This document shows positions 1 through 40,986 of a stretch of DNA of 40,986 nt, piece after piece; within the stretch, counting starts at the first letter, position 1; every line of letters starts with the position of its first letter. The notes beneath the pieces were generated by a model. The model saw nothing but the letters and a program-made list of their open reading frames with translations. It was not told the origin of the DNA and did not search any database. The stretch is from Candidatus Methylomirabilis sp. (GTDB lineage: Bacteria; Patescibacteriota; DYJS01), in NCBI GenBank assembly GCA_020723005.1, contig DYJS01000004.1, positions 1 through 40,986 on the forward strand, given 5' to 3'. A program made the position numbers and the translations under genes.

Positions 1-35
1 GTTCCAATCCCTTGCAGGGTTTTGGTATTTCTAAT
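1..35 (-). CRISPR. Single CRISPR direct repeat, probably leader-proximal; array presumably continues beyond the left edge
   Basis: Minus strand reads ATTAGAAATACCAAAACCCTGCAAGGGATTGGAAC: CCCT-GCA-AGGG hairpin and a 3' end ATTGGAAC close to the type III ATTGAAAC handle; 150 bp downstream of cas2. Only one copy is visible, so the boundary is approximate. Confidence 0.8.
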
Positions 36-185
36 AGCACCCAATTTTTTCACTAACCTATCCGTGCGAAAAATCAATTTTTGGATTAAGAAAATTTTTT
101 TGAACAAAAATTCAAAAAATAAATAAATTATAAAATTAAAATTGTTGATTTTTAATGTGCTAATGGATATTGGATTCACTTTTTA
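36..185 (-). promoter_or_regulatory. Putative CRISPR leader
   Basis: AT-rich non-coding stretch between the cas2 stop and the repeat; TATAAT on the minus strand at 127-132. Confidence 0.65.
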
Positions 186-464
186 CTAAATAAATATAAA
201 ATCTTCATCTTGTGCTAAATCTGGATGATTTTCACCAAACTTTTCTATCTTACTTTTACAACTTTCACACAAAAAGTAAATACGAACACTATCAACTGGC
301 TGAATAATTTCTGCAATTTTTTCTTTCATAGATCTTGCCATCAATTCATCCAATTCGCATTCAAAAACACTCTTTTGCACTCTCTCTCCAAAAGATTTCA
401 TAATTTTTGCAATTTTATTTAATCTTTTCGGTGTTTTTATGTCGTATGTTACAACTAGTTTCAT
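186..464 (-). CDS. cas2: CRISPR-associated endonuclease Cas2
   Basis: MKLVVTYDI...RVQKSVFEC...DSVRIY motifs. ATG at 464 preferred over 506, which overlaps cas1 by 38 nt. Confidence 0.95.
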   Translation of the reverse strand: MKLVVTYDIKTPKRLNKIAKIMKSFGERVQKSVFECELDELMARSMKEKIAEIIQPVDSVRIYFLCESCKSKIEKFGENHPDLAQDEDFIFI

Positions 465-468
465 AGTT

Positions 469-1458
469 TTAGAATTTGAACGGAGTATAGGTATTAACTT
501 TTTCATAAATTAAATCTCTTAAATTTCTTTGTTGCTTAATAATTATATCATAAAACGAAACCTGTTTTTCTTGACCTGGATAATCATATTTTTGAGCGAA
601 TTTTGTATGAAATGCTCGTATCAATGATTTTATTGCTTCTCTATTCATCAAAATTCTTCCATCACTCTCTTTTCTAAATTGTTCTGGCAAAACAATACTT
701 CTTGAAACAAGTCCAAGCACCATTCCATCAATAGAATAACGAAACTCTTCCATCATATCATAAACCAAACTTTTCCTTCCAAAATCAATTTTATGAAAAA
801 ATCCTAAAAAAGGATCAAGTCCAACCTGTCTAATTGCTCCACCAACAAGTTGTGCAAGCAGTGTATATCCAAAAGAAAGCATAGAATTTACCTCATCTTT
901 TGGTGGAAATTTATTTCTTCCAGAAAAAGAAAAAACTTCATTTTCAAAAAGTTTTCCAAATCCTTCAAAATATTTTCTACTTGCCAACCCTTCAATTCCT
1001 AAAAGCTCTTCAGGAGATTTTGCAAAATTTACATTATTTTTAATTTTCTCAATTTCATCCAAAATATATTGTAAATTAACACCTTTATTTCTTTGTAAAA
1101 GTTGTAAATTTCTTCTTGAGTTAGCAATTTTTCCAAGAACAATTAATTTTGAAAAATCTAATTTAAAATCTTCATTTAAAAATTTTTTATACTGCTCAAT
1201 TTTCAGATTTGTGTTTTTTCCAGTGATACTATTTATCTCTCCAATATAATCTCCATTTTCACCAAGAAAAAATATATCTCTATCAGTTTTCAAAAATTCT
1301 TTAATGACTGGAGTTGTGATTGTGATATTTCCAAAAACCACCAAATGGCTAACAGTGTTTATTGGATACTTTTTTTGCACAGATTCATTTTCTAAAATAA
1401 TCTCTCCTTCAGAAAATTTTACTACAGAATTTTGTTCAAAAATATAAATTGGAAACAT
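469..1458 (-). CDS. cas1: CRISPR-associated endonuclease Cas1
   Basis: 329 aa with LLGIEG, NSMLSFGY, GLDPFLGFFH and SLVYDMMEEFR motifs. Confidence 0.97.
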   Translation of the reverse strand: MFPIYIFEQNSVVKFSEGEIILENESVQKKYPINTVSHLVVFGNITITTPVIKEFLKTDRDIFFLGENGDYIGEINSITGKNTNLKIEQYKKFLNEDFKLDFSKLIVLGKIANSRRNLQLLQRNKGVNLQYILDEIEKIKNNVNFAKSPEELLGIEGLASRKYFEGFGKLFENEVFSFSGRNKFPPKDEVNSMLSFGYTLLAQLVGGAIRQVGLDPFLGFFHKIDFGRKSLVYDMMEEFRYSIDGMVLGLVSRSIVLPEQFRKESDGRILMNREAIKSLIRAFHTKFAQKYDYPGQEKQVSFYDIIIKQQRNLRDLIYEKVNTYTPFKF

Positions 1459-1461
1459 TTT

Positions 1462-2856
1462 TTAGATTATTAAATTTTCTAAATCTTTATTTAAAATTTT
1501 GTGCCATTGTTTTTTTATTAATTTTTCATTTTGCAAAATCTTTTCTTGTTCTTTTATAAAATTTTCAATTCCACAAAAATCTGCAAAATCGTTTTCTGTC
1601 AATCCCTCCAACCTGTGAGCAACAAAAGATTCATTCCTTTTTTCCATAAGTTCCTTTAATTGTACAAAAAAAGATTTTTCAAATTTATTATTGTTCAAAG
1701 CATAAAATAAACATATTTTTGCAATAGAATTAAATTGTCTATTTTCATCAAATTCACTTCCCAAGATTTCTTTTATCTTAGATTTTACATCGGTAGTAAA
1801 AAATTCTTTTGCCTTTTCTATTAAAAAACCTCTTTCATCAGTCCATTTAAACTTATAGTTTTTTTCTAAATAAAAATTTACAAAATTATCCCATAAATTA
1901 TAAATTCTAGCAACTGCATCTGTAAATCTTCTCTGTTTGAAATAAATTTTTGTTCCAATCCAAAGATGAAAAATTTTGATTTCAGTTTTTTCAAAGTCTT
2001 CCAAGCTTGATAAGAATTTCAATTTCTCTTTTTTAGAATGTAGTTTTTCTTGTAAAATTTTTGCAGATTCTAAATCAAAAAACAAAATCGAATTTACAAA
2101 TTTTAAAACATTCAAAATTGTTTCTTTATTTGTAAACTCTGCATTTGAATCTTCTAAAATTGATATCGCTGAAGAATACTCATATTTTTTAATCAATTTC
2201 AAAATTGCATCTTGAACAAAATATTTTTTAACTGTATTCTCATAATCAATATAAAAAACTTTTCCATCATCACTAATTCTGCAAACCGATAAATTTTTTA
2301 TCCATTTTACAGCATTTAAAAACAAAGCATTGTTTAGTGCAGGAATCCCAGCAGAGATCAAAATTGTTGTTTCTATATTTTTTAAATTGTATCTTCTTAT
2401 TAAACTTTCATAAAATTCAAAAACTTTTTCCTCATCACTTGTATTAAAATTCACCTCTTCTAAAAAAATCTTACTTTTTTCTCCAAAGATTTTTTCTATT
2501 ATTTTACCTTCAAAAATTGTATCTGAATTACGAAAATTATCTCTTGCATCAATCTGATTTGTTGAAACAATTATTATATCAGAAAATTTCTCCTTTAATT
2601 TAGAAATAATTTCCAAATTTAAATTTTCTTTATATTTATCAAAATTTTTAAAAATTATTTCTGTAATTTCTTTAAATTTTTTTTCACTATCCACAATTTC
2701 CCCTGTTCTTAAATCCTCTCTTTGTTCAAAAAATTCAGGATAAAGTTTTTTAAACTCCAATCTATTGTTTTTATTCAAGTTTTTTCCACCTAAATAAAAT
2801 TTAGAAATTGTTAAATCGCTATTTCCAATATTCGCTATTAAAATTTTTTTTTTCAT
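1462..2856 (-). CDS. csm6: CARF-HEPN cOA-activated ribonuclease (Csm6/Csx1-like)
   Basis: N-terminal CARF-like motifs (ILIANIGNSD, STNQ..SDT, SAGIPA), helical middle region, C-terminal HEPN-like RNESFVAH; lies between cas6 and cas1. Confidence 0.8.
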   Translation of the reverse strand: MKKKILIANIGNSDLTISKFYLGGKNLNKNNRLEFKKLYPEFFEQREDLRTGEIVDSEKKFKEITEIIFKNFDKYKENLNLEIISKLKEKFSDIIIVSTNQIDARDNFRNSDTIFEGKIIEKIFGEKSKIFLEEVNFNTSDEEKVFEFYESLIRRYNLKNIETTILISAGIPALNNALFLNAVKWIKNLSVCRISDDGKVFYIDYENTVKKYFVQDAILKLIKKYEYSSAISILEDSNAEFTNKETILNVLKFVNSILFFDLESAKILQEKLHSKKEKLKFLSSLEDFEKTEIKIFHLWIGTKIYFKQRRFTDAVARIYNLWDNFVNFYLEKNYKFKWTDERGFLIEKAKEFFTTDVKSKIKEILGSEFDENRQFNSIAKICLFYALNNNKFEKSFFVQLKELMEKRNESFVAHRLEGLTENDFADFCGIENFIKEQEKILQNEKLIKKQWHKILNKDLENLII

Positions 2857-2860
2857 ATTT

Positions 2861-3625
2861 TTAATTTAATTTTTTAAATTTTACATTTCCAAAACCAAAA
2901 TTTGTTTTATTTCCAACTCCAAAAAAATCGGAAGTTTTTGCAAGAAGTGCAACAAAATTTTTTAATTTAAAATTTTTTTCATCAATATTTCTAAATTCAA
3001 AAATTGATTCACCAACAAAACCTTCAATAGAAAAATTTCTAAACTTTTTCTTTCTCGTTTCAATTTTAGAAGAAATTTGAAAAAGATTTTTATCAATAAA
3101 ATTTTCAAAATCTCTCTTTTTTTCTTCTTCAAATTTAACTAAATTTGTTTTTAAAAATTTTTTCAAAAGGGAGTTAAAAATTCTTTTCTTTTCTGGAATA
3201 GAAATAATTTCATCACCATTTTTAAAGAAAGTTGGAGAAAAAAATTTGAGAGAAAATGAATTTGTTTCTTTCGCTAAATTTTCCAAAAATTCTAAAGTTG
3301 CAAACTGAGCAAAACGATTAGAAAGATGATTTGTAAAAACTTGTAAAATTTTTATCTTCTCTTTTCCAACAAAAATTTCTTTATTGATGAAAGAAGAAAG
3401 GATCTCTCCTAAAAATTCATCTCCAAAAAAACCAAATTTTATAAAAAATTTTTCATCTTCTACAAAAAATGGAGAGATTGAAAAAGGTTTTCTTTGTTCA
3501 TGAATTTGTGAAGAGATTTCTTTTGGTAAAACCTTTAGAAATGCGGAAAAAAATTGATATCCAGAAAATTTTTTGTCGATTTGAAAAACTATATTGTAAA
3601 ACATTTTGTAAAAACTATTTTTCAA
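2861..3625 (-). CDS. cas6: crRNA-processing endoribonuclease Cas6
   Basis: KPFSISP, FFSPTFFK and the C-terminal G-loop GVGNKTNFGFG. Alternative ATG at 3604. Confidence 0.92.
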   Translation of the reverse strand: MKNSFYKMFYNIVFQIDKKFSGYQFFSAFLKVLPKEISSQIHEQRKPFSISPFFVEDEKFFIKFGFFGDEFLGEILSSFINKEIFVGKEKIKILQVFTNHLSNRFAQFATLEFLENLAKETNSFSLKFFSPTFFKNGDEIISIPEKKRIFNSLLKKFLKTNLVKFEEEKKRDFENFIDKNLFQISSKIETRKKKFRNFSIEGFVGESIFEFRNIDEKNFKLKNFVALLAKTSDFFGVGNKTNFGFGNVKFKKLN

Positions 3626-3646
3626 AAATACAAACTCTTATCTTCC

Positions 3647-3679
3647 TTCAAGATGACAAACTTTTTTTATCATCCTGAA
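3647..3679. repeat. Degenerate inverted repeat between csm4 and cas6, resembling the element at 15290
   Basis: TTCAAGATGACAA ... TTATCATCCTGAA imperfect arms that resemble TCAGGATGACAAA. Confidence 0.45.
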
Positions 3680-3718
3680 AAATTTTTTCTCATCCTAAGA
3701 TTAAAAATCTGAAGATTC

Positions 3719-4711
3719 TTAACTTATTTTTGCTTTTAATGTAAAAGCAGTTGCATTTTGAATCACTTTTTCATTTACGGAGATATTTTTCAAAATTTTA
3801 CCAAGATAATTTTTATTTTCATAATTTTCTCTCTCTTTATCGTTTTTAAAATCTAACACACTTCCAGCAGAAAAAAATAAAATTGGTTTTTTAAAAGGAT
3901 TCTGAGAATTAGAAAACTCTTCTCCAAGTTTTCCATATTTCACAAAAGTTTCCCATTTAGAATTCTCCCCAGTTGGATCACTTTTATCTGGAACAAAATT
4001 TGAAAGCGAAACAACAGAATTATAATCTTGTAAATTTTCTAAATCATTAAAACCAGAAAACTCTTCAAATTTTGGATCTTCCAAAACTCCCATTCCAACA
4101 GATTTTTTCTTTCCAAAACCAGACTCAAAAGATTTTTTTAAATTTTCTTCAACTTCATATAATTCAAAATTTTCTTGATCTAAAATTTTTATAAAAAACA
4201 CAATTCTCATATTTTTTACAAAATATCTTGGAGTTGTTGAAAAAAGTTTTTTTCCTTCAACTGCAATTCCACTTTCTCTGCTAATTTCTACCTGAGTTTT
4301 TAAATCTTCTTCAAAAAAATTTGGAATTTCTAATTTTTCAAAACATTCTTTTGCTTCTTCTAATTTTTTAGAAACAAGATACTTAAAAATCTCTAAATTT
4401 ACAAATTTTTTCTTTTTTAACTCTTTTCCGTTTAGCTTATTTTTAATCCTCTCTAATTTCTCTTCATTTTTTTCAAAAGGAATATGTATCATAGGTTTTG
4501 GCAAGAAAATATCATTTTCATTTTCATAAAATCCATTTGAAATTGTAAAAATCGGTTTTTTTTCAAAATCTTGCAAAAATCCTTCTAAATCTTTTTCAGA
4601 TAAATTTCTTGAAAGTTCCCACACAAAATGCCCAAAAATTGTATCACTATAAAAATCTGTAAGAAATCCAGATTTTGGAGAGAAAGATAGTTTATAAATT
4701 TTATTTGTCAT
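3719..4711 (-). CDS. csm4: Type III-A Csm4 (Cas5-group RAMP)
   Basis: SDTIFGHF, FTISNGF, FLPKP, GFGKKKSVGMG and FSAGSV motifs. Confidence 0.92.
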   Translation of the reverse strand: MTNKIYKLSFSPKSGFLTDFYSDTIFGHFVWELSRNLSEKDLEGFLQDFEKKPIFTISNGFYENENDIFLPKPMIHIPFEKNEEKLERIKNKLNGKELKKKKFVNLEIFKYLVSKKLEEAKECFEKLEIPNFFEEDLKTQVEISRESGIAVEGKKLFSTTPRYFVKNMRIVFFIKILDQENFELYEVEENLKKSFESGFGKKKSVGMGVLEDPKFEEFSGFNDLENLQDYNSVVSLSNFVPDKSDPTGENSKWETFVKYGKLGEEFSNSQNPFKKPILFFSAGSVLDFKNDKERENYENKNYLGKILKNISVNEKVIQNATAFTLKAKIS

Positions 4712-5066
4712 TGGAATATTTTAATCCATCTGATTCTAAAATTTCTCCCAAAATTATACCATTTTGTTTTGCTTCTAAAACAGAATTTCTTAAAGATGCA
4801 GGATCTTTTTTTGAAATTATTACATCAGATCCAACAATTTTTAAATTCTTAGGAAGTTTTGTAAAACCAGATTCTGCAATAATCATCTTTCCTCGAACGA
4901 TTTCAAGGTTTGGAAATGAATTTTCTGACATATTTCTATTTCCAGCACAATTCAAATCTCCACCTATTTCTTTTAAATTACTTATTATTGTTGCATTTTT
5001 TTGGTTTTTGTTTTCTTCATCTTTTCTTCTGAAAATTTTAATTAAAAATTGTATAATGTTTTTCAT
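4701..5066 (-). CDS. Hypothetical 121-aa protein with three LRR/L-domain-like repeats inside the csm operon
   Basis: ATG start, co-oriented, 11-nt overlap with the csm4 start; repeats NLKEIGGDLNC / PNLEIVRGKMII / KNLKIVGSDVII; amphipathic basic N-terminus. Confidence 0.75.
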   Translation of the reverse strand: MKNIIQFLIKIFRRKDEENKNQKNATIISNLKEIGGDLNCAGNRNMSENSFPNLEIVRGKMIIAESGFTKLPKNLKIVGSDVIISKKDPASLRNSVLEAKQNGIILGEILESDGLKYSNDK

Positions 5067-5095
5067 ATTTAATAATTTAATCTTTTAAATCAATT

Positions 5096-6019
5096 TTAAT
5101 TTATTTTAACTTTACACCAACCTAAATGATTTTTATTTTCATCTATAAATGCTGTATGAACATTTTGATTTGAATCATTTCTCGATCTTGGAGATTGTGC
5201 ATCTGTAAATATTTTAAAATAACTTGTTCCACCAAATCCTAAATTTAATATAAATTCATCTTTTTTTAAATTTTGTAAATTAGTTTCAATTTTTTTTAAA
5301 GATTGATAAAAATGATTTTCAAAAACATTAAACCTATTTAATTTTAAAAAATTCTCTAATCCTTTTTTAGCTTTTTCTAACTCTTTACGATAATAATTTT
5401 TAGATTTTTCATTCAAATATAAAATTTGGTTTGAGATATCGTTTAAAACTTCAACTTCAAAAGACTCTCCTACTTTCAGATTTATTGCATAAACATCAAT
5501 CCATTGATTGTTTCTTTTTCCTCTATTTAAAATTTCCACATTCATTTGACCTGCTTTTAAAAAACTATCTCTCATAATTATTTTTGAAAAAGCAGGGTTG
5601 TCGCTAGAGCTTCTTTTCTCTAAAATAGTCAAAAGTGCACCTTTCACACTACTTGCAGGAATATAAAAATTGCCATTTTGATTTGGAAACTCTTTTACTT
5701 CTAAATTGCCATTCAAATTTAGATTATTATATTTTCTCAAAAACATTTCTGAAACAGATATTTTAAAATCAGAAACATCGTCTAAATTTAAATTTTTGTT
5801 TCCAAAAAATTTGAAAAAATAATTTTGAATAGCTCTTACACTTTGATTTTTTCCAATTTCAAAATAACTATATTTTTTTAAAATTTTTTTATGATTTAAT
5901 CTAAAAAATTGATTTTCTTTTTCTGTAACAATGTAATCAATTCCAAAAACAAGTTTATTTCCTGTAGAGATATGAATTGGTGTCAAAGTTTCAAATTGTA
6001 AAATAATTTTATTTTTCAT
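5096..6019 (-). CDS. csm5: Type III-A Csm5 (Cas7-group RAMP)
   Basis: TLTPIHISTG, YIPASSVKGAL, LGFGG and terminal LGWCKV; ATGA overlap with csm3. Confidence 0.88.
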   Translation of the reverse strand: MKNKIILQFETLTPIHISTGNKLVFGIDYIVTEKENQFFRLNHKKILKKYSYFEIGKNQSVRAIQNYFFKFFGNKNLNLDDVSDFKISVSEMFLRKYNNLNLNGNLEVKEFPNQNGNFYIPASSVKGALLTILEKRSSSDNPAFSKIIMRDSFLKAGQMNVEILNRGKRNNQWIDVYAINLKVGESFEVEVLNDISNQILYLNEKSKNYYRKELEKAKKGLENFLKLNRFNVFENHFYQSLKKIETNLQNLKKDEFILNLGFGGTSYFKIFTDAQSPRSRNDSNQNVHTAFIDENKNHLGWCKVKIN

Positions 6020-6630
6020 TTTTTCTCAACTAATTCCAAAATTTCAACTGCACCATATCCACGACTTCCAGAACCTCCTAAATAATCATTTTTCAAAAGC
6101 TCAAAACCTTCTTTTATCAATTTTAGGCTTTTCTCCAAATCATCATCGGTTTCTCCTCGCAAAATTATCTCTATTTCAAATTGGACATCTTTCGGAACTC
6201 TTTCAATAAATCTTGGACCAGCTCCACTTGCTGTGCCAGTTAATCTATCGATACTAACCTCTGCTTTAATTTCATTTTCAATTTCTTCATTTTCATATTT
6301 TTTCTTCCATTCTTCTGTTAGATGTGCATCTCTGAAAATCACTTTTGTATATTTTTTGTTTTCGTTCTCTGTTTTATCTCCACCAGAACCAAAAACTTCA
6401 GCAACCTCTCCGGTTTTTGAAGGGTTACCATTTTTGAAAAGATTTTTTTCTATTTCTAAAAGCGATCTAATTTTTCCTTTCAAACTACTTCCAGGAATAT
6501 ATGGAAGTTTTGAAATTGGATCTTTTACAACATAGCTATCAATTCCTCCGATTTTAAACTGATCGTTTCCTGATCCAATATGAAGACCGGTTTTAACGAT
6601 TAAAATTATTTTATAAATTTTTCTTTTCAT
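6016..6630 (-). CDS. csm3: Type III-A Csm3 (Cas7 backbone RNase)
   Basis: TGLHIGSG, IGGIDS (catalytic Asp retained), PYIPGSSLKGKIRSLLE and YLGGSGSRGYG. Confidence 0.97.
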   Translation of the reverse strand: MKRKIYKIILIVKTGLHIGSGNDQFKIGGIDSYVVKDPISKLPYIPGSSLKGKIRSLLEIEKNLFKNGNPSKTGEVAEVFGSGGDKTENENKKYTKVIFRDAHLTEEWKKKYENEEIENEIKAEVSIDRLTGTASGAGPRFIERVPKDVQFEIEIILRGETDDDLEKSLKLIKEGFELLKNDYLGGSGSRGYGAVEILELVEKK

Positions 6631-6639
6631 AGTTTTAAT

Positions 6640-7266
6640 TTAATCTCTTTTATATTTTGAAAAATAACCAACCAAAGAAAGCATATGCTGATAAAACATC
6701 TCTAAATTTTTTGAGAAATTTTCATCTTGAGATTTGGTAATTATATCAATTCTGTTTCTAAAAATTTCCTTAAATTCCTCTGAAGCTTCTTTTGAGTATT
6801 CAGAAAGAGCAAGAAGAATAAATAACTTCTGTTTAGCAGTTTCTATATTTCCATTTTTTCGAAAATTTTCATAAATTTTAACTATTTCATCATAAAATTT
6901 CCTAAGTTGATTATTTTTCATTCCAGATTTTGCAAGAATGCTTGCTAAATTATCAACATTTCCATAACCATCTGGAGATATAAGCCATTCAAAAATACCT
7001 TCTTCGTCAAAAAAACTATCGATTAAAAAATCTTTCATTTCAAAAAATATTTTTGTAATTAGTCTGTCTCCAAAATTTCTAGGAAAATTAAATCTTTTTT
7101 CTTTTAAATTTTCTTCTGATTCTAAAAGAATTTTAAATTTTCTATATTGACCATAAATTTCTGAAACATCTATTATATTACCTAATTTTTGAAAATATTC
7201 ACAAATATTAAATTTTTGTAAATTTCTATCAATTCTTTCTAATATAATTTTATATTTATATTTCAT
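6640..7266 (-). CDS. csm2: Csm2 small subunit with an extra N-terminal RRM-like domain
   Basis: C-terminal ~130 aa has NQLRKFYDEI and a terminal SLVGYF motif; start overlaps the cas10 stop (ATGA); 208 aa is longer than typical Csm2. Confidence 0.85.
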   Translation of the reverse strand: MKYKYKIILERIDRNLQKFNICEYFQKLGNIIDVSEIYGQYRKFKILLESEENLKEKRFNFPRNFGDRLITKIFFEMKDFLIDSFFDEEGIFEWLISPDGYGNVDNLASILAKSGMKNNQLRKFYDEIVKIYENFRKNGNIETAKQKLFILLALSEYSKEASEEFKEIFRNRIDIITKSQDENFSKNLEMFYQHMLSLVGYFSKYKRD

Positions 7267-9896
7267 TTTCTTAAATTTAATATTACAAATTTTAAAAGCG
7301 ATAAAATATAATTATCTACAAAATTTTTTGATGAGATATCGGTTAATTGATTGCAAAAATCAAAAACTTCTTTTTGCAAAGAATCCTTTAATTCCCCTTG
7401 TCTGTTTTTAAACTCCCTTTCAATTTTGTAAGTTAAAATTGGGTGCCAAATCATTTTTCTAGAGTCTTTTTTCTTTCCTTTCTCTTCAGATTCTTTTTTT
7501 AAAATCATTAAATCATGCAAATCCCGTAGTATTCCAGAACTCATTTTTGGTTTATTTTCCAAATTTTTATCATAATTTTTTCTCCATACAATTACATTAT
7601 TAGCTTCTTTTATAAAATCCCCCACTTCCTCATTTTTTATCACATCACCAAACAAAAATATACTTGCCTTATTTTTGGATTTATGAAAAAAATTAGAATT
7701 TTCTTTTAAGTTTGAAATATCTAATTTATCTTTCTTTGATTCTTTTTGATTTTTTTCCGAACTTTCTGCAACAAATTTTATTGGTGTAGAATGTTTAAAT
7801 GGTGTCGCACTCCAAGAGATGTGAATTTCTGGATTATTGCAAACAAATTTTTCAAATTCTTTATTCAAGTCATCAATCAAATTTAAAAAAGTTTTAGTTT
7901 CATCCTTTTCTCCGTTTCTATCATTTTTAATTTCGTCATTATTTACAAAAAATGGAGAAATCAAAAACAGATCATCTCCACCTGCATAAATTGTGTAAGT
8001 TTTTGGATAATTTTCTTTTAGCCAAAAATTTAGATACTCTGAAAAGAAAGTTTTTAAAAGATCTGACATCTGAGTGATTCGAGAAAGTGTAAAAAGATCT
8101 CTATTTTGAAAATCTTGAGATTTTTCATTTATTGTCCCAGAACTATAATATTCTTTGTTGTCTTGAATCAATGTTTTTTCATTTTGAGACAAAAGATCTG
8201 TTTTTTCATCAACTCTTAATCCTTCTGCAAAAAGTAATCCCAAATTATCAATATCTCCACGAATAGCGATTAAAGGTTTTTCTTCTGCCAATTTTTCAAA
8301 ATCAACAACTTCGTTTAATCCTTCTTTTGTTGTTAAAACATAATTTGCAACATTCAAAAACCTTGTATTTTGCAATTTTTTAATCTCTTCTCCTTCGCTG
8401 TTCTCATTTTTTCTTCCATCTTTTGCCTTTTCAAAAATTTTTTCACGATCTGGATTTATTAAAAGTCTTCTAAAGTTTTCTTTTTTTAAAAAAGAGATCT
8501 CAATTTTTTCATCAAATGAATAAAAAATTTCAAATTCATCTCTTACCATTTTTTCACCAAGGGAAATTTCTAAAAAACAATTTTCACAAATTTTCTTCTC
8601 TCCATTTTCCTCTTGAAGAGTTTTTGATAATTTCTTTGGTTTTTTACAGATTGGACATTTTATATTTTCAAAATCTTCAATATTTTTTTCAAATTCAAAA
8701 TTTCCAACAAAAACATCTTGCCAAGAATTTTCATCCTTTATTAAACTTTCAAATTGATTATTTCTTTCGTCTTGCAAATTTTCTGAAATTGATTCAAAAA
8801 TATCAAAAATATTTTCTTCGTCATCTTTTCCAGAAAAAGCATTTAATCCAAAATCTCTTGAATTCCAAATTGCAAAACGAAGTTCATAAAAATGTTTTTC
8901 TTTCAAAAAAAATTCAACTTTTTTTTTGATGTTTTTAATTAAATTATCAAAATTTTTTAAATCTGGAACAAGAATATAAAATTTCCCACCAGCTTGCATT
9001 AAAAGATTAGCTTCCGTCAAGCCAAATTCATGCAACACAACATCAGAAAAAATTTTCCCATAAATTTGAACCAAAGTACTTCTAGAGCGAAGTCTTTTTG
9101 CAACTTTCTCTCCTTCAATATCTGTAATAAATTTTTGAATTCCTAAAAAATCTCCAACTATAATTTTAAATTTAGTACATTCAATTTTTCTTTCTTTATC
9201 TTCCAATTTCCATTTATAAATACAATGAGAAATTGCAGAAACATCTTTAGAGTGTGTAAAAAGAGAGATATCAGTTTTTTCATTTCCTGTAAAATCTGGA
9301 ATGCTCCAAGTGTAAGTTTTTAAAACTTCTAACAAAAAAGAAATGATATCTTCAAAATTTGTGAAAGTAGAAATTGATTCTAAAGATTTTAACAATTCTT
9401 CAAAAGAAAAATAATGAGTTTGTAAAATGTTATTTTTTTCTTTTGGAATAATTTTTGAAATTTCAAATTTTGATTGATCAAAAAATTTGGTTTCTAATTC
9501 ACTTTGAAAATCTGGATGAATTTTTGTTTTTGAAAAAATTGAAGCCAAAAATCTATGAGAAAAATCTTTAAATTTCCCGTTCTCTGTTTCAACATATTGC
9601 AAATCTTCTCTTTCTGATGCATTTCCATGATCTGCAATCTTTATAATTTGAGTAAAAAGATCTAAATTTTTTTCTTTTGAGTGATGATTTTTAATTATTT
9701 CTAAAAATTTCGAAAAGTTTTCTTCTTTATCTTTATCTTCTAAAATTTTTTTAAAAGTTTCTTTTAAAGAATTTACAAAATCAACTCCAAAATCTGAGTG
9801 AGATTTTTGTTTCGTTTTCTCTGCTCGTTGTTTAAATTTTCCAATATCATGAAAAAGTGATCCAAGAATCAAAATTTTTTCATTAATATTCAACAA
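7263..9896 (-). CDS. cas10: Cas10/Csm1 with HD nuclease and Palm cyclase domains
   Basis: LFHDIGK (HD), GDFLGIQKFI, CPIC/CENC zinc finger, RGDIDNLG and YAGGDDL; TTG start. Confidence 0.97.
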   Translation of the reverse strand: MLNINEKILILGSLFHDIGKFKQRAEKTKQKSHSDFGVDFVNSLKETFKKILEDKDKEENFSKFLEIIKNHHSKEKNLDLFTQIIKIADHGNASEREDLQYVETENGKFKDFSHRFLASIFSKTKIHPDFQSELETKFFDQSKFEISKIIPKEKNNILQTHYFSFEELLKSLESISTFTNFEDIISFLLEVLKTYTWSIPDFTGNEKTDISLFTHSKDVSAISHCIYKWKLEDKERKIECTKFKIIVGDFLGIQKFITDIEGEKVAKRLRSRSTLVQIYGKIFSDVVLHEFGLTEANLLMQAGGKFYILVPDLKNFDNLIKNIKKKVEFFLKEKHFYELRFAIWNSRDFGLNAFSGKDDEENIFDIFESISENLQDERNNQFESLIKDENSWQDVFVGNFEFEKNIEDFENIKCPICKKPKKLSKTLQEENGEKKICENCFLEISLGEKMVRDEFEIFYSFDEKIEISFLKKENFRRLLINPDREKIFEKAKDGRKNENSEGEEIKKLQNTRFLNVANYVLTTKEGLNEVVDFEKLAEEKPLIAIRGDIDNLGLLFAEGLRVDEKTDLLSQNEKTLIQDNKEYYSSGTINEKSQDFQNRDLFTLSRITQMSDLLKTFFSEYLNFWLKENYPKTYTIYAGGDDLFLISPFFVNNDEIKNDRNGEKDETKTFLNLIDDLNKEFEKFVCNNPEIHISWSATPFKHSTPIKFVAESSEKNQKESKKDKLDISNLKENSNFFHKSKNKASIFLFGDVIKNEEVGDFIKEANNVIVWRKNYDKNLENKPKMSSGILRDLHDLMILKKESEEKGKKKDSRKMIWHPILTYKIEREFKNRQGELKDSLQKEVFDFCNQLTDISSKNFVDNYILSLLKFVILNLRK

Positions 9897-9921
9897 ATTT
9901 GTATTTTTCGTTTCAATTTCT

Positions 9922-9965
9922 AAACATCTCTATTTTTTTTTGCAAATAAAAAAATAGAGATGTTT
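9922..9965. promoter_or_regulatory. Perfect 18-bp inverted repeat just upstream of cas10 (operator, attenuator or terminator)
   Basis: AAACATCTCTATTTTTTT-8 nt-AAAAAAATAGAGATGTTT, 25 bp from the cas10 start. The repeat is seen directly; its function is inferred. Confidence 0.6.
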
Positions 9966-10219
9966 TTTACTAAATATATTTTATATTTTTATCTAAAAGA
10001 TCCAAATTTAATTTAAAAGTGTTCTAAAATTTCTTATTACTTAATTTTTAAAAAATAAAAGATGTATATTAAAATTGCAAAATCCAAAAAATTAAAAGAA
10101 GTTCACTTTTTAAAAATAATTTAACACAATCTGAAAAAATAAAATATTTTATGCAAAAAAATTCCAATTTATGTTTTATTTGAGGTTAGTTTTTGAATAA
10201 AATTTACAAGATCTAAAAA

Positions 10220-10480
10220 CTATTTTTCTAATTTTAATGCAAATTTATGAATGATGTTCCAAATTTCAACAATAAACTCTTCTGGTAAATCTAAACCTTT
10301 TCCCAAAGAAATTTTTGAATCCAAAACCTCTTTCCACCTTTTTTCATCAAGAGGTGGAAGATTTCTCTCTTTTTTAAATTTTCCAACTTTCAAAACAACC
10401 CTCATTCTTTCTGCCAAAAGTGAAATTATTGCAGAATCAATGAGATCAATTGATTTTCTAAAATCTTGCAAATCGTTCAT
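10220..10480 (-). CDS. Chorismate mutase type II (AroQ-like), standalone
   Basis: LQDFRKSIDLIDSAIISLLAERM..VGKFK...D.KR pattern. Confidence 0.9.
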   Translation of the reverse strand: MNDLQDFRKSIDLIDSAIISLLAERMRVVLKVGKFKKERNLPPLDEKRWKEVLDSKISLGKGLDLPEEFIVEIWNIIHKFALKLEK

Positions 10481-10553
10481 ATTAAAAATTTAATTTTAAA
10501 AAATTTTAACTATATATTTCTTACAAAAAAAATATTTTTAAAAAATTTATAGA

Positions 10554-11867
10554 TCAAAAAGATTGGGATTTATCAACTTCAAATTCCTTCTTACCAACTT
10601 CTCTTTGATATTTTTGAAACTGAAAAATTGTTAGAATCAAAACAATAAATGTAACAAAATTTGTTGTCATCGCTGTTCCAATATATGAAAATCTTGGAAT
10701 TAAAAATATATTCAAAATTATGCTAACCAAAACCCCAACAAAGGCTGGAAAAATCAAAAAATTCTGTTTTCCACGACTAACTAAAAGATAATTTAAAACA
10801 CTTGTTGGAAAAGAAAAAATTGCAGAAATAACGAGCAAATTTAGTGCAGAAACCGATCCTGTTGCAACAAAATCTTTTCCAAAAATTCGAAAACTCTCTT
10901 TTTGAAAAAAACTTGGATCAGAATCTGTGTAGATATTTATGATATATTTTGAAGTTAAAAATGTGAACAAAACACCAACTATTGCAAGAATTGTCATTAA
11001 AAAAGAAACTTTTTTTGCAAGTTTGATTGCAGAAATTTTTGTTCCTGTTGCAAGAATTGGAAAAAAAGTTCCCATTAAAATTTGTGGAACAATTCCTGTA
11101 AATTCAACAATTCTAAAAGCTGGTCGATAAATTCCAACAGCTGTTTCTGATTTCAAAAAAGAGAGAATCACTGAATCTATTCTAAAATATGCTAAAGTAA
11201 ACATCATCGCAATTCCAAGTGGCAAAGCTTCAATCAAAAAATTTTTCCAAGATGTAAAATCAAAAATAATTTTTACCTTCATCTCTTGCTGAACAAAAAA
11301 CCAAGAAATTGCCAGTGTCACAATATCTCCAATCGTAACAATAAAAATTAAAATCTCTAAACTCCAATTCAAATTTATTCCAACAATTGTCAAAATAAGC
11401 TCTGCAAACCTTCCAACCGTTTCCCCAAAAACAAGTTTCCAAAGTTTAAAATCTACTTGAAAATTTGATGAAAAAACCTGATTAACATCTCCTGCTAATT
11501 GTCCAAAAATTAAAATTAGGATTGACCATTTAATATGCTCATTGTATGGTGTAAAAATCATCAAAAAAAGTGCAAAAATATAAACTACACTTCCAGAAAA
11601 AATTCTAAAACCAAGAAAGTTTCCAAAAACATTTTCTCGTTCGTTTTGAGTTTTAGCTTGTGCCATCATACGAACAAGAATCAGATAAATTCCAAAATCC
11701 AAAATTGTTGCAAAAGTCCAAAGATAAATTTTTGGGATTTCATATTCCCCACTCCCTGAAGCCCCTAAACCACTCGCAACAACTCTAGCTGTTAACAAAA
11801 CAAGAACCACTCCAAAAATTCTACCAACAAGATGAATAATCGCATTTGAATAAACTTTTTTGGACAA
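10554..11867 (-). CDS. Wzx/PST-family polysaccharide flippase
   Basis: Many TM segments; DFGI, RIDSVILS..VGIY and NIFLIPRFSYIGTA motifs. Confidence 0.88.
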   Translation of the reverse strand: MSKKVYSNAIIHLVGRIFGVVLVLLTARVVASGLGASGSGEYEIPKIYLWTFATILDFGIYLILVRMMAQAKTQNERENVFGNFLGFRIFSGSVVYIFALFLMIFTPYNEHIKWSILILIFGQLAGDVNQVFSSNFQVDFKLWKLVFGETVGRFAELILTIVGINLNWSLEILIFIVTIGDIVTLAISWFFVQQEMKVKIIFDFTSWKNFLIEALPLGIAMMFTLAYFRIDSVILSFLKSETAVGIYRPAFRIVEFTGIVPQILMGTFFPILATGTKISAIKLAKKVSFLMTILAIVGVLFTFLTSKYIINIYTDSDPSFFQKESFRIFGKDFVATGSVSALNLLVISAIFSFPTSVLNYLLVSRGKQNFLIFPAFVGVLVSIILNIFLIPRFSYIGTAMTTNFVTFIVLILTIFQFQKYQREVGKKEFEVDKSQSF

Positions 11868-12089
11868 AAAAGTGATAAAATCAAAACAAAACTAAAAAAT
11901 AAAATTCTATTGTAAAATTCCAAAAAATATTTAGTTTAAAAAAACAATTTCTAAAAAAGAATAAATATATTTTAAAAAAATTTTTATGAATAATGAAGGA
12001 ATCCTGCCATAAATAATAAATCTTTGTTCATTCTTGAATTTGTTCGTGAAGTATACACACTATAAGACCAAACAACAATCTAATCTGAT

Positions 12090-13466
12090 TTATTTCCCTA
12101 TACAAAAGTTATGAAAAACTGAATCCAAAATATCTGGTTTAAATTTTTCACCTAAAAGCTCTGAAATTTCATCTAATGCAATTTTCAAGTTTTCTGCAAT
12201 TAGTTCAAGATTTTTCTCTTTTTTTGCAAGATTTAAAGATGAAAAAATTTCAAAAAGCTTCTCTTTTTGTCTCTCTGTGGAAACAATTATACTTTCTTCA
12301 GAAATTTTATCTTCTCCAATCAATTTTTCATAAATTTTTCTTTTGAGATCTTCTATATTTTTTTGAAATTTTACAGAGATCAAAGAAATAGAATTTTTTG
12401 AAAATTTTTTCTCTTCAAAAAATTTTTCAACATCTTTTTTAAAAGAAAAATCTTCATTGTCTATTTTATTTATGACGAATATAAAGTTTTTTATTGAAAG
12501 TTTTAAAGTTTCAAAAATTTTCATAGAGTCTAAAAAATTTTCTTGATCCAAAACCCAAAGCACAACATCAGAAAAACTAATCTCTTCTTTTGATTTTGCA
12601 ATTCCAAAGTTTTCAATTGGATCGGAAGAATTTTCATTTATTCCTGCTGTATCAACCAAAATTATTGGAAGTCCAAAAAGATCAATTTTTGATTCAATCG
12701 TATCTCTCGTTGTTCCCGGAATGTTCGTAACAATCGCTTTTTCCTTTCCAACAAAAAAATTGAAAAGTGAAGATTTTCCAGAATTTGGAAGGCCTGCCAA
12801 AACAACTTTCGCACCTTGTTCCAAAATTTTTCCAATTTTATATGTAGAAATTGTTTTTTCAATCTCTTCTAAAACTTCTTCCAAAATTTTTTTGTTTTCT
12901 GGAAGATCAAAAATTGGCAAATCGTCTTTATCATAAAAATCTAAATTAGCTTCAACCTCTGCTAAAAACTTTGTAATAATTTTTTTCCACTCAAAAATTT
13001 TTTTTGAAAAACCACCTGATAAATTTTCCAAAGATTTTTTTGTTGCAAAATTAGTTGTTGAATGAATGAGATTTGCAACAGATTCTGCTTGAACAAGATC
13101 TATTTTTCCATTTAAAAAAGCTCGTTTAGTAAATTCTCCGGGCTCTGCAATTCTTGCTCCTTTTGAAATTAAAAGAGATAAAATTCTATTTAAAATTATT
13201 GTGTTTCCATGAACCTGAAATTCAACCAAATCTTCTCCCGTATAACTTTTAGGAGATACAAAAAAAATTATTATTCCAGTTTCTACTTTTTCACTTTTAT
13301 CAAAAATATCTGAAATGTGAGCAAATCTTGGTTTTATATCTTTTATTTTTGTAATGCTTTTTGCAATTTTAAAAGAAAGATTTCCTGAAATTCTAACAAT
13401 TCCAATTCCAGAAGTTCCAATTGGTGTAGAAATTGCACAAATTGTATCTGATAAAAAACTTTTTAT
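12090..13466 (-). CDS. mnmE: tRNA modification GTPase MnmE; real start is upstream of the ORF track call
   Basis: Frame stays open from 13229 up to 13475, encoding DTICAISTPIGTSGIGIVRISG and PKSYTGED; also GLPNSGKSS, IPGTTRD, DTAG, NKID and terminal FCIGK. No in-frame ATG/GTG/TTG upstream; ATA at 13464-13466 is the proposed start. Confidence 0.93.
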   Translation of the reverse strand: MKSFLSDTICAISTPIGTSGIGIVRISGNLSFKIAKSITKIKDIKPRFAHISDIFDKSEKVETGIIIFFVSPKSYTGEDLVEFQVHGNTIILNRILSLLISKGARIAEPGEFTKRAFLNGKIDLVQAESVANLIHSTTNFATKKSLENLSGGFSKKIFEWKKIITKFLAEVEANLDFYDKDDLPIFDLPENKKILEEVLEEIEKTISTYKIGKILEQGAKVVLAGLPNSGKSSLFNFFVGKEKAIVTNIPGTTRDTIESKIDLFGLPIILVDTAGINENSSDPIENFGIAKSKEEISFSDVVLWVLDQENFLDSMKIFETLKLSIKNFIFVINKIDNEDFSFKKDVEKFFEEKKFSKNSISLISVKFQKNIEDLKRKIYEKLIGEDKISEESIIVSTERQKEKLFEIFSSLNLAKKEKNLELIAENLKIALDEISELLGEKFKPDILDSVFHNFCIGK

Positions 13467-13603
13467 AAAATTTTTTTACAAAGTTTTTCTAAAGATTTTT
13501 TTAAAAAAATAAAAGGTGCTTTTTAAAAACTCTACAATTTTTATTTTTAAAATCATATTGAAAAGTTTAATATATCTCTTAGATAAAGTTTGGAAAAAGA
13601 TAT

Positions 13604-15094
13604 ATGGAGAAATCGAAAATTACAAAACAATCTGAAAATTTTTCTGAGTGGTATTTAGATGTTGTTCGTGAAGCTGGACTTTCTGAAAATTCTGAAGTTC
13701 GTGGTTGTGGAATTATCAAGCCATACGGATTTAAAATTTGGGAGTTGATTAAAAAATTTTTATCACAAGAGATTGAAGCAACAGGTGTGGAAAATGTTTA
13801 TTTTCCATCACTTGTTCCAATGGAAAATTTTGAAAAAGAGAAAAATCATGTTGAAGGATTTTCACCAGAACTTGCTGTTGTAACACATGGTGGTGGAGAA
13901 AAACTTGAAAAACCTTTCGCTGTTCGTCCAACTTCCGAAGCTGCAATGTATGGAGCATATGCTCGTTGGATTAAGTCTTATAGAGATTTACCTTTAAGAC
14001 TTAATCAATGGAACAATGTTATTCGTTGGGAAAAAAGACCTAGACCATTTTTGAGATGGAGTGAATTTTTATGGCAAGAGGGACACACAGTTTTTGAAAC
14101 AGAGGAGGAAGCAAAAAAAGAGATGTGGCAGATGCTCGATATTTATGCAAAAGTTTGTGAAAATTATTTATGTTTGCCAGTTTTGAAAGGAAGGAAATCT
14201 GAAAATGAAAAATTTGCTGGTGCGGTCATCACATCTACAATTGAATCTATGGCGAAAGATGGAAAATCAATTCAAGCAGGAACTTCTCACTATCTTGGTC
14301 AAAATTTTTCAAAAGTTTTCGGAGTAAAATTTTTAGATCGTAAAGGGAAAGAGCAATTTGCTCATCAAAATTCTTGGGGTGCTTCTTGGAGACTTGTTGG
14401 ATCTGTGATTATGGGACATGGAGACGATCATGGACTTCGACTTCCAACTCCAATAGCTCCAATACAAATTGTGATTTTACCAATTTATCGCACTGATGAA
14501 AATTTGGAAGAATTAGAATCAGCAGGACAACTTTCACAAAAAGTATCAGTTATGGATTTTTATATCAATGGATTAAAAGTTTTTGAAAATTTACAAAAAA
14601 ATTATCGTGTAAAGATTGACGAAAGAATGGATTTGAGACCGGGATTTAAATTTAATGAATGGGAATTAAAAGGTGTTCCAATTCGTGTTGAAATTGGAGT
14701 CAAAGAAGTTGAGAGCAAAACTGCTATAATTTTTAGAAGAGATACAATGCAAAGAAAAATTGTACAGATTGAAAACTTGGAAGATGAGATAAAACTTGCA
14801 ATTGAAGCACACGATAAGAATCTCTTTTTACAAGCATTGGCATTTCGAGAACAACATACTTTTCGAATTGAAAATTTTTCTGACTTTGAAATTGGAGTAA
14901 AAAAAGATATTGCTGGATATTTTGATGTTTCTTGGTGTGAAGATCCAAATTGTGAAAAAGAGATTAAAGAAAAAACTTCAGCAGTTAGTAGAGTTTTACC
15001 AACCAAAAATGAAAATAAATTACCAAAAAATTCAAAATGTTTTCACTGCGGAAAACCTGCAAAACATGATTGGATTTTTGCAAGAAGTTATTAA
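13604..15094 (+). CDS. proS: Proline--tRNA ligase (archaeal/eukaryote-type)
   Basis: FSEWY, RPTSE, RWEK..PFLR.EFLWQEGHT, QAGTSHYLGQNF, C-terminal Cys cluster and FARSY end. Confidence 0.97.
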   Translation: MEKSKITKQSENFSEWYLDVVREAGLSENSEVRGCGIIKPYGFKIWELIKKFLSQEIEATGVENVYFPSLVPMENFEKEKNHVEGFSPELAVVTHGGGEKLEKPFAVRPTSEAAMYGAYARWIKSYRDLPLRLNQWNNVIRWEKRPRPFLRWSEFLWQEGHTVFETEEEAKKEMWQMLDIYAKVCENYLCLPVLKGRKSENEKFAGAVITSTIESMAKDGKSIQAGTSHYLGQNFSKVFGVKFLDRKGKEQFAHQNSWGASWRLVGSVIMGHGDDHGLRLPTPIAPIQIVILPIYRTDENLEELESAGQLSQKVSVMDFYINGLKVFENLQKNYRVKIDERMDLRPGFKFNEWELKGVPIRVEIGVKEVESKTAIIFRRDTMQRKIVQIENLEDEIKLAIEAHDKNLFLQALAFREQHTFRIENFSDFEIGVKKDIAGYFDVSWCEDPNCEKEIKEKTSAVSRVLPTKNENKLPKNSKCFHCGKPAKHDWIFARSY

Positions 15095-15289
15095 TTCGCT
15101 AAAACTAAATTTTTACTTAATATATGAACTGTATCAGGGTATTTACCTTTTTTAATAAATATATAAAAATAAAAAATTTTATTTTTTAATTAATTATAAA
15201 AAACTTTATAAGAATTCATATTTTTTAGTTTATATTCTAACATTTTTAACATTTCTTCAGTGTTGAAAAATAAAAAAAGACAAGAGTTG

Positions 15290-15356
15290 TTTGTCATGGT
15301 GAGCCTGTCGAACCATAAACCACAACAAAAATCCTTGACAGGCTCAGGATGACAAA
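15290..15356. repeat. REP/RPE-like palindromic element
   Basis: Arms TTTGTCATGGTGAGCCTGTCGA and TTGACAGGCTCAGGATGACAAA pair almost fully (GG/GG mismatch); inner ATGGT/ACCAT stem; GC-rich within AT-rich DNA between convergent genes. Confidence 0.8.
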
Positions 15357-15412
15357 AGAAAAGATTTTAAGAAAAACATAGAAACAAAAATTTTTGTTCC
15401 TCACGAGAGATG

Positions 15413-15440
15413 AAAAGGTTCAAGTCAAAAAACTTGAACC
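15413..15440 (-). terminator. Intrinsic terminator for the DUF4097-like gene
   Basis: 9-bp perfect stem GGTTCAAGT/ACTTGAACC, 6-nt loop, then TTTT on the minus strand, 10 nt after the stop at 15451. Confidence 0.7.
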
Positions 15441-15450
15441 CGCGGAAGAA

Positions 15451-16519
15451 TTATCCTATATTCACACTTCCACTATTAACTTCTAAATTCAAAGAATTTA
15501 ATGGTTCTTCTTTTCCAAAATATCCTTTCAAGGATTGTTCTCCACCGTTACGGCTACCAATTGATATTACATTTCCACCATTTCTAATATAAACACTATT
15601 CCCAGAAGATTTTTGACCTTTTTCATCACTTTCTTCTAAGGTAGTGAAACCAGACTTTGGTTTTTCCATATTTCCAGATCTTACTCTTACATATATTGTA
15701 GCACCTTCAATACTTTTAACCCTTATGCTTCCACTATTGCAAATTATGTTTGAGTAATTTTCTATTTGTAATTCATCAATTCTCACACTGCCACTATTTG
15801 TTCTAATTCTAATTGAACCTTTTACTGAATCAATATCAATATTTCCACTCTTAACACGAGCATCTAGTTCACCCTCAACTCTTCCAATTGTTAAATCTCC
15901 GCTATTTTGATCAACCTCCAAAGAACCAATAATTTCTCCAACTTCAATATCTCCAGAATTTCCAGAAAATCTAACATTGCCTCGCAATTTTTCAACCCTA
16001 GTTTCTCCAGATTCATTTCTTAAAATTGTTCTTATATCTTTTTCTGGAACTTGAACTATTGTTTCAGTTGTTTTTGAACAACCAGTTTCTCCATCGGAAT
16101 TTGGATTTACTTTTTTTCCGTTTATCCAAACTTCATCATTTGTAATTGAACTATTATTATTCAAAAAATTACTTATTACAACATTTCCTTTGCCAACAAT
16201 AATTACAGAACTTTCAGAAACACCTGATGATTTAGATTTTGCAACAACCCTGTTTCCATCGTATTCAAGAGTATCAAAACCAGAGCCGTTTTCGTTTTTT
16301 ACTTCAGAGTCTTTTCCTTCAATAATTGTTCTTGCAATAATTTTTGGTTTGCCTTCTGTTATTTCTACAACAATACTTCCTCCAGATGACTCAACCAAAA
16401 CTTCTTGCAATTTTTCTGGATCAAGTTCGATGATTTCTTCGATTATTCTTTTCCCTTTCTCGTCTTTAACTACTCTCTCTCTCTCTCGATTTGTCTTGTT
16501 CTTGTATTTTGTTTAGCAT
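15451..16519 (-). CDS. DUF4097/adhesin-like beta-repeat protein, frameshifted near its 5' end (phase-variable or pseudogene; in-frame TTG at 16410)
   Basis: Repeated (N/K)SG(D/S/N)IxI units and terminal VNSGSVNI. The ATG at 16519 is out of frame with the body across a GA tract. Confidence 0.75.
16473..16487 (-). repeat. (GA)7G simple sequence repeat
   Basis: CTCTCTCTCTCTCTC on the plus strand. Confidence 0.9.
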
Positions 16520-16557
16520 TTTTTTAATTTAATTATTAAAATTTTAATTTTTAAAAA

Positions 16558-19098
16558 CTACTTTTCTTGACCAATCCTCATTCTCTCTTCAATTTCCATC
16601 TCAACCAATTCACGAGGACGACCATATTTTAATTTTGAAAGTTCTTTGATTAGTTGTCCTAATTTTTCATTTCTTGGAGCACGAATCGGCACAGTTTCCA
16701 TTGAAAAAGGCTCTCCATTCTGTCCATCAATCATCAAACGAACAAAAGCATTTCTATTTGGAAGTTGTGAAATATCATTTTTATCAAAAACTTTTGGAAA
16801 AAGTTTTTCAAGTGCTTCAGAATCTTCAATTCCTGTTCTAAAAACACAGACTGTTCCAACATTTCCAAGCACAGCATCTTTAACTTTTTCTGGAAGTTGT
16901 TTGACATACTGATGTCCCATCGTAAGAGAAAGTTTATACTTTCTTGCTTCAGACAAAATCTCTGCAAAACTATCATTTGCAAAATTTTGAAACTCATCTG
17001 CATATAAAAACATTGGGATTCTTGCTTCTTGTCCCATTTTTGCTCTTTGAAATGCTGCTGCTTTTAATTTTGAAACAATAATTTGACCAAGAAGAGAAGA
17101 GTTAAAAACTCCTATTTTTCCTTTTGAAAGGTTACAAATTAAAATTTTTCCATTTTGCATAACATCCATAAAATCAAAACTACTCTTGCTTTGTCCAATA
17201 ATATTTCTCATCTGTGGAGCTGTGATGAAACGACCAAATTTTGAAATTATGTATGAAAGTCTTTCACCTTTAGAATTCCCAGAAGAGTTTTTCATTTCAA
17301 CAAAAAAATAATCACGAACAGAAAAATTTTTTGATTTCTTTGCAATTGCCTCTGCGAATTTTTCATCTGCTTGCATTCTTGGCATCTCAACCAAAGTTCT
17401 TGTCGTGGATTCATCATCCATTAAAGCAAGCATACAATTACGAACAGAATGCTCAAAAATTGGTCCCATAGTTTCTGCATCAAAAAGTTGAAACAAAATA
17501 TTCACAAATTCCTGAGTTAACATATCTTTTTCATCATCATCGTGTGGTTCCATAATGTTTAGACCCATTGGACGAGAAAAATCACCGGGATCAAAATATA
17601 TCACATCTTCTGCCCTCTCTTTTGGAATATAATTTAAAATATCTTCTGCATCTTCTCCGTGTGGATCAAGAAAACAAACTCCGTTTCCTTGCAAAATATC
17701 AGAGATTATCATCTGCTTTTGAAAATAAGTTTTTCCAACACCAGTTTGTCCAATAATATATATATGACGAAAACGATCTTCTTGTTTAATTCTAACATCT
17801 TTTTTTACTCCACGAAAATTTGTAACACCCATCAATGTTCCTTCTGTTGGAAGATTTGGAGGAGCTTGAGCTTTTTTAGAAGGAAGCCAACGAATATCTG
17901 GAACTGTGCAATATTTGTTTGGTAAATGAAAAATTGTCGAAATCTCTTCAGTATTTAAAATACTTCTATCTTCCAAGTTTGTTCCAAGAACTGGAAATTT
18001 TCTTAAAACAAAATCTGTAATCAATTTCGGAGAAGAAGATCTTCGTTTTTTAAATTTATTAAATTCTGGATGTTCAAATTGTGTAAAAACTCCAATCACA
18101 TTTTCTAATCTATGTTTTGCATTTTCTTTGCTTTCACTAACAATTGCAATTCTGATAATTGAATCAAAACCAAGTTTTGTTGTTTTCTCTGCAATCGCCT
18201 TAATTCTTTCTTGATCCATAGGAGTAATCTCTCTTTTTTCTTGTTTTTCTTCTTGTTCTTTCTGAGATCTTTTTTGTTCATTTCTTTGTGCTTGTTCTGG
18301 ACTAACACTATCACCAAAAGAACTAAAAATTTCAGACAATCCATCAGCAACTCCTTTCATAACCTTTTGACCAAAAGTATCTTTTTTCTCTTCTCCTTTT
18401 TGAATTGATTTGATTTTTGCTTTTGCTTGATTTCTCCACTCTTCACTAGAAACTGGCTGAATCAAAATCTGAATCACCCCAGCTTCTGTTCCTTTCATTT
18501 TACTAATTGCAGTTGTTATTGAATTTAAAGGATCATAATCTAAAGTTTTGTAAGTTTTAATTGGAAGCAAGCTATTTTTCTCTGTCACAAGCTCAGCACA
18601 TTCAACAAATCCTTCAGAATCAAAAATTTTATGATCTTCTAAAATCTCTTCAATTGATGCATCAGACCAAACAGAATGAATCTGTCTCTCTAAAAAAGTT
18701 CTATATTTCCTTTGAATTGCAAAATAAAAATATATCTGTTCGTTTTGAGAAACAATCTCCATAGAAAGGGACGGAACCGATTTGCCCATAAATTTTTCAA
18801 ACCAACCAAATTTTTTATACATACTCCAAACATTCGCAAAAAAAGGTTCAACACCACCAAGCATAGTTTTTAAATCTAATCTTTTTTCCTCTTCATTGAT
18901 CACCTCTCTTGGAACTTTAATTCTCAAAATTGAAAGATTTAACGAAGATTCAATGTCTTGTTTTCCAGTTTGAATATTTTTGAAAATTGAAATTCCAAAA
19001 AAAATAATCAAGAAAAAAAGAATGGCAGATAATGTAACATCAATTACATTAAGTTTTAAAATTCCAATAGACCAAAATGTTGTAAAAAATATATTCAT
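16558..19098 (-). CDS. VirD4/TraD/HerA-like (DUF87) membrane-anchored ATPase
   Basis: N-terminal TM; DRFRHIYIIGQTGVGKT (Walker A), LDPHGE, LYADEFQNF (Walker B), LSEARKY and AVLGNVGT. Confidence 0.88.
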   Translation of the reverse strand: MNIFFTTFWSIGILKLNVIDVTLSAILFFLIIFFGISIFKNIQTGKQDIESSLNLSILRIKVPREVINEEEKRLDLKTMLGGVEPFFANVWSMYKKFGWFEKFMGKSVPSLSMEIVSQNEQIYFYFAIQRKYRTFLERQIHSVWSDASIEEILEDHKIFDSEGFVECAELVTEKNSLLPIKTYKTLDYDPLNSITTAISKMKGTEAGVIQILIQPVSSEEWRNQAKAKIKSIQKGEEKKDTFGQKVMKGVADGLSEIFSSFGDSVSPEQAQRNEQKRSQKEQEEKQEKREITPMDQERIKAIAEKTTKLGFDSIIRIAIVSESKENAKHRLENVIGVFTQFEHPEFNKFKKRRSSSPKLITDFVLRKFPVLGTNLEDRSILNTEEISTIFHLPNKYCTVPDIRWLPSKKAQAPPNLPTEGTLMGVTNFRGVKKDVRIKQEDRFRHIYIIGQTGVGKTYFQKQMIISDILQGNGVCFLDPHGEDAEDILNYIPKERAEDVIYFDPGDFSRPMGLNIMEPHDDDEKDMLTQEFVNILFQLFDAETMGPIFEHSVRNCMLALMDDESTTRTLVEMPRMQADEKFAEAIAKKSKNFSVRDYFFVEMKNSSGNSKGERLSYIISKFGRFITAPQMRNIIGQSKSSFDFMDVMQNGKILICNLSKGKIGVFNSSLLGQIIVSKLKAAAFQRAKMGQEARIPMFLYADEFQNFANDSFAEILSEARKYKLSLTMGHQYVKQLPEKVKDAVLGNVGTVCVFRTGIEDSEALEKLFPKVFDKNDISQLPNRNAFVRLMIDGQNGEPFSMETVPIRAPRNEKLGQLIKELSKLKYGRPRELVEMEIEERMRIGQEK

Positions 19099-19155
19099 AA
19101 ATTCTTTTCTTTTCTTTTCTTTTTTCTAAGTCTTTCTTGTAAGATTAAGAAAATT

Positions 19156-19560
19156 TTGCAAATTGTAAAGAAGATATTTTTGTTTTTTTCACTTTTTATA
19201 GCAAATTTTGTAATTCTTAAAAAACCAGATCTTCAAACTGATGTAATAATAATTCCATTTTTAATATTTTTTTATTCTTCCATAAAAAATGATCTCACCA
19301 TTTTTTTGCTCGGATCAATCTTTTTTCTTTTTTTCTATGAAATATCTCCAATCAATCATCAAGAAATTTTTATTATTTTTATATCTCTTCTTTTTCTACA
19401 CTTTGTAAATCTTCAAATTGTAAAAAGTGATTTTATGATTTTTTGGAAAAATTTATCTCCTGCAATCTTTTTTTTATTATCAAATTTATATTTAACTCAT
19501 TTTTTCCCAAATTTTTTAATTTCACTTTTCATATTTATCTCTTTTTTAGATTTTGAATAA
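19156..19560 (+). CDS. Hypothetical small membrane protein
   Basis: 134-aa hydrophobic ORF filling an otherwise empty gap; TTG start; low complexity. Confidence 0.45.
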   Translation: MQIVKKIFLFFSLFIANFVILKKPDLQTDVIIIPFLIFFYSSIKNDLTIFLLGSIFFLFFYEISPINHQEIFIIFISLLFLHFVNLQIVKSDFMIFWKNLSPAIFFLLSNLYLTHFFPNFLISLFIFISFLDFE

Positions 19561-19651
19561 AAAATTTCAATTTTTTATAATTTGCAAAAAAATTTCTAAA
19601 ATAAATTTACTTTTCAAAAAATAATTTTTTAAAAATTGAGAACTTAAAAAT

Positions 19652-21316
19652 CTATTTTATAAAACTTTCCAAACCTTTTCCGTTCAAAATTTTGCTTTGA
19701 AAACCTGCAAAAGTTGGAGAAATCAAAATTTTATCAAAGCTGTTCTCTCTACAAATTTTTTTGGATTTCTCCATTGCATCCAAAAAATTTTCAGCAAATA
19801 AAAAATTTTTATTTGTTGAATTAAAATTTTTCATATTCTCTAAAATTTTTGAAAGTTTAATAGATCCACTCCCAGAAAGAAAAATTACAAAAATTTCAAA
19901 ATCCAAAATCTTTTTTGCTAAACTCTCCAAATTTGCATTTTTTTCATCCCCACCACAAATCAAAAGAGATCTTCCAATCGATTCAATTGCTTTTTCTGTA
20001 GAATCTGGAGTTCTGGAAATCAAATTATTAAAAATTGTTAAAAATCCAGAAATGTGAGAATTTTGAACTTTTTCCAAAGAACAAAAACTTGATTTTAATT
20101 CTTCTGGAGAATAAAAGATATCAAACTCATCAAGATAACCAAAAATTTGCAAACGATTTTCCGGTGGTTTTAAGGTTTTTATCCAATTTGAAATTTTTGA
20201 AAAATCTAACTCCAAAAAAGGAATCGCTGAAGCAATTGTTGCCAAAAGGTTAAGTTGATTAAAAATTCCAACAAGATTTAAATCACAAACACTTCCAATA
20301 ATTTTTTCTTCACCTTGCAGATTTCTCAAAGTAATCATATTTCCATTCAAAAAAACACCCGGAAATTTTTCAAAACGATAATATGAAAAATAGATTTTTT
20401 TTGCAGAAAATTTTTCAAACCTCTCACGAATAAATTTATCGTCAAAATTTAAAACCAAAAAATCATCTTTAGTTTGAAATTTTGCAATATTTTCTTTCCA
20501 CGAAACATAATTTTCAAAAGTTTTTGTTTCGTCCAGATGATCTTCAGAAATGTTTGAAACAACAGCGACATTTGGAGATTTATCTAAAAATTGCAATTTT
20601 CTGTGAGAAAGTTCCAAAACCTCAAAATCAAAGCTATTTTTCAAATTTTGAATTTCTAATTTTGAACTTGATCTATTAAAAAATTTTTTTCCTTGATTTA
20701 GATTAAAATTTTCAAAAATTTTTGGTAGCATCTGCTCACCACCACGATCGTTTCCACTAGACAAAACCTTTTTTCCAAAAGTTTCAAAAAGTGATGTTAT
20801 CCATCTTTTGATTGTTGTTTTTCCATTTGTTCCTGTGATTCCAATGATTGGATTTTTAAAAAATTCAAAATAAAAATCATCAATAATTTTAAATGGAATT
20901 TTCCTATTTTGATTTTCTTCTATAGTTTTGATTTTACTCCTTTGAAGTGTTCTTTTTTGTTTTTCAAAAGATTTATTTTTAAATTCAAAAAATTTATCCC
21001 TTTCAGCATCAATCAATTTTTGATTTTCAGAATAAAGGCGAAAACTTTGCGGAACAACAATCAGATCAGCATTCTCAATTTTAGATAAATAATTTTTTCC
21101 AAGTAAAAGTGTAAATTTTGAAATTTTTTGAAATTTCTCAACCCTCTCCTTTGCAGAAATTCCTGTGTGATATTCATGAAAAGCTCTTTTAAAATCTTCT
21201 CCCTCTCGAAAATCATGAAGAAAGATTTTTGCACCAAGAGATGAAAGAAAAATTGCTGATGCAACTCCTTCTGTTCCTGCTCCAGATACAATATGAATTT
21301 TTTTACCTTTAAACAC
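19652..21316 (-). CDS. murD: MurD-like Mur ligase, divergent, with insertions
   Basis: IGITGTNGKTT, VLELS, NISEDHLD, Y..K.NI, LNFDD, LICGGDEK and ISP; GTG start. Confidence 0.75.
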   Translation of the reverse strand: MFKGKKIHIVSGAGTEGVASAIFLSSLGAKIFLHDFREGEDFKRAFHEYHTGISAKERVEKFQKISKFTLLLGKNYLSKIENADLIVVPQSFRLYSENQKLIDAERDKFFEFKNKSFEKQKRTLQRSKIKTIEENQNRKIPFKIIDDFYFEFFKNPIIGITGTNGKTTIKRWITSLFETFGKKVLSSGNDRGGEQMLPKIFENFNLNQGKKFFNRSSSKLEIQNLKNSFDFEVLELSHRKLQFLDKSPNVAVVSNISEDHLDETKTFENYVSWKENIAKFQTKDDFLVLNFDDKFIRERFEKFSAKKIYFSYYRFEKFPGVFLNGNMITLRNLQGEEKIIGSVCDLNLVGIFNQLNLLATIASAIPFLELDFSKISNWIKTLKPPENRLQIFGYLDEFDIFYSPEELKSSFCSLEKVQNSHISGFLTIFNNLISRTPDSTEKAIESIGRSLLICGGDEKNANLESLAKKILDFEIFVIFLSGSGSIKLSKILENMKNFNSTNKNFLFAENFLDAMEKSKKICRENSFDKILISPTFAGFQSKILNGKGLESFIK

Positions 21317-21633
21317 TTTTTTTATTTAACTATTCTAACAAAAAATCATCCAAATATTTCAATAACAATTCTAATAAAATTAGAAAAATTTTTGTTTTCT
21401 AGGAAAAAATCTATCTACAAAACTGAAATTCCTCTCTAAACAAAAACTAGAGATGTAAATTTAATTATAGAATGGATATTTTTCTTGATATAAAAAATTT
21501 TAATTTTCTTCTTATTTTCCAAAAATTTCACTATTCAAAATTTTTCTAAATCAAAATTTTTAAAATTCTATAAAAATTGCAAAATTCTTGATTTAAAAAA
21601 TTTTTTATTTAGTTGAAAAATGTACGAAAATAT

Positions 21634-21705
21634 TCCGCGGTAGCTCAGTGGTAGAGCAGGTGGCTGTTAACCACTTGGTCGTAGGTTCAAGCCCTACCCG
21701 CGGAG
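21634..21705 (+). tRNA. tRNA-Asn(GTT)
   Basis: Acceptor TCCGCGG/CCGCGGA; anticodon arm GGTGG-CTGTTAA-CCACT; GTTCAA T-loop. Confidence 0.97.
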
Positions 21706-21759
21706 CATCAGTTTTTTTAATTTAAAAATTTTAAATTTTATTTTTGAAATTCTGAATTT

Positions 21760-21834
21760 GGGATCATAGCTCAGCTTGGTTAGAGCGTCTGCCTGTCACG
21801 CAGAAGGTCGCGGGTTCGAGCCCCGTTGGTCCCG
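21760..21834 (+). tRNA. tRNA-Asp(GTC)
   Basis: Acceptor GGGATCA/TGGTCCC; anticodon arm TCTGC-CTGTCAC-GCAGA. Confidence 0.97.
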
Positions 21835-22007
21835 CAAAATTTTTGAACTTAAACTCATAAAATTTTAATTTTAATTCTGTTGTAAGAAAATTTTTAAAAA
21901 ACATACAAACACCTTAAGAAACTAAATAAAATTAAAATTTTGCAACCTATAGATTTTAAATTCAAAAAATAAGAGAGCGATTTTGTAATTTCTTAAAGCT
22001 TTAATTT

Positions 22008-22631
22008 TTAAAAAATCTCTTCAAGCTCCAAAAGCGATTTTATTTTTGTTCCAGAAAAATTTTTATCTTCAGCTCTGTCAATTAAAATTGGAAACAGATT
22101 TTTTGTTTTTTGCAGAGCTTCACAAACATTAATTCTGTCATCAATTACAATGTAATTTCCAGAAATTTTATCCAAATTTTTTAAATCAAGTTTTCTTCTA
22201 AAAATAAAGATTTTTGATTTGTCAAAAAATCTATAAATTCCAGTTTTCTTCAGTTTATCAAGTTGAAAATACTTAAAACCTTCAGAAAAAATTCCAAAAT
22301 TTTTAAATTTTTTAAGTTTCAAAAAATCTTCATAAATATAGCTTTTATTAAAAATATCGTCCCTTACTTTTTTAAGAAACAAGAACTCTTTATCAAATTT
22401 TTTTGATAAAATTTTTAAAAAAGTGTTTGAATTAAAATCAGAACTACTTTTTAAAGAGCTAACATAATTTTTCTCTTCCAAATTTATATTTTCAAAGCTT
22501 GTTTTTAGAATTTTTGAAAGTTTTTCGTTTATATCTTTTGCAAACCTATTTCTATCAAAAATCGTTAAATCAATATCAAATAAAATCCCATCTAACTTTT
22601 TAAATAGAATTTTTCGTCTTAAAGTTTTCAA
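22008..22631 (-). CDS. HAD-superfamily hydrolase
   Basis: LFDIDLT (motif I), GIFSEG and VIDDR. Confidence 0.85.
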   Translation of the reverse strand: MKTLRRKILFKKLDGILFDIDLTIFDRNRFAKDINEKLSKILKTSFENINLEEKNYVSSLKSSSDFNSNTFLKILSKKFDKEFLFLKKVRDDIFNKSYIYEDFLKLKKFKNFGIFSEGFKYFQLDKLKKTGIYRFFDKSKIFIFRRKLDLKNLDKISGNYIVIDDRINVCEALQKTKNLFPILIDRAEDKNFSGTKIKSLLELEEIF

Positions 22632-22656
22632 GCCAGAAAAATTTATTTTAAGAATA

Positions 22657-23772
22657 TTATTTCTCTTCTCTTTCTTCCTCTTCTAAATCTAAAAGTGGAG
22701 TGAGAAGATCTGCTTTGCCAGAAAGATTTCCACTTTCGTCAATAGTTTCAACATTAAGCTCAACTCCACACAAAATTCCAGCCAAACGAATATTTTGACC
22801 ACCTCGTCCAATTGTGAGTGCTAACTGACTTTCTGGAACAAAAATTTTTGCAGAGAATTTATCTTCAGAGATCTCTATTTTTGAAACTTTGGCAGGAGAA
22901 AGTGCATTTCTAATGTAATCTTCCAAAGATTCAGAAAACAAAACTAAATCTAATTTTTCTTCACCTAATTCATCACTAACAGCACGAACACGAACTCCTC
23001 TTTGACCAACAAAAGTTCCAACAGGATCAATTCCTTCTTGAAGAGAACGAACAGAAACCTTTGTTCTTCTTCCAGGCTCTCTTGCAATTTTCACAATTTC
23101 TACAGATTTTTCTGAAAGTTCTGGAACTTCTAGCTCAAAAAGTTTTTGAATAAAATCAGTGCTACTTCTAGTCACAACTATTTGTTCTCCAGAACCACTT
23201 GCTTCAAGATCAATTTTTTCAATTAAAAATCTAAGTCTTTGACCTGTATAGTATCTCTCTCCTTTGATTTGGCCTTCATATTTTAAAATACATTGTCCTT
23301 GATCTAAGGTGATAATTACTCCCTTTCTATCAACTTCATAAACAACTCCGCTCATAATCTCTCCTACTTTGTCTTGATATGCAAGTGCAACAAGTTCTCT
23401 TTCTGCTTCGTGAAGTTTTTGCTCAATAACCTGTTTTGCAACCTGACTCGCAACTCGTCCGTATCCTGCTTCTGGTGTTTCTTCAACACGAATAAAATCT
23501 CCAAGTTTTGCATTTGAAGAAATTGCTTTTGCAAGTATCAAAGGAATTTCAACATTCTCATCTTCTGGAAAATTTACAACTTTTTTAAAAACAAAAACTC
23601 TAAAAATTTTTGTTTTTTCATCAATTTCAACCTCAACCTTTTGATTGACAGAACCATAATCTTTTCTAAAAGCTGCCGCAATTCCTTCACGAACTGCATT
23701 TTCAACCTTTTCTTTTGGCAAACCTTTCTCGAGTGCCATCTGCTCAATGATTTCTAAAAAATTATCCTGCAT
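22657..23772 (-). CDS. nusA: Transcription termination factor NusA
   Basis: GRVASQVAKQVI, LFELEVPE, AREPGRRTK, VGQRGVRV and IGRGGQNIRLA. Confidence 0.97.
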   Translation of the reverse strand: MQDNFLEIIEQMALEKGLPKEKVENAVREGIAAAFRKDYGSVNQKVEVEIDEKTKIFRVFVFKKVVNFPEDENVEIPLILAKAISSNAKLGDFIRVEETPEAGYGRVASQVAKQVIEQKLHEAERELVALAYQDKVGEIMSGVVYEVDRKGVIITLDQGQCILKYEGQIKGERYYTGQRLRFLIEKIDLEASGSGEQIVVTRSSTDFIQKLFELEVPELSEKSVEIVKIAREPGRRTKVSVRSLQEGIDPVGTFVGQRGVRVRAVSDELGEEKLDLVLFSESLEDYIRNALSPAKVSKIEISEDKFSAKIFVPESQLALTIGRGGQNIRLAGILCGVELNVETIDESGNLSGKADLLTPLLDLEEEEREEK

Positions 23773-23827
23773 TATTTTAAATTATTTAATTGGAAACTAA
23801 AAATTTAAGCTTTTTTGGCAAGTGATT

Positions 23828-25330
23828 TTATTTTTTATCTAATTTATCTTTTTTTATAACTTTAGATTTTTTAACATTTTTTTCGATTATATCTTTCTTC
23901 TCTTTATTTTTGTTGGAAACTTTTTCACTTTTATCAATTTTTTTATCTTTCTCTTCCTTTTTCACAATCTCTTTCTTGCTTGAAATTTTTATTTTTTTAT
24001 CTTCCTGCTTTTTTTCGAAAACTTCCTCTTCTTTTCCTCTCTCAGAACTCTCTTTTTCTAAAGTATTATCATTATGAAAATTCTTAATTTCTTTATCTTC
24101 TTCTAAAACATCATCCATAAAAACAATGGAGGAAGAATCGTCTTTTGTTTTTTTCTTTTTTTGAATAAAATTATTTTTTTGAACAATAAGCTGAAACCAA
24201 ATAACAAGAATTACAACCGAAACTAAAAATGTGTATGGTGTGATTGAAAAAATTTTAGAAGCAAAATCTTCAGAATTATAATTTTTTAAAACTTCAACTA
24301 CTTTTGGTGTTGAAATTGAAAATGTAAAAAATATAAAAGGTGATTGAAAAACCCAACCTATCAATTTCAAAAATCCTCTTTTTACTTTTGTTTGCCAAAA
24401 AATCATCAAAAAGAAAACGATCATTTGGCCATAAAAATTTTTTATAAATCCATAATAAAAAAGTGTTTTTGGAAATTTTAAAATCTCTTTAATTGTAATT
24501 TTTTCCGTTCCAATAAAATCTGATTTTGAAGATTTAAAAAATATATTTTCAGATTCATCTGCATAAAATTTTCCTTCAAATTTTTGAACCCAAACTTCTG
24601 AAGTGCTGATTTTTTTTGAAGTGTTAGAAAATTCAGATGAATTAAATAAATCTGAAAATGTATTAATAAAATTTTTATCTTGAGCATCTAAAAAATTATC
24701 TGAAACTGAAATAATTACTGAATTTATGTAATCATTTGAATTGTCTGAAAATCTTTCAATTCCAAAATTTACATATTCTTGTGATAAAACTTTTGGAAGT
24801 TCAATTTTTATCAAACCATCATTTTCACCATTATTAGAATATTCTCCTACAAAAATTTTTTCTCCATCTTGAATTTTCATTTTTAATACAGAAGAAAAAT
24901 TCTCATTTTCAATTTTTTTATCTTCAAAAAATTTTTCAACTTCTTCGTTTGTTGACAGAACAAATTGATTTGTTCTCATAGATATTTTTGAATTTTCTTT
25001 CTTTGAAACTGAAAAACCGGTTGGAAAAGATTTAATGATTTTATTTATATTGAAATTTTCTTTTTCTTGAATTTTAGATTCAAATTTTGAAAATAAATTT
25101 GTTTCTGTTGTTGAGAATTCTGATTTATAGGTTGTAAAAACAAAAAAATCACCATAAAATTTTTCATCAAAATATACAAATTCTGAAACTGAATTTTCTA
25201 TTTTATTTATCAAAACTTCATTTTTTTTAGGGGAAAAAACTTTATCTTCATTCATTGCAACACTTGATGCAAAAACTTTGTTTGAACTAACAAGAAAAAA
25301 AATCCCAAAAAAAATAAATAATTTTTTCAT
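23828..25330 (-). CDS. Hypothetical membrane protein: signal peptide, extracellular domain, about 3 TM segments, K/E-rich tail
   Basis: N-terminal signal ending VFA-S, hydrophobic segments near aa 300-385, charged C-terminus. Confidence 0.75.
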   Translation of the reverse strand: MKKLFIFFGIFFLVSSNKVFASSVAMNEDKVFSPKKNEVLINKIENSVSEFVYFDEKFYGDFFVFTTYKSEFSTTETNLFSKFESKIQEKENFNINKIIKSFPTGFSVSKKENSKISMRTNQFVLSTNEEVEKFFEDKKIENENFSSVLKMKIQDGEKIFVGEYSNNGENDGLIKIELPKVLSQEYVNFGIERFSDNSNDYINSVIISVSDNFLDAQDKNFINTFSDLFNSSEFSNTSKKISTSEVWVQKFEGKFYADESENIFFKSSKSDFIGTEKITIKEILKFPKTLFYYGFIKNFYGQMIVFFLMIFWQTKVKRGFLKLIGWVFQSPFIFFTFSISTPKVVEVLKNYNSEDFASKIFSITPYTFLVSVVILVIWFQLIVQKNNFIQKKKKTKDDSSSIVFMDDVLEEDKEIKNFHNDNTLEKESSERGKEEEVFEKKQEDKKIKISSKKEIVKKEEKDKKIDKSEKVSNKNKEKKDIIEKNVKKSKVIKKDKLDKK

Positions 25331-25352
25331 TGTAAAAATTTAAAAATCTTTG

Positions 25353-25425
25353 AGCCAAGATGGAGAATCGAACTCCAGACCCAATGCTTACGAAGCACTT
25401 GCTCTACCAACTGAGCTATCTCGGC
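25353..25425 (-). tRNA. tRNA-Thr(CGT)
   Basis: Acceptor GCCGAGA/TCTTGGC; anticodon arm AGTGC-TTCGTAA-GCATT. Confidence 0.95.
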
Positions 25426-25633
25426 TTCATCAATTCAATAAACTCTCTAAAACTTTACAATAAAAAATACAAGAAAGTTAGAATTTTTTATTAAATTGAA
25501 AAATAAAACTATTAAAAAATTATAATTTTTGTAAAAAAATTTAAGAAAATTTAATCTTTCAAAAACTTTTTTTAAATTAAAATTGTTTTTATTTAAATTT
25601 TTCTATAGTTTATTTTTGAATTTCTAATCAAGT

Positions 25634-26077
25634 ATGGAAGAGGAAACATTTGGCATAATTCCAGTTTTTATTGATAAAAATATACCATATTTTTTGATTG
25701 TAAAATTAATTGCGGGGCATTGGGCTTTTTCAAAAGGTCATATAGAGGAAGGAGAAACAGAAATTCAAGCCGGAAAAAGAGAACTTTTTGAAGAAGTTGG
25801 AATAAAAAAATGCAAAGTTTTAAATAAAATTTTCTTTAAAGAAAGTTTTTCTTACAAAAAACAAGGATCTTTTATCACAAAAAATGTAAAATACTTTCTA
25901 GGTTTTGTTAAAAATAAAAATGTAAAAATAGATGGCAGAGAAGTTGTTGATTTTGAATGGCTAACGTTTAGAGATGCATTAAAAAGAATAACATTTTCTC
26001 AAGCAAAAAATGTTCTAAAAGAGGTAAACAAATTTTTAAAATTAAACAAAACAGAGATTTTTAAAAATGAAAAATAA
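25634..26077 (+). CDS. NUDIX hydrolase (Ap4A hydrolase-like)
   Basis: HWAFSKGHIEEGETEIQAGKRELFEEVG Nudix box; KNVKYFL. Confidence 0.9.
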   Translation: MEEETFGIIPVFIDKNIPYFLIVKLIAGHWAFSKGHIEEGETEIQAGKRELFEEVGIKKCKVLNKIFFKESFSYKKQGSFITKNVKYFLGFVKNKNVKIDGREVVDFEWLTFRDALKRITFSQAKNVLKEVNKFLKLNKTEIFKNEK

Positions 26078-27701
26078 AAAAATAAACTTTGTTTTAAATT
26101 TTATTATATCTATTTTTGTATTTTTATACTTTTTTTCCTTTTTTATTGTTTTGAAAAAAGAGAAAAATTTTCAAAATTTAAAAATAAAAAACATTGACTC
26201 TATAAAAACATATAACTACTCACCCCTACAAGATTCATTAAACTTTTTTTCTGAATACGAGAAAAATAAAGAAAAATTAAATTTTACAATTTTTTCAGAC
26301 CTCTCTTTGAAAAAAATCGACGAAAATCATTTTGAGATAATTGGAAGCGAAAAATTCCTTGAAAATTTAAAAAAAATAGAAAAAATAAACTTTTTTTTAA
26401 AAAAAATTATTCCAGCATCAACTTCAATTTTTGAATCTTTTCCATTTAAAAATTATTTTTTATCAGAAAAAAATTTAGAAAATTATTATAAAATTTTACC
26501 AAAAATTGAAAAAATCTCAGATGAATTTGGAAATTTTAATTATGGAATTGAAAAAATTTTTAATAATTTTGAAATTCTTCTACTTTTTCAAAATCCACTC
26601 GAAGCAAGACCCACAGGTGGTTTTATTGGTAGTTATGCATATATTAAAATTGAAAATAAAATTATTGAAATTATTGAAGTTCGTTCTAGCTATGCAATAG
26701 AAGACTATAGAAAAATTGTTGAACCACCAAGCCAAATAAAAAAAGTTTATCCAAATTGGACCTTTCGTGATTCAAATTTCTTTTTTTCTTTCGAAGAGTC
26801 TGCCAAAAAAGCAATTGAATTTTTTGGAAGAGATATTGATTCCGTTGTTTTTATCAATCCAACTTTTTTACAAATTTTTATTGAAGAGTTTGGAGATTTA
26901 AAGATTAAAGATCAAAATTTAATAATAAACAAAAAAAATATTTTTACAGGACTTGGATTTTTTGGAGAAGCAGAACATAGGAAAAATGGTTTTTATAGTG
27001 AAAATTCAAAAAATTTTCTTGGAGAAATTTTTTCAGAAATTATCAAAAAAACCTCTCAAAAAAATAATTTTTTTGAAGATAAAAATTTTTTAAATAAAAT
27101 TTTAGCATCACTTTACAAAAGAGATCTTGTTTTCTATTTTTCAGATAAAAAATTAAATTCATTAGCAAAATATCTCAGAATAGATGGAGATTTACCAAAT
27201 TATGATGAAAATTATTTTTCTTATATTGAAGCAAATCTTAGTGGCAGTAAATCGAGCTGGAACATAAAAAAAGATATTTCAATAAATATTAGTGAAGATT
27301 TTTCAAAATACGAAATTGAAATAAAATTTTTTCACACAGGAAATCAAAATTTTTTAGATGGTGATTACAATGGATTTTTTAAATTTTTTATACCACAAAA
27401 CACAAAAGATATTATTTTATCTGGATTTGACGATCCTCCAAGTATTGTTAAAACAGAAAAAATTGTTAAAAGCGTTGAAAATCAAAGATTTTTTGCTGGT
27501 GGATGGATAAAATTAAAGCCAAACGAAGAAAAAATTGTAAAAATAAAATATCAATTAAATTCAGCTGAAAACTATTTTATATTTTTTCCACAATCTGGAG
27601 CAAGAAACCAAACACTAAAAATACTTTTAAACGGAAATGTTGAAAAAATATTACAAGATCCTGTTTTGCAAGTAAAAATTATAAAAGAAAAAAAGAATTG
27701 A
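26067..27701 (+). CDS. DUF4012-like membrane-anchored protein
   Basis: N-terminal TM; LLFQNPLEARPTGGFIGSY, FRDSNF and EANLSGSKS motifs; 11-nt overlap with the NUDIX gene. Confidence 0.8.
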   Translation: MKNKKINFVLNFIISIFVFLYFFSFFIVLKKEKNFQNLKIKNIDSIKTYNYSPLQDSLNFFSEYEKNKEKLNFTIFSDLSLKKIDENHFEIIGSEKFLENLKKIEKINFFLKKIIPASTSIFESFPFKNYFLSEKNLENYYKILPKIEKISDEFGNFNYGIEKIFNNFEILLLFQNPLEARPTGGFIGSYAYIKIENKIIEIIEVRSSYAIEDYRKIVEPPSQIKKVYPNWTFRDSNFFFSFEESAKKAIEFFGRDIDSVVFINPTFLQIFIEEFGDLKIKDQNLIINKKNIFTGLGFFGEAEHRKNGFYSENSKNFLGEIFSEIIKKTSQKNNFFEDKNFLNKILASLYKRDLVFYFSDKKLNSLAKYLRIDGDLPNYDENYFSYIEANLSGSKSSWNIKKDISINISEDFSKYEIEIKFFHTGNQNFLDGDYNGFFKFFIPQNTKDIILSGFDDPPSIVKTEKIVKSVENQRFFAGGWIKLKPNEEKIVKIKYQLNSAENYFIFFPQSGARNQTLKILLNGNVEKILQDPVLQVKIIKEKKN

Positions 27702-27857
27702 AAATCTTTTTTCAGAAATAAGTTTTTCAAAAATTATTAAAAATTTTTACTAATAATTTAAACAATCTTAAATAATAAAAAATTTTAAAAAATTAACTAA
27801 AAATCCAAAATTTTTCAAAGAAATTAAATTAAACAAATTTTTTAACTTTTTTACTAT

Positions 27858-28352
27858 TCAATAATTTTTTCCAAAAAGAATGGAACTTATTTTATTTTTA
27901 ATTTTTTCAATAGATCTAAAAAATATCATTTTTGTTGCACTTTCGCTTTTCTGAATCATTTTAGATGCCTCTTTAAAAGTGAGTTTTTCCAAAATTTTTA
28001 ATTCAACAACAGATTTTTCAATATAATTTAATGATTCCGAAATTACATTTTTTAAAAAATCAAAATCCATATTTTCAAAAATATTATCTTCATTTTCAAA
28101 AATTGGTTCAAAAATTGAATCTGAAATATGAAATGTATTTTTTTTAGTTCTAAAATAATCAATTAAAGCAGAATTTGCTGTTTTGAAAAGATAACCTCTA
28201 TTTAATTTTTTATTTCTCAAAACTTTTAAAAATGTTTCTTGACACAGATCTAAAGAATCGTTTTCCGATCCTGTTCTTAAAAAAAAGTATCTATAAATTG
28301 AATTTATATTTTCTATATAAAAATTTTCAAAATCAAAATCCATCTTTTTCAA
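27858..28352 (-). CDS. ECF-type sigma-70 factor
   Basis: IYRYFFLR, DLCQETFLKV, YLFKTANSALIDYFR and a region-4 HTH. Confidence 0.85.
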   Translation of the reverse strand: MKKMDFDFENFYIENINSIYRYFFLRTGSENDSLDLCQETFLKVLRNKKLNRGYLFKTANSALIDYFRTKKNTFHISDSIFEPIFENEDNIFENMDFDFLKNVISESLNYIEKSVVELKILEKLTFKEASKMIQKSESATKMIFFRSIEKIKNKISSILFGKNY

Positions 28353-28480
28353 AATCTTTCATAAAAAAGCTACTTTTAAAAATAAATTAGTAAAGCAGAG
28401 TTTTAAAAATTAAATTTAAAAATTTTAAAAACTCTTGATGAATTTTCTGAATCTTTTAGAGAGTCTTCGTAATTTGAATT

Positions 28481-28552
28481 GCGGGTATAGTATAACGGCT
28501 ATTACATCGCCTTGCCAAGGCGAAGATAGGGGTTCGACCCTCCTTACCCGCT
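28481..28552 (+). tRNA. tRNA-Gly(GCC)
   Basis: Acceptor GCGGGTA/TACCCGC; anticodon arm TCGCC-TTGCCAA-GGCGA. Confidence 0.96.
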
Positions 28553-28703
28553 CAAAAAAGGCTCATTTAAAAATAAAGAGAGAATTTTTTGTTTTATAAA
28601 AAAGCATAACTGCTTAATTAAAAAATTTAAATTTATAATAAAGTTTTTTATTTCAAGTTTTATCTTTCCTTAATCATCTTTTGTATTTGTAAACTTCTCA
28701 AAG

Positions 28704-30152
28704 ATGGACTTTTTGAAATTTGATTTTAGAGAGAAAAAGATAACAAAAATTTTGAGAAAAAGTAGAAACAATAAATCAAATGATTATGAATTTGGATTTT
28801 CTGTTTCTCATAAACCTTTTGCAAAAACGAGTGGAAAAATTTCAGAAAAAATTGTTCGTGAAATGAGTAAAATTAAAGACGAACCAAGTTGGGTTTTGGA
28901 ATTCCGTTTGAAATCTTTAGAAGTTTTCAATTCTATGCCAATGCCAAATTTTGGACCAAATCTTTCTGAAATTGATTTTGAAAAAATTAATTACTACATC
29001 AAACCAACTGATAAAAATTTTAACTCTTGGGACGAAGTTCCAAAGGAGATAAAAGAAACTTTTGAAAAAATTGGAGTTCCTGAACATGAAAGAAAATTTT
29101 TTGCAGGAGTTGAAGCACAATTTGACAGCGAAGTAGTTTATTCAAAAGCAAAAGAATATCTAGAAAAACTTGGAGTAATTTTTTTAAGCATTGATGAAGC
29201 AATAAAAAAATTTCCAGAAATTGTTAAAAGGTATTTTGCAAAAATTGTTTTTCCAGAAGATAATAAATTTTCTGCACTGAACTCAACTTTTTTTTCTGGT
29301 GGAAGTTTTGTGTATATTCCAAAAAATGTAAAAGTTGATTTACCACTACAAGCATATTTTCGCATAAACTCTAAAAGTTTTGGACAATTTGAAAGGACTT
29401 TGATAATCGCAGAAGAAAATTCAAGTGTTTCCTATTTGGAAGGTTGCACGGCACCAATTTATAAAAAAGATTCTCTTCACTCTGCAGTCGTTGAAGTGGT
29501 TGTTGAAAAAAATGCAAGTGTCCAATATACAACAATTCAAAATTGGAGTAAAAATGTTTTTAACCTTGTGACAAAAAGAGCTTTAGTTTTTGAAAATGGA
29601 AAAATGGAATGGGTAGATGGAAATTTGGGTAGTAAAATTACAATGAAATATCCAAGCTGTATTTTACAAGGAAAAAATTCTCACGGAGAGATAATTTCTA
29701 TTTCTCTTGCTGGAGATGGGCAAATTCAAGACACTGGAACAAAAATGATTCACATAGGTGAAAATTCTACAAGTAGAGTTATTGCAAAATCTATTTGCAA
29801 AGATGGGGGAATTGCAAATTATCGTGGAAAAATTGATATGAAAATGAGAACAAAAAATTCAAAAAGTTCTGTTTCTTGCGATGCTTTAATACTTGATGAA
29901 AAATCCAAAACTTCAACTTTTCCAAAAAATATTCAAAATGGAGAAAATTCTACAATTGAGCATGAAGCAAGGATCAGTAAAATTTCTGAAGAAAAACTTT
30001 TTTACTTACAATCTCGAGGAATTCCCCAAGAAAAATCTTTTTCAATAGTCGTCCAAGGTTTTCTTGCACCAATGATAAAAAATTTACCAATTGATTATGC
30101 TGTTGAATTAAAAAAACTCATTGATTTGGAGATGGTTGGAAGTGTAGGATAA
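28704..30152 (+). CDS. sufB: Fe-S cluster assembly protein SufB
   Basis: PLQAYFRIN, GQFERTLII, EGCTAP, LHSAVVE, TIQNW, TMKYPS, EHEA and EMVGSVG. Confidence 0.97.
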   Translation: MDFLKFDFREKKITKILRKSRNNKSNDYEFGFSVSHKPFAKTSGKISEKIVREMSKIKDEPSWVLEFRLKSLEVFNSMPMPNFGPNLSEIDFEKINYYIKPTDKNFNSWDEVPKEIKETFEKIGVPEHERKFFAGVEAQFDSEVVYSKAKEYLEKLGVIFLSIDEAIKKFPEIVKRYFAKIVFPEDNKFSALNSTFFSGGSFVYIPKNVKVDLPLQAYFRINSKSFGQFERTLIIAEENSSVSYLEGCTAPIYKKDSLHSAVVEVVVEKNASVQYTTIQNWSKNVFNLVTKRALVFENGKMEWVDGNLGSKITMKYPSCILQGKNSHGEIISISLAGDGQIQDTGTKMIHIGENSTSRVIAKSICKDGGIANYRGKIDMKMRTKNSKSSVSCDALILDEKSKTSTFPKNIQNGENSTIEHEARISKISEEKLFYLQSRGIPQEKSFSIVVQGFLAPMIKNLPIDYAVELKKLIDLEMVGSVG

Positions 30153-30179
30153 AAAATCAAAATCAAAATATAACTCTTA

Positions 30180-30569
30180 CTATTTATCAAAACGCTCACC
30201 TTTATAAATAATTTGTGCATCTCTAACTTGATTTGTTTCAAATCGTGTTCCACATTTTCTACATAAAAAAAGAAATGATTTTTTACTACGGAAATCTTCT
30301 TCTTTTATTCTTAATAATGTAACATTTGCTCCACAAATTGGACACCTTGCTTCTACATCACACAACCCATCTCTTTTCATCCAATCATTCACTGTTGAAA
30401 AAGTGTGATCTGGTTGTATAATCCGCATCGTATATTCAACACCATTTTCTCCTTCTGAAATACTTTCATCATTAAGTCTTTTACCACAAAAACTACAAAG
30501 TGCTTCTTCTGAAATATATATATTATCTTTACCACAATGGGGACAAATTTTTGTTTTTAATTCACTCAT
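30180..30569 (-). CDS. Hypothetical double zinc-ribbon protein
   Basis: Four CxxC motifs (CPHC, CSFC, CPIC, CRKC) in 129 aa. Confidence 0.75.
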   Translation of the reverse strand: MSELKTKICPHCGKDNIYISEEALCSFCGKRLNDESISEGENGVEYTMRIIQPDHTFSTVNDWMKRDGLCDVEARCPICGANVTLLRIKEEDFRSKKSFLFLCRKCGTRFETNQVRDAQIIYKGERFDK

Positions 30570-30793
30570 ATTATTTTTATAAAACTTTTAATCTTTTCGT
30601 ATTTCACTCTACAAAAAAAAACAAAGTCAACTTTTTAACATAAAACTTTTAATTTAGTAATTGTTATTTTTTTATAAAATTTTCATTAAAAATAAAAATT
30701 TTTCTTAACAAAATAAATAAAAGAATTTATATTTGAAACACTTGACTAAAAATTATCAAATTATAGTAAAAGATTAGATTTTTAAAAAATATT

Positions 30794-31222
30794 ATGGCAA
30801 AAAAAATTAAGACAAAAATTAAACTTCAAATTCAAGCAGGAAAAGCAAACCCTGCACCACCAGTTGGACCAGCACTTGGACAACATGGTCTTCAAATTAT
30901 GGATTTTTGTAACAAATTTAATACTGTAACAAAAGAGAAAGGAGACACAATTTTACCTGTTGTAATCACTGTTTATGAAGATAAAACTTATGATTTTATT
31001 GTAAAAGCTCCTCCAGCATCCGAACTCCTTAAAAAGGCTTCGGGAATCTCTAAAGGTTCTGAAAAACCAAATAAAGAGAAGATTGGGAAAATCACAAAAT
31101 CTAAACTTGAAGAAATCACAAAAGTAAAAATGCCAGATTTAAATGCATATGATCTAGAAAGTGGAATGAAAATTATTGCTGGAACTGCAAAGCAGATGGG
31201 AATAGAAATTATTGAAGGATAA
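30794..31222 (+). CDS. rplK: 50S ribosomal protein L11
   Basis: [30 protein letters not shown] and IAGTAKQMG. Confidence 0.98.
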
Positions 31223-31232
31223 ATTTTTGAAA

Positions 31233-32414
31233 ATGAAAAATTTTAAATTAAAAAACTTTTTTCTTGTATTTTTACTATCTGCAATTTCTCTCTCTGCTTG
31301 CGAACTTAAAAAAAAGAACAATAGCACAACATCTTCTAAGAATAGCAATTCAACAAACAAAAACACAAAAGATGCCGAAACTAAAAAAGAAGATATTGTA
31401 ATAAACATAGAAAACTCTGTTTTTTCAAATTCTTTTTTTTATTCTAACACAGGTAAGGAAAGCGAATCTTCTAAAGTTGAGCCATTAACAAAAATTAAGT
31501 CTGAAATTAAAAAACAAGCCACTGATATAAAAAGTGAAAAATTAGCCTTTAGCTTCAGTTACAATCCATACTATCCAAAAATTTTTATTTTAGTTGGAGA
31601 TTCATCTCAATTTAACAATTTTCAACCATATCAAAAGATATTTATCTCTGATATTGATGGAAAAAATGTGAAGATGATTTATTCTCTTAAGCAAAATGAT
31701 GAGAATAAAGAAAACTATATTTCAGGATTTACATTTTCTAGTGATGGAAAAAGTGAAGCAGGATGGATTGAACAAGACAGATCGAGAGAAGATTTTCCAA
31801 CGAGAATAAAAGTTGTAAACCTTCAGGAACTTTTTAATGATTCAAAATCAGTTTCCTTTAATGAGTTTGAGCTGGATTCTGATTTTGGATTTTTCTCAAA
31901 TTTTTTAGCTATTCAAGAAGATAAATTTATTTTCAAATCTGATAAGATAGCCGGAGAGAAATATGGAGATTCTATTTTAAATTATGCTTTAAGAACATCA
32001 AATGTTCTTAAACCAAAACCATATCTATTTATTAAAGATGCTATTGAAACCTTAAAAATAAAAGATTCATCAGTTGAAATAGGACATCTTTTTTCAAGCA
32101 TAAAATCGTCTTCAAAAAATACTATATTCTTTTCTCTTATCACAAATTCTAAGTCAGAAACATCTTCTCATATCATTCAACAAGATGAACCGGGAAACTT
32201 TAGGATTATAAAAACTTTTAAAGAGAAAAATTTTGTTTGTCAGCCACAAATATCAATAAGAAGCAAAATTCCTTGCATTCAATTAGATTTTGATTCTGAA
32301 ACAGATTCATCAACACTTGTTCAACTTGATGTTTCAACAGGAAAAATTTTAGAAATAGCAAAAGATAAAAAAGTTTCTGAATTAGGATTTAACCCTATTT
32401 GGTGGGAAGTTTAA
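31233..32414 (+). CDS. Putative lipoprotein (possible beta-propeller/TolB-like)
   Basis: From ATG 31233: basic n-region, hydrophobic core, LSAC lipobox and S/N/T linker; FSSDGK-type motifs. Confidence 0.75.
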   Translation: MKNFKLKNFFLVFLLSAISLSACELKKKNNSTTSSKNSNSTNKNTKDAETKKEDIVINIENSVFSNSFFYSNTGKESESSKVEPLTKIKSEIKKQATDIKSEKLAFSFSYNPYYPKIFILVGDSSQFNNFQPYQKIFISDIDGKNVKMIYSLKQNDENKENYISGFTFSSDGKSEAGWIEQDRSREDFPTRIKVVNLQELFNDSKSVSFNEFELDSDFGFFSNFLAIQEDKFIFKSDKIAGEKYGDSILNYALRTSNVLKPKPYLFIKDAIETLKIKDSSVEIGHLFSSIKSSSKNTIFFSLITNSKSETSSHIIQQDEPGNFRIIKTFKEKNFVCQPQISIRSKIPCIQLDFDSETDSSTLVQLDVSTGKILEIAKDKKVSELGFNPIWWEV

Positions 32415-33739
32415 AACCTTTAAAAAATAGTAATTTAATTATATTAATTATTTTTCTTTTATTTTTTTCTATTGCTCTTCTACTTGATAACCAAAAAAAA
32501 GAAAAAATAATTTCTGAAATCTCTAAAAAGATATCGATTGAAAGAAAGAAAAATGATAATTTGGAGATGAAAATTTTAGATTTTGAATCTAAAAAAAACA
32601 TTACTACGGATAAAAAATTAGAAAATTTAAACGAAACTGAGTTTCAGAAATCATTATCAGAAATCTTTGAAAATGTTAAAATTTTAAGAAAACTTGATGG
32701 TGAAATTCCAAAAAATATCTCCAAAAAAAGCAAAGAGGAGATAAAAGACTTTGTAAAGTCAGATCTTTTGTCAAAAAAATCTTCGATAGATTCTAAAAAT
32801 TCTTTATATAAAATTTTATTTTTAGTTCCAAAAGATTTTTCATATTTTGATATACTAGTTCAAACATTTCAAGAACAAGTAGCTGGATTTTATAATTCTA
32901 CAAATAAATCTTTGGTTGTTGTTTCAGAAAACGAAAAATACAAAACACCAACGATCTCTGATGCAGAAACATATATTTTATCACATGAATTTATTCATGT
33001 TTTACAAGATCAAAATTTTGGACTAGATAATGTTTTAAACAATTTTTCTGATGATTCTTTAATTGCCAGAACAGCTTTGGTTGAAGGTGATGCAACATAT
33101 TTTATGAATTTATATAAAGATAAATTTAATTTAAAAATTATAAATTCCTCTTCCGAACTTGTTTCGTCCAAAAACTTAGAAAAAGCTCCATTTGTTGTTT
33201 GGCAAGATATCGTTTTTCCATACACAGAAGGATACGATTTTGTTTCTAAAGTTATATCTCAAAAAGGAGATCTTTTTATCAATGATTTATACAAAAACCC
33301 TCCATCTTCTACTGAGCAAATAATTCATCCAGAAAAATACTTTTCAAGAGAAATTGGAGAAGATATCGTTTTTAATTTAAACTCTATTTTTTCAGAAAAA
33401 GAGTGGATAGAAACAGATTCTTTTACAGGAGGAGAACTTTTTTTTAGAACATTTTTTAGAACTCATATTGGAGATAATTTTGATTATTGTTCTGAAGGTT
33501 GGAATGGTGATAAAATATACTTCTTTCAATCTTACGAAAATTCAAATTTTAAAAAAGTTATTTTTCTAAATAAATTTGATTCAGAAAAAGATAAAATTGA
33601 ATTTCTTGATTGCTTAAACTCTGTTAGATCTAAAAATTTAAATTTTTGTTCAACAACATGCTCAATAAATCAAACTAGAGTATCATACAAAAAGCTAGAA
33701 AACGATACAATTTTAACTGAATTTTACTCAAAAACATAA
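32399..33739 (+). CDS. Membrane-anchored zincin-like metallopeptidase
   Basis: N-terminal TM; VAGFY, LSHEFIHVLQDQNF (HExxH), ALVEGDA, FPY.EG and PPSSTEQIIHPEKY. Confidence 0.8.
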   Translation: MVGSLKPLKNSNLIILIIFLLFFSIALLLDNQKKEKIISEISKKISIERKKNDNLEMKILDFESKKNITTDKKLENLNETEFQKSLSEIFENVKILRKLDGEIPKNISKKSKEEIKDFVKSDLLSKKSSIDSKNSLYKILFLVPKDFSYFDILVQTFQEQVAGFYNSTNKSLVVVSENEKYKTPTISDAETYILSHEFIHVLQDQNFGLDNVLNNFSDDSLIARTALVEGDATYFMNLYKDKFNLKIINSSSELVSSKNLEKAPFVVWQDIVFPYTEGYDFVSKVISQKGDLFINDLYKNPPSSTEQIIHPEKYFSREIGEDIVFNLNSIFSEKEWIETDSFTGGELFFRTFFRTHIGDNFDYCSEGWNGDKIYFFQSYENSNFKKVIFLNKFDSEKDKIEFLDCLNSVRSKNLNFCSTTCSINQTRVSYKKLENDTILTEFYSKT

Positions 33740-33914
33740 ACCTTAAATTATTAAAATTACAAATTTTACCTCTAAAAATTTGATAACAGGGAAAGATTCT
33801 GTTTATTAAAAATGTTTTTAAAATTAAAAAAAATTAAATTTTAAAAAATAAAAATATCTCTTAATTTTCACTAAGTAAAAAAACCTATTTTCTAATTTAA
33901 AAAGTTTTAATTTG

Positions 33915-33986
33915 AGCGGGTAAGGAGAATCGAACCCCTATCTTCTGCTTGGAAGGCAGACATAATAGCCTTTATACTATACCCGC
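33915..33986 (-). tRNA. tRNA-Gly(TCC)
   Basis: Acceptor GCGGGTA/TACCCGC; anticodon arm TCTGC-CTTCCAA-GCAGA. Confidence 0.96.
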
Positions 33987-33991
33987 ATTTT

Positions 33992-34420
33992 TTATTCTAA
34001 CGAATCGCTAGAATTATTCGAATCTATCAAAACCTGATCATCATTTTGAAATGTAAGAACCTCACTTTTTCCAACAAAAACAGCTCCGGGTTCAATTCCT
34101 AAAACCTTAACACTAATATTTCCAAAAACTTTTCCAGACGAAAGAATGTGCAATTCTTCAGATGAAATATTTTCAGCATTTACAGTTCCAGAAACAATTA
34201 TTTTTTTTCCAAAAACTTTTCCACCTTTAACTTGAGAACTTATTCCAATAACAACTGTGCCATCAACTTTTATATTACCCTCTAAAATTCCATCTAATTG
34301 AACATCACCTTCTGAAATAAGATCTCCTACAATTTTTACAGAAGATCCAACAATTGTTCCATTGTCAGAAGATCTTTGCAAAGAATCATCCGAATTGTCT
34401 TGTTTTGTCAAAAATTTCAT
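33992..34420 (-). CDS. Bactofilin (polymer-forming cytoskeletal protein)
   Basis: TIVG..VKIVGDL..EGDVQLDG.LEGNI, IVSGTV and IEPGAVFVG. Confidence 0.9.
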   Translation of the reverse strand: MKFLTKQDNSDDSLQRSSDNGTIVGSSVKIVGDLISEGDVQLDGILEGNIKVDGTVVIGISSQVKGGKVFGKKIIVSGTVNAENISSEELHILSSGKVFGNISVKVLGIEPGAVFVGKSEVLTFQNDDQVLIDSNNSSDSLE

Positions 34421-34434
34421 TTGTAAAAATTAGT

Positions 34435-34902
34435 TTATTTTTTTAAAAAACCACTTAAAATTTCAACCTCTTCTGGAGAAAGTTGAGCTGATGAATTCTT
34501 GGCAACGATCTCCTTTCCAAAAACTTTTGAAATCTCTCTGCTAAAAAGACTTGTGATAATCACTCCATCACCTTTTTCATCTAAAAGTGCAAGCGAAAAA
34601 CTTTGATTTCCACCAGTATCTCCAAAAGGATTATATCTTTTTATAACTGGTGTTCCCACTTTACTTTTTAAAGAGTTTAAAACAAAGTCAATAGTTAAAT
34701 TAATTTTTTGAATCTCTTTTTGAGCATCCTTGAGATCTTTTTTAAGTATTTCAGTTTCAGAAATATGCCTTCCGATTATGCTATTATTAAATTTTTTTTG
34801 CAAAGAAGATAATTTAAAAAACAAAATTATCAAAAGTATTCCGAAAAAAATAGTTGTAAATATAAAAAAATATAAAAAAATATCTAAATACTCTCTTATC
34901 AT
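34435..34902 (-). CDS. DUF4446-like protein
   Basis: N-terminal TM, coiled coil, RYNPFGDTGGNQSFSLALLD..GDG and LSPEE. Confidence 0.85.
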   Translation of the reverse strand: MIREYLDIFLYFFIFTTIFFGILLIILFFKLSSLQKKFNNSIIGRHISETEILKKDLKDAQKEIQKINLTIDFVLNSLKSKVGTPVIKRYNPFGDTGGNQSFSLALLDEKGDGVIITSLFSREISKVFGKEIVAKNSSAQLSPEEVEILSGFLKK

Positions 34903-34907
34903 AATTT

Positions 34908-36344
34908 CTAATTATCTTCTAAATAAGTTTTCAATCTTCTGCCTCTTGGATGAACCTGTATCTTTTGCAAAGCCTTTGCTTCTATCTGTCGAATTCTCTC
35001 TCTCGTTACTCCAAATTCTTGCCCAACAGATTCAAGAGTTCTTGGTTGTCCATCTAAAAGTCCAAAACGAAGTTCTAAAACTCTTCTCTCTCTTTGTGAT
35101 AAAATATCTAAAACAGATAAAACATCTTCTCTTAAAAGCTGAACAGATGTTGATGCATACGGTGTTGAGTTTGGTTTTGTATCTTCTAAAAAATCAGAAA
35201 GTTTTGAGTCAGAATCTTCTCCAATTGATGCTTCAGTTGAGATAATTTTCTGCGAAATTCTACGAATCTTCTCTGCTTCTTCTTTATCAATATTTAATTC
35301 ACTTGCAAGCTCATCAACTGTTGGTTCTCTACCAAGTTCTTGCATTAAAGCTCTATGAGTTTTTCGAAATCTGTTGATGATATTTACCATATGAACAGGA
35401 ATTCTGATAGTTCTACTTTGGTCTGCAATTGCTCTTGTTACAGCTTGACGAATCCACCATGTCGCATAAGTTGAAAATTTATAACCTTTATAATAATCAA
35501 ATTTTTCAACTGCACGAAGAAGACCAATATTTCCTTCTTGAATCAAGTCTAAAAACGAAATACCTCTTCCTGTATATTTTTTTGCAATTGAAACGACCAA
35601 TCTCAAATTTGCTTGAATAATTCTCTTTCTTGCAACTTCGTTTCCTAGCTCAAGCTGTTTTGCAAGTTCAACTTCATCTTCAGCAGATAAAAGTTCAGTT
35701 TTTCCAATCTCTTTTAGATATCTTCTAACTGAATCATCTTTAATTGAATCAAGCTCAGCTTCTATATTTAGAGTTCCTTCTAAAACATTGTTTCTCTCAA
35801 TTTTCTTCAATTCATTTTCAACATCTTCATCATCTAAAACACGAAGTCCAATCAGAAAAACAACTTCAAAAAATTCATCCAAAACATCAACCTCATCTTC
35901 AGCTTCTGGAAATTCAACAAGTATTTCATCAATTGTTAAAAACCCTTTTGCTTCACCTCGTTTAATCAGTTTTTTTAAGTTTTCAGAGAAATGAACAAAT
36001 TTTGGTCTTTTTGGAGTTGGATTAATTGCACTACCTCTTCCATCTTTTTTTTCACGAGGATTTTTTAAACCAGTTTTATGATGTGGTTTAACTCCATCTT
36101 CAACTCCATCTTCATCTTCTTCACCCAATTCTTCTTCAGGATCTATGTCTGACGATTCTTCATCAGAAAAGGACTCTTCATCTTCTGTTTCGTCTGAACT
36201 CAAAAGATCATCATCAAAATCTTCCTCTTCTTCAAGACTCATTGTCGAACCAAGCTCATCTAAATCTGCCAAAGCTTCATCATAATCAAGTTGATCAGCA
36301 AAGCTAACATTTTTTTTCTTTTTTCTATTGTCTAATTTGGCCAC
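34908..36344 (-). CDS. rpoD: Primary sigma factor RpoD
   Basis: [45 protein letters not shown] and [10 protein letters not shown]; GTG start overlaps the dnaG end. Confidence 0.97.
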
Positions 36345-38251
36345 TTTGTTTTTAAATTATTTAACTTTTTCTGTTCTAAACTTAAAAAACTGAAATCTCC
36401 CCTTTTTTCTGAAATCAGTTTTGAGATTCCAACAACAAGTTTTTCAAAATATTTTAAAAATGCAACTTTCAAAGTTTCTTTTAAAAAAGATAAACCTTGA
36501 TGTGCCAAAAATTCTTCGGTTTCAAAAATTTTTAACCGAATCTCTTCTTCTTTTTCACGAGGCAACCCCTCAAAAATTTCCACACCAAAAGCTGTTTCTG
36601 TTGTGGCCAACAAAAACCTAATATGCTCTTCTAGAATGTCAAAACTTTTGAAAAAAATTTCTGAATCAATTTTTGGCAAAATTAGATTTTTTCTAACTGC
36701 AACAAAAACTAGAGCGACTAAATTTATTTTTTGATCATTTTTGCTTCTTTTTACTAAATTTTTCTGATTTTCTAGAATTTGAAAATTTTGATTTTTTTTA
36801 TTTTGCTTCAAAAATTTTTCAATTTTTTCTTTTGAACGAATTTCAGAAAAAACTCCACTATCAGCTATTTTTTTTGCAATTGATGAAATTTTTAAATTAT
36901 CAAAATTCTCAATAATTTCAAAAATTTTTCCAAAAATTCTTCCACTCTCCATTTTTTCTCTTTGAAAATTTTCAATTTTTAAAATTATGTAATCTTCAAA
37001 ACTAATTTTTATCTTTTCAAAGTCTAAAAGAGTAGCTCCACTAGCAAAAAATTCATCAAGATCTTTGATGTAGGAAAAATTTTTCGCACCTGCATCGTCT
37101 TTTGAAGTTCTCGTCCTAAGTTTGTCAAAAGATTCTTCTTGCGATAAATTATTTGATTGACTCGCTATAACATTATTTTGTATGCTCGTCGAAATATTTT
37201 CCGTATTTTGTATTTTGAGTTTTAAATTTTGAAATTGAACGACTTTCGGCAAAATTCCCAAACTTCCACAAATATTTATCGCTCGCTCCGTTGCTTTCTC
37301 CCCTGCCTCATCACTATCAAAAGCGAAAACAAAATTTTCTGCATATCTTTTTGCAAATTTTAACTGATCCTCTGTAATTGAAGTTCCAGAACTTGCCACA
37401 ACATTTTTCAACCCGTGCTGAAAACTTGTGATAACATCCATTTGACCTTCCACAAAAATTATTTCATTTTTTGTGGTGATTTCTGATTTATTTTCAAAAA
37501 AACCAAATAGAAGTTTTGATTTTTTAAAAACTTCAGTTTCTGATGAATTTACATATTTTCCACTCGTTTTGATAACTTGAGGATCTGTAAAGCCTTCAAC
37601 TACACGACTTGTAAAACCAACAATCTCTCCAGTAGAATTTTTTATTGGAATCATTAAACGACCAAAAAATCTATCAAAAATTCCAAATTTAAAATTTTGA
37701 GATTCAATAAAAAGTCCAGTTTTTAGTAAAGTTTTTTTATCAATTCCTTTTTGAATCAAAAAACTTGCTAAAAAATCTTTTTGAAGAGAGCTTCCACCAA
37801 GCTCAAATTTATCAATTGTTTCACGAGATAATTTTCGTTTTTCAGTTAAATAATTCAAAATTTTTTGACCAGAATCTGAAAATAAAATTTTCTTAAAAAC
37901 ATCTGTCGCAATTCTATTTATTTTTAAAATTGGATCTTCAAAACTTTTTTCTTTTGAATTTTGACTTCTAAATTTTAACTCAACTCCAGCTTCTTTTGCA
38001 AGAATTTTAAGAGTTTCAGAAAAATCTAAATTTTCAATTTTTTGAACAAAAGAAAAGATATCTCCACCAACACCACAACCAAAACATTTAAAAATCTGAA
38101 GTTCAGGATTAACTACAAAACTTGCAGTTTTTTCAGTATGAAATGGACAATTCGCTTTGAAATACTTCCCTGCTCGTTTTAAAGGTAGATATTTTGAAAC
38201 AATATCTACAATATCCAATCTCGATTTTATTTCAGAAATTTCGTTAGGCAT
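36332..38251 (-). CDS. dnaG: DNA primase with a ~55-aa insertion in the TOPRIM region
   Basis: CPFH..CFGC zinc finger, RLMIPI, KYVNS, VEGQMDV, FDSDEAG and KDLDE. Confidence 0.96.
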
Positions 38252-38263
38252 AAATTAAAAAAT

Positions 38264-38956
38264 TTAACATTTATATTTCAAAATGTCTGTTTGAATACTT
38301 TTTTTTAAATCATCAATAAATTTATCAAAAGTTTTTACCTTTTCGCTTTCTTCAATTTTCAATTCTGACAAAACATAACTTCCATCAATGTCTGTTTCGA
38401 CGATTGCTCTTCCTTTTTTTGCTGGAATTTTTGTTTTTAAAGTTCCATCTTCGTCTAGGGTGATAAAATAAACTTTTATATGATTTGTTGCTTCATCAGA
38501 TAATAGCTTAAACTTCCAATATCCAGTTTGTGCAATTCGTTCTCGAAGTGTTACTTTACTAGACAAAACAGCAATTACTTCACTATTTTTTGGATTATAA
38601 ATTATCATATCAACATCTGGAAGATGAGAGCCAAATTCACCATAATCAACCAAAAGATTTCTCTTAACCAAACTCAATTCTTTCGATAAATTATTTGATG
38701 ACGATCTTTCCAAACTATTTCCATTTATAATTTCTAAACCTATTGAATGAATTTCGTCTGCAATTATGTATTCAATTAGTTTTTCTAAATTTTTTCCTTT
38801 AAAAGATCTCCAAGATTGCTCATGATCTTTTCCAATAAAATCTTTTTGATGTTGTTTTTTTACATCTTTTAAAACACTAGAAATATATCGATAGGTTTTC
38901 GAACCAAATTTTTTCTTTTTATTTTCATAAATTTTAATTAAATCTTTTATGTTCAT
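38264..38956 (-). CDS. Type II restriction endonuclease (BsaWI/CCGG-family-like PD-(D/E)XK)
   Basis: QSWRSFKGKNLE, PDVD and SSKVTLRERIAQ (R-(D/E)-R motif); 4-nt overlap with the MTase. Confidence 0.8.
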   Translation of the reverse strand: MNIKDLIKIYENKKKKFGSKTYRYISSVLKDVKKQHQKDFIGKDHEQSWRSFKGKNLEKLIEYIIADEIHSIGLEIINGNSLERSSSNNLSKELSLVKRNLLVDYGEFGSHLPDVDMIIYNPKNSEVIAVLSSKVTLRERIAQTGYWKFKLLSDEATNHIKVYFITLDEDGTLKTKIPAKKGRAIVETDIDGSYVLSELKIEESEKVKTFDKFIDDLKKSIQTDILKYKC

Positions 38957-40233
38957 AATTTCTCCATAATTAATATAAATTCTGTTGGATAAACAAAAAC
39001 TTTATTTTCGTCTGTTAATTTCGCAAATTTTCCTGTTTTTTCATCTCTTATTGAAGGTAAATTTTTTGAAGGAATTTCTCGTTTGATAATTTCTACAATT
39101 TTAAAACCCAAATTTTCTAATTGTTCTGTAAAAACTTCTGCATTTAAAATTTCAACTCCTTTTAAACTTGTATTTCCAACAACTATTGCGGTTTTTCCAC
39201 CAACTTTTAAAATTCTTTTCATTTCCAGAAAAACTTCGTTCATTTCGCTAAAATAAATAGAAACTTCCTCAGCGGTTTTTTTATCTTTTTTAAGCAAATC
39301 ATCAATAATCTCTTGTGCGATAAAACTATTTAAAAAAATTTTATCGTTTGAATGATACGAAGATCCAATAAACTTTTTTCTAAATTGAAATAAATCTTCT
39401 GCATAATCAAGCCACAAAATTGAAAGTTGGTGCAAATCTGCATATTCGTAAGATGTTACATAAGGTGGAGATGTTACAATCAAATCAACTGAACAATCTT
39501 TTGCTGGAAAATTTCTTGCATCAGAACAAAAAAGTTCACTTTCAATATCCAAAAAATTTTTCTCTTTTAAAAGGTTGAAAAATTCTAAATTTCCAGAGAT
39601 CATTGATTTAATTTGTTTAAAAAAAGACAAAAACGGATCGTATGGTATTTTTGATAAATCTCTAGTTGGTTTGTTGCTTTTTTGCATCCAAATTGAGCAA
39701 CCTTTTAAAATGTTTGAAAATGCACAAAGAAAAAAATTTTTAATTTGAAGATCATCAATTTTTACAATTTTTGAAAGAATAAATGCAAGTTTCTTTTTTT
39801 CATTTTCTAAAAACCAATAATCGATTCTATCGTATTTTGGTAAAGAAATCTCTAAAGAATCTGAATAAGAATCTAACGAAAATTTTAAATCAATAAAATA
39901 TCTGGAAAGCTTTACTGGTTCGATTGGTGTAATTTTTGATTTTGCAATCAAAATTGCAACTGGGTTTATATCAACACCAATTGATTTTCTACCCATAATT
40001 TTTGACTCAACCAAAGTTGTTCCACATCCACAAAAAGTGTCTGCAACCAAATCGCCTTTTTTCGTATATTTTGAAACAATTCTTGAAACAATTTGAGGAA
40101 TAAATTTTGCAGGATAGTGATGATATCCATGGGTTAAATAAGTTGTATCTTTTCTAGTTTTTTCTGAAAATGACCAAGAAAAATCGATTTGAGCAAATTC
40201 AAATAAATTTTTTATTTTATTCTTGTCGGTCAC
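38953..40233 (-). CDS. N4-cytosine DNA methyltransferase
   Basis: THGYHHYPAKF; motif I DTFCGCGTT precedes motif IV VTSPPY; GTG start. Confidence 0.88.
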   Translation of the reverse strand: MTDKNKIKNLFEFAQIDFSWSFSEKTRKDTTYLTHGYHHYPAKFIPQIVSRIVSKYTKKGDLVADTFCGCGTTLVESKIMGRKSIGVDINPVAILIAKSKITPIEPVKLSRYFIDLKFSLDSYSDSLEISLPKYDRIDYWFLENEKKKLAFILSKIVKIDDLQIKNFFLCAFSNILKGCSIWMQKSNKPTRDLSKIPYDPFLSFFKQIKSMISGNLEFFNLLKEKNFLDIESELFCSDARNFPAKDCSVDLIVTSPPYVTSYEYADLHQLSILWLDYAEDLFQFRKKFIGSSYHSNDKIFLNSFIAQEIIDDLLKKDKKTAEEVSIYFSEMNEVFLEMKRILKVGGKTAIVVGNTSLKGVEILNAEVFTEQLENLGFKIVEIIKREIPSKNLPSIRDEKTGKFAKLTDENKVFVYPTEFILIMEKL

Positions 40234-40423
40234 TCTTCAATTAACTTATTAAATTTTTCAACTTTTCATTTTTCACCCTAAACAAACCAAAAAAATTTTC
40301 CACAATTTTTCAAATTGATTTATTAAAAATTTACTAACAAATTAAAATTAATGAATAGAGTTAAAACCCTTTAGATATAAACTTTATTTAAAAAAATTTT
40401 TATAAAAATAGAAAAACTAATTG

Positions 40424-40495
40424 AGCCCAAATCGGGACTTGAACCCGAGACCCCGTCCTTACCAAGGACGTGCTCTACCACTGAGCTATTTGGGC
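40424..40495 (-). tRNA. tRNA-Thr(GGT)
   Basis: Acceptor GCCCAAA/TTTGGGC; anticodon arm CGTCC-TTGGTAA-GGACG. Confidence 0.97.
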
Positions 40496-40796
40496 AAAAA
40501 TTTTTACAATTTAAAATTTTTATTTAAATCTCTCACAAATTCGCTAAACATTCAAAATATTTTGTCAAAGAATTTTAAACTCAAAAACTTTTATTTTATA
40601 TGAAAAATCTTTAAAATATATTACTTAAAAATTCAAAATCAAAAAAATTTTCCCAATTTTTTTACTTCATCTTTTGACTTACTTTTGGCTTTTAATCTTT
40701 TTTCTTTCAAAACCTTGACTTAACTCTCTCTCTAAAATCAAATAAGAAATTGACAAATTCAGTTTCAAAGATTTTTAGAATTAAATTTTTTAAAAA

Positions 40797-40986
40797 ATGA
40801 ATAATGAAGAAAGTTATCAAAATAATAACCTAACAATTTTAGAAGAGACGGAAAATTTAATAATAGTTAGTCCTAAAAATAAATCTTTAGAAGAAATGTA
40901 TGAAAAAGCACAAAAACTTGCAAATGAAAAGAATAAAATGGTAAGATTTACATTTCAAGGTGGTGTAGATTTCACTTTTTATCCAG
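40797..40986 (+). CDS. Hypothetical protein, truncated by the window edge
   Basis: ATG at 40797 is open to the end: MNNEESYQNNNLTILEETENLIIVSPKNKSLEEMYEKAQKLANEKNKMVRFTFQGGVDFTFYP. Confidence 0.55.
   Translation, partial: MNNEESYQNNNLTILEETENLIIVSPKNKSLEEMYEKAQKLANEKNKMVRFTFQGGVDFTFYP

Follow-up and report, generated by a model that had tools for sequence, protein, structure and literature searches.

A complete and probably functional type III-A CRISPR-Cas locus in a Patescibacteria/CPR bacterium of a two-genome class

Introduction

[quoted passage not shown] The reading favoured here, and probably the correct one, is that the locus lies on the chromosome, is a complete type III-A (Csm) system and probably works, in a bacterium whose class is represented by two species genomes. 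The occurrence of this subtype in the CPR is not new, type III-A being already described for Roizmanbacteria (PMC6509639) and Gracilibacteria (PMC10746230).

Host Genome and Chromosomal Setting

The host genome (749 kb, 27% GC, 91.5% complete, 0.1% contaminated) falls in a phylum whose sampled members have genomes of ~0.7-2 Mb. Ribosomal protein L30 (PF00327), present in 13 of 14 control genomes, was not found in it, and S5 directly precedes L15, with a 1-nt gap between the two ORFs; a missing L30 is reportedly a CPR signature, as Brown et al. are said to have described in 2015. These features support the CPR host that had been proposed. CRISPR-Cas is also uncommon in Patescibacteria, as previously stated: Cas10 was found in five of the 400 other genomes of the phylum sample, while the class and the order of the host comprise two species genomes each, both carrying Cas10. 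Given this rarity in the CPR, an intact multi-subunit system in a two-genome class is a useful data point on defence in ultra-small episymbionts.

The 55-kb contig of the locus also carries NusA, RpoD, DnaG, L11, ProRS, SufB and six tRNAs, with the same GC, and a BsaWI-like restriction-modification pair. The core translation and transcription genes, together with the very low contamination of the genome, argue against a mis-binned contig, or a very recent transfer of the locus from Ignavibacteria/Bacteroidota, either of which would make the locus uninformative on CPR biology. Such an origin could be suspected from the best Csm4 matches (36-41% identity), which come from Ignavibacteria and Bacteroidetes MAGs, and from the closest homologue of orfX, the small gene between csm5 and csm4, which lies on a 37% GC contig alongside a T9SS-tailed protein. 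However, identities to Ignavibacteria of only ~40% imply that any transfer is old, and G025, the second of the two genomes in the class, has a related locus with a similar repeat, its Cas1 and Cas2 being 57% and 64% identical to those of the host; mis-binning or recent transfer is thus highly improbable.

Gene Content and Catalytic Motifs

The ORF list and translations reveal, on the minus strand at 186-9896, the order cas10-csm2-csm3-csm5-orfX-csm4-cas6-csm6-cas1-cas2, followed 3′ of cas2 by a leader of ~149 nt and by a single CRISPR repeat, truncated at the contig end. None of the ten ORFs is interrupted, and they lie close together (Table 1).

Table 1. Features of the type III-A locus, in the direction of transcription
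Feature	Position	Strand	Description
cas10/csm1	7263..9896	(-)	877 aa; HD, zinc finger, two Palm domains, GGDD intact
csm2, whole gene	6640..7266	(-)	208 aa; start overlaps cas10 stop by 4 nt
csm2, N-terminal extension	6964..7266	(-)	residues 1-101; possible ferredoxin/RRM-like fold
csm2, C-terminal Cas11 helical domain	6640..6963	(-)	residues ~102-208; PF03750, TIGR01870
csm3	6016..6630	(-)	Cas7 backbone RNase, D31; TIGR02582 203 bits
csm5	5096..6019	(-)	RAMP, 5′ of csm4; TIGR01899 66.5 bits (cut-off 38.3); PADLOC Csm5 models
orfX	4701..5066	(-)	121 aa; small LRR/receptor-L-domain-like, private N-terminal helix
csm4	3719..4711	(-)	Cas5-type RAMP, Cas10 partner; TIGR01903 112 bits
cas6	2861..3625	(-)	crRNA-processing endoribonuclease; PF10040 48 bits
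csm6/csx1-type effector	1462..2856	(-)	CARF-6H-HEPN, 464 aa, divergent
cas1	469..1458	(-)	PF01867 267 bits; TIGR00287 275 bits
cas2	186..506	(-)	106-aa ORF; PF09827 86 bits; TIGR01573 68 bits
AT-rich leader	37..185	(-)	from cas2 stop to first repeat
leader-proximal CRISPR repeat	1..36	(-)	36 nt, 3′ end ATTGGAAC; truncated by contig end

Profile searches agree with the III-A subtype: Cas10 (TIGR02578, 385 bits, cut-off 170), Csm2 as opposed to Cmr5 (Csm2 model TIGR01870), Csm3 (TIGR02582), Csm5 (TIGR01899) and Csm4 (TIGR01903) all exceed their cut-offs. Cas10 is also matched by the PADLOC Cas10 model (305 bits) and by the Pfam families HD, Csm1_B and palm2, Csm4 by PADLOC PDLC01494 (207 bits), with 146 homologues at E<=1e-10, and Cas6 by the PADLOC models Cas6 (64 bits) and Cas6_IIIa (62 bits). 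The Cas2 domain begins at residue 15, thus M15 may be the true start of this protein.

The catalytic residues are kept throughout. In alignments to solved chains, H16-D17 of the Cas10 HD domain and G639-D642 of the GGDD motif are in register with their counterparts in the L. lactis chain 6xn3_A. Csm3 D31 pairs with a residue of the GGID motif in T. onnurineus Csm3 (chain 6iqw_C), namely D36, which is presumably catalytic. The Csm6 effector matches the PADLOC Csx1/CARF-HEPN model PDLC01509 (97 bits, residues 4-428), while its match to TIGR02672 (49.5 bits, cut-off 150) is sub-threshold, as are those to Pfam HEPN and 6H; R407, N408, S410, A413 and H414, including the HEPN residues R407 and H414, are invariant in a five-sequence alignment with CARF-HEPN proteins of related loci. 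Profiles and alignments therefore bear out the complete III-A locus described in the earlier note, with its gene order and its HD, GGDD, Csm3 Asp and HEPN residues. With a complete III-A module, intact catalytic motifs and a probable CARF-HEPN effector, signalling by cyclic oligoadenylate (cOA) would be expected; of the working, cOA-signalling system that had been claimed, the motifs stand, the effector is probable, and activity and signalling themselves are predictions from sequence.

The Repeat, the Sister Locus, and the Integrity of the System

Positions 1-36 are a genuine CRISPR repeat, which forms a small hairpin. In G025 an array lies 3′ of cas2, after ~160 nt, and comprises three complete repeats plus a truncated one; these share the 3′ end ATTGGAAC, and their hairpin differs by a compensatory pair. 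Neither a second repeat copy nor spacers were found across the 25-contig assembly of the host, the remainder of the array being unassembled, so that the leader-repeat previously reported is confirmed as to the repeat itself, in one copy at a contig end. Sequencing depth suggests that the repeat is present in several copies. In Logan records of what is probably the source run, which is not independent of the assembly, pieces of 31-38 letters over positions 1-36 reach depths (sums across organisms) of 330, 235 and 112, compared with ~10 for nearby bins. A promoter-like match in the leader, at 155-127, is a match to consensus only, with 64 matches found and 60.5 expected.

Both species genomes of the class carry a III-A locus, and that of G025 is clearly decayed: cas10 is interrupted by two TAG stops, csm5 is reduced to a fragment of 70 aa, csm4 is missing, and csm6 is shortened to 341 aa, so that the locus may be under weak selection in this lineage. 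The host locus might accordingly be viewed as an intact-looking but decaying relic on the same path, with its array silent or lost; the array missing from the assembly beyond one repeat would fit this view, as would the restriction-modification pair on the contig, restriction-modification having been proposed by Chen et al. (PMC6509639) as an alternative defence in Roizmanbacteria with degenerate III-A. However, ten ORFs stay open in a region of 25% GC, where stop codons are frequent, every catalytic motif is retained, and the apparent copy number of the repeat in the reads speaks for an array; a relic is quite improbable, and a functional locus is the preferred reading.

Gene Order

The canonical III-A order is csm3-csm4-csm5, and the T. 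maritima tags TM1811, TM1810, TM1809 and TM1807 in the NCBIfam model names imply the same. The order csm3-csm5-csm4 occurs in six of 16 related non-CPR loci, a non-random set chosen for long flanks and taxonomic spread from 80 kept of 121 relatives, and in two of the four CPR loci of readable order (L014, L016); the six non-CPR cases (L021, L022, L023, L029, L040, L068) are all from Ignavibacteria/Melioribacteraceae. On these counts, a rearrangement private to this locus, as the earlier note had supposed, was rejected, and csm5 before csm4 is, to judge from synteny, a clade trait common to Ignavibacteria-type loci and not a one-off. As for the string csm3-csm5-X-csm4, its order recurs elsewhere, while X is missing from the 20 other III-A loci examined.

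orfX and the N-terminal Extension of Csm2

orfX begins 29 nt 3′ of csm5, shares 11 nt with the start of csm4, and has the GC content of the neighbouring genes. It is a real, conserved protein: homologues are 57-65% identical, relatives form 50 clusters at E<=1e-3, its repeats match inside large LRR/L-domain proteins, and the AlphaFold2 model is confident (pLDDT 84, core >90). The only profile match, to PF01030, is marginal (23.0 bits against 21.8), and the fold is weakly L-domain/LRR-like; Foldseek against PDB and BFVD returned nothing at E<=0.001, the best neighbours being EGFR domain III (TM ~0.5, E 0.06) in the PDB and, in BFVD, a phage LRR protein (E 0.013), and a PHROG search with six members of the family gave no matches. 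A 29-residue N-terminal helix is missing from the homologues, and just two prolines are invariant when 19 members of the family are aligned, a pattern that gives no hint of an active site.

No orfX was found in the 400 other phylum genomes, and a pattern search of genome contigs returned 57 pattern matches and no relatives. In all eight loci with csm5 before csm4 the two genes abut, with nothing between them, and neither of the two homologues of known context, both in metagenome loci, has cas genes within reach. Being absent from other III-A loci, with homologues outside cas loci, orfX looks like a lineage-private insertion, and these findings do not sustain its use to define a sub-variant. 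Most likely it is a passenger transcribed along with the operon, any role in immunity being hypothetical. Its tight embedding and ameliorated GC fit a neutral passenger and an old gene, retained and co-expressed, equally well.

In Csm2, the domain match is confined to residues ~105-206 (PF03750, 39 bits, cut-off 24.8; TIGR01870, 38 bits, cut-off 30.6), with six PADLOC Csm2 models also matching, and AlphaFold2 gives pLDDT 84-97 over residues 111-200. Residues 1-101, modelled by AlphaFold2 with pLDDT <50, had no match in a Pfam search that included RRM (PF00076) and no homologue in a sequence search. The structures nearest to the ESM Atlas model of this extension are RRM and ACT domains (TM by query 0.55-0.66); six of ten rows of structural neighbours aligned to the RRM Pfam family, and a seventh is an RRM-domain cluster. 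The extension of ~100 aa is real and private to the host genome, and it may have an RRM/ferredoxin-like fold. Extra N-terminal parts on Csm2 recur in the related loci L016, L026, L027 and L030, suggesting that this position tolerates or exploits extra domains; as far as the compared sequences tell, Csm2 in this III-A clade repeatedly gains N-terminal domains.

These recurrent additions, together with the conservation and confident fold of orfX, its embedding in the operon, its ameliorated GC and its private helix, could point to a true III-A sub-variant, in which orfX, and perhaps also the Csm2 N-domain, are working additions; orfX would then be an LRR-type adaptor for a Csm subunit, a host protein or a phage protein, acting as a regulator, tether or sensor. 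Against this stand the lack of orfX in the other III-A loci, the two homologues away from cas genes, the two-proline conservation and the Csm2 of G025, which has 150 aa and no extension. It is therefore unlikely that orfX is such an addition, and equally unlikely that orfX and the RRM-like N-domain both serve as functional additions to the Csm complex in this deep, barely sampled CPR class. If they did, a small LRR adaptor would have its translation coupled to that of Csm4, and the Cas11 filament would carry a further RNA-binding module, the two together altering regulation or sensing by the complex; such additions would be in keeping with a broader tendency of the III-A clade, in which the Csm2 N-terminus is a hotspot for appended domains. 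The understanding of type III-A would change only if a function were established for orfX or for the Csm2 extension.

Proposed Mechanism

By analogy with the established III-A pathway, Cas6 would cut the pre-crRNA at the repeat hairpin, leaving the 8-nt tag AUUGGAAC, and the crRNA would be bound by Cas10-Csm4, the Csm3 backbone, Csm2 and the Csm5 cap. Binding of a complementary transcript would lead to its cleavage by Csm3 (D31) and to the activation of Cas10, whose HD domain would cut ssDNA and whose GGDD Palm domain would make cyclic oligoadenylate; this would act on the CARF domain of Csm6 and switch on the HEPN RNase (R407/H414). New spacers would be added by Cas1-Cas2. The csm5-before-csm4 order would have been inherited from the III-A clade common to Ignavibacteria-type loci, the Csm2 N-domain and the orfX gene, inserted at the csm5/csm4 junction, being private to the host genome.

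Comparison with Known Systems

The solved canonical III-A complexes (L. lactis 6xn3; S. thermophilus 6ifn and 6nud; T. onnurineus 6iqw and 6mur; S. epidermidis 7uzw) come from systems with the same set of Cas10 (HD and GGDD), Csm2-Csm5, Cas6, CARF-HEPN Csm6 (putative in the present locus) and Cas1-Cas2. Unlike these, the present locus has csm5 5′ of csm4, with a 121-aa LRR-like gene between them; its Csm2, of 208 aa, has an extra N-domain of ~100 aa, its Cas10 is ~120 aa longer, and its Csm6 is so divergent that a sequence search of the PDB matched no chain.

With the six Ignavibacteria/Melioribacteraceae loci listed above, which hold the closest Csm4 relatives found (33-41% identity), it shares the order cas10-csm2-csm3-csm5-csm4. 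In those loci, however, orfX is missing and csm5 and csm4 abut or overlap, Csm2 has 138-161 aa and no extension, and cas6-csm6 are replaced downstream by other effectors, namely TIGR02221/DxTHG, Csx3, Card1-like proteins and ring nucleases.

The CPR loci G126, G117, G282 and G025 are of the same host group and subtype, and orfX is found in none of them; G126 has the order cas10-csm2-csm3-csm5-csm4-csm6-cas6-cas1-cas2. Identity of Cas10 to the four CPR loci of readable order is only 23-35%. The sole Csm2 of similar length among the CPR loci is that of G117 (206 aa), with an unrelated N-terminal part (CxxC..CxxC).

As to the orfX family, whose other members are standalone proteins of ~80-113 aa, orfX likewise has three LRR-like repeats and a C-terminal helix; it is the sole member seen within a cas operon, and the extra N-terminal helix is its own.

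The cas operon

[quoted passage not shown] All ten ORFs are intact and tightly packed, and Pfam, NCBIfam and PADLOC are concordant on their identities; thus, the III-A gene set and the order cas10-csm2-csm3-csm5-orfX-csm4-cas6-csm6-cas1-cas2, both described in the earlier note, are borne out. The protein at the csm6 position scores under the cut-off with the curated Csm6 models. The active-site residues that the earlier note had listed are likewise all present and in register: the HD (H16/D17) and GGDD (639-642) motifs of Cas10 align with those of Lactococcus lactis Cas10 (chain 6xn3_A); D31 of Csm3 pairs with the catalytic D36, which in T. onnurineus Csm3 (chain 6iqw_C) belongs to a GGID motif; and, in the HEPN domain, R407, N408, S410, A413 and H414 do not vary when the protein is aligned with four CARF-HEPN proteins encoded in related loci.

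On the basis of family membership and intact motifs, each step of the pathway can be proposed. Cas6 would process the transcript at the repeat hairpin, the Csm complex would be built on the crRNA, and Csm3 would cut the bound transcript; Cas10 would then be switched on, with HD acting as ssDNase and GGDD as cyclase, and the cOA would activate the HEPN RNase of Csm6, while adaptation would be performed by Cas1-Cas2.

Features of the locus, of its genome and of related loci (L numbers); positions without a prefix refer to the window
Feature	Position	Strand	Length	Observation
CRISPR repeat	1-36		36 bases	ends the contig
cas operon	186-9896	minus		ten genes
cas10		minus	877 aa	TIGR02578, 385 bits (cut-off 170)
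csm2		minus	208 aa	Csm2 domain at residues ~105-206 only
csm3		minus		TIGR02582, 203 bits
csm5		minus		TIGR01899, 66.5 bits (cut-off 38.3)
orfX		minus	121 aa	no family assignment; csm5/csm4 junction
csm4		minus		TIGR01903, 112 bits; PADLOC PDLC01494, 207 bits
cas6		minus		between csm4 and the CARF-6H-HEPN gene
CARF-6H-HEPN protein, csm6 position		minus	464 aa	PADLOC Csx1, 97 bits, residues 4-428
cas1, cas2		minus		end of operon, then leader
Type II chorismate mutase gene	10220-10480	minus	86 aa	lone, directly upstream of cas10
ATPase	16558-19098	minus	846 aa	HerA/DUF87 and TraG-D_C matches (VirB4/coupling-protein-like)
rplK (L11) region	30794-33739	plus		no rplA after rplK; instead ORFs of 400 and 446 aa, no Pfam match
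Restriction endonuclease	38264-40233	minus		BsaWI-like type II (PF18643), adjoining N6/N4 DNA methylase
L1 gene	G000:C23:61703-62275			window's genome, different contig
L013, cas locus	G025:C10:7000-16618			other genome of the class
L016, csm2	L016:5235-5855		206 aa	CPR genome G117
L026, csm2	L026:7759-8346		193-216 aa (three loci)	Ignavibacteria/Bacteroidetes MAG
L027, csm2	L027:7703-8353			Ignavibacteria/Bacteroidetes MAG
L030, csm2	L030:7760-8341			Ignavibacteria/Bacteroidetes MAG
L022, gene directly after csm4	L022:9971-10273		100 aa	antitoxin-like (YefM-like)
L027, gene directly after csm4	L027:10575-10877		100 aa	antitoxin-like (BrnA-like)
L018, closest orfX homologue	L018:9549-12050			run of small genes

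Repeat and leader

Downstream of cas2, about 149 AT-rich bases precede the 36 bases with which the contig ends. No second copy of this element was found elsewhere in the 25 contigs of the assembly, so that the 36 bases alone are not an array. The element is a genuine CRISPR repeat, as indicated by three observations. In G025, the second of the two genomes in the class, cas2 is followed by an array of three full repeats and a truncated one, which agree with the window repeat at the 3′ end (ATTGGAAC) and over much of the 5′ half. The repeats of both genomes fold into the same small hairpin, with a compensatory stem change (CCCU/AGGG vs CCUU/AAGG). Finally, Logan records of a biofilm-metagenome run contain pieces of 31-38 letters over the element at depths 330, 235 and 112, compared with about 10 for the bins close by; as the run is the probable source of the assembly, and thus not independent, and the depths are summed over organisms, they back the repeat weakly. 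A promoter and terminator scan of this AT-rich DNA gave 64 sites vs 60.5 expected and so carries no information.

The G025 locus itself is a decayed version of the one in the window: cas6 lies upstream in inverted orientation, two in-frame TAG stops interrupt cas10, only 70 aa of csm5 are left as a fragment, there is no csm4, and csm6 has been shortened to 341 aa, while cas1 and cas2 are intact and followed by the array. It is this pattern of stops and losses that speaks for the window locus being on its way to decay as well, a reading that is quite unlikely; in the window all ten ORFs are intact.

Gene order

The order of the CPR loci was read by tblastn with the ten window proteins and from ORF tables. 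Two further CPR genomes, G126 and G117, have cas10-csm2-csm3-csm5-csm4, a third (G282) has csm3-csm4-csm5, and the locus of a fourth (G048) is cut at a contig end, that of G025 being decayed. With a Csm4 alignment as query, GTDB species genomes yielded 121 relatives; 80 were retained, and 16 of these loci, chosen non-randomly for full flanks and taxonomic spread, were read by hand using ORF tables and NCBIfam. Six of the 16 have csm3-csm5-csm4 (L021, L022, L023, L029, L040, L068); all belong to Ignavibacteria/Melioribacteraceae MAGs and are the closest Csm4 relatives, with 33-41% identity. Two, from a Brevinematales genome and a Sulfurospirillum MAG, have csm3-csm4-csm5, and in the other eight (L026, L027, L030, L032, L041, L043, L049, L064) csm3-csm4 is directly followed by a CARF effector (TIGR02710 or Csm6-like), with no Csm5 found by NCBIfam among the downstream ORFs scanned.

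Since the csm5-before-csm4 order recurs in six related loci and in G126 and G117, it is a clade trait and not a private rearrangement. The earlier note, in which the order was called rearranged, had named a common occurrence of this order and of both additions in catalogued III-A loci as counter-evidence, and the recurrence of the order provides a part of it. The literature searched, in which few subscription journals were covered, gave nothing relevant on a csm5-csm4 order or a Csm2 extension. In L027 and L022, both Ignavibacteria-type loci, an antitoxin-like gene lies directly after csm4, indicating that small unrelated genes do enter these operons.

The Csm2 extension

The csm2 ORF overlaps the end of cas10 by 4 nt, and 101 residues precede the Cas11 helical bundle; by our own estimate, a stop-free run of 101 codons is unlikely in non-coding DNA so rich in AT. 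Residues 1-100, used as the query of a word-seeded HMMER search against 5.8 billion sequences, returned the self-match only, the extension has no Pfam match, and G025 Csm2 (150 aa) is alignable only to residues 82-205. AlphaFold2 models the bundle with confidence and gives a pLDDT below 50 for residues 1-101, while the ESM Atlas's own model of Csm2 has a pLDDT of 0.82; for residues 1-93, the ten nearest structures in the Atlas comprise mainly RRM domains (TM by query 0.55-0.66), one ACT domain and three unnamed clusters. The RRM-like character proposed earlier is thus a fair, if tentative, lead to a possible ferredoxin-type fold.

Long Csm2 proteins are also present in related loci, with unrelated N-terminal parts. 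In L016 this part has a CxxC..CxxC pattern, zinc-ribbon-like by eye, and has no sequence relationship with the extension in the window. L026, L027 and L030 have in common a conserved N-domain of about 100 aa with the motif EGKITKV..RGFFFID.DYWC and no Pfam match; a cold-shock-like assignment, based on the look of GFFFID alone, was dropped. In these three loci a CARF gene comes after csm4, and Csm5 was not detected among the ORFs scanned, so that they could represent a Csm5-less III-A type with a compensating Csm2 fusion.

orfX

That orfX is a genuine gene is shown by its homologues, which have 57-65% identity. A gap of 29 nt separates it from csm5, its last 11 nt overlap the start of csm4, and its GC content is that of its surroundings. 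In an exhaustive HMMER search, 50 clusters matched at E <= 1e-3: about 20 are standalone proteins of 80-113 aa, and the remainder are repeat matches within large LRR/L-domain-like proteins. Members of the family share three LRR-like repeats and a C-terminal helix; among 19 of them, no residues other than two prolines are invariant. The window protein adds a private N-terminal helix of 29 residues. Its AlphaFold2 model has a mean pLDDT of 84 (core above 90), and fold searches gave weak L-domain/LRR matches only, the best being EGFR domain III (E 0.06, TM ~0.5) and a phage LRR protein (E 0.013).

orfX was not found in the 400 other phylum genomes searched or, by tblastn, in the four CPR loci; a pattern-based scan of species genomes found no relative, and in eight of eight loci with the csm5-csm4 order no gene lies between the two, which abut or overlap. 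Both homologues with retrieved context are outside cas loci. The first is surrounded by uncharacterised small genes on a 190-kb contig of 37% GC, with a T9SS-tailed protein, a C5 methylase and a STAND-like ATPase in the vicinity; the second has a methyltransferase as its neighbour on a contig of 2 kb. The first is also the closest homologue (L018) and belongs to a series of small genes that overlap one another (145, 96 and 123 aa, the last membrane-like), followed by one of 445 aa, all uncharacterised; the C5 DNA methylase and the STAND/AAA ATPase are a few kb away. Atlas look-alike clusters are labelled Uroviricota; an identity as a phage gene found no support, as tblastn against 50,697 GenBank phage records found nothing, IMG/VR scans gave 0, 2 (36% identity over 67 aa) and 0 relatives, and PHROGs gave 0 matches for six family members.

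The suggestion that orfX marks a III-A sub-variant is therefore not supported: no other III-A locus examined has it. It is most economically read as an old insertion, co-transcribed with the operon. That orfX and the Csm2 extension are functional additions is unlikely; the placement of orfX within the operon, where it overlaps csm4, would be compatible with a function.

Host genome

The window is the first part of a 55,411-base contig (C14), of which it comprises 40,986 bases, in an assembly of 749,279 bases and 25 contigs with about 27% GC (91.5% complete, 0.1% contaminated). The locus contig also encodes NusA, RpoD, DnaG, L11, ProRS, SufB and six tRNAs, and these core genes and the cas genes are alike in composition; mis-binning or recent transfer, by which the locus would be foreign to this genome, is highly improbable. 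Ribosomal protein L30, whose absence is reportedly a signature of CPR, was not found in the genome, compared with 13 positives among 14 control genomes; at the usual L30 site, S5 and L15 are separated by 1 nt, and L1 and L9 are encoded. Together with a sample of 400 other genomes of the phylum, mostly of ~0.7-1.2 Mb at near-full completeness, these features fit Patescibacteria/CPR, the probable host according to the earlier note. The class and the order each comprise two species genomes only, this one and G025.

The contig has a second defence system, the restriction endonuclease with its methylase. The chorismate mutase gene is odd in a genome expected to be without aromatic amino-acid synthesis.

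Comparison with other CPR systems

The Cas10 query matched 5 of the 400 other phylum genomes (E <= 1e-5); thus type III is uncommon in the phylum, and the rarity asserted for CRISPR-Cas in Patescibacteria is confirmed for this type. Of the first reading as a whole, the observation of the locus is confirmed and its interpretation holds in part: the order as a special feature of this locus and orfX as the mark of a sub-variant find no support. Type III-A in CPR is already known: such systems have been described in hot-spring Roizmanbacteria, some of them degenerate and beside restriction-modification systems (PMC6509639), and in oral Gracilibacteria (PMC10746230). To these, the present locus adds an intact III-A system from a CPR class of which very few genomes have been sampled; its gene order is typical of its clade, and two additions are private to this genome.

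What the first reader, a model, noticed from the sequence alone, without database searches (positions are those of the whole stretch)
4701..5066. Unknown LRR/L-domain-like repeat protein embedded in the Csm effector genes
Seen: 121 aa, stop overlapping the csm4 start, three ~23-aa repeats of the form (P/K)NLx(I/V)xGxxxI, and an amphipathic basic N-terminus MKNIIQFLIKIFRRK. It matches no Cas, CARF, SAVED or ring-nuclease family I recognise. Inference: a co-expressed accessory protein such as a membrane tether, phage-protein sensor or anti-CRISPR decoy. Best candidate here for an undescribed type III component.
Basis: partly seen in the sequence, partly recalled or inferred. Interest (0 to 1): 0.8.

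Follow-up and report, generated by a model that had tools for sequence, protein, structure and literature searches.

The report
Stray mini-LRR gene inside Csm operon
A small leucine-rich-repeat-like protein gene really does sit between csm5 and csm4 of a type III-A CRISPR operon, but its relatives elsewhere are never next to CRISPR genes, so it looks like a one-off insertion and not a new CRISPR component.

Summary
Window 5066-4701 (minus strand) is an intact 121-aa ORF between csm5 and csm4 of a complete type III-A operon. It has three LRR/L-domain-like coils, and its stop overlaps the csm4 start by 11 nt.

It belongs to a sparse, uncharacterised family of standalone 83-113-aa mini-solenoids. 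Those I could place taxonomically are in Bacteroidota.

The proposed role as a new type III component is not backed by comparison:
- None of 7 homologue loci carries cas genes.
- None of 5 genomes holding a homologue has a Cas10 palm domain above the Pfam cut-off.
- None of 4 inspected related Csm loci, and none of 10 Csm4-positive Bacteroidota genomes, has the gene.
- None of 400 other sampled genomes of the window's own phylum has the family.

Composition and codon usage match the host, and no terminator separates the gene from its neighbours, so co-expression with the csm genes is likely.

Best reading (about 0.55): a horizontally acquired protein-binding mini-LRR, inserted at the csm5-csm4 junction and kept as an operon passenger. 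A lineage-specific Csm add-on remains possible (about 0.2-0.25) and untested.

Interest is low to moderate.

The parts
4701..5066 (-). ORF121 (P0001), 121 aa: mini LRR/receptor-L-domain-like solenoid protein
4989..5066 (-). Residues 1-26: basic amphipathic N-terminal extension not shared by any of 18 aligned relatives. It is either lineage-specific or, if translation starts at ATA codon 27 or 28, not translated.
   Evidence: alignment A2; helix 2-21 in the model, block pLDDT 84-70; pI 10.2; probable ATA start in mnmE of the same window
4803..4988 (-). Residues 27-88: three solenoid coils with NL[EK]x[IV] at residues 30, 53 and 74
   Evidence: (block pLDDT 93-98)
4728..4802 (-). Residues 89-113: conserved capping helix (DPxSL...AKxxGI) and final strand
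4701..4727 (-). Residues 114-121 plus stop: a tail that departs from the family's usual ...F(Y)CD end and runs into csm4. The 11-nt overlap with the csm4 start is 4701-4711.
5067..5095 (-). 29-nt spacer between the csm5 stop and the ORF121 start. It carries GATTAAATTA, like the start regions of csm3 and csm6.
5096..6019 (-). csm5 (307 aa, full length)
3719..4711 (-). csm4 (330 aa)
6016..6630 (-). csm3
6640..7266 (-). csm2 (208 aa; the Csm2 domain covers only residues 105-206)
7263..9896 (-). cas10/csm1 with HD domain
2861..3625 (-). cas6
1462..2856 (-). csm6-like gene (HEPN; weak matches below the curated cut-offs)
186..1458 (-). cas1 (469-1458) and cas2 (186-506)

Best explanation
ORF121 is a member of a rare, patchily distributed family of standalone cytoplasmic mini-solenoids. 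Each has three LRR/receptor-L-domain-type coils capped by one helix and one strand, about 90 aa in all.

A copy was acquired horizontally and landed at the csm5-csm4 junction of this small-genome bacterium's type III-A operon. It has since taken on the host's composition.

It is transcribed with the csm genes, and csm4 now starts inside its 3' end. Translation of csm4 is therefore probably coupled to it. That coupling alone could keep the frame open.

The protein is most likely a generic protein-binding module whose ancestral job has nothing to do with type III CRISPR. Here it is a tolerated operon passenger and not a conserved Csm subunit.

Shown: gene reality, fold class, operon position, lack of cas linkage in relatives, and absence from related Csm loci.

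Inferred: horizontal origin, co-transcription, translational coupling and passenger status.
For: Family:
- An exhaustive HMMER search gave 49 other proteins at E <= 1e-3. Twenty are 49-113 aa and standalone; 29 are 183-2132-aa multi-repeat proteins.
- Recep_L_domain was found in 9 of the 19 long ones scanned.
- The AlphaFold2 model has mean pLDDT 87.2.
- Best structural matches are FlrP (8z5u_0, Z 7.8, rmsd 2.5 over 73 residues) and IGF1R, insulin-receptor and EGFR L domains (Z 5.4-5.6).
- The family profile hits FlrP at E 7.9e-8.

No cas linkage:
- All 7 homologue loci (L002, L003, L011-L014, L027) lack cas genes.
- The Cas10 palm domain is above the cut-off in 0 of 5 homologue-bearing genomes.

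Absent from related Csm loci:
- L018 and L019, from the same phylum, have csm3-csm5-csm4 with nothing between csm5 and csm4.
- L038 and L039, from Bacteroidota, have no such ORF.
- The 10 of 401 Bacteroidota genomes with a Csm4 hit do not overlap the 3 of 401 with a family hit.

Foreign to the lineage:
- The family profile hits only G000 among 401 sampled genomes of its phylum.
- The window genome has no paralogue.

Settled in the host:
- GC is 0.251 and GC3 0.123, like the neighbouring genes.
- Synonymous codon usage sits at the 60th percentile of genome pieces.

Operon:
- No terminator-like site was found in 3400-10300.
- The N- and C-termini depart from the family consensus exactly where the gene abuts its neighbours.
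Against: - In a genome of about 0.75 Mb, an intact, ameliorated ORF inside an essential-order effector operon argues for retention by selection. Passenger status is a default and has not been demonstrated.
- All comparison Csm loci are distant (Csm4 identity <= 41%). When the insertion happened, and whether close relatives of this locus share it, is unknown.
- Three of the 7 homologue loci are contigs of only 1-2 kb, so cas genes further away cannot be excluded there.
- Context is unknown for about 13 further short-family clusters.
- Three of the 4 homologue loci with 10 kb or more of context lie beside defence or mobile genes. A role in phage-host conflict for the family is therefore possible.
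Confidence: 0.55

Rival explanations
1. Lineage-specific exapted accessory subunit. The mini-LRR binds the Csm complex, or bridges it to a host or phage protein, for example as an adaptor at the Csm5 or Csm4 end.
For: - It sits inside the effector gene block, overlaps the csm4 start and has host-like codon usage.
- LRR folds are protein-binding scaffolds. The nearest solved relative, FlrP, is a small LRR brace bolted onto a large machine (passages of bioRxiv 10.64898/2025.12.04.692373).
- The core residues conserved in its closest relatives are retained.
Against: - No other type III locus examined has it.
- The family lives in genomes without detectable Cas10.
- No known Cas model is matched.
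Confidence: 0.22
2. Inhibitor or self-regulator: an anti-CRISPR-like protein of mobile-element origin that has been captured and now damps the Csm complex.
For: - It is small, unannotated and horizontally mobile.
- ESM Atlas look-alike clusters carry mostly viral (Uroviricota) taxon labels. This is a lead only.
- Relatives lie in variable, defence-rich or mobile-rich islands in 3 of the 4 loci with long context.
Against: - tblastn with four family proteins found no match in 50,697 phage records. P0001 found none in plasmids.
- Three IMG/VR scans gave nothing.
- None of the 19 family members matches a PHROG.
- No Aca-like HTH gene lies beside it in the window.
Confidence: 0.07
3. A non-functional relic: an open but untranslated or decaying remnant of an insertion.
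For: - It is a singleton in its phylum.
- Its termini are unlike the family's.
- Pairwise dN/dS for the window copy is higher (0.22-0.39) than between some other members (0.05-0.12), although dS is saturated.
Against: - The frame has no stop or frameshift over 121 codons.
- It is 65% identical to its nearest relative, with the invariant core positions kept.
- The fold prediction is confident over the core.
- The start region resembles those of neighbouring genes.
Confidence: 0.1

Closest known systems
Receptor L domain (Pfam PF01030; L1 and L3 domains of EGFR, insulin receptor and IGF1R)
   Same: - The Pfam model is matched just above its gathering score (23.0 against 21.8 bits).
- It has right-handed solenoid coils with a similar repeat.
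- Structural Z is 5.4-5.6 at 21-24% identity over about 90 residues.
   Different: - It has only three coils (46 of 112 profile positions).
- It has a single Cys and no flanking Cys-rich regions.
- It is cytoplasmic and standalone.
- Z values of this size are common for repeat folds (note).
FlrP, the LRR protein bound to the rod of the Vibrio polar flagellar motor (PDB 8z5u chain 0)
   Same: - It is the best solved match: Z 7.8, rmsd 2.5 A over 73 residues, and profile E 7.9e-8.
- It is a small LRR that works as an add-on to a large complex (passages read).
   Different: - FlrP is 199 aa with more coils, has a Sec signal peptide and is periplasmic.
- ORF121 has no signal peptide or membrane span.
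- Identity is 18%.
BspA-type / L-domain multi-repeat surface proteins of Bacteroidota (LRR_5, LRR_EndoS, Por_Secre_tail)
   Same: The repeat type is shared. Long hits of the HMMER search carry Recep_L_domain, LRR_5 or LRR_EndoS, and some carry a T9SS sorting domain.
   Different: Those proteins are 183-2132 aa, have many repeats and are often secreted. ORF121 and its 20 short relatives are three-coil standalone proteins with a distinctive C-terminal helix cap.
Known type III accessory proteins (Csm6/Csx1 and other CARF or SAVED effectors, ring nucleases)
   Same: It is encoded inside a type III-A locus that also has a Csm6-like gene.
   Different: - There is no CARF, SAVED, HEPN or nuclease match.
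- Its homologues are not cas-linked.

Membership tests
Receptor L domain (PF01030) | Pfam model matched above the gathering score | tested here: met
   E 9.3e-5, 23.0 bits against a cut-off of 21.8, over residues 18-63 and profile positions 16-61 of 112. The pass is marginal and partial. The close relative in L002 scores below the cut-off (18.2 bits), and 0 of 14 short relatives scanned matched at E <= 0.001.
Receptor L domain (PF01030) | Full single-stranded right-handed beta-helix of about 5-6 turns | tested here: not met
   The model shows three coils (residues 27-88) plus one capping helix and strand. The alignment to L domains covers about 90 residues at Z 5.4-5.6.
LRR-type solenoid proteins (FlrP-like / BspA-like repeats) | Tandem leucine-rich coils of 20-24 residues with a conserved N/L/P pattern | tested here: met
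   Units lie at residues 30, 53 and 74; 0 of 20000 shuffles reached three copies. The profile matches FlrP at E 7.9e-8. VIA Z is 7.8 to 8z5u_0, and many LRR proteins score Z 4-6.
Type III CRISPR-Cas core or accessory protein | Match to a described Cas or accessory family | tested here: not met
   NCBIfam and PADLOC gave 0 families at E <= 0.1.
Type III CRISPR-Cas core or accessory protein | Homologues recurrently encoded next to cas genes | tested here: not met
   None of 7 homologue loci has cas genes; three of these are contigs of only 1-2 kb. None of 5 homologue-bearing genomes has Cas10 palm above the cut-off. Context is unknown for the remaining short clusters.
Type III CRISPR-Cas core or accessory protein | Present in related type III-A loci | tested here: not met
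   None of 4 inspected loci has it (L018, L019, L038, L039). None of the 10 Csm4-positive genomes among 401 Bacteroidota has a family hit. All relatives are <= 41% identical in Csm4.
Type III CRISPR-Cas core or accessory protein | Physical association with the effector, or an effect on immunity | not testable with these tools
   This needs co-purification and deletion assays.
Anti-CRISPR protein | Encoded by phages or other mobile elements, usually beside an aca regulator | tested here: inconclusive
   No hits in phage or plasmid records, IMG/VR scans or PHROGs (0 of 19). ESM Atlas look-alike clusters carry viral labels. Inhibition itself cannot be tested here.

The most novel reading that the evidence does not exclude
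ORF121 is a genuine new accessory subunit of a type III-A effector. On this reading a mobile three-coil mini-LRR was recruited in one small-genome lineage to dock onto the Csm5/Csm4 part of the complex and link it to a partner, either a phage protein it senses or a host factor it recruits. That would make it the first LRR-type component of a CRISPR effector.
Probability: 0.18. Interest if true: 0.65.

Novelty: new member of a known kind. Interest (0 to 1): 0.3.

Why it matters
If the gene were a working Csm add-on, it would show that type III effectors can recruit LRR-type recognition modules. That domain is central to eukaryotic innate immunity but is not known in CRISPR effectors.

As the evidence stands, the finding matters mainly in two ways:
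- It is a caution. Position inside a cas operon is not enough to call a gene CRISPR-associated.
- It records an uncharacterised family of roughly 90-aa standalone mini-solenoids that move between genomes. In 3 of the 4 loci with long context, they sit in variable islands rich in defence or mobile genes.

Tried and rejected
Complex prediction:
- Complex prediction with Csm4 (A6), Csm5 (A5) and ORF121 (A2) as the partner gave 'no answer' (score 0.00, mark 0.32). This is no evidence either way.
- The queue was full many times before the job was accepted.

Searches that found nothing:
- The search for homologous proteins with 'longer' lengths found no fused forms among 213 candidates.
- Genome contigs with A1 found nothing.
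- Viral contigs with A3, A4 and A1 found nothing.
- Phage tblastn with P0001, P0015, P0022 and P0013 found nothing. Plasmid tblastn with P0001 found nothing.
- PHROGs matched 0 of 19 family members.
- Foldseek against the PDB gave nothing at E <= 1e-3. The best BFVD hit was a phage LRR protein at E 2.7e-3.
- Rfam over window 1-10600 gave one sub-threshold chance hit.

Ideas rejected:
- An alternative genetic code. Table 4 does not extend the cas genes sensibly.
- The antisense ORF 4675-5088(+) of 137 aa. The antisense frame is not conserved-open in relatives.
- Truncation of Csm5 by the insertion. Csm5 aligns to its conserved C-terminal LGW motif.
- A membrane anchor.
- A Shine-Dalgarno test of the start. 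This genome shows no SD enrichment.

Uninformative analyses:
- dN/dS, because dS is saturated.
- The family tree, which places P0001 with P0002 and P0003 at only 88/86 support.

Tools not available:
- The search of earlier findings was not open.

Literature:
- 'type III CRISPR' + 'leucine-rich repeat' + 'accessory' returned 5 papers, 4 listed. I saw the listing only; the four listed are broad overview papers, and none of the titles or abstract starts shown concerns LRR proteins in type III loci.
- 'Candidate Phyla Radiation' + 'type III-A' + 'Csm5' + 'hypothetical protein' returned 0 papers.
- The CRISPR-linked-gene census preprint 10.1101/270033 has no 'LRR' or 'leucine' in its main text. Its supplements were not seen and could list such a gene.
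- PMC6509639 passages on CPR type III-A systems do not mention an inserted gene.

Full report
WHAT IS THERE

The minus strand of window 186-9896 carries a complete type III-A locus, in this order:
- cas10 with an HD domain (9896-7263)
- csm2 (7266-6640)
- csm3 (6630-6016)
- csm5 (6019-5096)
- a 121-aa ORF (5066-4701)
- csm4 (4711-3719)
- cas6 (3625-2861)
- a csm6-like gene (2856-1462)
- cas1 (1458-469)
- cas2 (506-186)

The ORF (P0001) starts 29 nt after the csm5 stop, and its last 11 nt overlap the csm4 start. Table 11 fits the locus; table 4 adds nothing sensible.

THE REPEATS AND THE FOLD

- Three units begin at residues 30, 53 and 74 (NLKEI, NLEIV, NLKIV). Three copies of NL[EK]x[IV] were reached in 0 of 20000 shuffles.
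- Pfam's Recep_L_domain is matched marginally: 23.0 bits against a cut-off of 21.8.
- NCBIfam and PADLOC match nothing.
- With a 19-sequence family alignment, AlphaFold2 gives a confident model with mean pLDDT 87.2. It has an N-terminal helix (residues 2-21, lower confidence), a three-coil solenoid (block pLDDT 93-98), a capping helix (90-101) and a last strand.
- Foldseek finds nothing significant in the PDB, although EGFR-family L domains head the list.
- The exhaustive VIA search puts FlrP first (8z5u_0, Z 7.8, rmsd 2.5 A, 73 residues). IGF1R, insulin-receptor and EGFR L domains follow (Z 5.4-5.6), then many LRR proteins.
- The family profile also hits FlrP by sequence at E 7.9e-8. FlrP is a periplasmic LRR brace on the Vibrio polar flagellar rod (passages read).
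- There is no membrane span, and the N-terminal 15 residues are amphipathic and basic.

So 'LRR/L-domain-like' is right.

IT IS A REAL GENE WITH A FAMILY

- The word-indexed search found three relatives of 68-88 aa at 57-65% identity and no longer, fused forms.
- The exhaustive HMMER search found 49 other proteins at E <= 1e-3. Twenty are short (49-113 aa) and align to residues ~27-112. The other 29 are 183-2132-aa multi-repeat proteins.
- Of the 19 long ones scanned, 9 carry Recep_L_domain. Some carry LRR_5, LRR_EndoS or a T9SS sorting domain.
- The short proteins share the three coils and a DPxSL...AKxxGIIKGxI cap.
- P0001 alone has the 26-residue N-terminal extension, and it has a divergent C-terminal tail that runs into csm4.
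- The sense frame has no internal stop in any of the 6 relatives checked, while the antisense frame is broken.
- Pairwise dN/dS in the family is 0.05-0.39, with saturated dS.

WHERE THE RELATIVES LIVE

I obtained context for 7 homologue loci:
- two metagenome contigs (L002, L003)
- four GTDB records named as Flavobacteriales, Cytophagaceae and Aquirufa (L011-L014)
- one further Bacteroidota genome (L027)

None has a cas gene among the ORFs scanned. BLASTP of all window ORFs against six of these loci matched only ORF121. Three of the loci are contigs of only 1-2 kb.

Neighbours differ from locus to locus:
- L011 and L012: a TPR protein 4 nt upstream.
- L002: a translationally coupled trio at the edge of a low-GC island, followed by C5-methylase/AAA/DUF2357-PD-(D/E)XK genes.
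- L014: Z1, DUF4420, DndB-like and WYL genes.
- L013: an IS3 transposase and a zeta-toxin-like gene.
- L027: glycosyltransferases.

At genome level:
- The Cas10 palm domain is above the cut-off in 0 of the 5 genomes that hold a family member.
- The family is sparse: 3 of 401 sampled Bacteroidota and 2 of 25 in one order.
- In the window's own phylum it was found only in the window genome among 401 sampled.
- The window genome has no paralogue.

RELATED CSM LOCI

Window Csm4 finds only 2 other genomes among 400 of its phylum. Both loci (L018, L019) share the unusual csm3-csm5-csm4 order. Csm5 and csm4 there are adjacent (an 18-nt gap) or overlapping, with no gene between them.

In Bacteroidota, 10 of 401 genomes have a Csm4 hit, and none of these ten is among the three with a family hit. 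The best of them (L038, 40% identity) and L039 have the canonical csm3-csm4-csm5 order and no small insert.

The closest Csm4 in the large protein database is 41% identical. No close relative of this locus is available, so the age of the insertion is unknown. Window Csm5 is full length.

HOW SETTLED THE GENE IS

- GC (0.251) and GC3 (0.123) equal those of its neighbours.
- Synonymous codon choice is typical of the genome, at the 60th percentile.
- No terminator-like site lies in 3400-10300, and promoter-like hits are not clearly above shuffles in this AT-rich DNA.
- The genome shows no Shine-Dalgarno enrichment. An AT-rich word (TTAAATT) is commoner before starts (26 of 282, against 0.018 in background) and precedes ORF121, csm3 and csm6.

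One caveat concerns the start. The mnmE gene of this window has no ATG, GTG or TTG at its conserved N-terminus and probably starts at ATA. ORF121 has ATA codons at positions 27-28, exactly where relatives begin. The N-terminal extension therefore may or may not be translated.

READING

The evidence fits a horizontally acquired mini-LRR gene that landed at the csm5-csm4 junction. It was remodelled at both ends, is now co-transcribed with the csm genes, and is probably translationally coupled to csm4.

Its family has no dependence on type III CRISPR. The default reading is therefore a tolerated passenger whose open frame may be maintained partly because csm4 initiation lies inside it (confidence about 0.55).

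A lineage-specific add-on to Csm remains possible (about 0.22), because retention inside an effector operon of a 0.75-Mb genome is suggestive. An inhibitor or regulator reading (about 0.07) and a dead relic (about 0.1) are less likely.

A phage origin hinted at by ESM Atlas labels was not confirmed by any sequence search.

LIMITS

- Expression could not be checked.
- No CRISPR array is assembled in this genome. Only a possible repeat remnant lies at the contig start, and it has no second copy.
- Contexts of most short-family clusters could not be fetched.
- Supplements of the papers were not seen.
- That the organism is a CPR/Patescibacteria-type bacterium is my inference. It rests on genome size (0.75 Mb, 91% complete) and the 0.7-2 Mb sizes of the phylum-mates listed.

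Noticed in passing
window 5096-6630 and 3719-4711; L018, L019: The effector genes run csm3-csm5-csm4, not the canonical csm3-csm4-csm5. Two distant phylum-mates share this order. The Bacteroidota relatives keep the canonical order.
   Followed up: partly
window 12090-13466 (-): mnmE has no ATG, GTG or TTG at its conserved N-terminus (SDTICAISTP...). The only plausible start is ATA at 13466-13464, right after a TAA stop. This genome may use ATA starts.
   Followed up: partly
window 1-36: The contig begins 185 nt beyond cas2 with a GC-richer stretch that could be the first CRISPR repeat. It has no second copy, and no array is assembled in the 25 contigs.
   Followed up: partly
window 6640-7266 (-): Csm2 is 208 aa, but the Csm2 domain covers only residues 105-206. 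The N-terminal ~100 residues are unexplained.
   Followed up: no
window 1462-2856 (-): The Csm6-like protein (464 aa) matches the Csm6 HEPN, 6H and TIGR02672 models only below their curated cut-offs. It is a divergent CARF/HEPN effector.
   Followed up: no
window 38264-40233 (-): A BsaWI-like restriction endonuclease lies next to an N6/N4 DNA methylase, forming a type II R-M pair.
   Followed up: no
L002 9549-10614: The homologue is the middle gene of a tightly overlapping trio: a 145-aa unknown protein, the 88-aa mini-LRR and a ~120-aa membrane protein. The trio sits at the edge of a low-GC island (28-36% against ~45%). C5-methylase, AAA and DUF2357/PD-(D/E)XK genes follow.
   Followed up: partly
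L011 37-730; L012 75-1383: In two Flavobacteriales MAGs a TPR-repeat protein ends 4 nt before the mini-LRR gene, which suggests a two-gene unit.
   Followed up: no
L014 190-5142 and 11597-12427: The Aquirufa homologue lies in a region with Z1-domain, DUF4420 (PD-(D/E)XK), DndB-like and WYL-HTH genes, which looks like a defence island.
   Followed up: no
whole genome G000: There is no Shine-Dalgarno enrichment before the starts of long ORFs. AT-rich words such as TTAAATT are about five-fold commoner there than in the genome at large.
   Followed up: partly

Follow-up and report, generated by a model that had tools for sequence, protein, structure and literature searches.

In most accounts, Csm2/Cas11 figures as a simple helical spacer along the target RNA. 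The locus described here raises the question why a csm2 gene of a type III-A system should begin 76 codons upstream of the point where a subunit of usual size would start, whether these codons are translated, and what kind of domain they would encode. The original prediction had been that an RRM-like domain is fused here to the N-terminus of Csm2. The window, i.e., the whole stretch of DNA which was analysed, contains 40,986 nucleotides and represents the first 40986 of the 55411 bases of its contig; the genome comprises 749 kb in 25 contigs, with about 25% GC. The standard genetic code applies: with TGA read as a sense codon, the number of ORFs of at least 500 codons rose from 109 to 111, and recoding of TGA was rejected because of this increase of merely two.

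Profile searches showed a type III-A operon with the gene order cas10-csm2-csm3-csm5-orf121-csm4-cas6-csm6-cas1-cas2, encoded entirely on the reverse strand. The gene cas10/csm1 (7263..9896, 877 aa; TIGR02578, E 8.4e-115) matched the Pfam families HD, Csm1_B and Cas10 palm2, and a GGDD motif was seen in its translation. It is followed by csm2 (6640..7266), csm3, which encodes the Cas7 backbone (6016..6630; TIGR02582, E 3.5e-60), csm5 (5096..6019; TIGR01899, E 2.9e-18), orf121 (4701..5066), csm4 (Cas5; 3719..4711; TIGR01903, E 3.6e-32), cas6 (2861..3625; Pfam CRISPR_Cas6, E 1.9e-12), a csm6/csx1-like gene for a CARF-HEPN effector (1462..2856; PADLOC Csx1, E 4.5e-28, with weak Pfam matches to Csm6 HEPN and 6H), cas1 (469-1458; Pfam Cas1, E 1.7e-79) and cas2 (186-506; Pfam Cas2, E 1.7e-24). 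The usual gene order is csm3-csm4-csm5; here it reads csm3-csm5-orf121-csm4 (3719-6630, reverse strand). The product of orf121 has 121 aa and matched no NCBIfam, PADLOC or PHROG family, its sole match being a marginal one to the Pfam family Recep_L_domain (23 bits, cut-off 21.8). The frame overlaps the start of csm4 by 11 nt. Besides the extension of csm2, orf121 is a second lineage-specific addition to the effector operon.

The long csm2 ORF (6640..7266, reverse strand) encodes 208 aa plus a stop codon, according to both the ORF list and direct reading of the sequence, and the identical protein of 208 aa is present in a protein collection and in the ESM Atlas. Its codons 1-76 form the N-terminal extension (7039..7266), and residue 77 is a Met (ATG 7038-7036, i.e., codon 7036..7038), from which residues 77-208 make up 132 aa; thus, the claim of 76 extra residues before the internal Met of a 132-aa part was confirmed in frame and coordinates. 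The peptide segments on which the RRM-like layout had been based (KIILERI, QKFNICEYFQKLG, NIIDVSEI, KFKILLES, EENLKE and DRLITK) were all found as quoted. The junction between cas10 and csm2 reads ...AGAAAATGAAATAT..., where the ATG of csm2 (7266-7264) and the TGA of cas10 (7265-7263) share the four nucleotides ATGA (7263..7266). The same arrangement occurs at the csm3/csm5 junction (6016-6019). The extension is in frame and coupled to cas10 by this overlap, which had been cited in favour of the long form, and it is very probably translated. AAA follows the ATG of the long form as well as that of Met77, and most starts in the operon likewise read ATGAAA.

The larger part of the protein is Csm2. 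Pfam family Csm2_III-A (PF03750) matched residues 105-206 only, with 39.4 bits at a cut-off of 24.8, TIGR01870 matched residues 117-205 with 38.2 bits (cut-off 30.6), and six PADLOC models for Csm2 matched the protein. AlphaFold2, run with a 23-sequence alignment, predicted residues 80-208 at pLDDT values of 93-98, and the top Foldseek rows for this part were all Csm2 chains of solved Csm complexes. Superposition with Csm2 of T. onnurineus by VIA-align gave Z scores of 13.3-13.4 and an rmsd of 2.1-2.2 for 128-130 aligned residues, to be read with the caveat that helical bundles can reach a Z score of about 13 by chance; ranks 1-29 were all Csm2 chains, and unrelated chains began at Z 8.9. Residues 78-208 (6643..7035) are thereby shown to be a canonical Csm2/Cas11 helical bundle of type III-A. 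The profile matches, the helical bundle and the position between cas10 and csm3 are common to this part and to canonical Csm2 (PF03750, TIGR01870; S. epidermidis, S. thermophilus and T. onnurineus), whereas the 76 additional N-terminal residues have no relative, and the nearest relatives possess only 125-172 aa. For S. epidermidis, PMC6468305 describes a Csm2 built of helices alone, of which the minor filament contains several copies. The earlier statement that Csm2 is normally all-helical agrees with that paper and with the fold matches of the core.

Where the subunit started originally can be estimated from its relatives. An exhaustive search of 1.84 billion representatives yielded 24 proteins at E <= 0.001, including the query itself. 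In none of the 23 non-self matches does the alignment begin before query residue 54, and in 18 it begins at residue 70 or beyond. A scan of genome contigs gave 38 loci, 19 of which were examined; 18 of these were from Ignavibacteria, Melioribacteraceae and Bacteroidota, with Csm2 proteins of 125-172 aa. Eight of the 18 Ignavibacteria-type proteins have 138 aa and start with M-x-x-x-x-I-x-S/T-F-F/Y-D, which matches M77-KDFLIDSFFD of the present protein. The alignment column of Met77 is that of the initiator Met of P0008, and P0002 starts one column later. When 400 genomes of the phylum were sampled, this clade of Csm2 was detected in four others; in G001, the sole genome of the same order among those four, cas10 is immediately followed by a csm2 of about 139 aa. 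Judged by eye from the C-termini, Cas10 appears to end here at a position homologous to that of its relatives. On these alignments, residues 1-76 represent a lineage-specific insertion between the stop codon of cas10 and the ancestral start of csm2. Met77 would be a credible second start, since it aligns with the initiator Met of the short relatives.

Two side observations were made on these genomes. The operon of G001 (locus L002 on C10) looks degraded, with an interrupted cas10, whose frames break off at 1085 and continue at 1214-1504, and a csm5 consisting of a 70-aa fragment. The closest relatives of the Csm2 (L014-L031) are found in MAGs of Ignavibacteria and Melioribacteraceae, which, together with the presence of the clade in just four of the 400 sampled genomes of its own phylum, suggests a horizontal transfer of the system.

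Are the inserted codons read? The extension consists of 228 nt with about 16% GC, and none of 20000 mononucleotide shuffles was free of stop codons in frame; the other five frames contain 8, 12, 8, 3 and 6 stops. From genome composition alone, 76 open codons would arise with a probability of about 0.0012. Because the frame is open in DNA of such low GC content, with the other frames rich in stops, the extension is taken to be translated, with good confidence. GC contents at the three codon positions were 0.276/0.184/0.026, a decrease which real genes also show (0.407/0.304/0.15). With a codon score of 0.238, the extension was above 84% of 492 shadow ORFs and at the 18th percentile of 991 pieces of real genes, close to the Csm2 core (0.325) and to csm5 (0.245). 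The codon score lends modest support to coding. If the extension were untranslated, a non-coding gap of 225 nt would result, the largest in a tightly packed operon. No terminator-like site was found in 6500-7500, and a promoter scan gave 8 sites versus 5.6 +/- 2.0 expected. All sampled 31-mers of region 6000-8000 were also present in contigs assembled independently from a single DNA run, which may be that of the source sample; thus, the junction is not peculiar to one assembly.

Set against this evidence, it appears quite unlikely that translation proceeds from Met77 only and that the upstream 228 nt were inserted recently in frame, or serve as a leader which gives rise to no stable protein. 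Such an explanation would account for the agreement of Met77 with the start of P0008 and of 8 of the 18 Ignavibacteria-type proteins (with P0002 one column later), and it is compatible with the AAA after both ATGs, which resembles most starts of the operon, with the lack of any homologue of residues 1-76, and with the low confidence of AlphaFold2 in that region. It does not fit well with a 76-codon frame which no shuffle at 16% GC kept open, with a long-form ATG lying exactly on the stop codon of cas10, with a codon score and an order GC1>GC2>GC3 which resemble those of real genes, or with the compact domain obtained by the language-model fold. Translation from the long-form ATG is therefore preferred. 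In this genome, 30 of 427 starts of long ORFs (7%) were preceded by a Shine-Dalgarno sequence, as compared with 7.9% in control random 17-mers, i.e., there was no enrichment; since the genome lacks a Shine-Dalgarno signal, coupling of stop and start would be the obvious route to the long form.

Residues 1-76 are an orphan, found in one genome only. A word-indexed search of a set of 5.8 billion proteins returned the query alone as true match among 13 candidates, and no relative was found in the 1.84 billion protein representatives. Pfam gave no family at E <= 10 for residues 1-94, comparison with PDB sequences nothing significant for residues 1-76, and a feature search of the ESM Atlas no usable match. 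In the own genome a single match was obtained (E 0.0137), which is broken by two stops; in the 400 genomes of the phylum, 29 had matches with E <= 1, the best per genome being 0.0087, which was read as chance level. A scan of metagenome contigs produced 158 pattern matches and no relative of residues 1-76. The match to phrog_21383 had an E value of 0.004 over 33 residues. BLASTP of the extension against Cas2 of the same locus gave E 13. Two candidates were pursued and dropped: a phage link was considered unsupported, the tblastn matches to five hypothetical proteins of Streptomyces phages having E values of 0.3-0.5, an identity of 21/66 and no Pfam family; and the H/ACA subunit Gar1 was matched among PDB sequences at E 0.44, and its profile (PF04410) found nothing in the genome at E <= 10. 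The extension has a net charge of +5 and contains 43% hydrophobic or aromatic residues, compared with 11-26% in low-complexity leaders of the relatives; this composition is weak evidence of folding, since AT-rich DNA leads to peptides rich in K, N, I, F and Y in any frame.

The fold of the extension was approached by modelling. For the exact protein of 208 aa, the ESM Atlas model has a pTM of 0.73 and a pLDDT of 0.82. Atlas neighbours of residues 1-80 include six rows of RRM proteins (RRM_1 clusters), with TM scores by query of 0.65-0.72 and 72-79 aligned residues, and also an ACT row with a TM of 0.72, tying with the best RRM row; the scores refer to a piece of 80 residues, and the tool warns that at such a size a TM above 0.5 means little. 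AlphaFold2 with the 23-sequence alignment, which contains zero sequences covering residues 1-76, placed helices at 2-18, 21-27, 34-50 and 65-74, at pLDDT values of 54-71. When run with the single sequence, it gave a structure which was helical throughout, core included, at pLDDT 46, which suggests a default output. Windows of the hydrophobic moment indicated strand at 1-4 and 43-45 and helix at 20-28 and 59-70. The combination of AlphaFold prediction and structure search which had been proposed as a check was thus divided in its outcome: the Atlas neighbours of the RRM and ACT type speak for the predicted RRM-like fold, and the low-confidence helices of AlphaFold2 against it.

A purely structural role, namely extra helices which enlarge the Csm2 bundle and serve in filament packing, as in the longer Csm2 of T. 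onnurineus (187 aa), would be a direct reading of the four helices of AlphaFold2. VIA-align pairs residues 67-208 of the model with residues 45-185 of the T. onnurineus protein, so that a known Csm2 also has material ahead of the common core; helix 67-76 lines up there from about residue 45 on, and could, in these models, be part of the helical core instead of a fourth strand. Yet the pLDDT reaches just 54-71 in a region where AlphaFold2 had no aligned sequences, the helical single-sequence result at pLDDT 46 points to a default output, the alternating K-Y-K-Y-K-I of residues 2-7 scores as strand, and the ESM model disagrees, which makes this role decidedly unlikely. For the fold as such, a ferredoxin-like arrangement of residues 1-76 is estimated to be slightly more likely than not; some other fold would be a minor possibility, and a helical one seems unlikely.

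Membership in the RRM family proper is a different matter. Size, order of elements and the stretches F-x-x-L-G-x-I-x-x-V and G-D-R-L-I resemble those of RRMs, but the extension has no match to the RRM_1 profile (PF00076) at E <= 10, and the fold is not reproduced by AlphaFold2. The only match to this profile in the genome (C10:2478-2681) had 55.9 bits. It is the one bona fide RRM_1 protein of this organism (G000:C10:2478-2681, forward strand), with a Gly/Arg-rich tail and the motifs LYIGNL and KGFGFAEF. The extension showed no similarity to it (E 5.3). RNP2 has Phe or Tyr at its key position, and RNP1 has two central aromatic residues; inspected by eye, IILERI has Ile where RNP2 has Phe/Tyr, and RKFKILLE keeps F44 only. 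By our own reading, one of three canonical aromatic positions would thus be retained, and the RNP1/RNP2 pattern does not appear to be present. By its sequence, the extension does not belong to RRM_1, and its likeness to RRMs at the level of the fold comes from one predictor.

Another reading would be a translated and folded extension of a different kind, i.e., an adaptor for protein-protein contacts or a regulatory module for small ligands similar to ACT, which would dock to Cas10, Csm3, Csm5 or orf121, or sense a metabolite. The tie of the ACT cluster with the best RRM row (TM 0.72), the retention of one RNP aromatic position in three together with the silent RRM_1 profile, and the presence of orf121 (4701-5066) as a second lineage-specific gene in the operon would be in keeping with it. 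However, the ACT profile (PF01842) did not match the segment either, its sole match in the genome being a weak one (C17:41304-41408), and in relatives the corresponding site is occupied by cysteine-pair zinc ribbons or basic tails, i.e., elements which usually bind nucleic acids. Such an adaptor or sensor is rather unlikely.

The N-terminus of this Csm2 clade is variable. In the alignment of 22 relatives, the leaders which precede the column of Met77 vary from 0 to 103 aa; many are of low complexity, with N, Q, P, G and R as frequent residues, and basic tails also occur among the N-terminal add-ons. Leaders with cysteine pairs of the zinc-ribbon type were found in P0014, P0022, P0026-30, P0032-34 and the G117 locus (L058 1285-1905); in this group the ribbon is followed by a linker rich in G, S and R, and P0014, with 351 aa, combines a zinc ribbon with two Csm2 domains in tandem. 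Four other proteins (P0007, P0019, P0016 and P0025) possess N-terminal domains, about 74-103 aa long, which can be aligned with one another and have no Pfam match; they look beta-rich and similar to cold-shock/OB domains to us, although Pfam shows no such match. The proposed search for similar Csm2 fusions was thus successful insofar as relatives with other add-ons exist (zinc ribbons, domains of about 74-103 aa, basic tails). The common plan is a small module, sometimes with a linker, before a Csm2 core of the same clade; the modules themselves are unrelated in sequence to residues 1-76, and hhalign comparison with the N-terminal domains of P0007, P0016, P0019 and P0025 gave a probability of 0.1. 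A literature search at the level of titles and abstracts turned up no account of modules added to the N-terminus of a free-standing Csm2, although one may exist in print. The tolerance of such varied leaders suggests an N-terminus which lies exposed once the complex is assembled, and, by analogy with the varied add-ons of the relatives, an accessory role in binding of nucleic acids would be the most economical assumption.

As a hypothesis for fold and function, the following sequence of events may be considered. Ribosomes which end translation of cas10 at the TGA would restart on the overlapping ATG and produce the full-length Csm2. The core of this protein would stack in the minor filament as usual. 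Residues 1-76 would most likely fold as a compact alpha/beta domain with the ferredoxin shape of RRM or ACT domains, for which one predictor speaks and one against. The module would project outward from the N-terminus of Csm2 and, by analogy, could add contacts to the target RNA or its flanks; a role as a handle for nucleic acids is proposed because it sits where relatives carry zinc ribbons, small domains and basic tails. Internal initiation at Met77 may supply a short isoform in addition, and short subunits would ease the need for several Csm2 per Cas10. Taken as a whole, this reading (a translated insertion, a domain shaped like RRM or ACT, and a further handle for nucleic acids on the minor filament) is put forward tentatively, its chances being somewhat less than even.

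A more elaborate version can be imagined, although it is very unlikely to be correct in all its parts. One csm2 would give two subunits, a long one at about 1:1 with Cas10 due to the coupling, with an RRM-shaped RNA-binding head, and a short one from Met77, which fills the remaining positions; the complex would then have a single RNA handle beside Cas10, at the place where the 3'-flank is read for self and non-self. In a broader sense, interchangeable modules which bind nucleic acids (an RRM-like domain, a zinc ribbon or a beta-rich domain) would be plugged into the Csm2 N-terminus in this clade.

Related arrangements are known from other systems. In type I-D and others, small subunits are produced by internal translation within a larger gene, according to a preprint (bioRxiv 10.1101/2020.04.18.045682). 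As in those cases, the boundary of the Cas11-like part coincides here with an in-frame internal Met; the portion upstream is a large subunit there, but a module of 76 aa in the present gene, in which internal initiation may occur. Cas11 domains fused to RAMP subunits, which have an RRM fold, are described for Cas7-11 of type III-E and for variants of type III-D (PMC9629832, PMC11026444 and 10.1101/2022.06.13.496011). A Cas11-type domain is covalently joined to another effector domain there, as it is here; the partners in type III-E and III-D, however, are a full Cas7 or Cas5, whereas the module of the present protein is far smaller and without a match to RAMP profiles, and csm3, csm4 and csm5 are kept as separate genes.

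Were a small subunit to carry a folded module of its own, this would demonstrate that functions can be added to the minor filament. Viewed alongside the relatives with zinc ribbons and other domains, the protein suggests that the N-terminus of Csm2 is modular, and it would offer a natural place at which domains could be grafted onto effectors of type III. Should the module bind RNA, the affinity for targets, the reading of flanks or the activation of Cas10 could be altered. The conserved internal Met makes the use of two isoforms directly testable.

Two minor observations concern the remainder of the window. A GC-rich 25-mer, with a single copy in the genome, opens the contig (positions 1-25, forward strand) amid AT-rich DNA, just past cas2. 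Possibly, a CRISPR array which was not assembled has its border here; a simple repeat scan detected no array in any of the 25 contigs. An MnmE-like frame (12090-13532, reverse strand) is open and homologous-looking upstream of its first ATG, GTG or TTG, the listed ORF starting at 13229, which suggests that this gene uses a non-canonical start codon.
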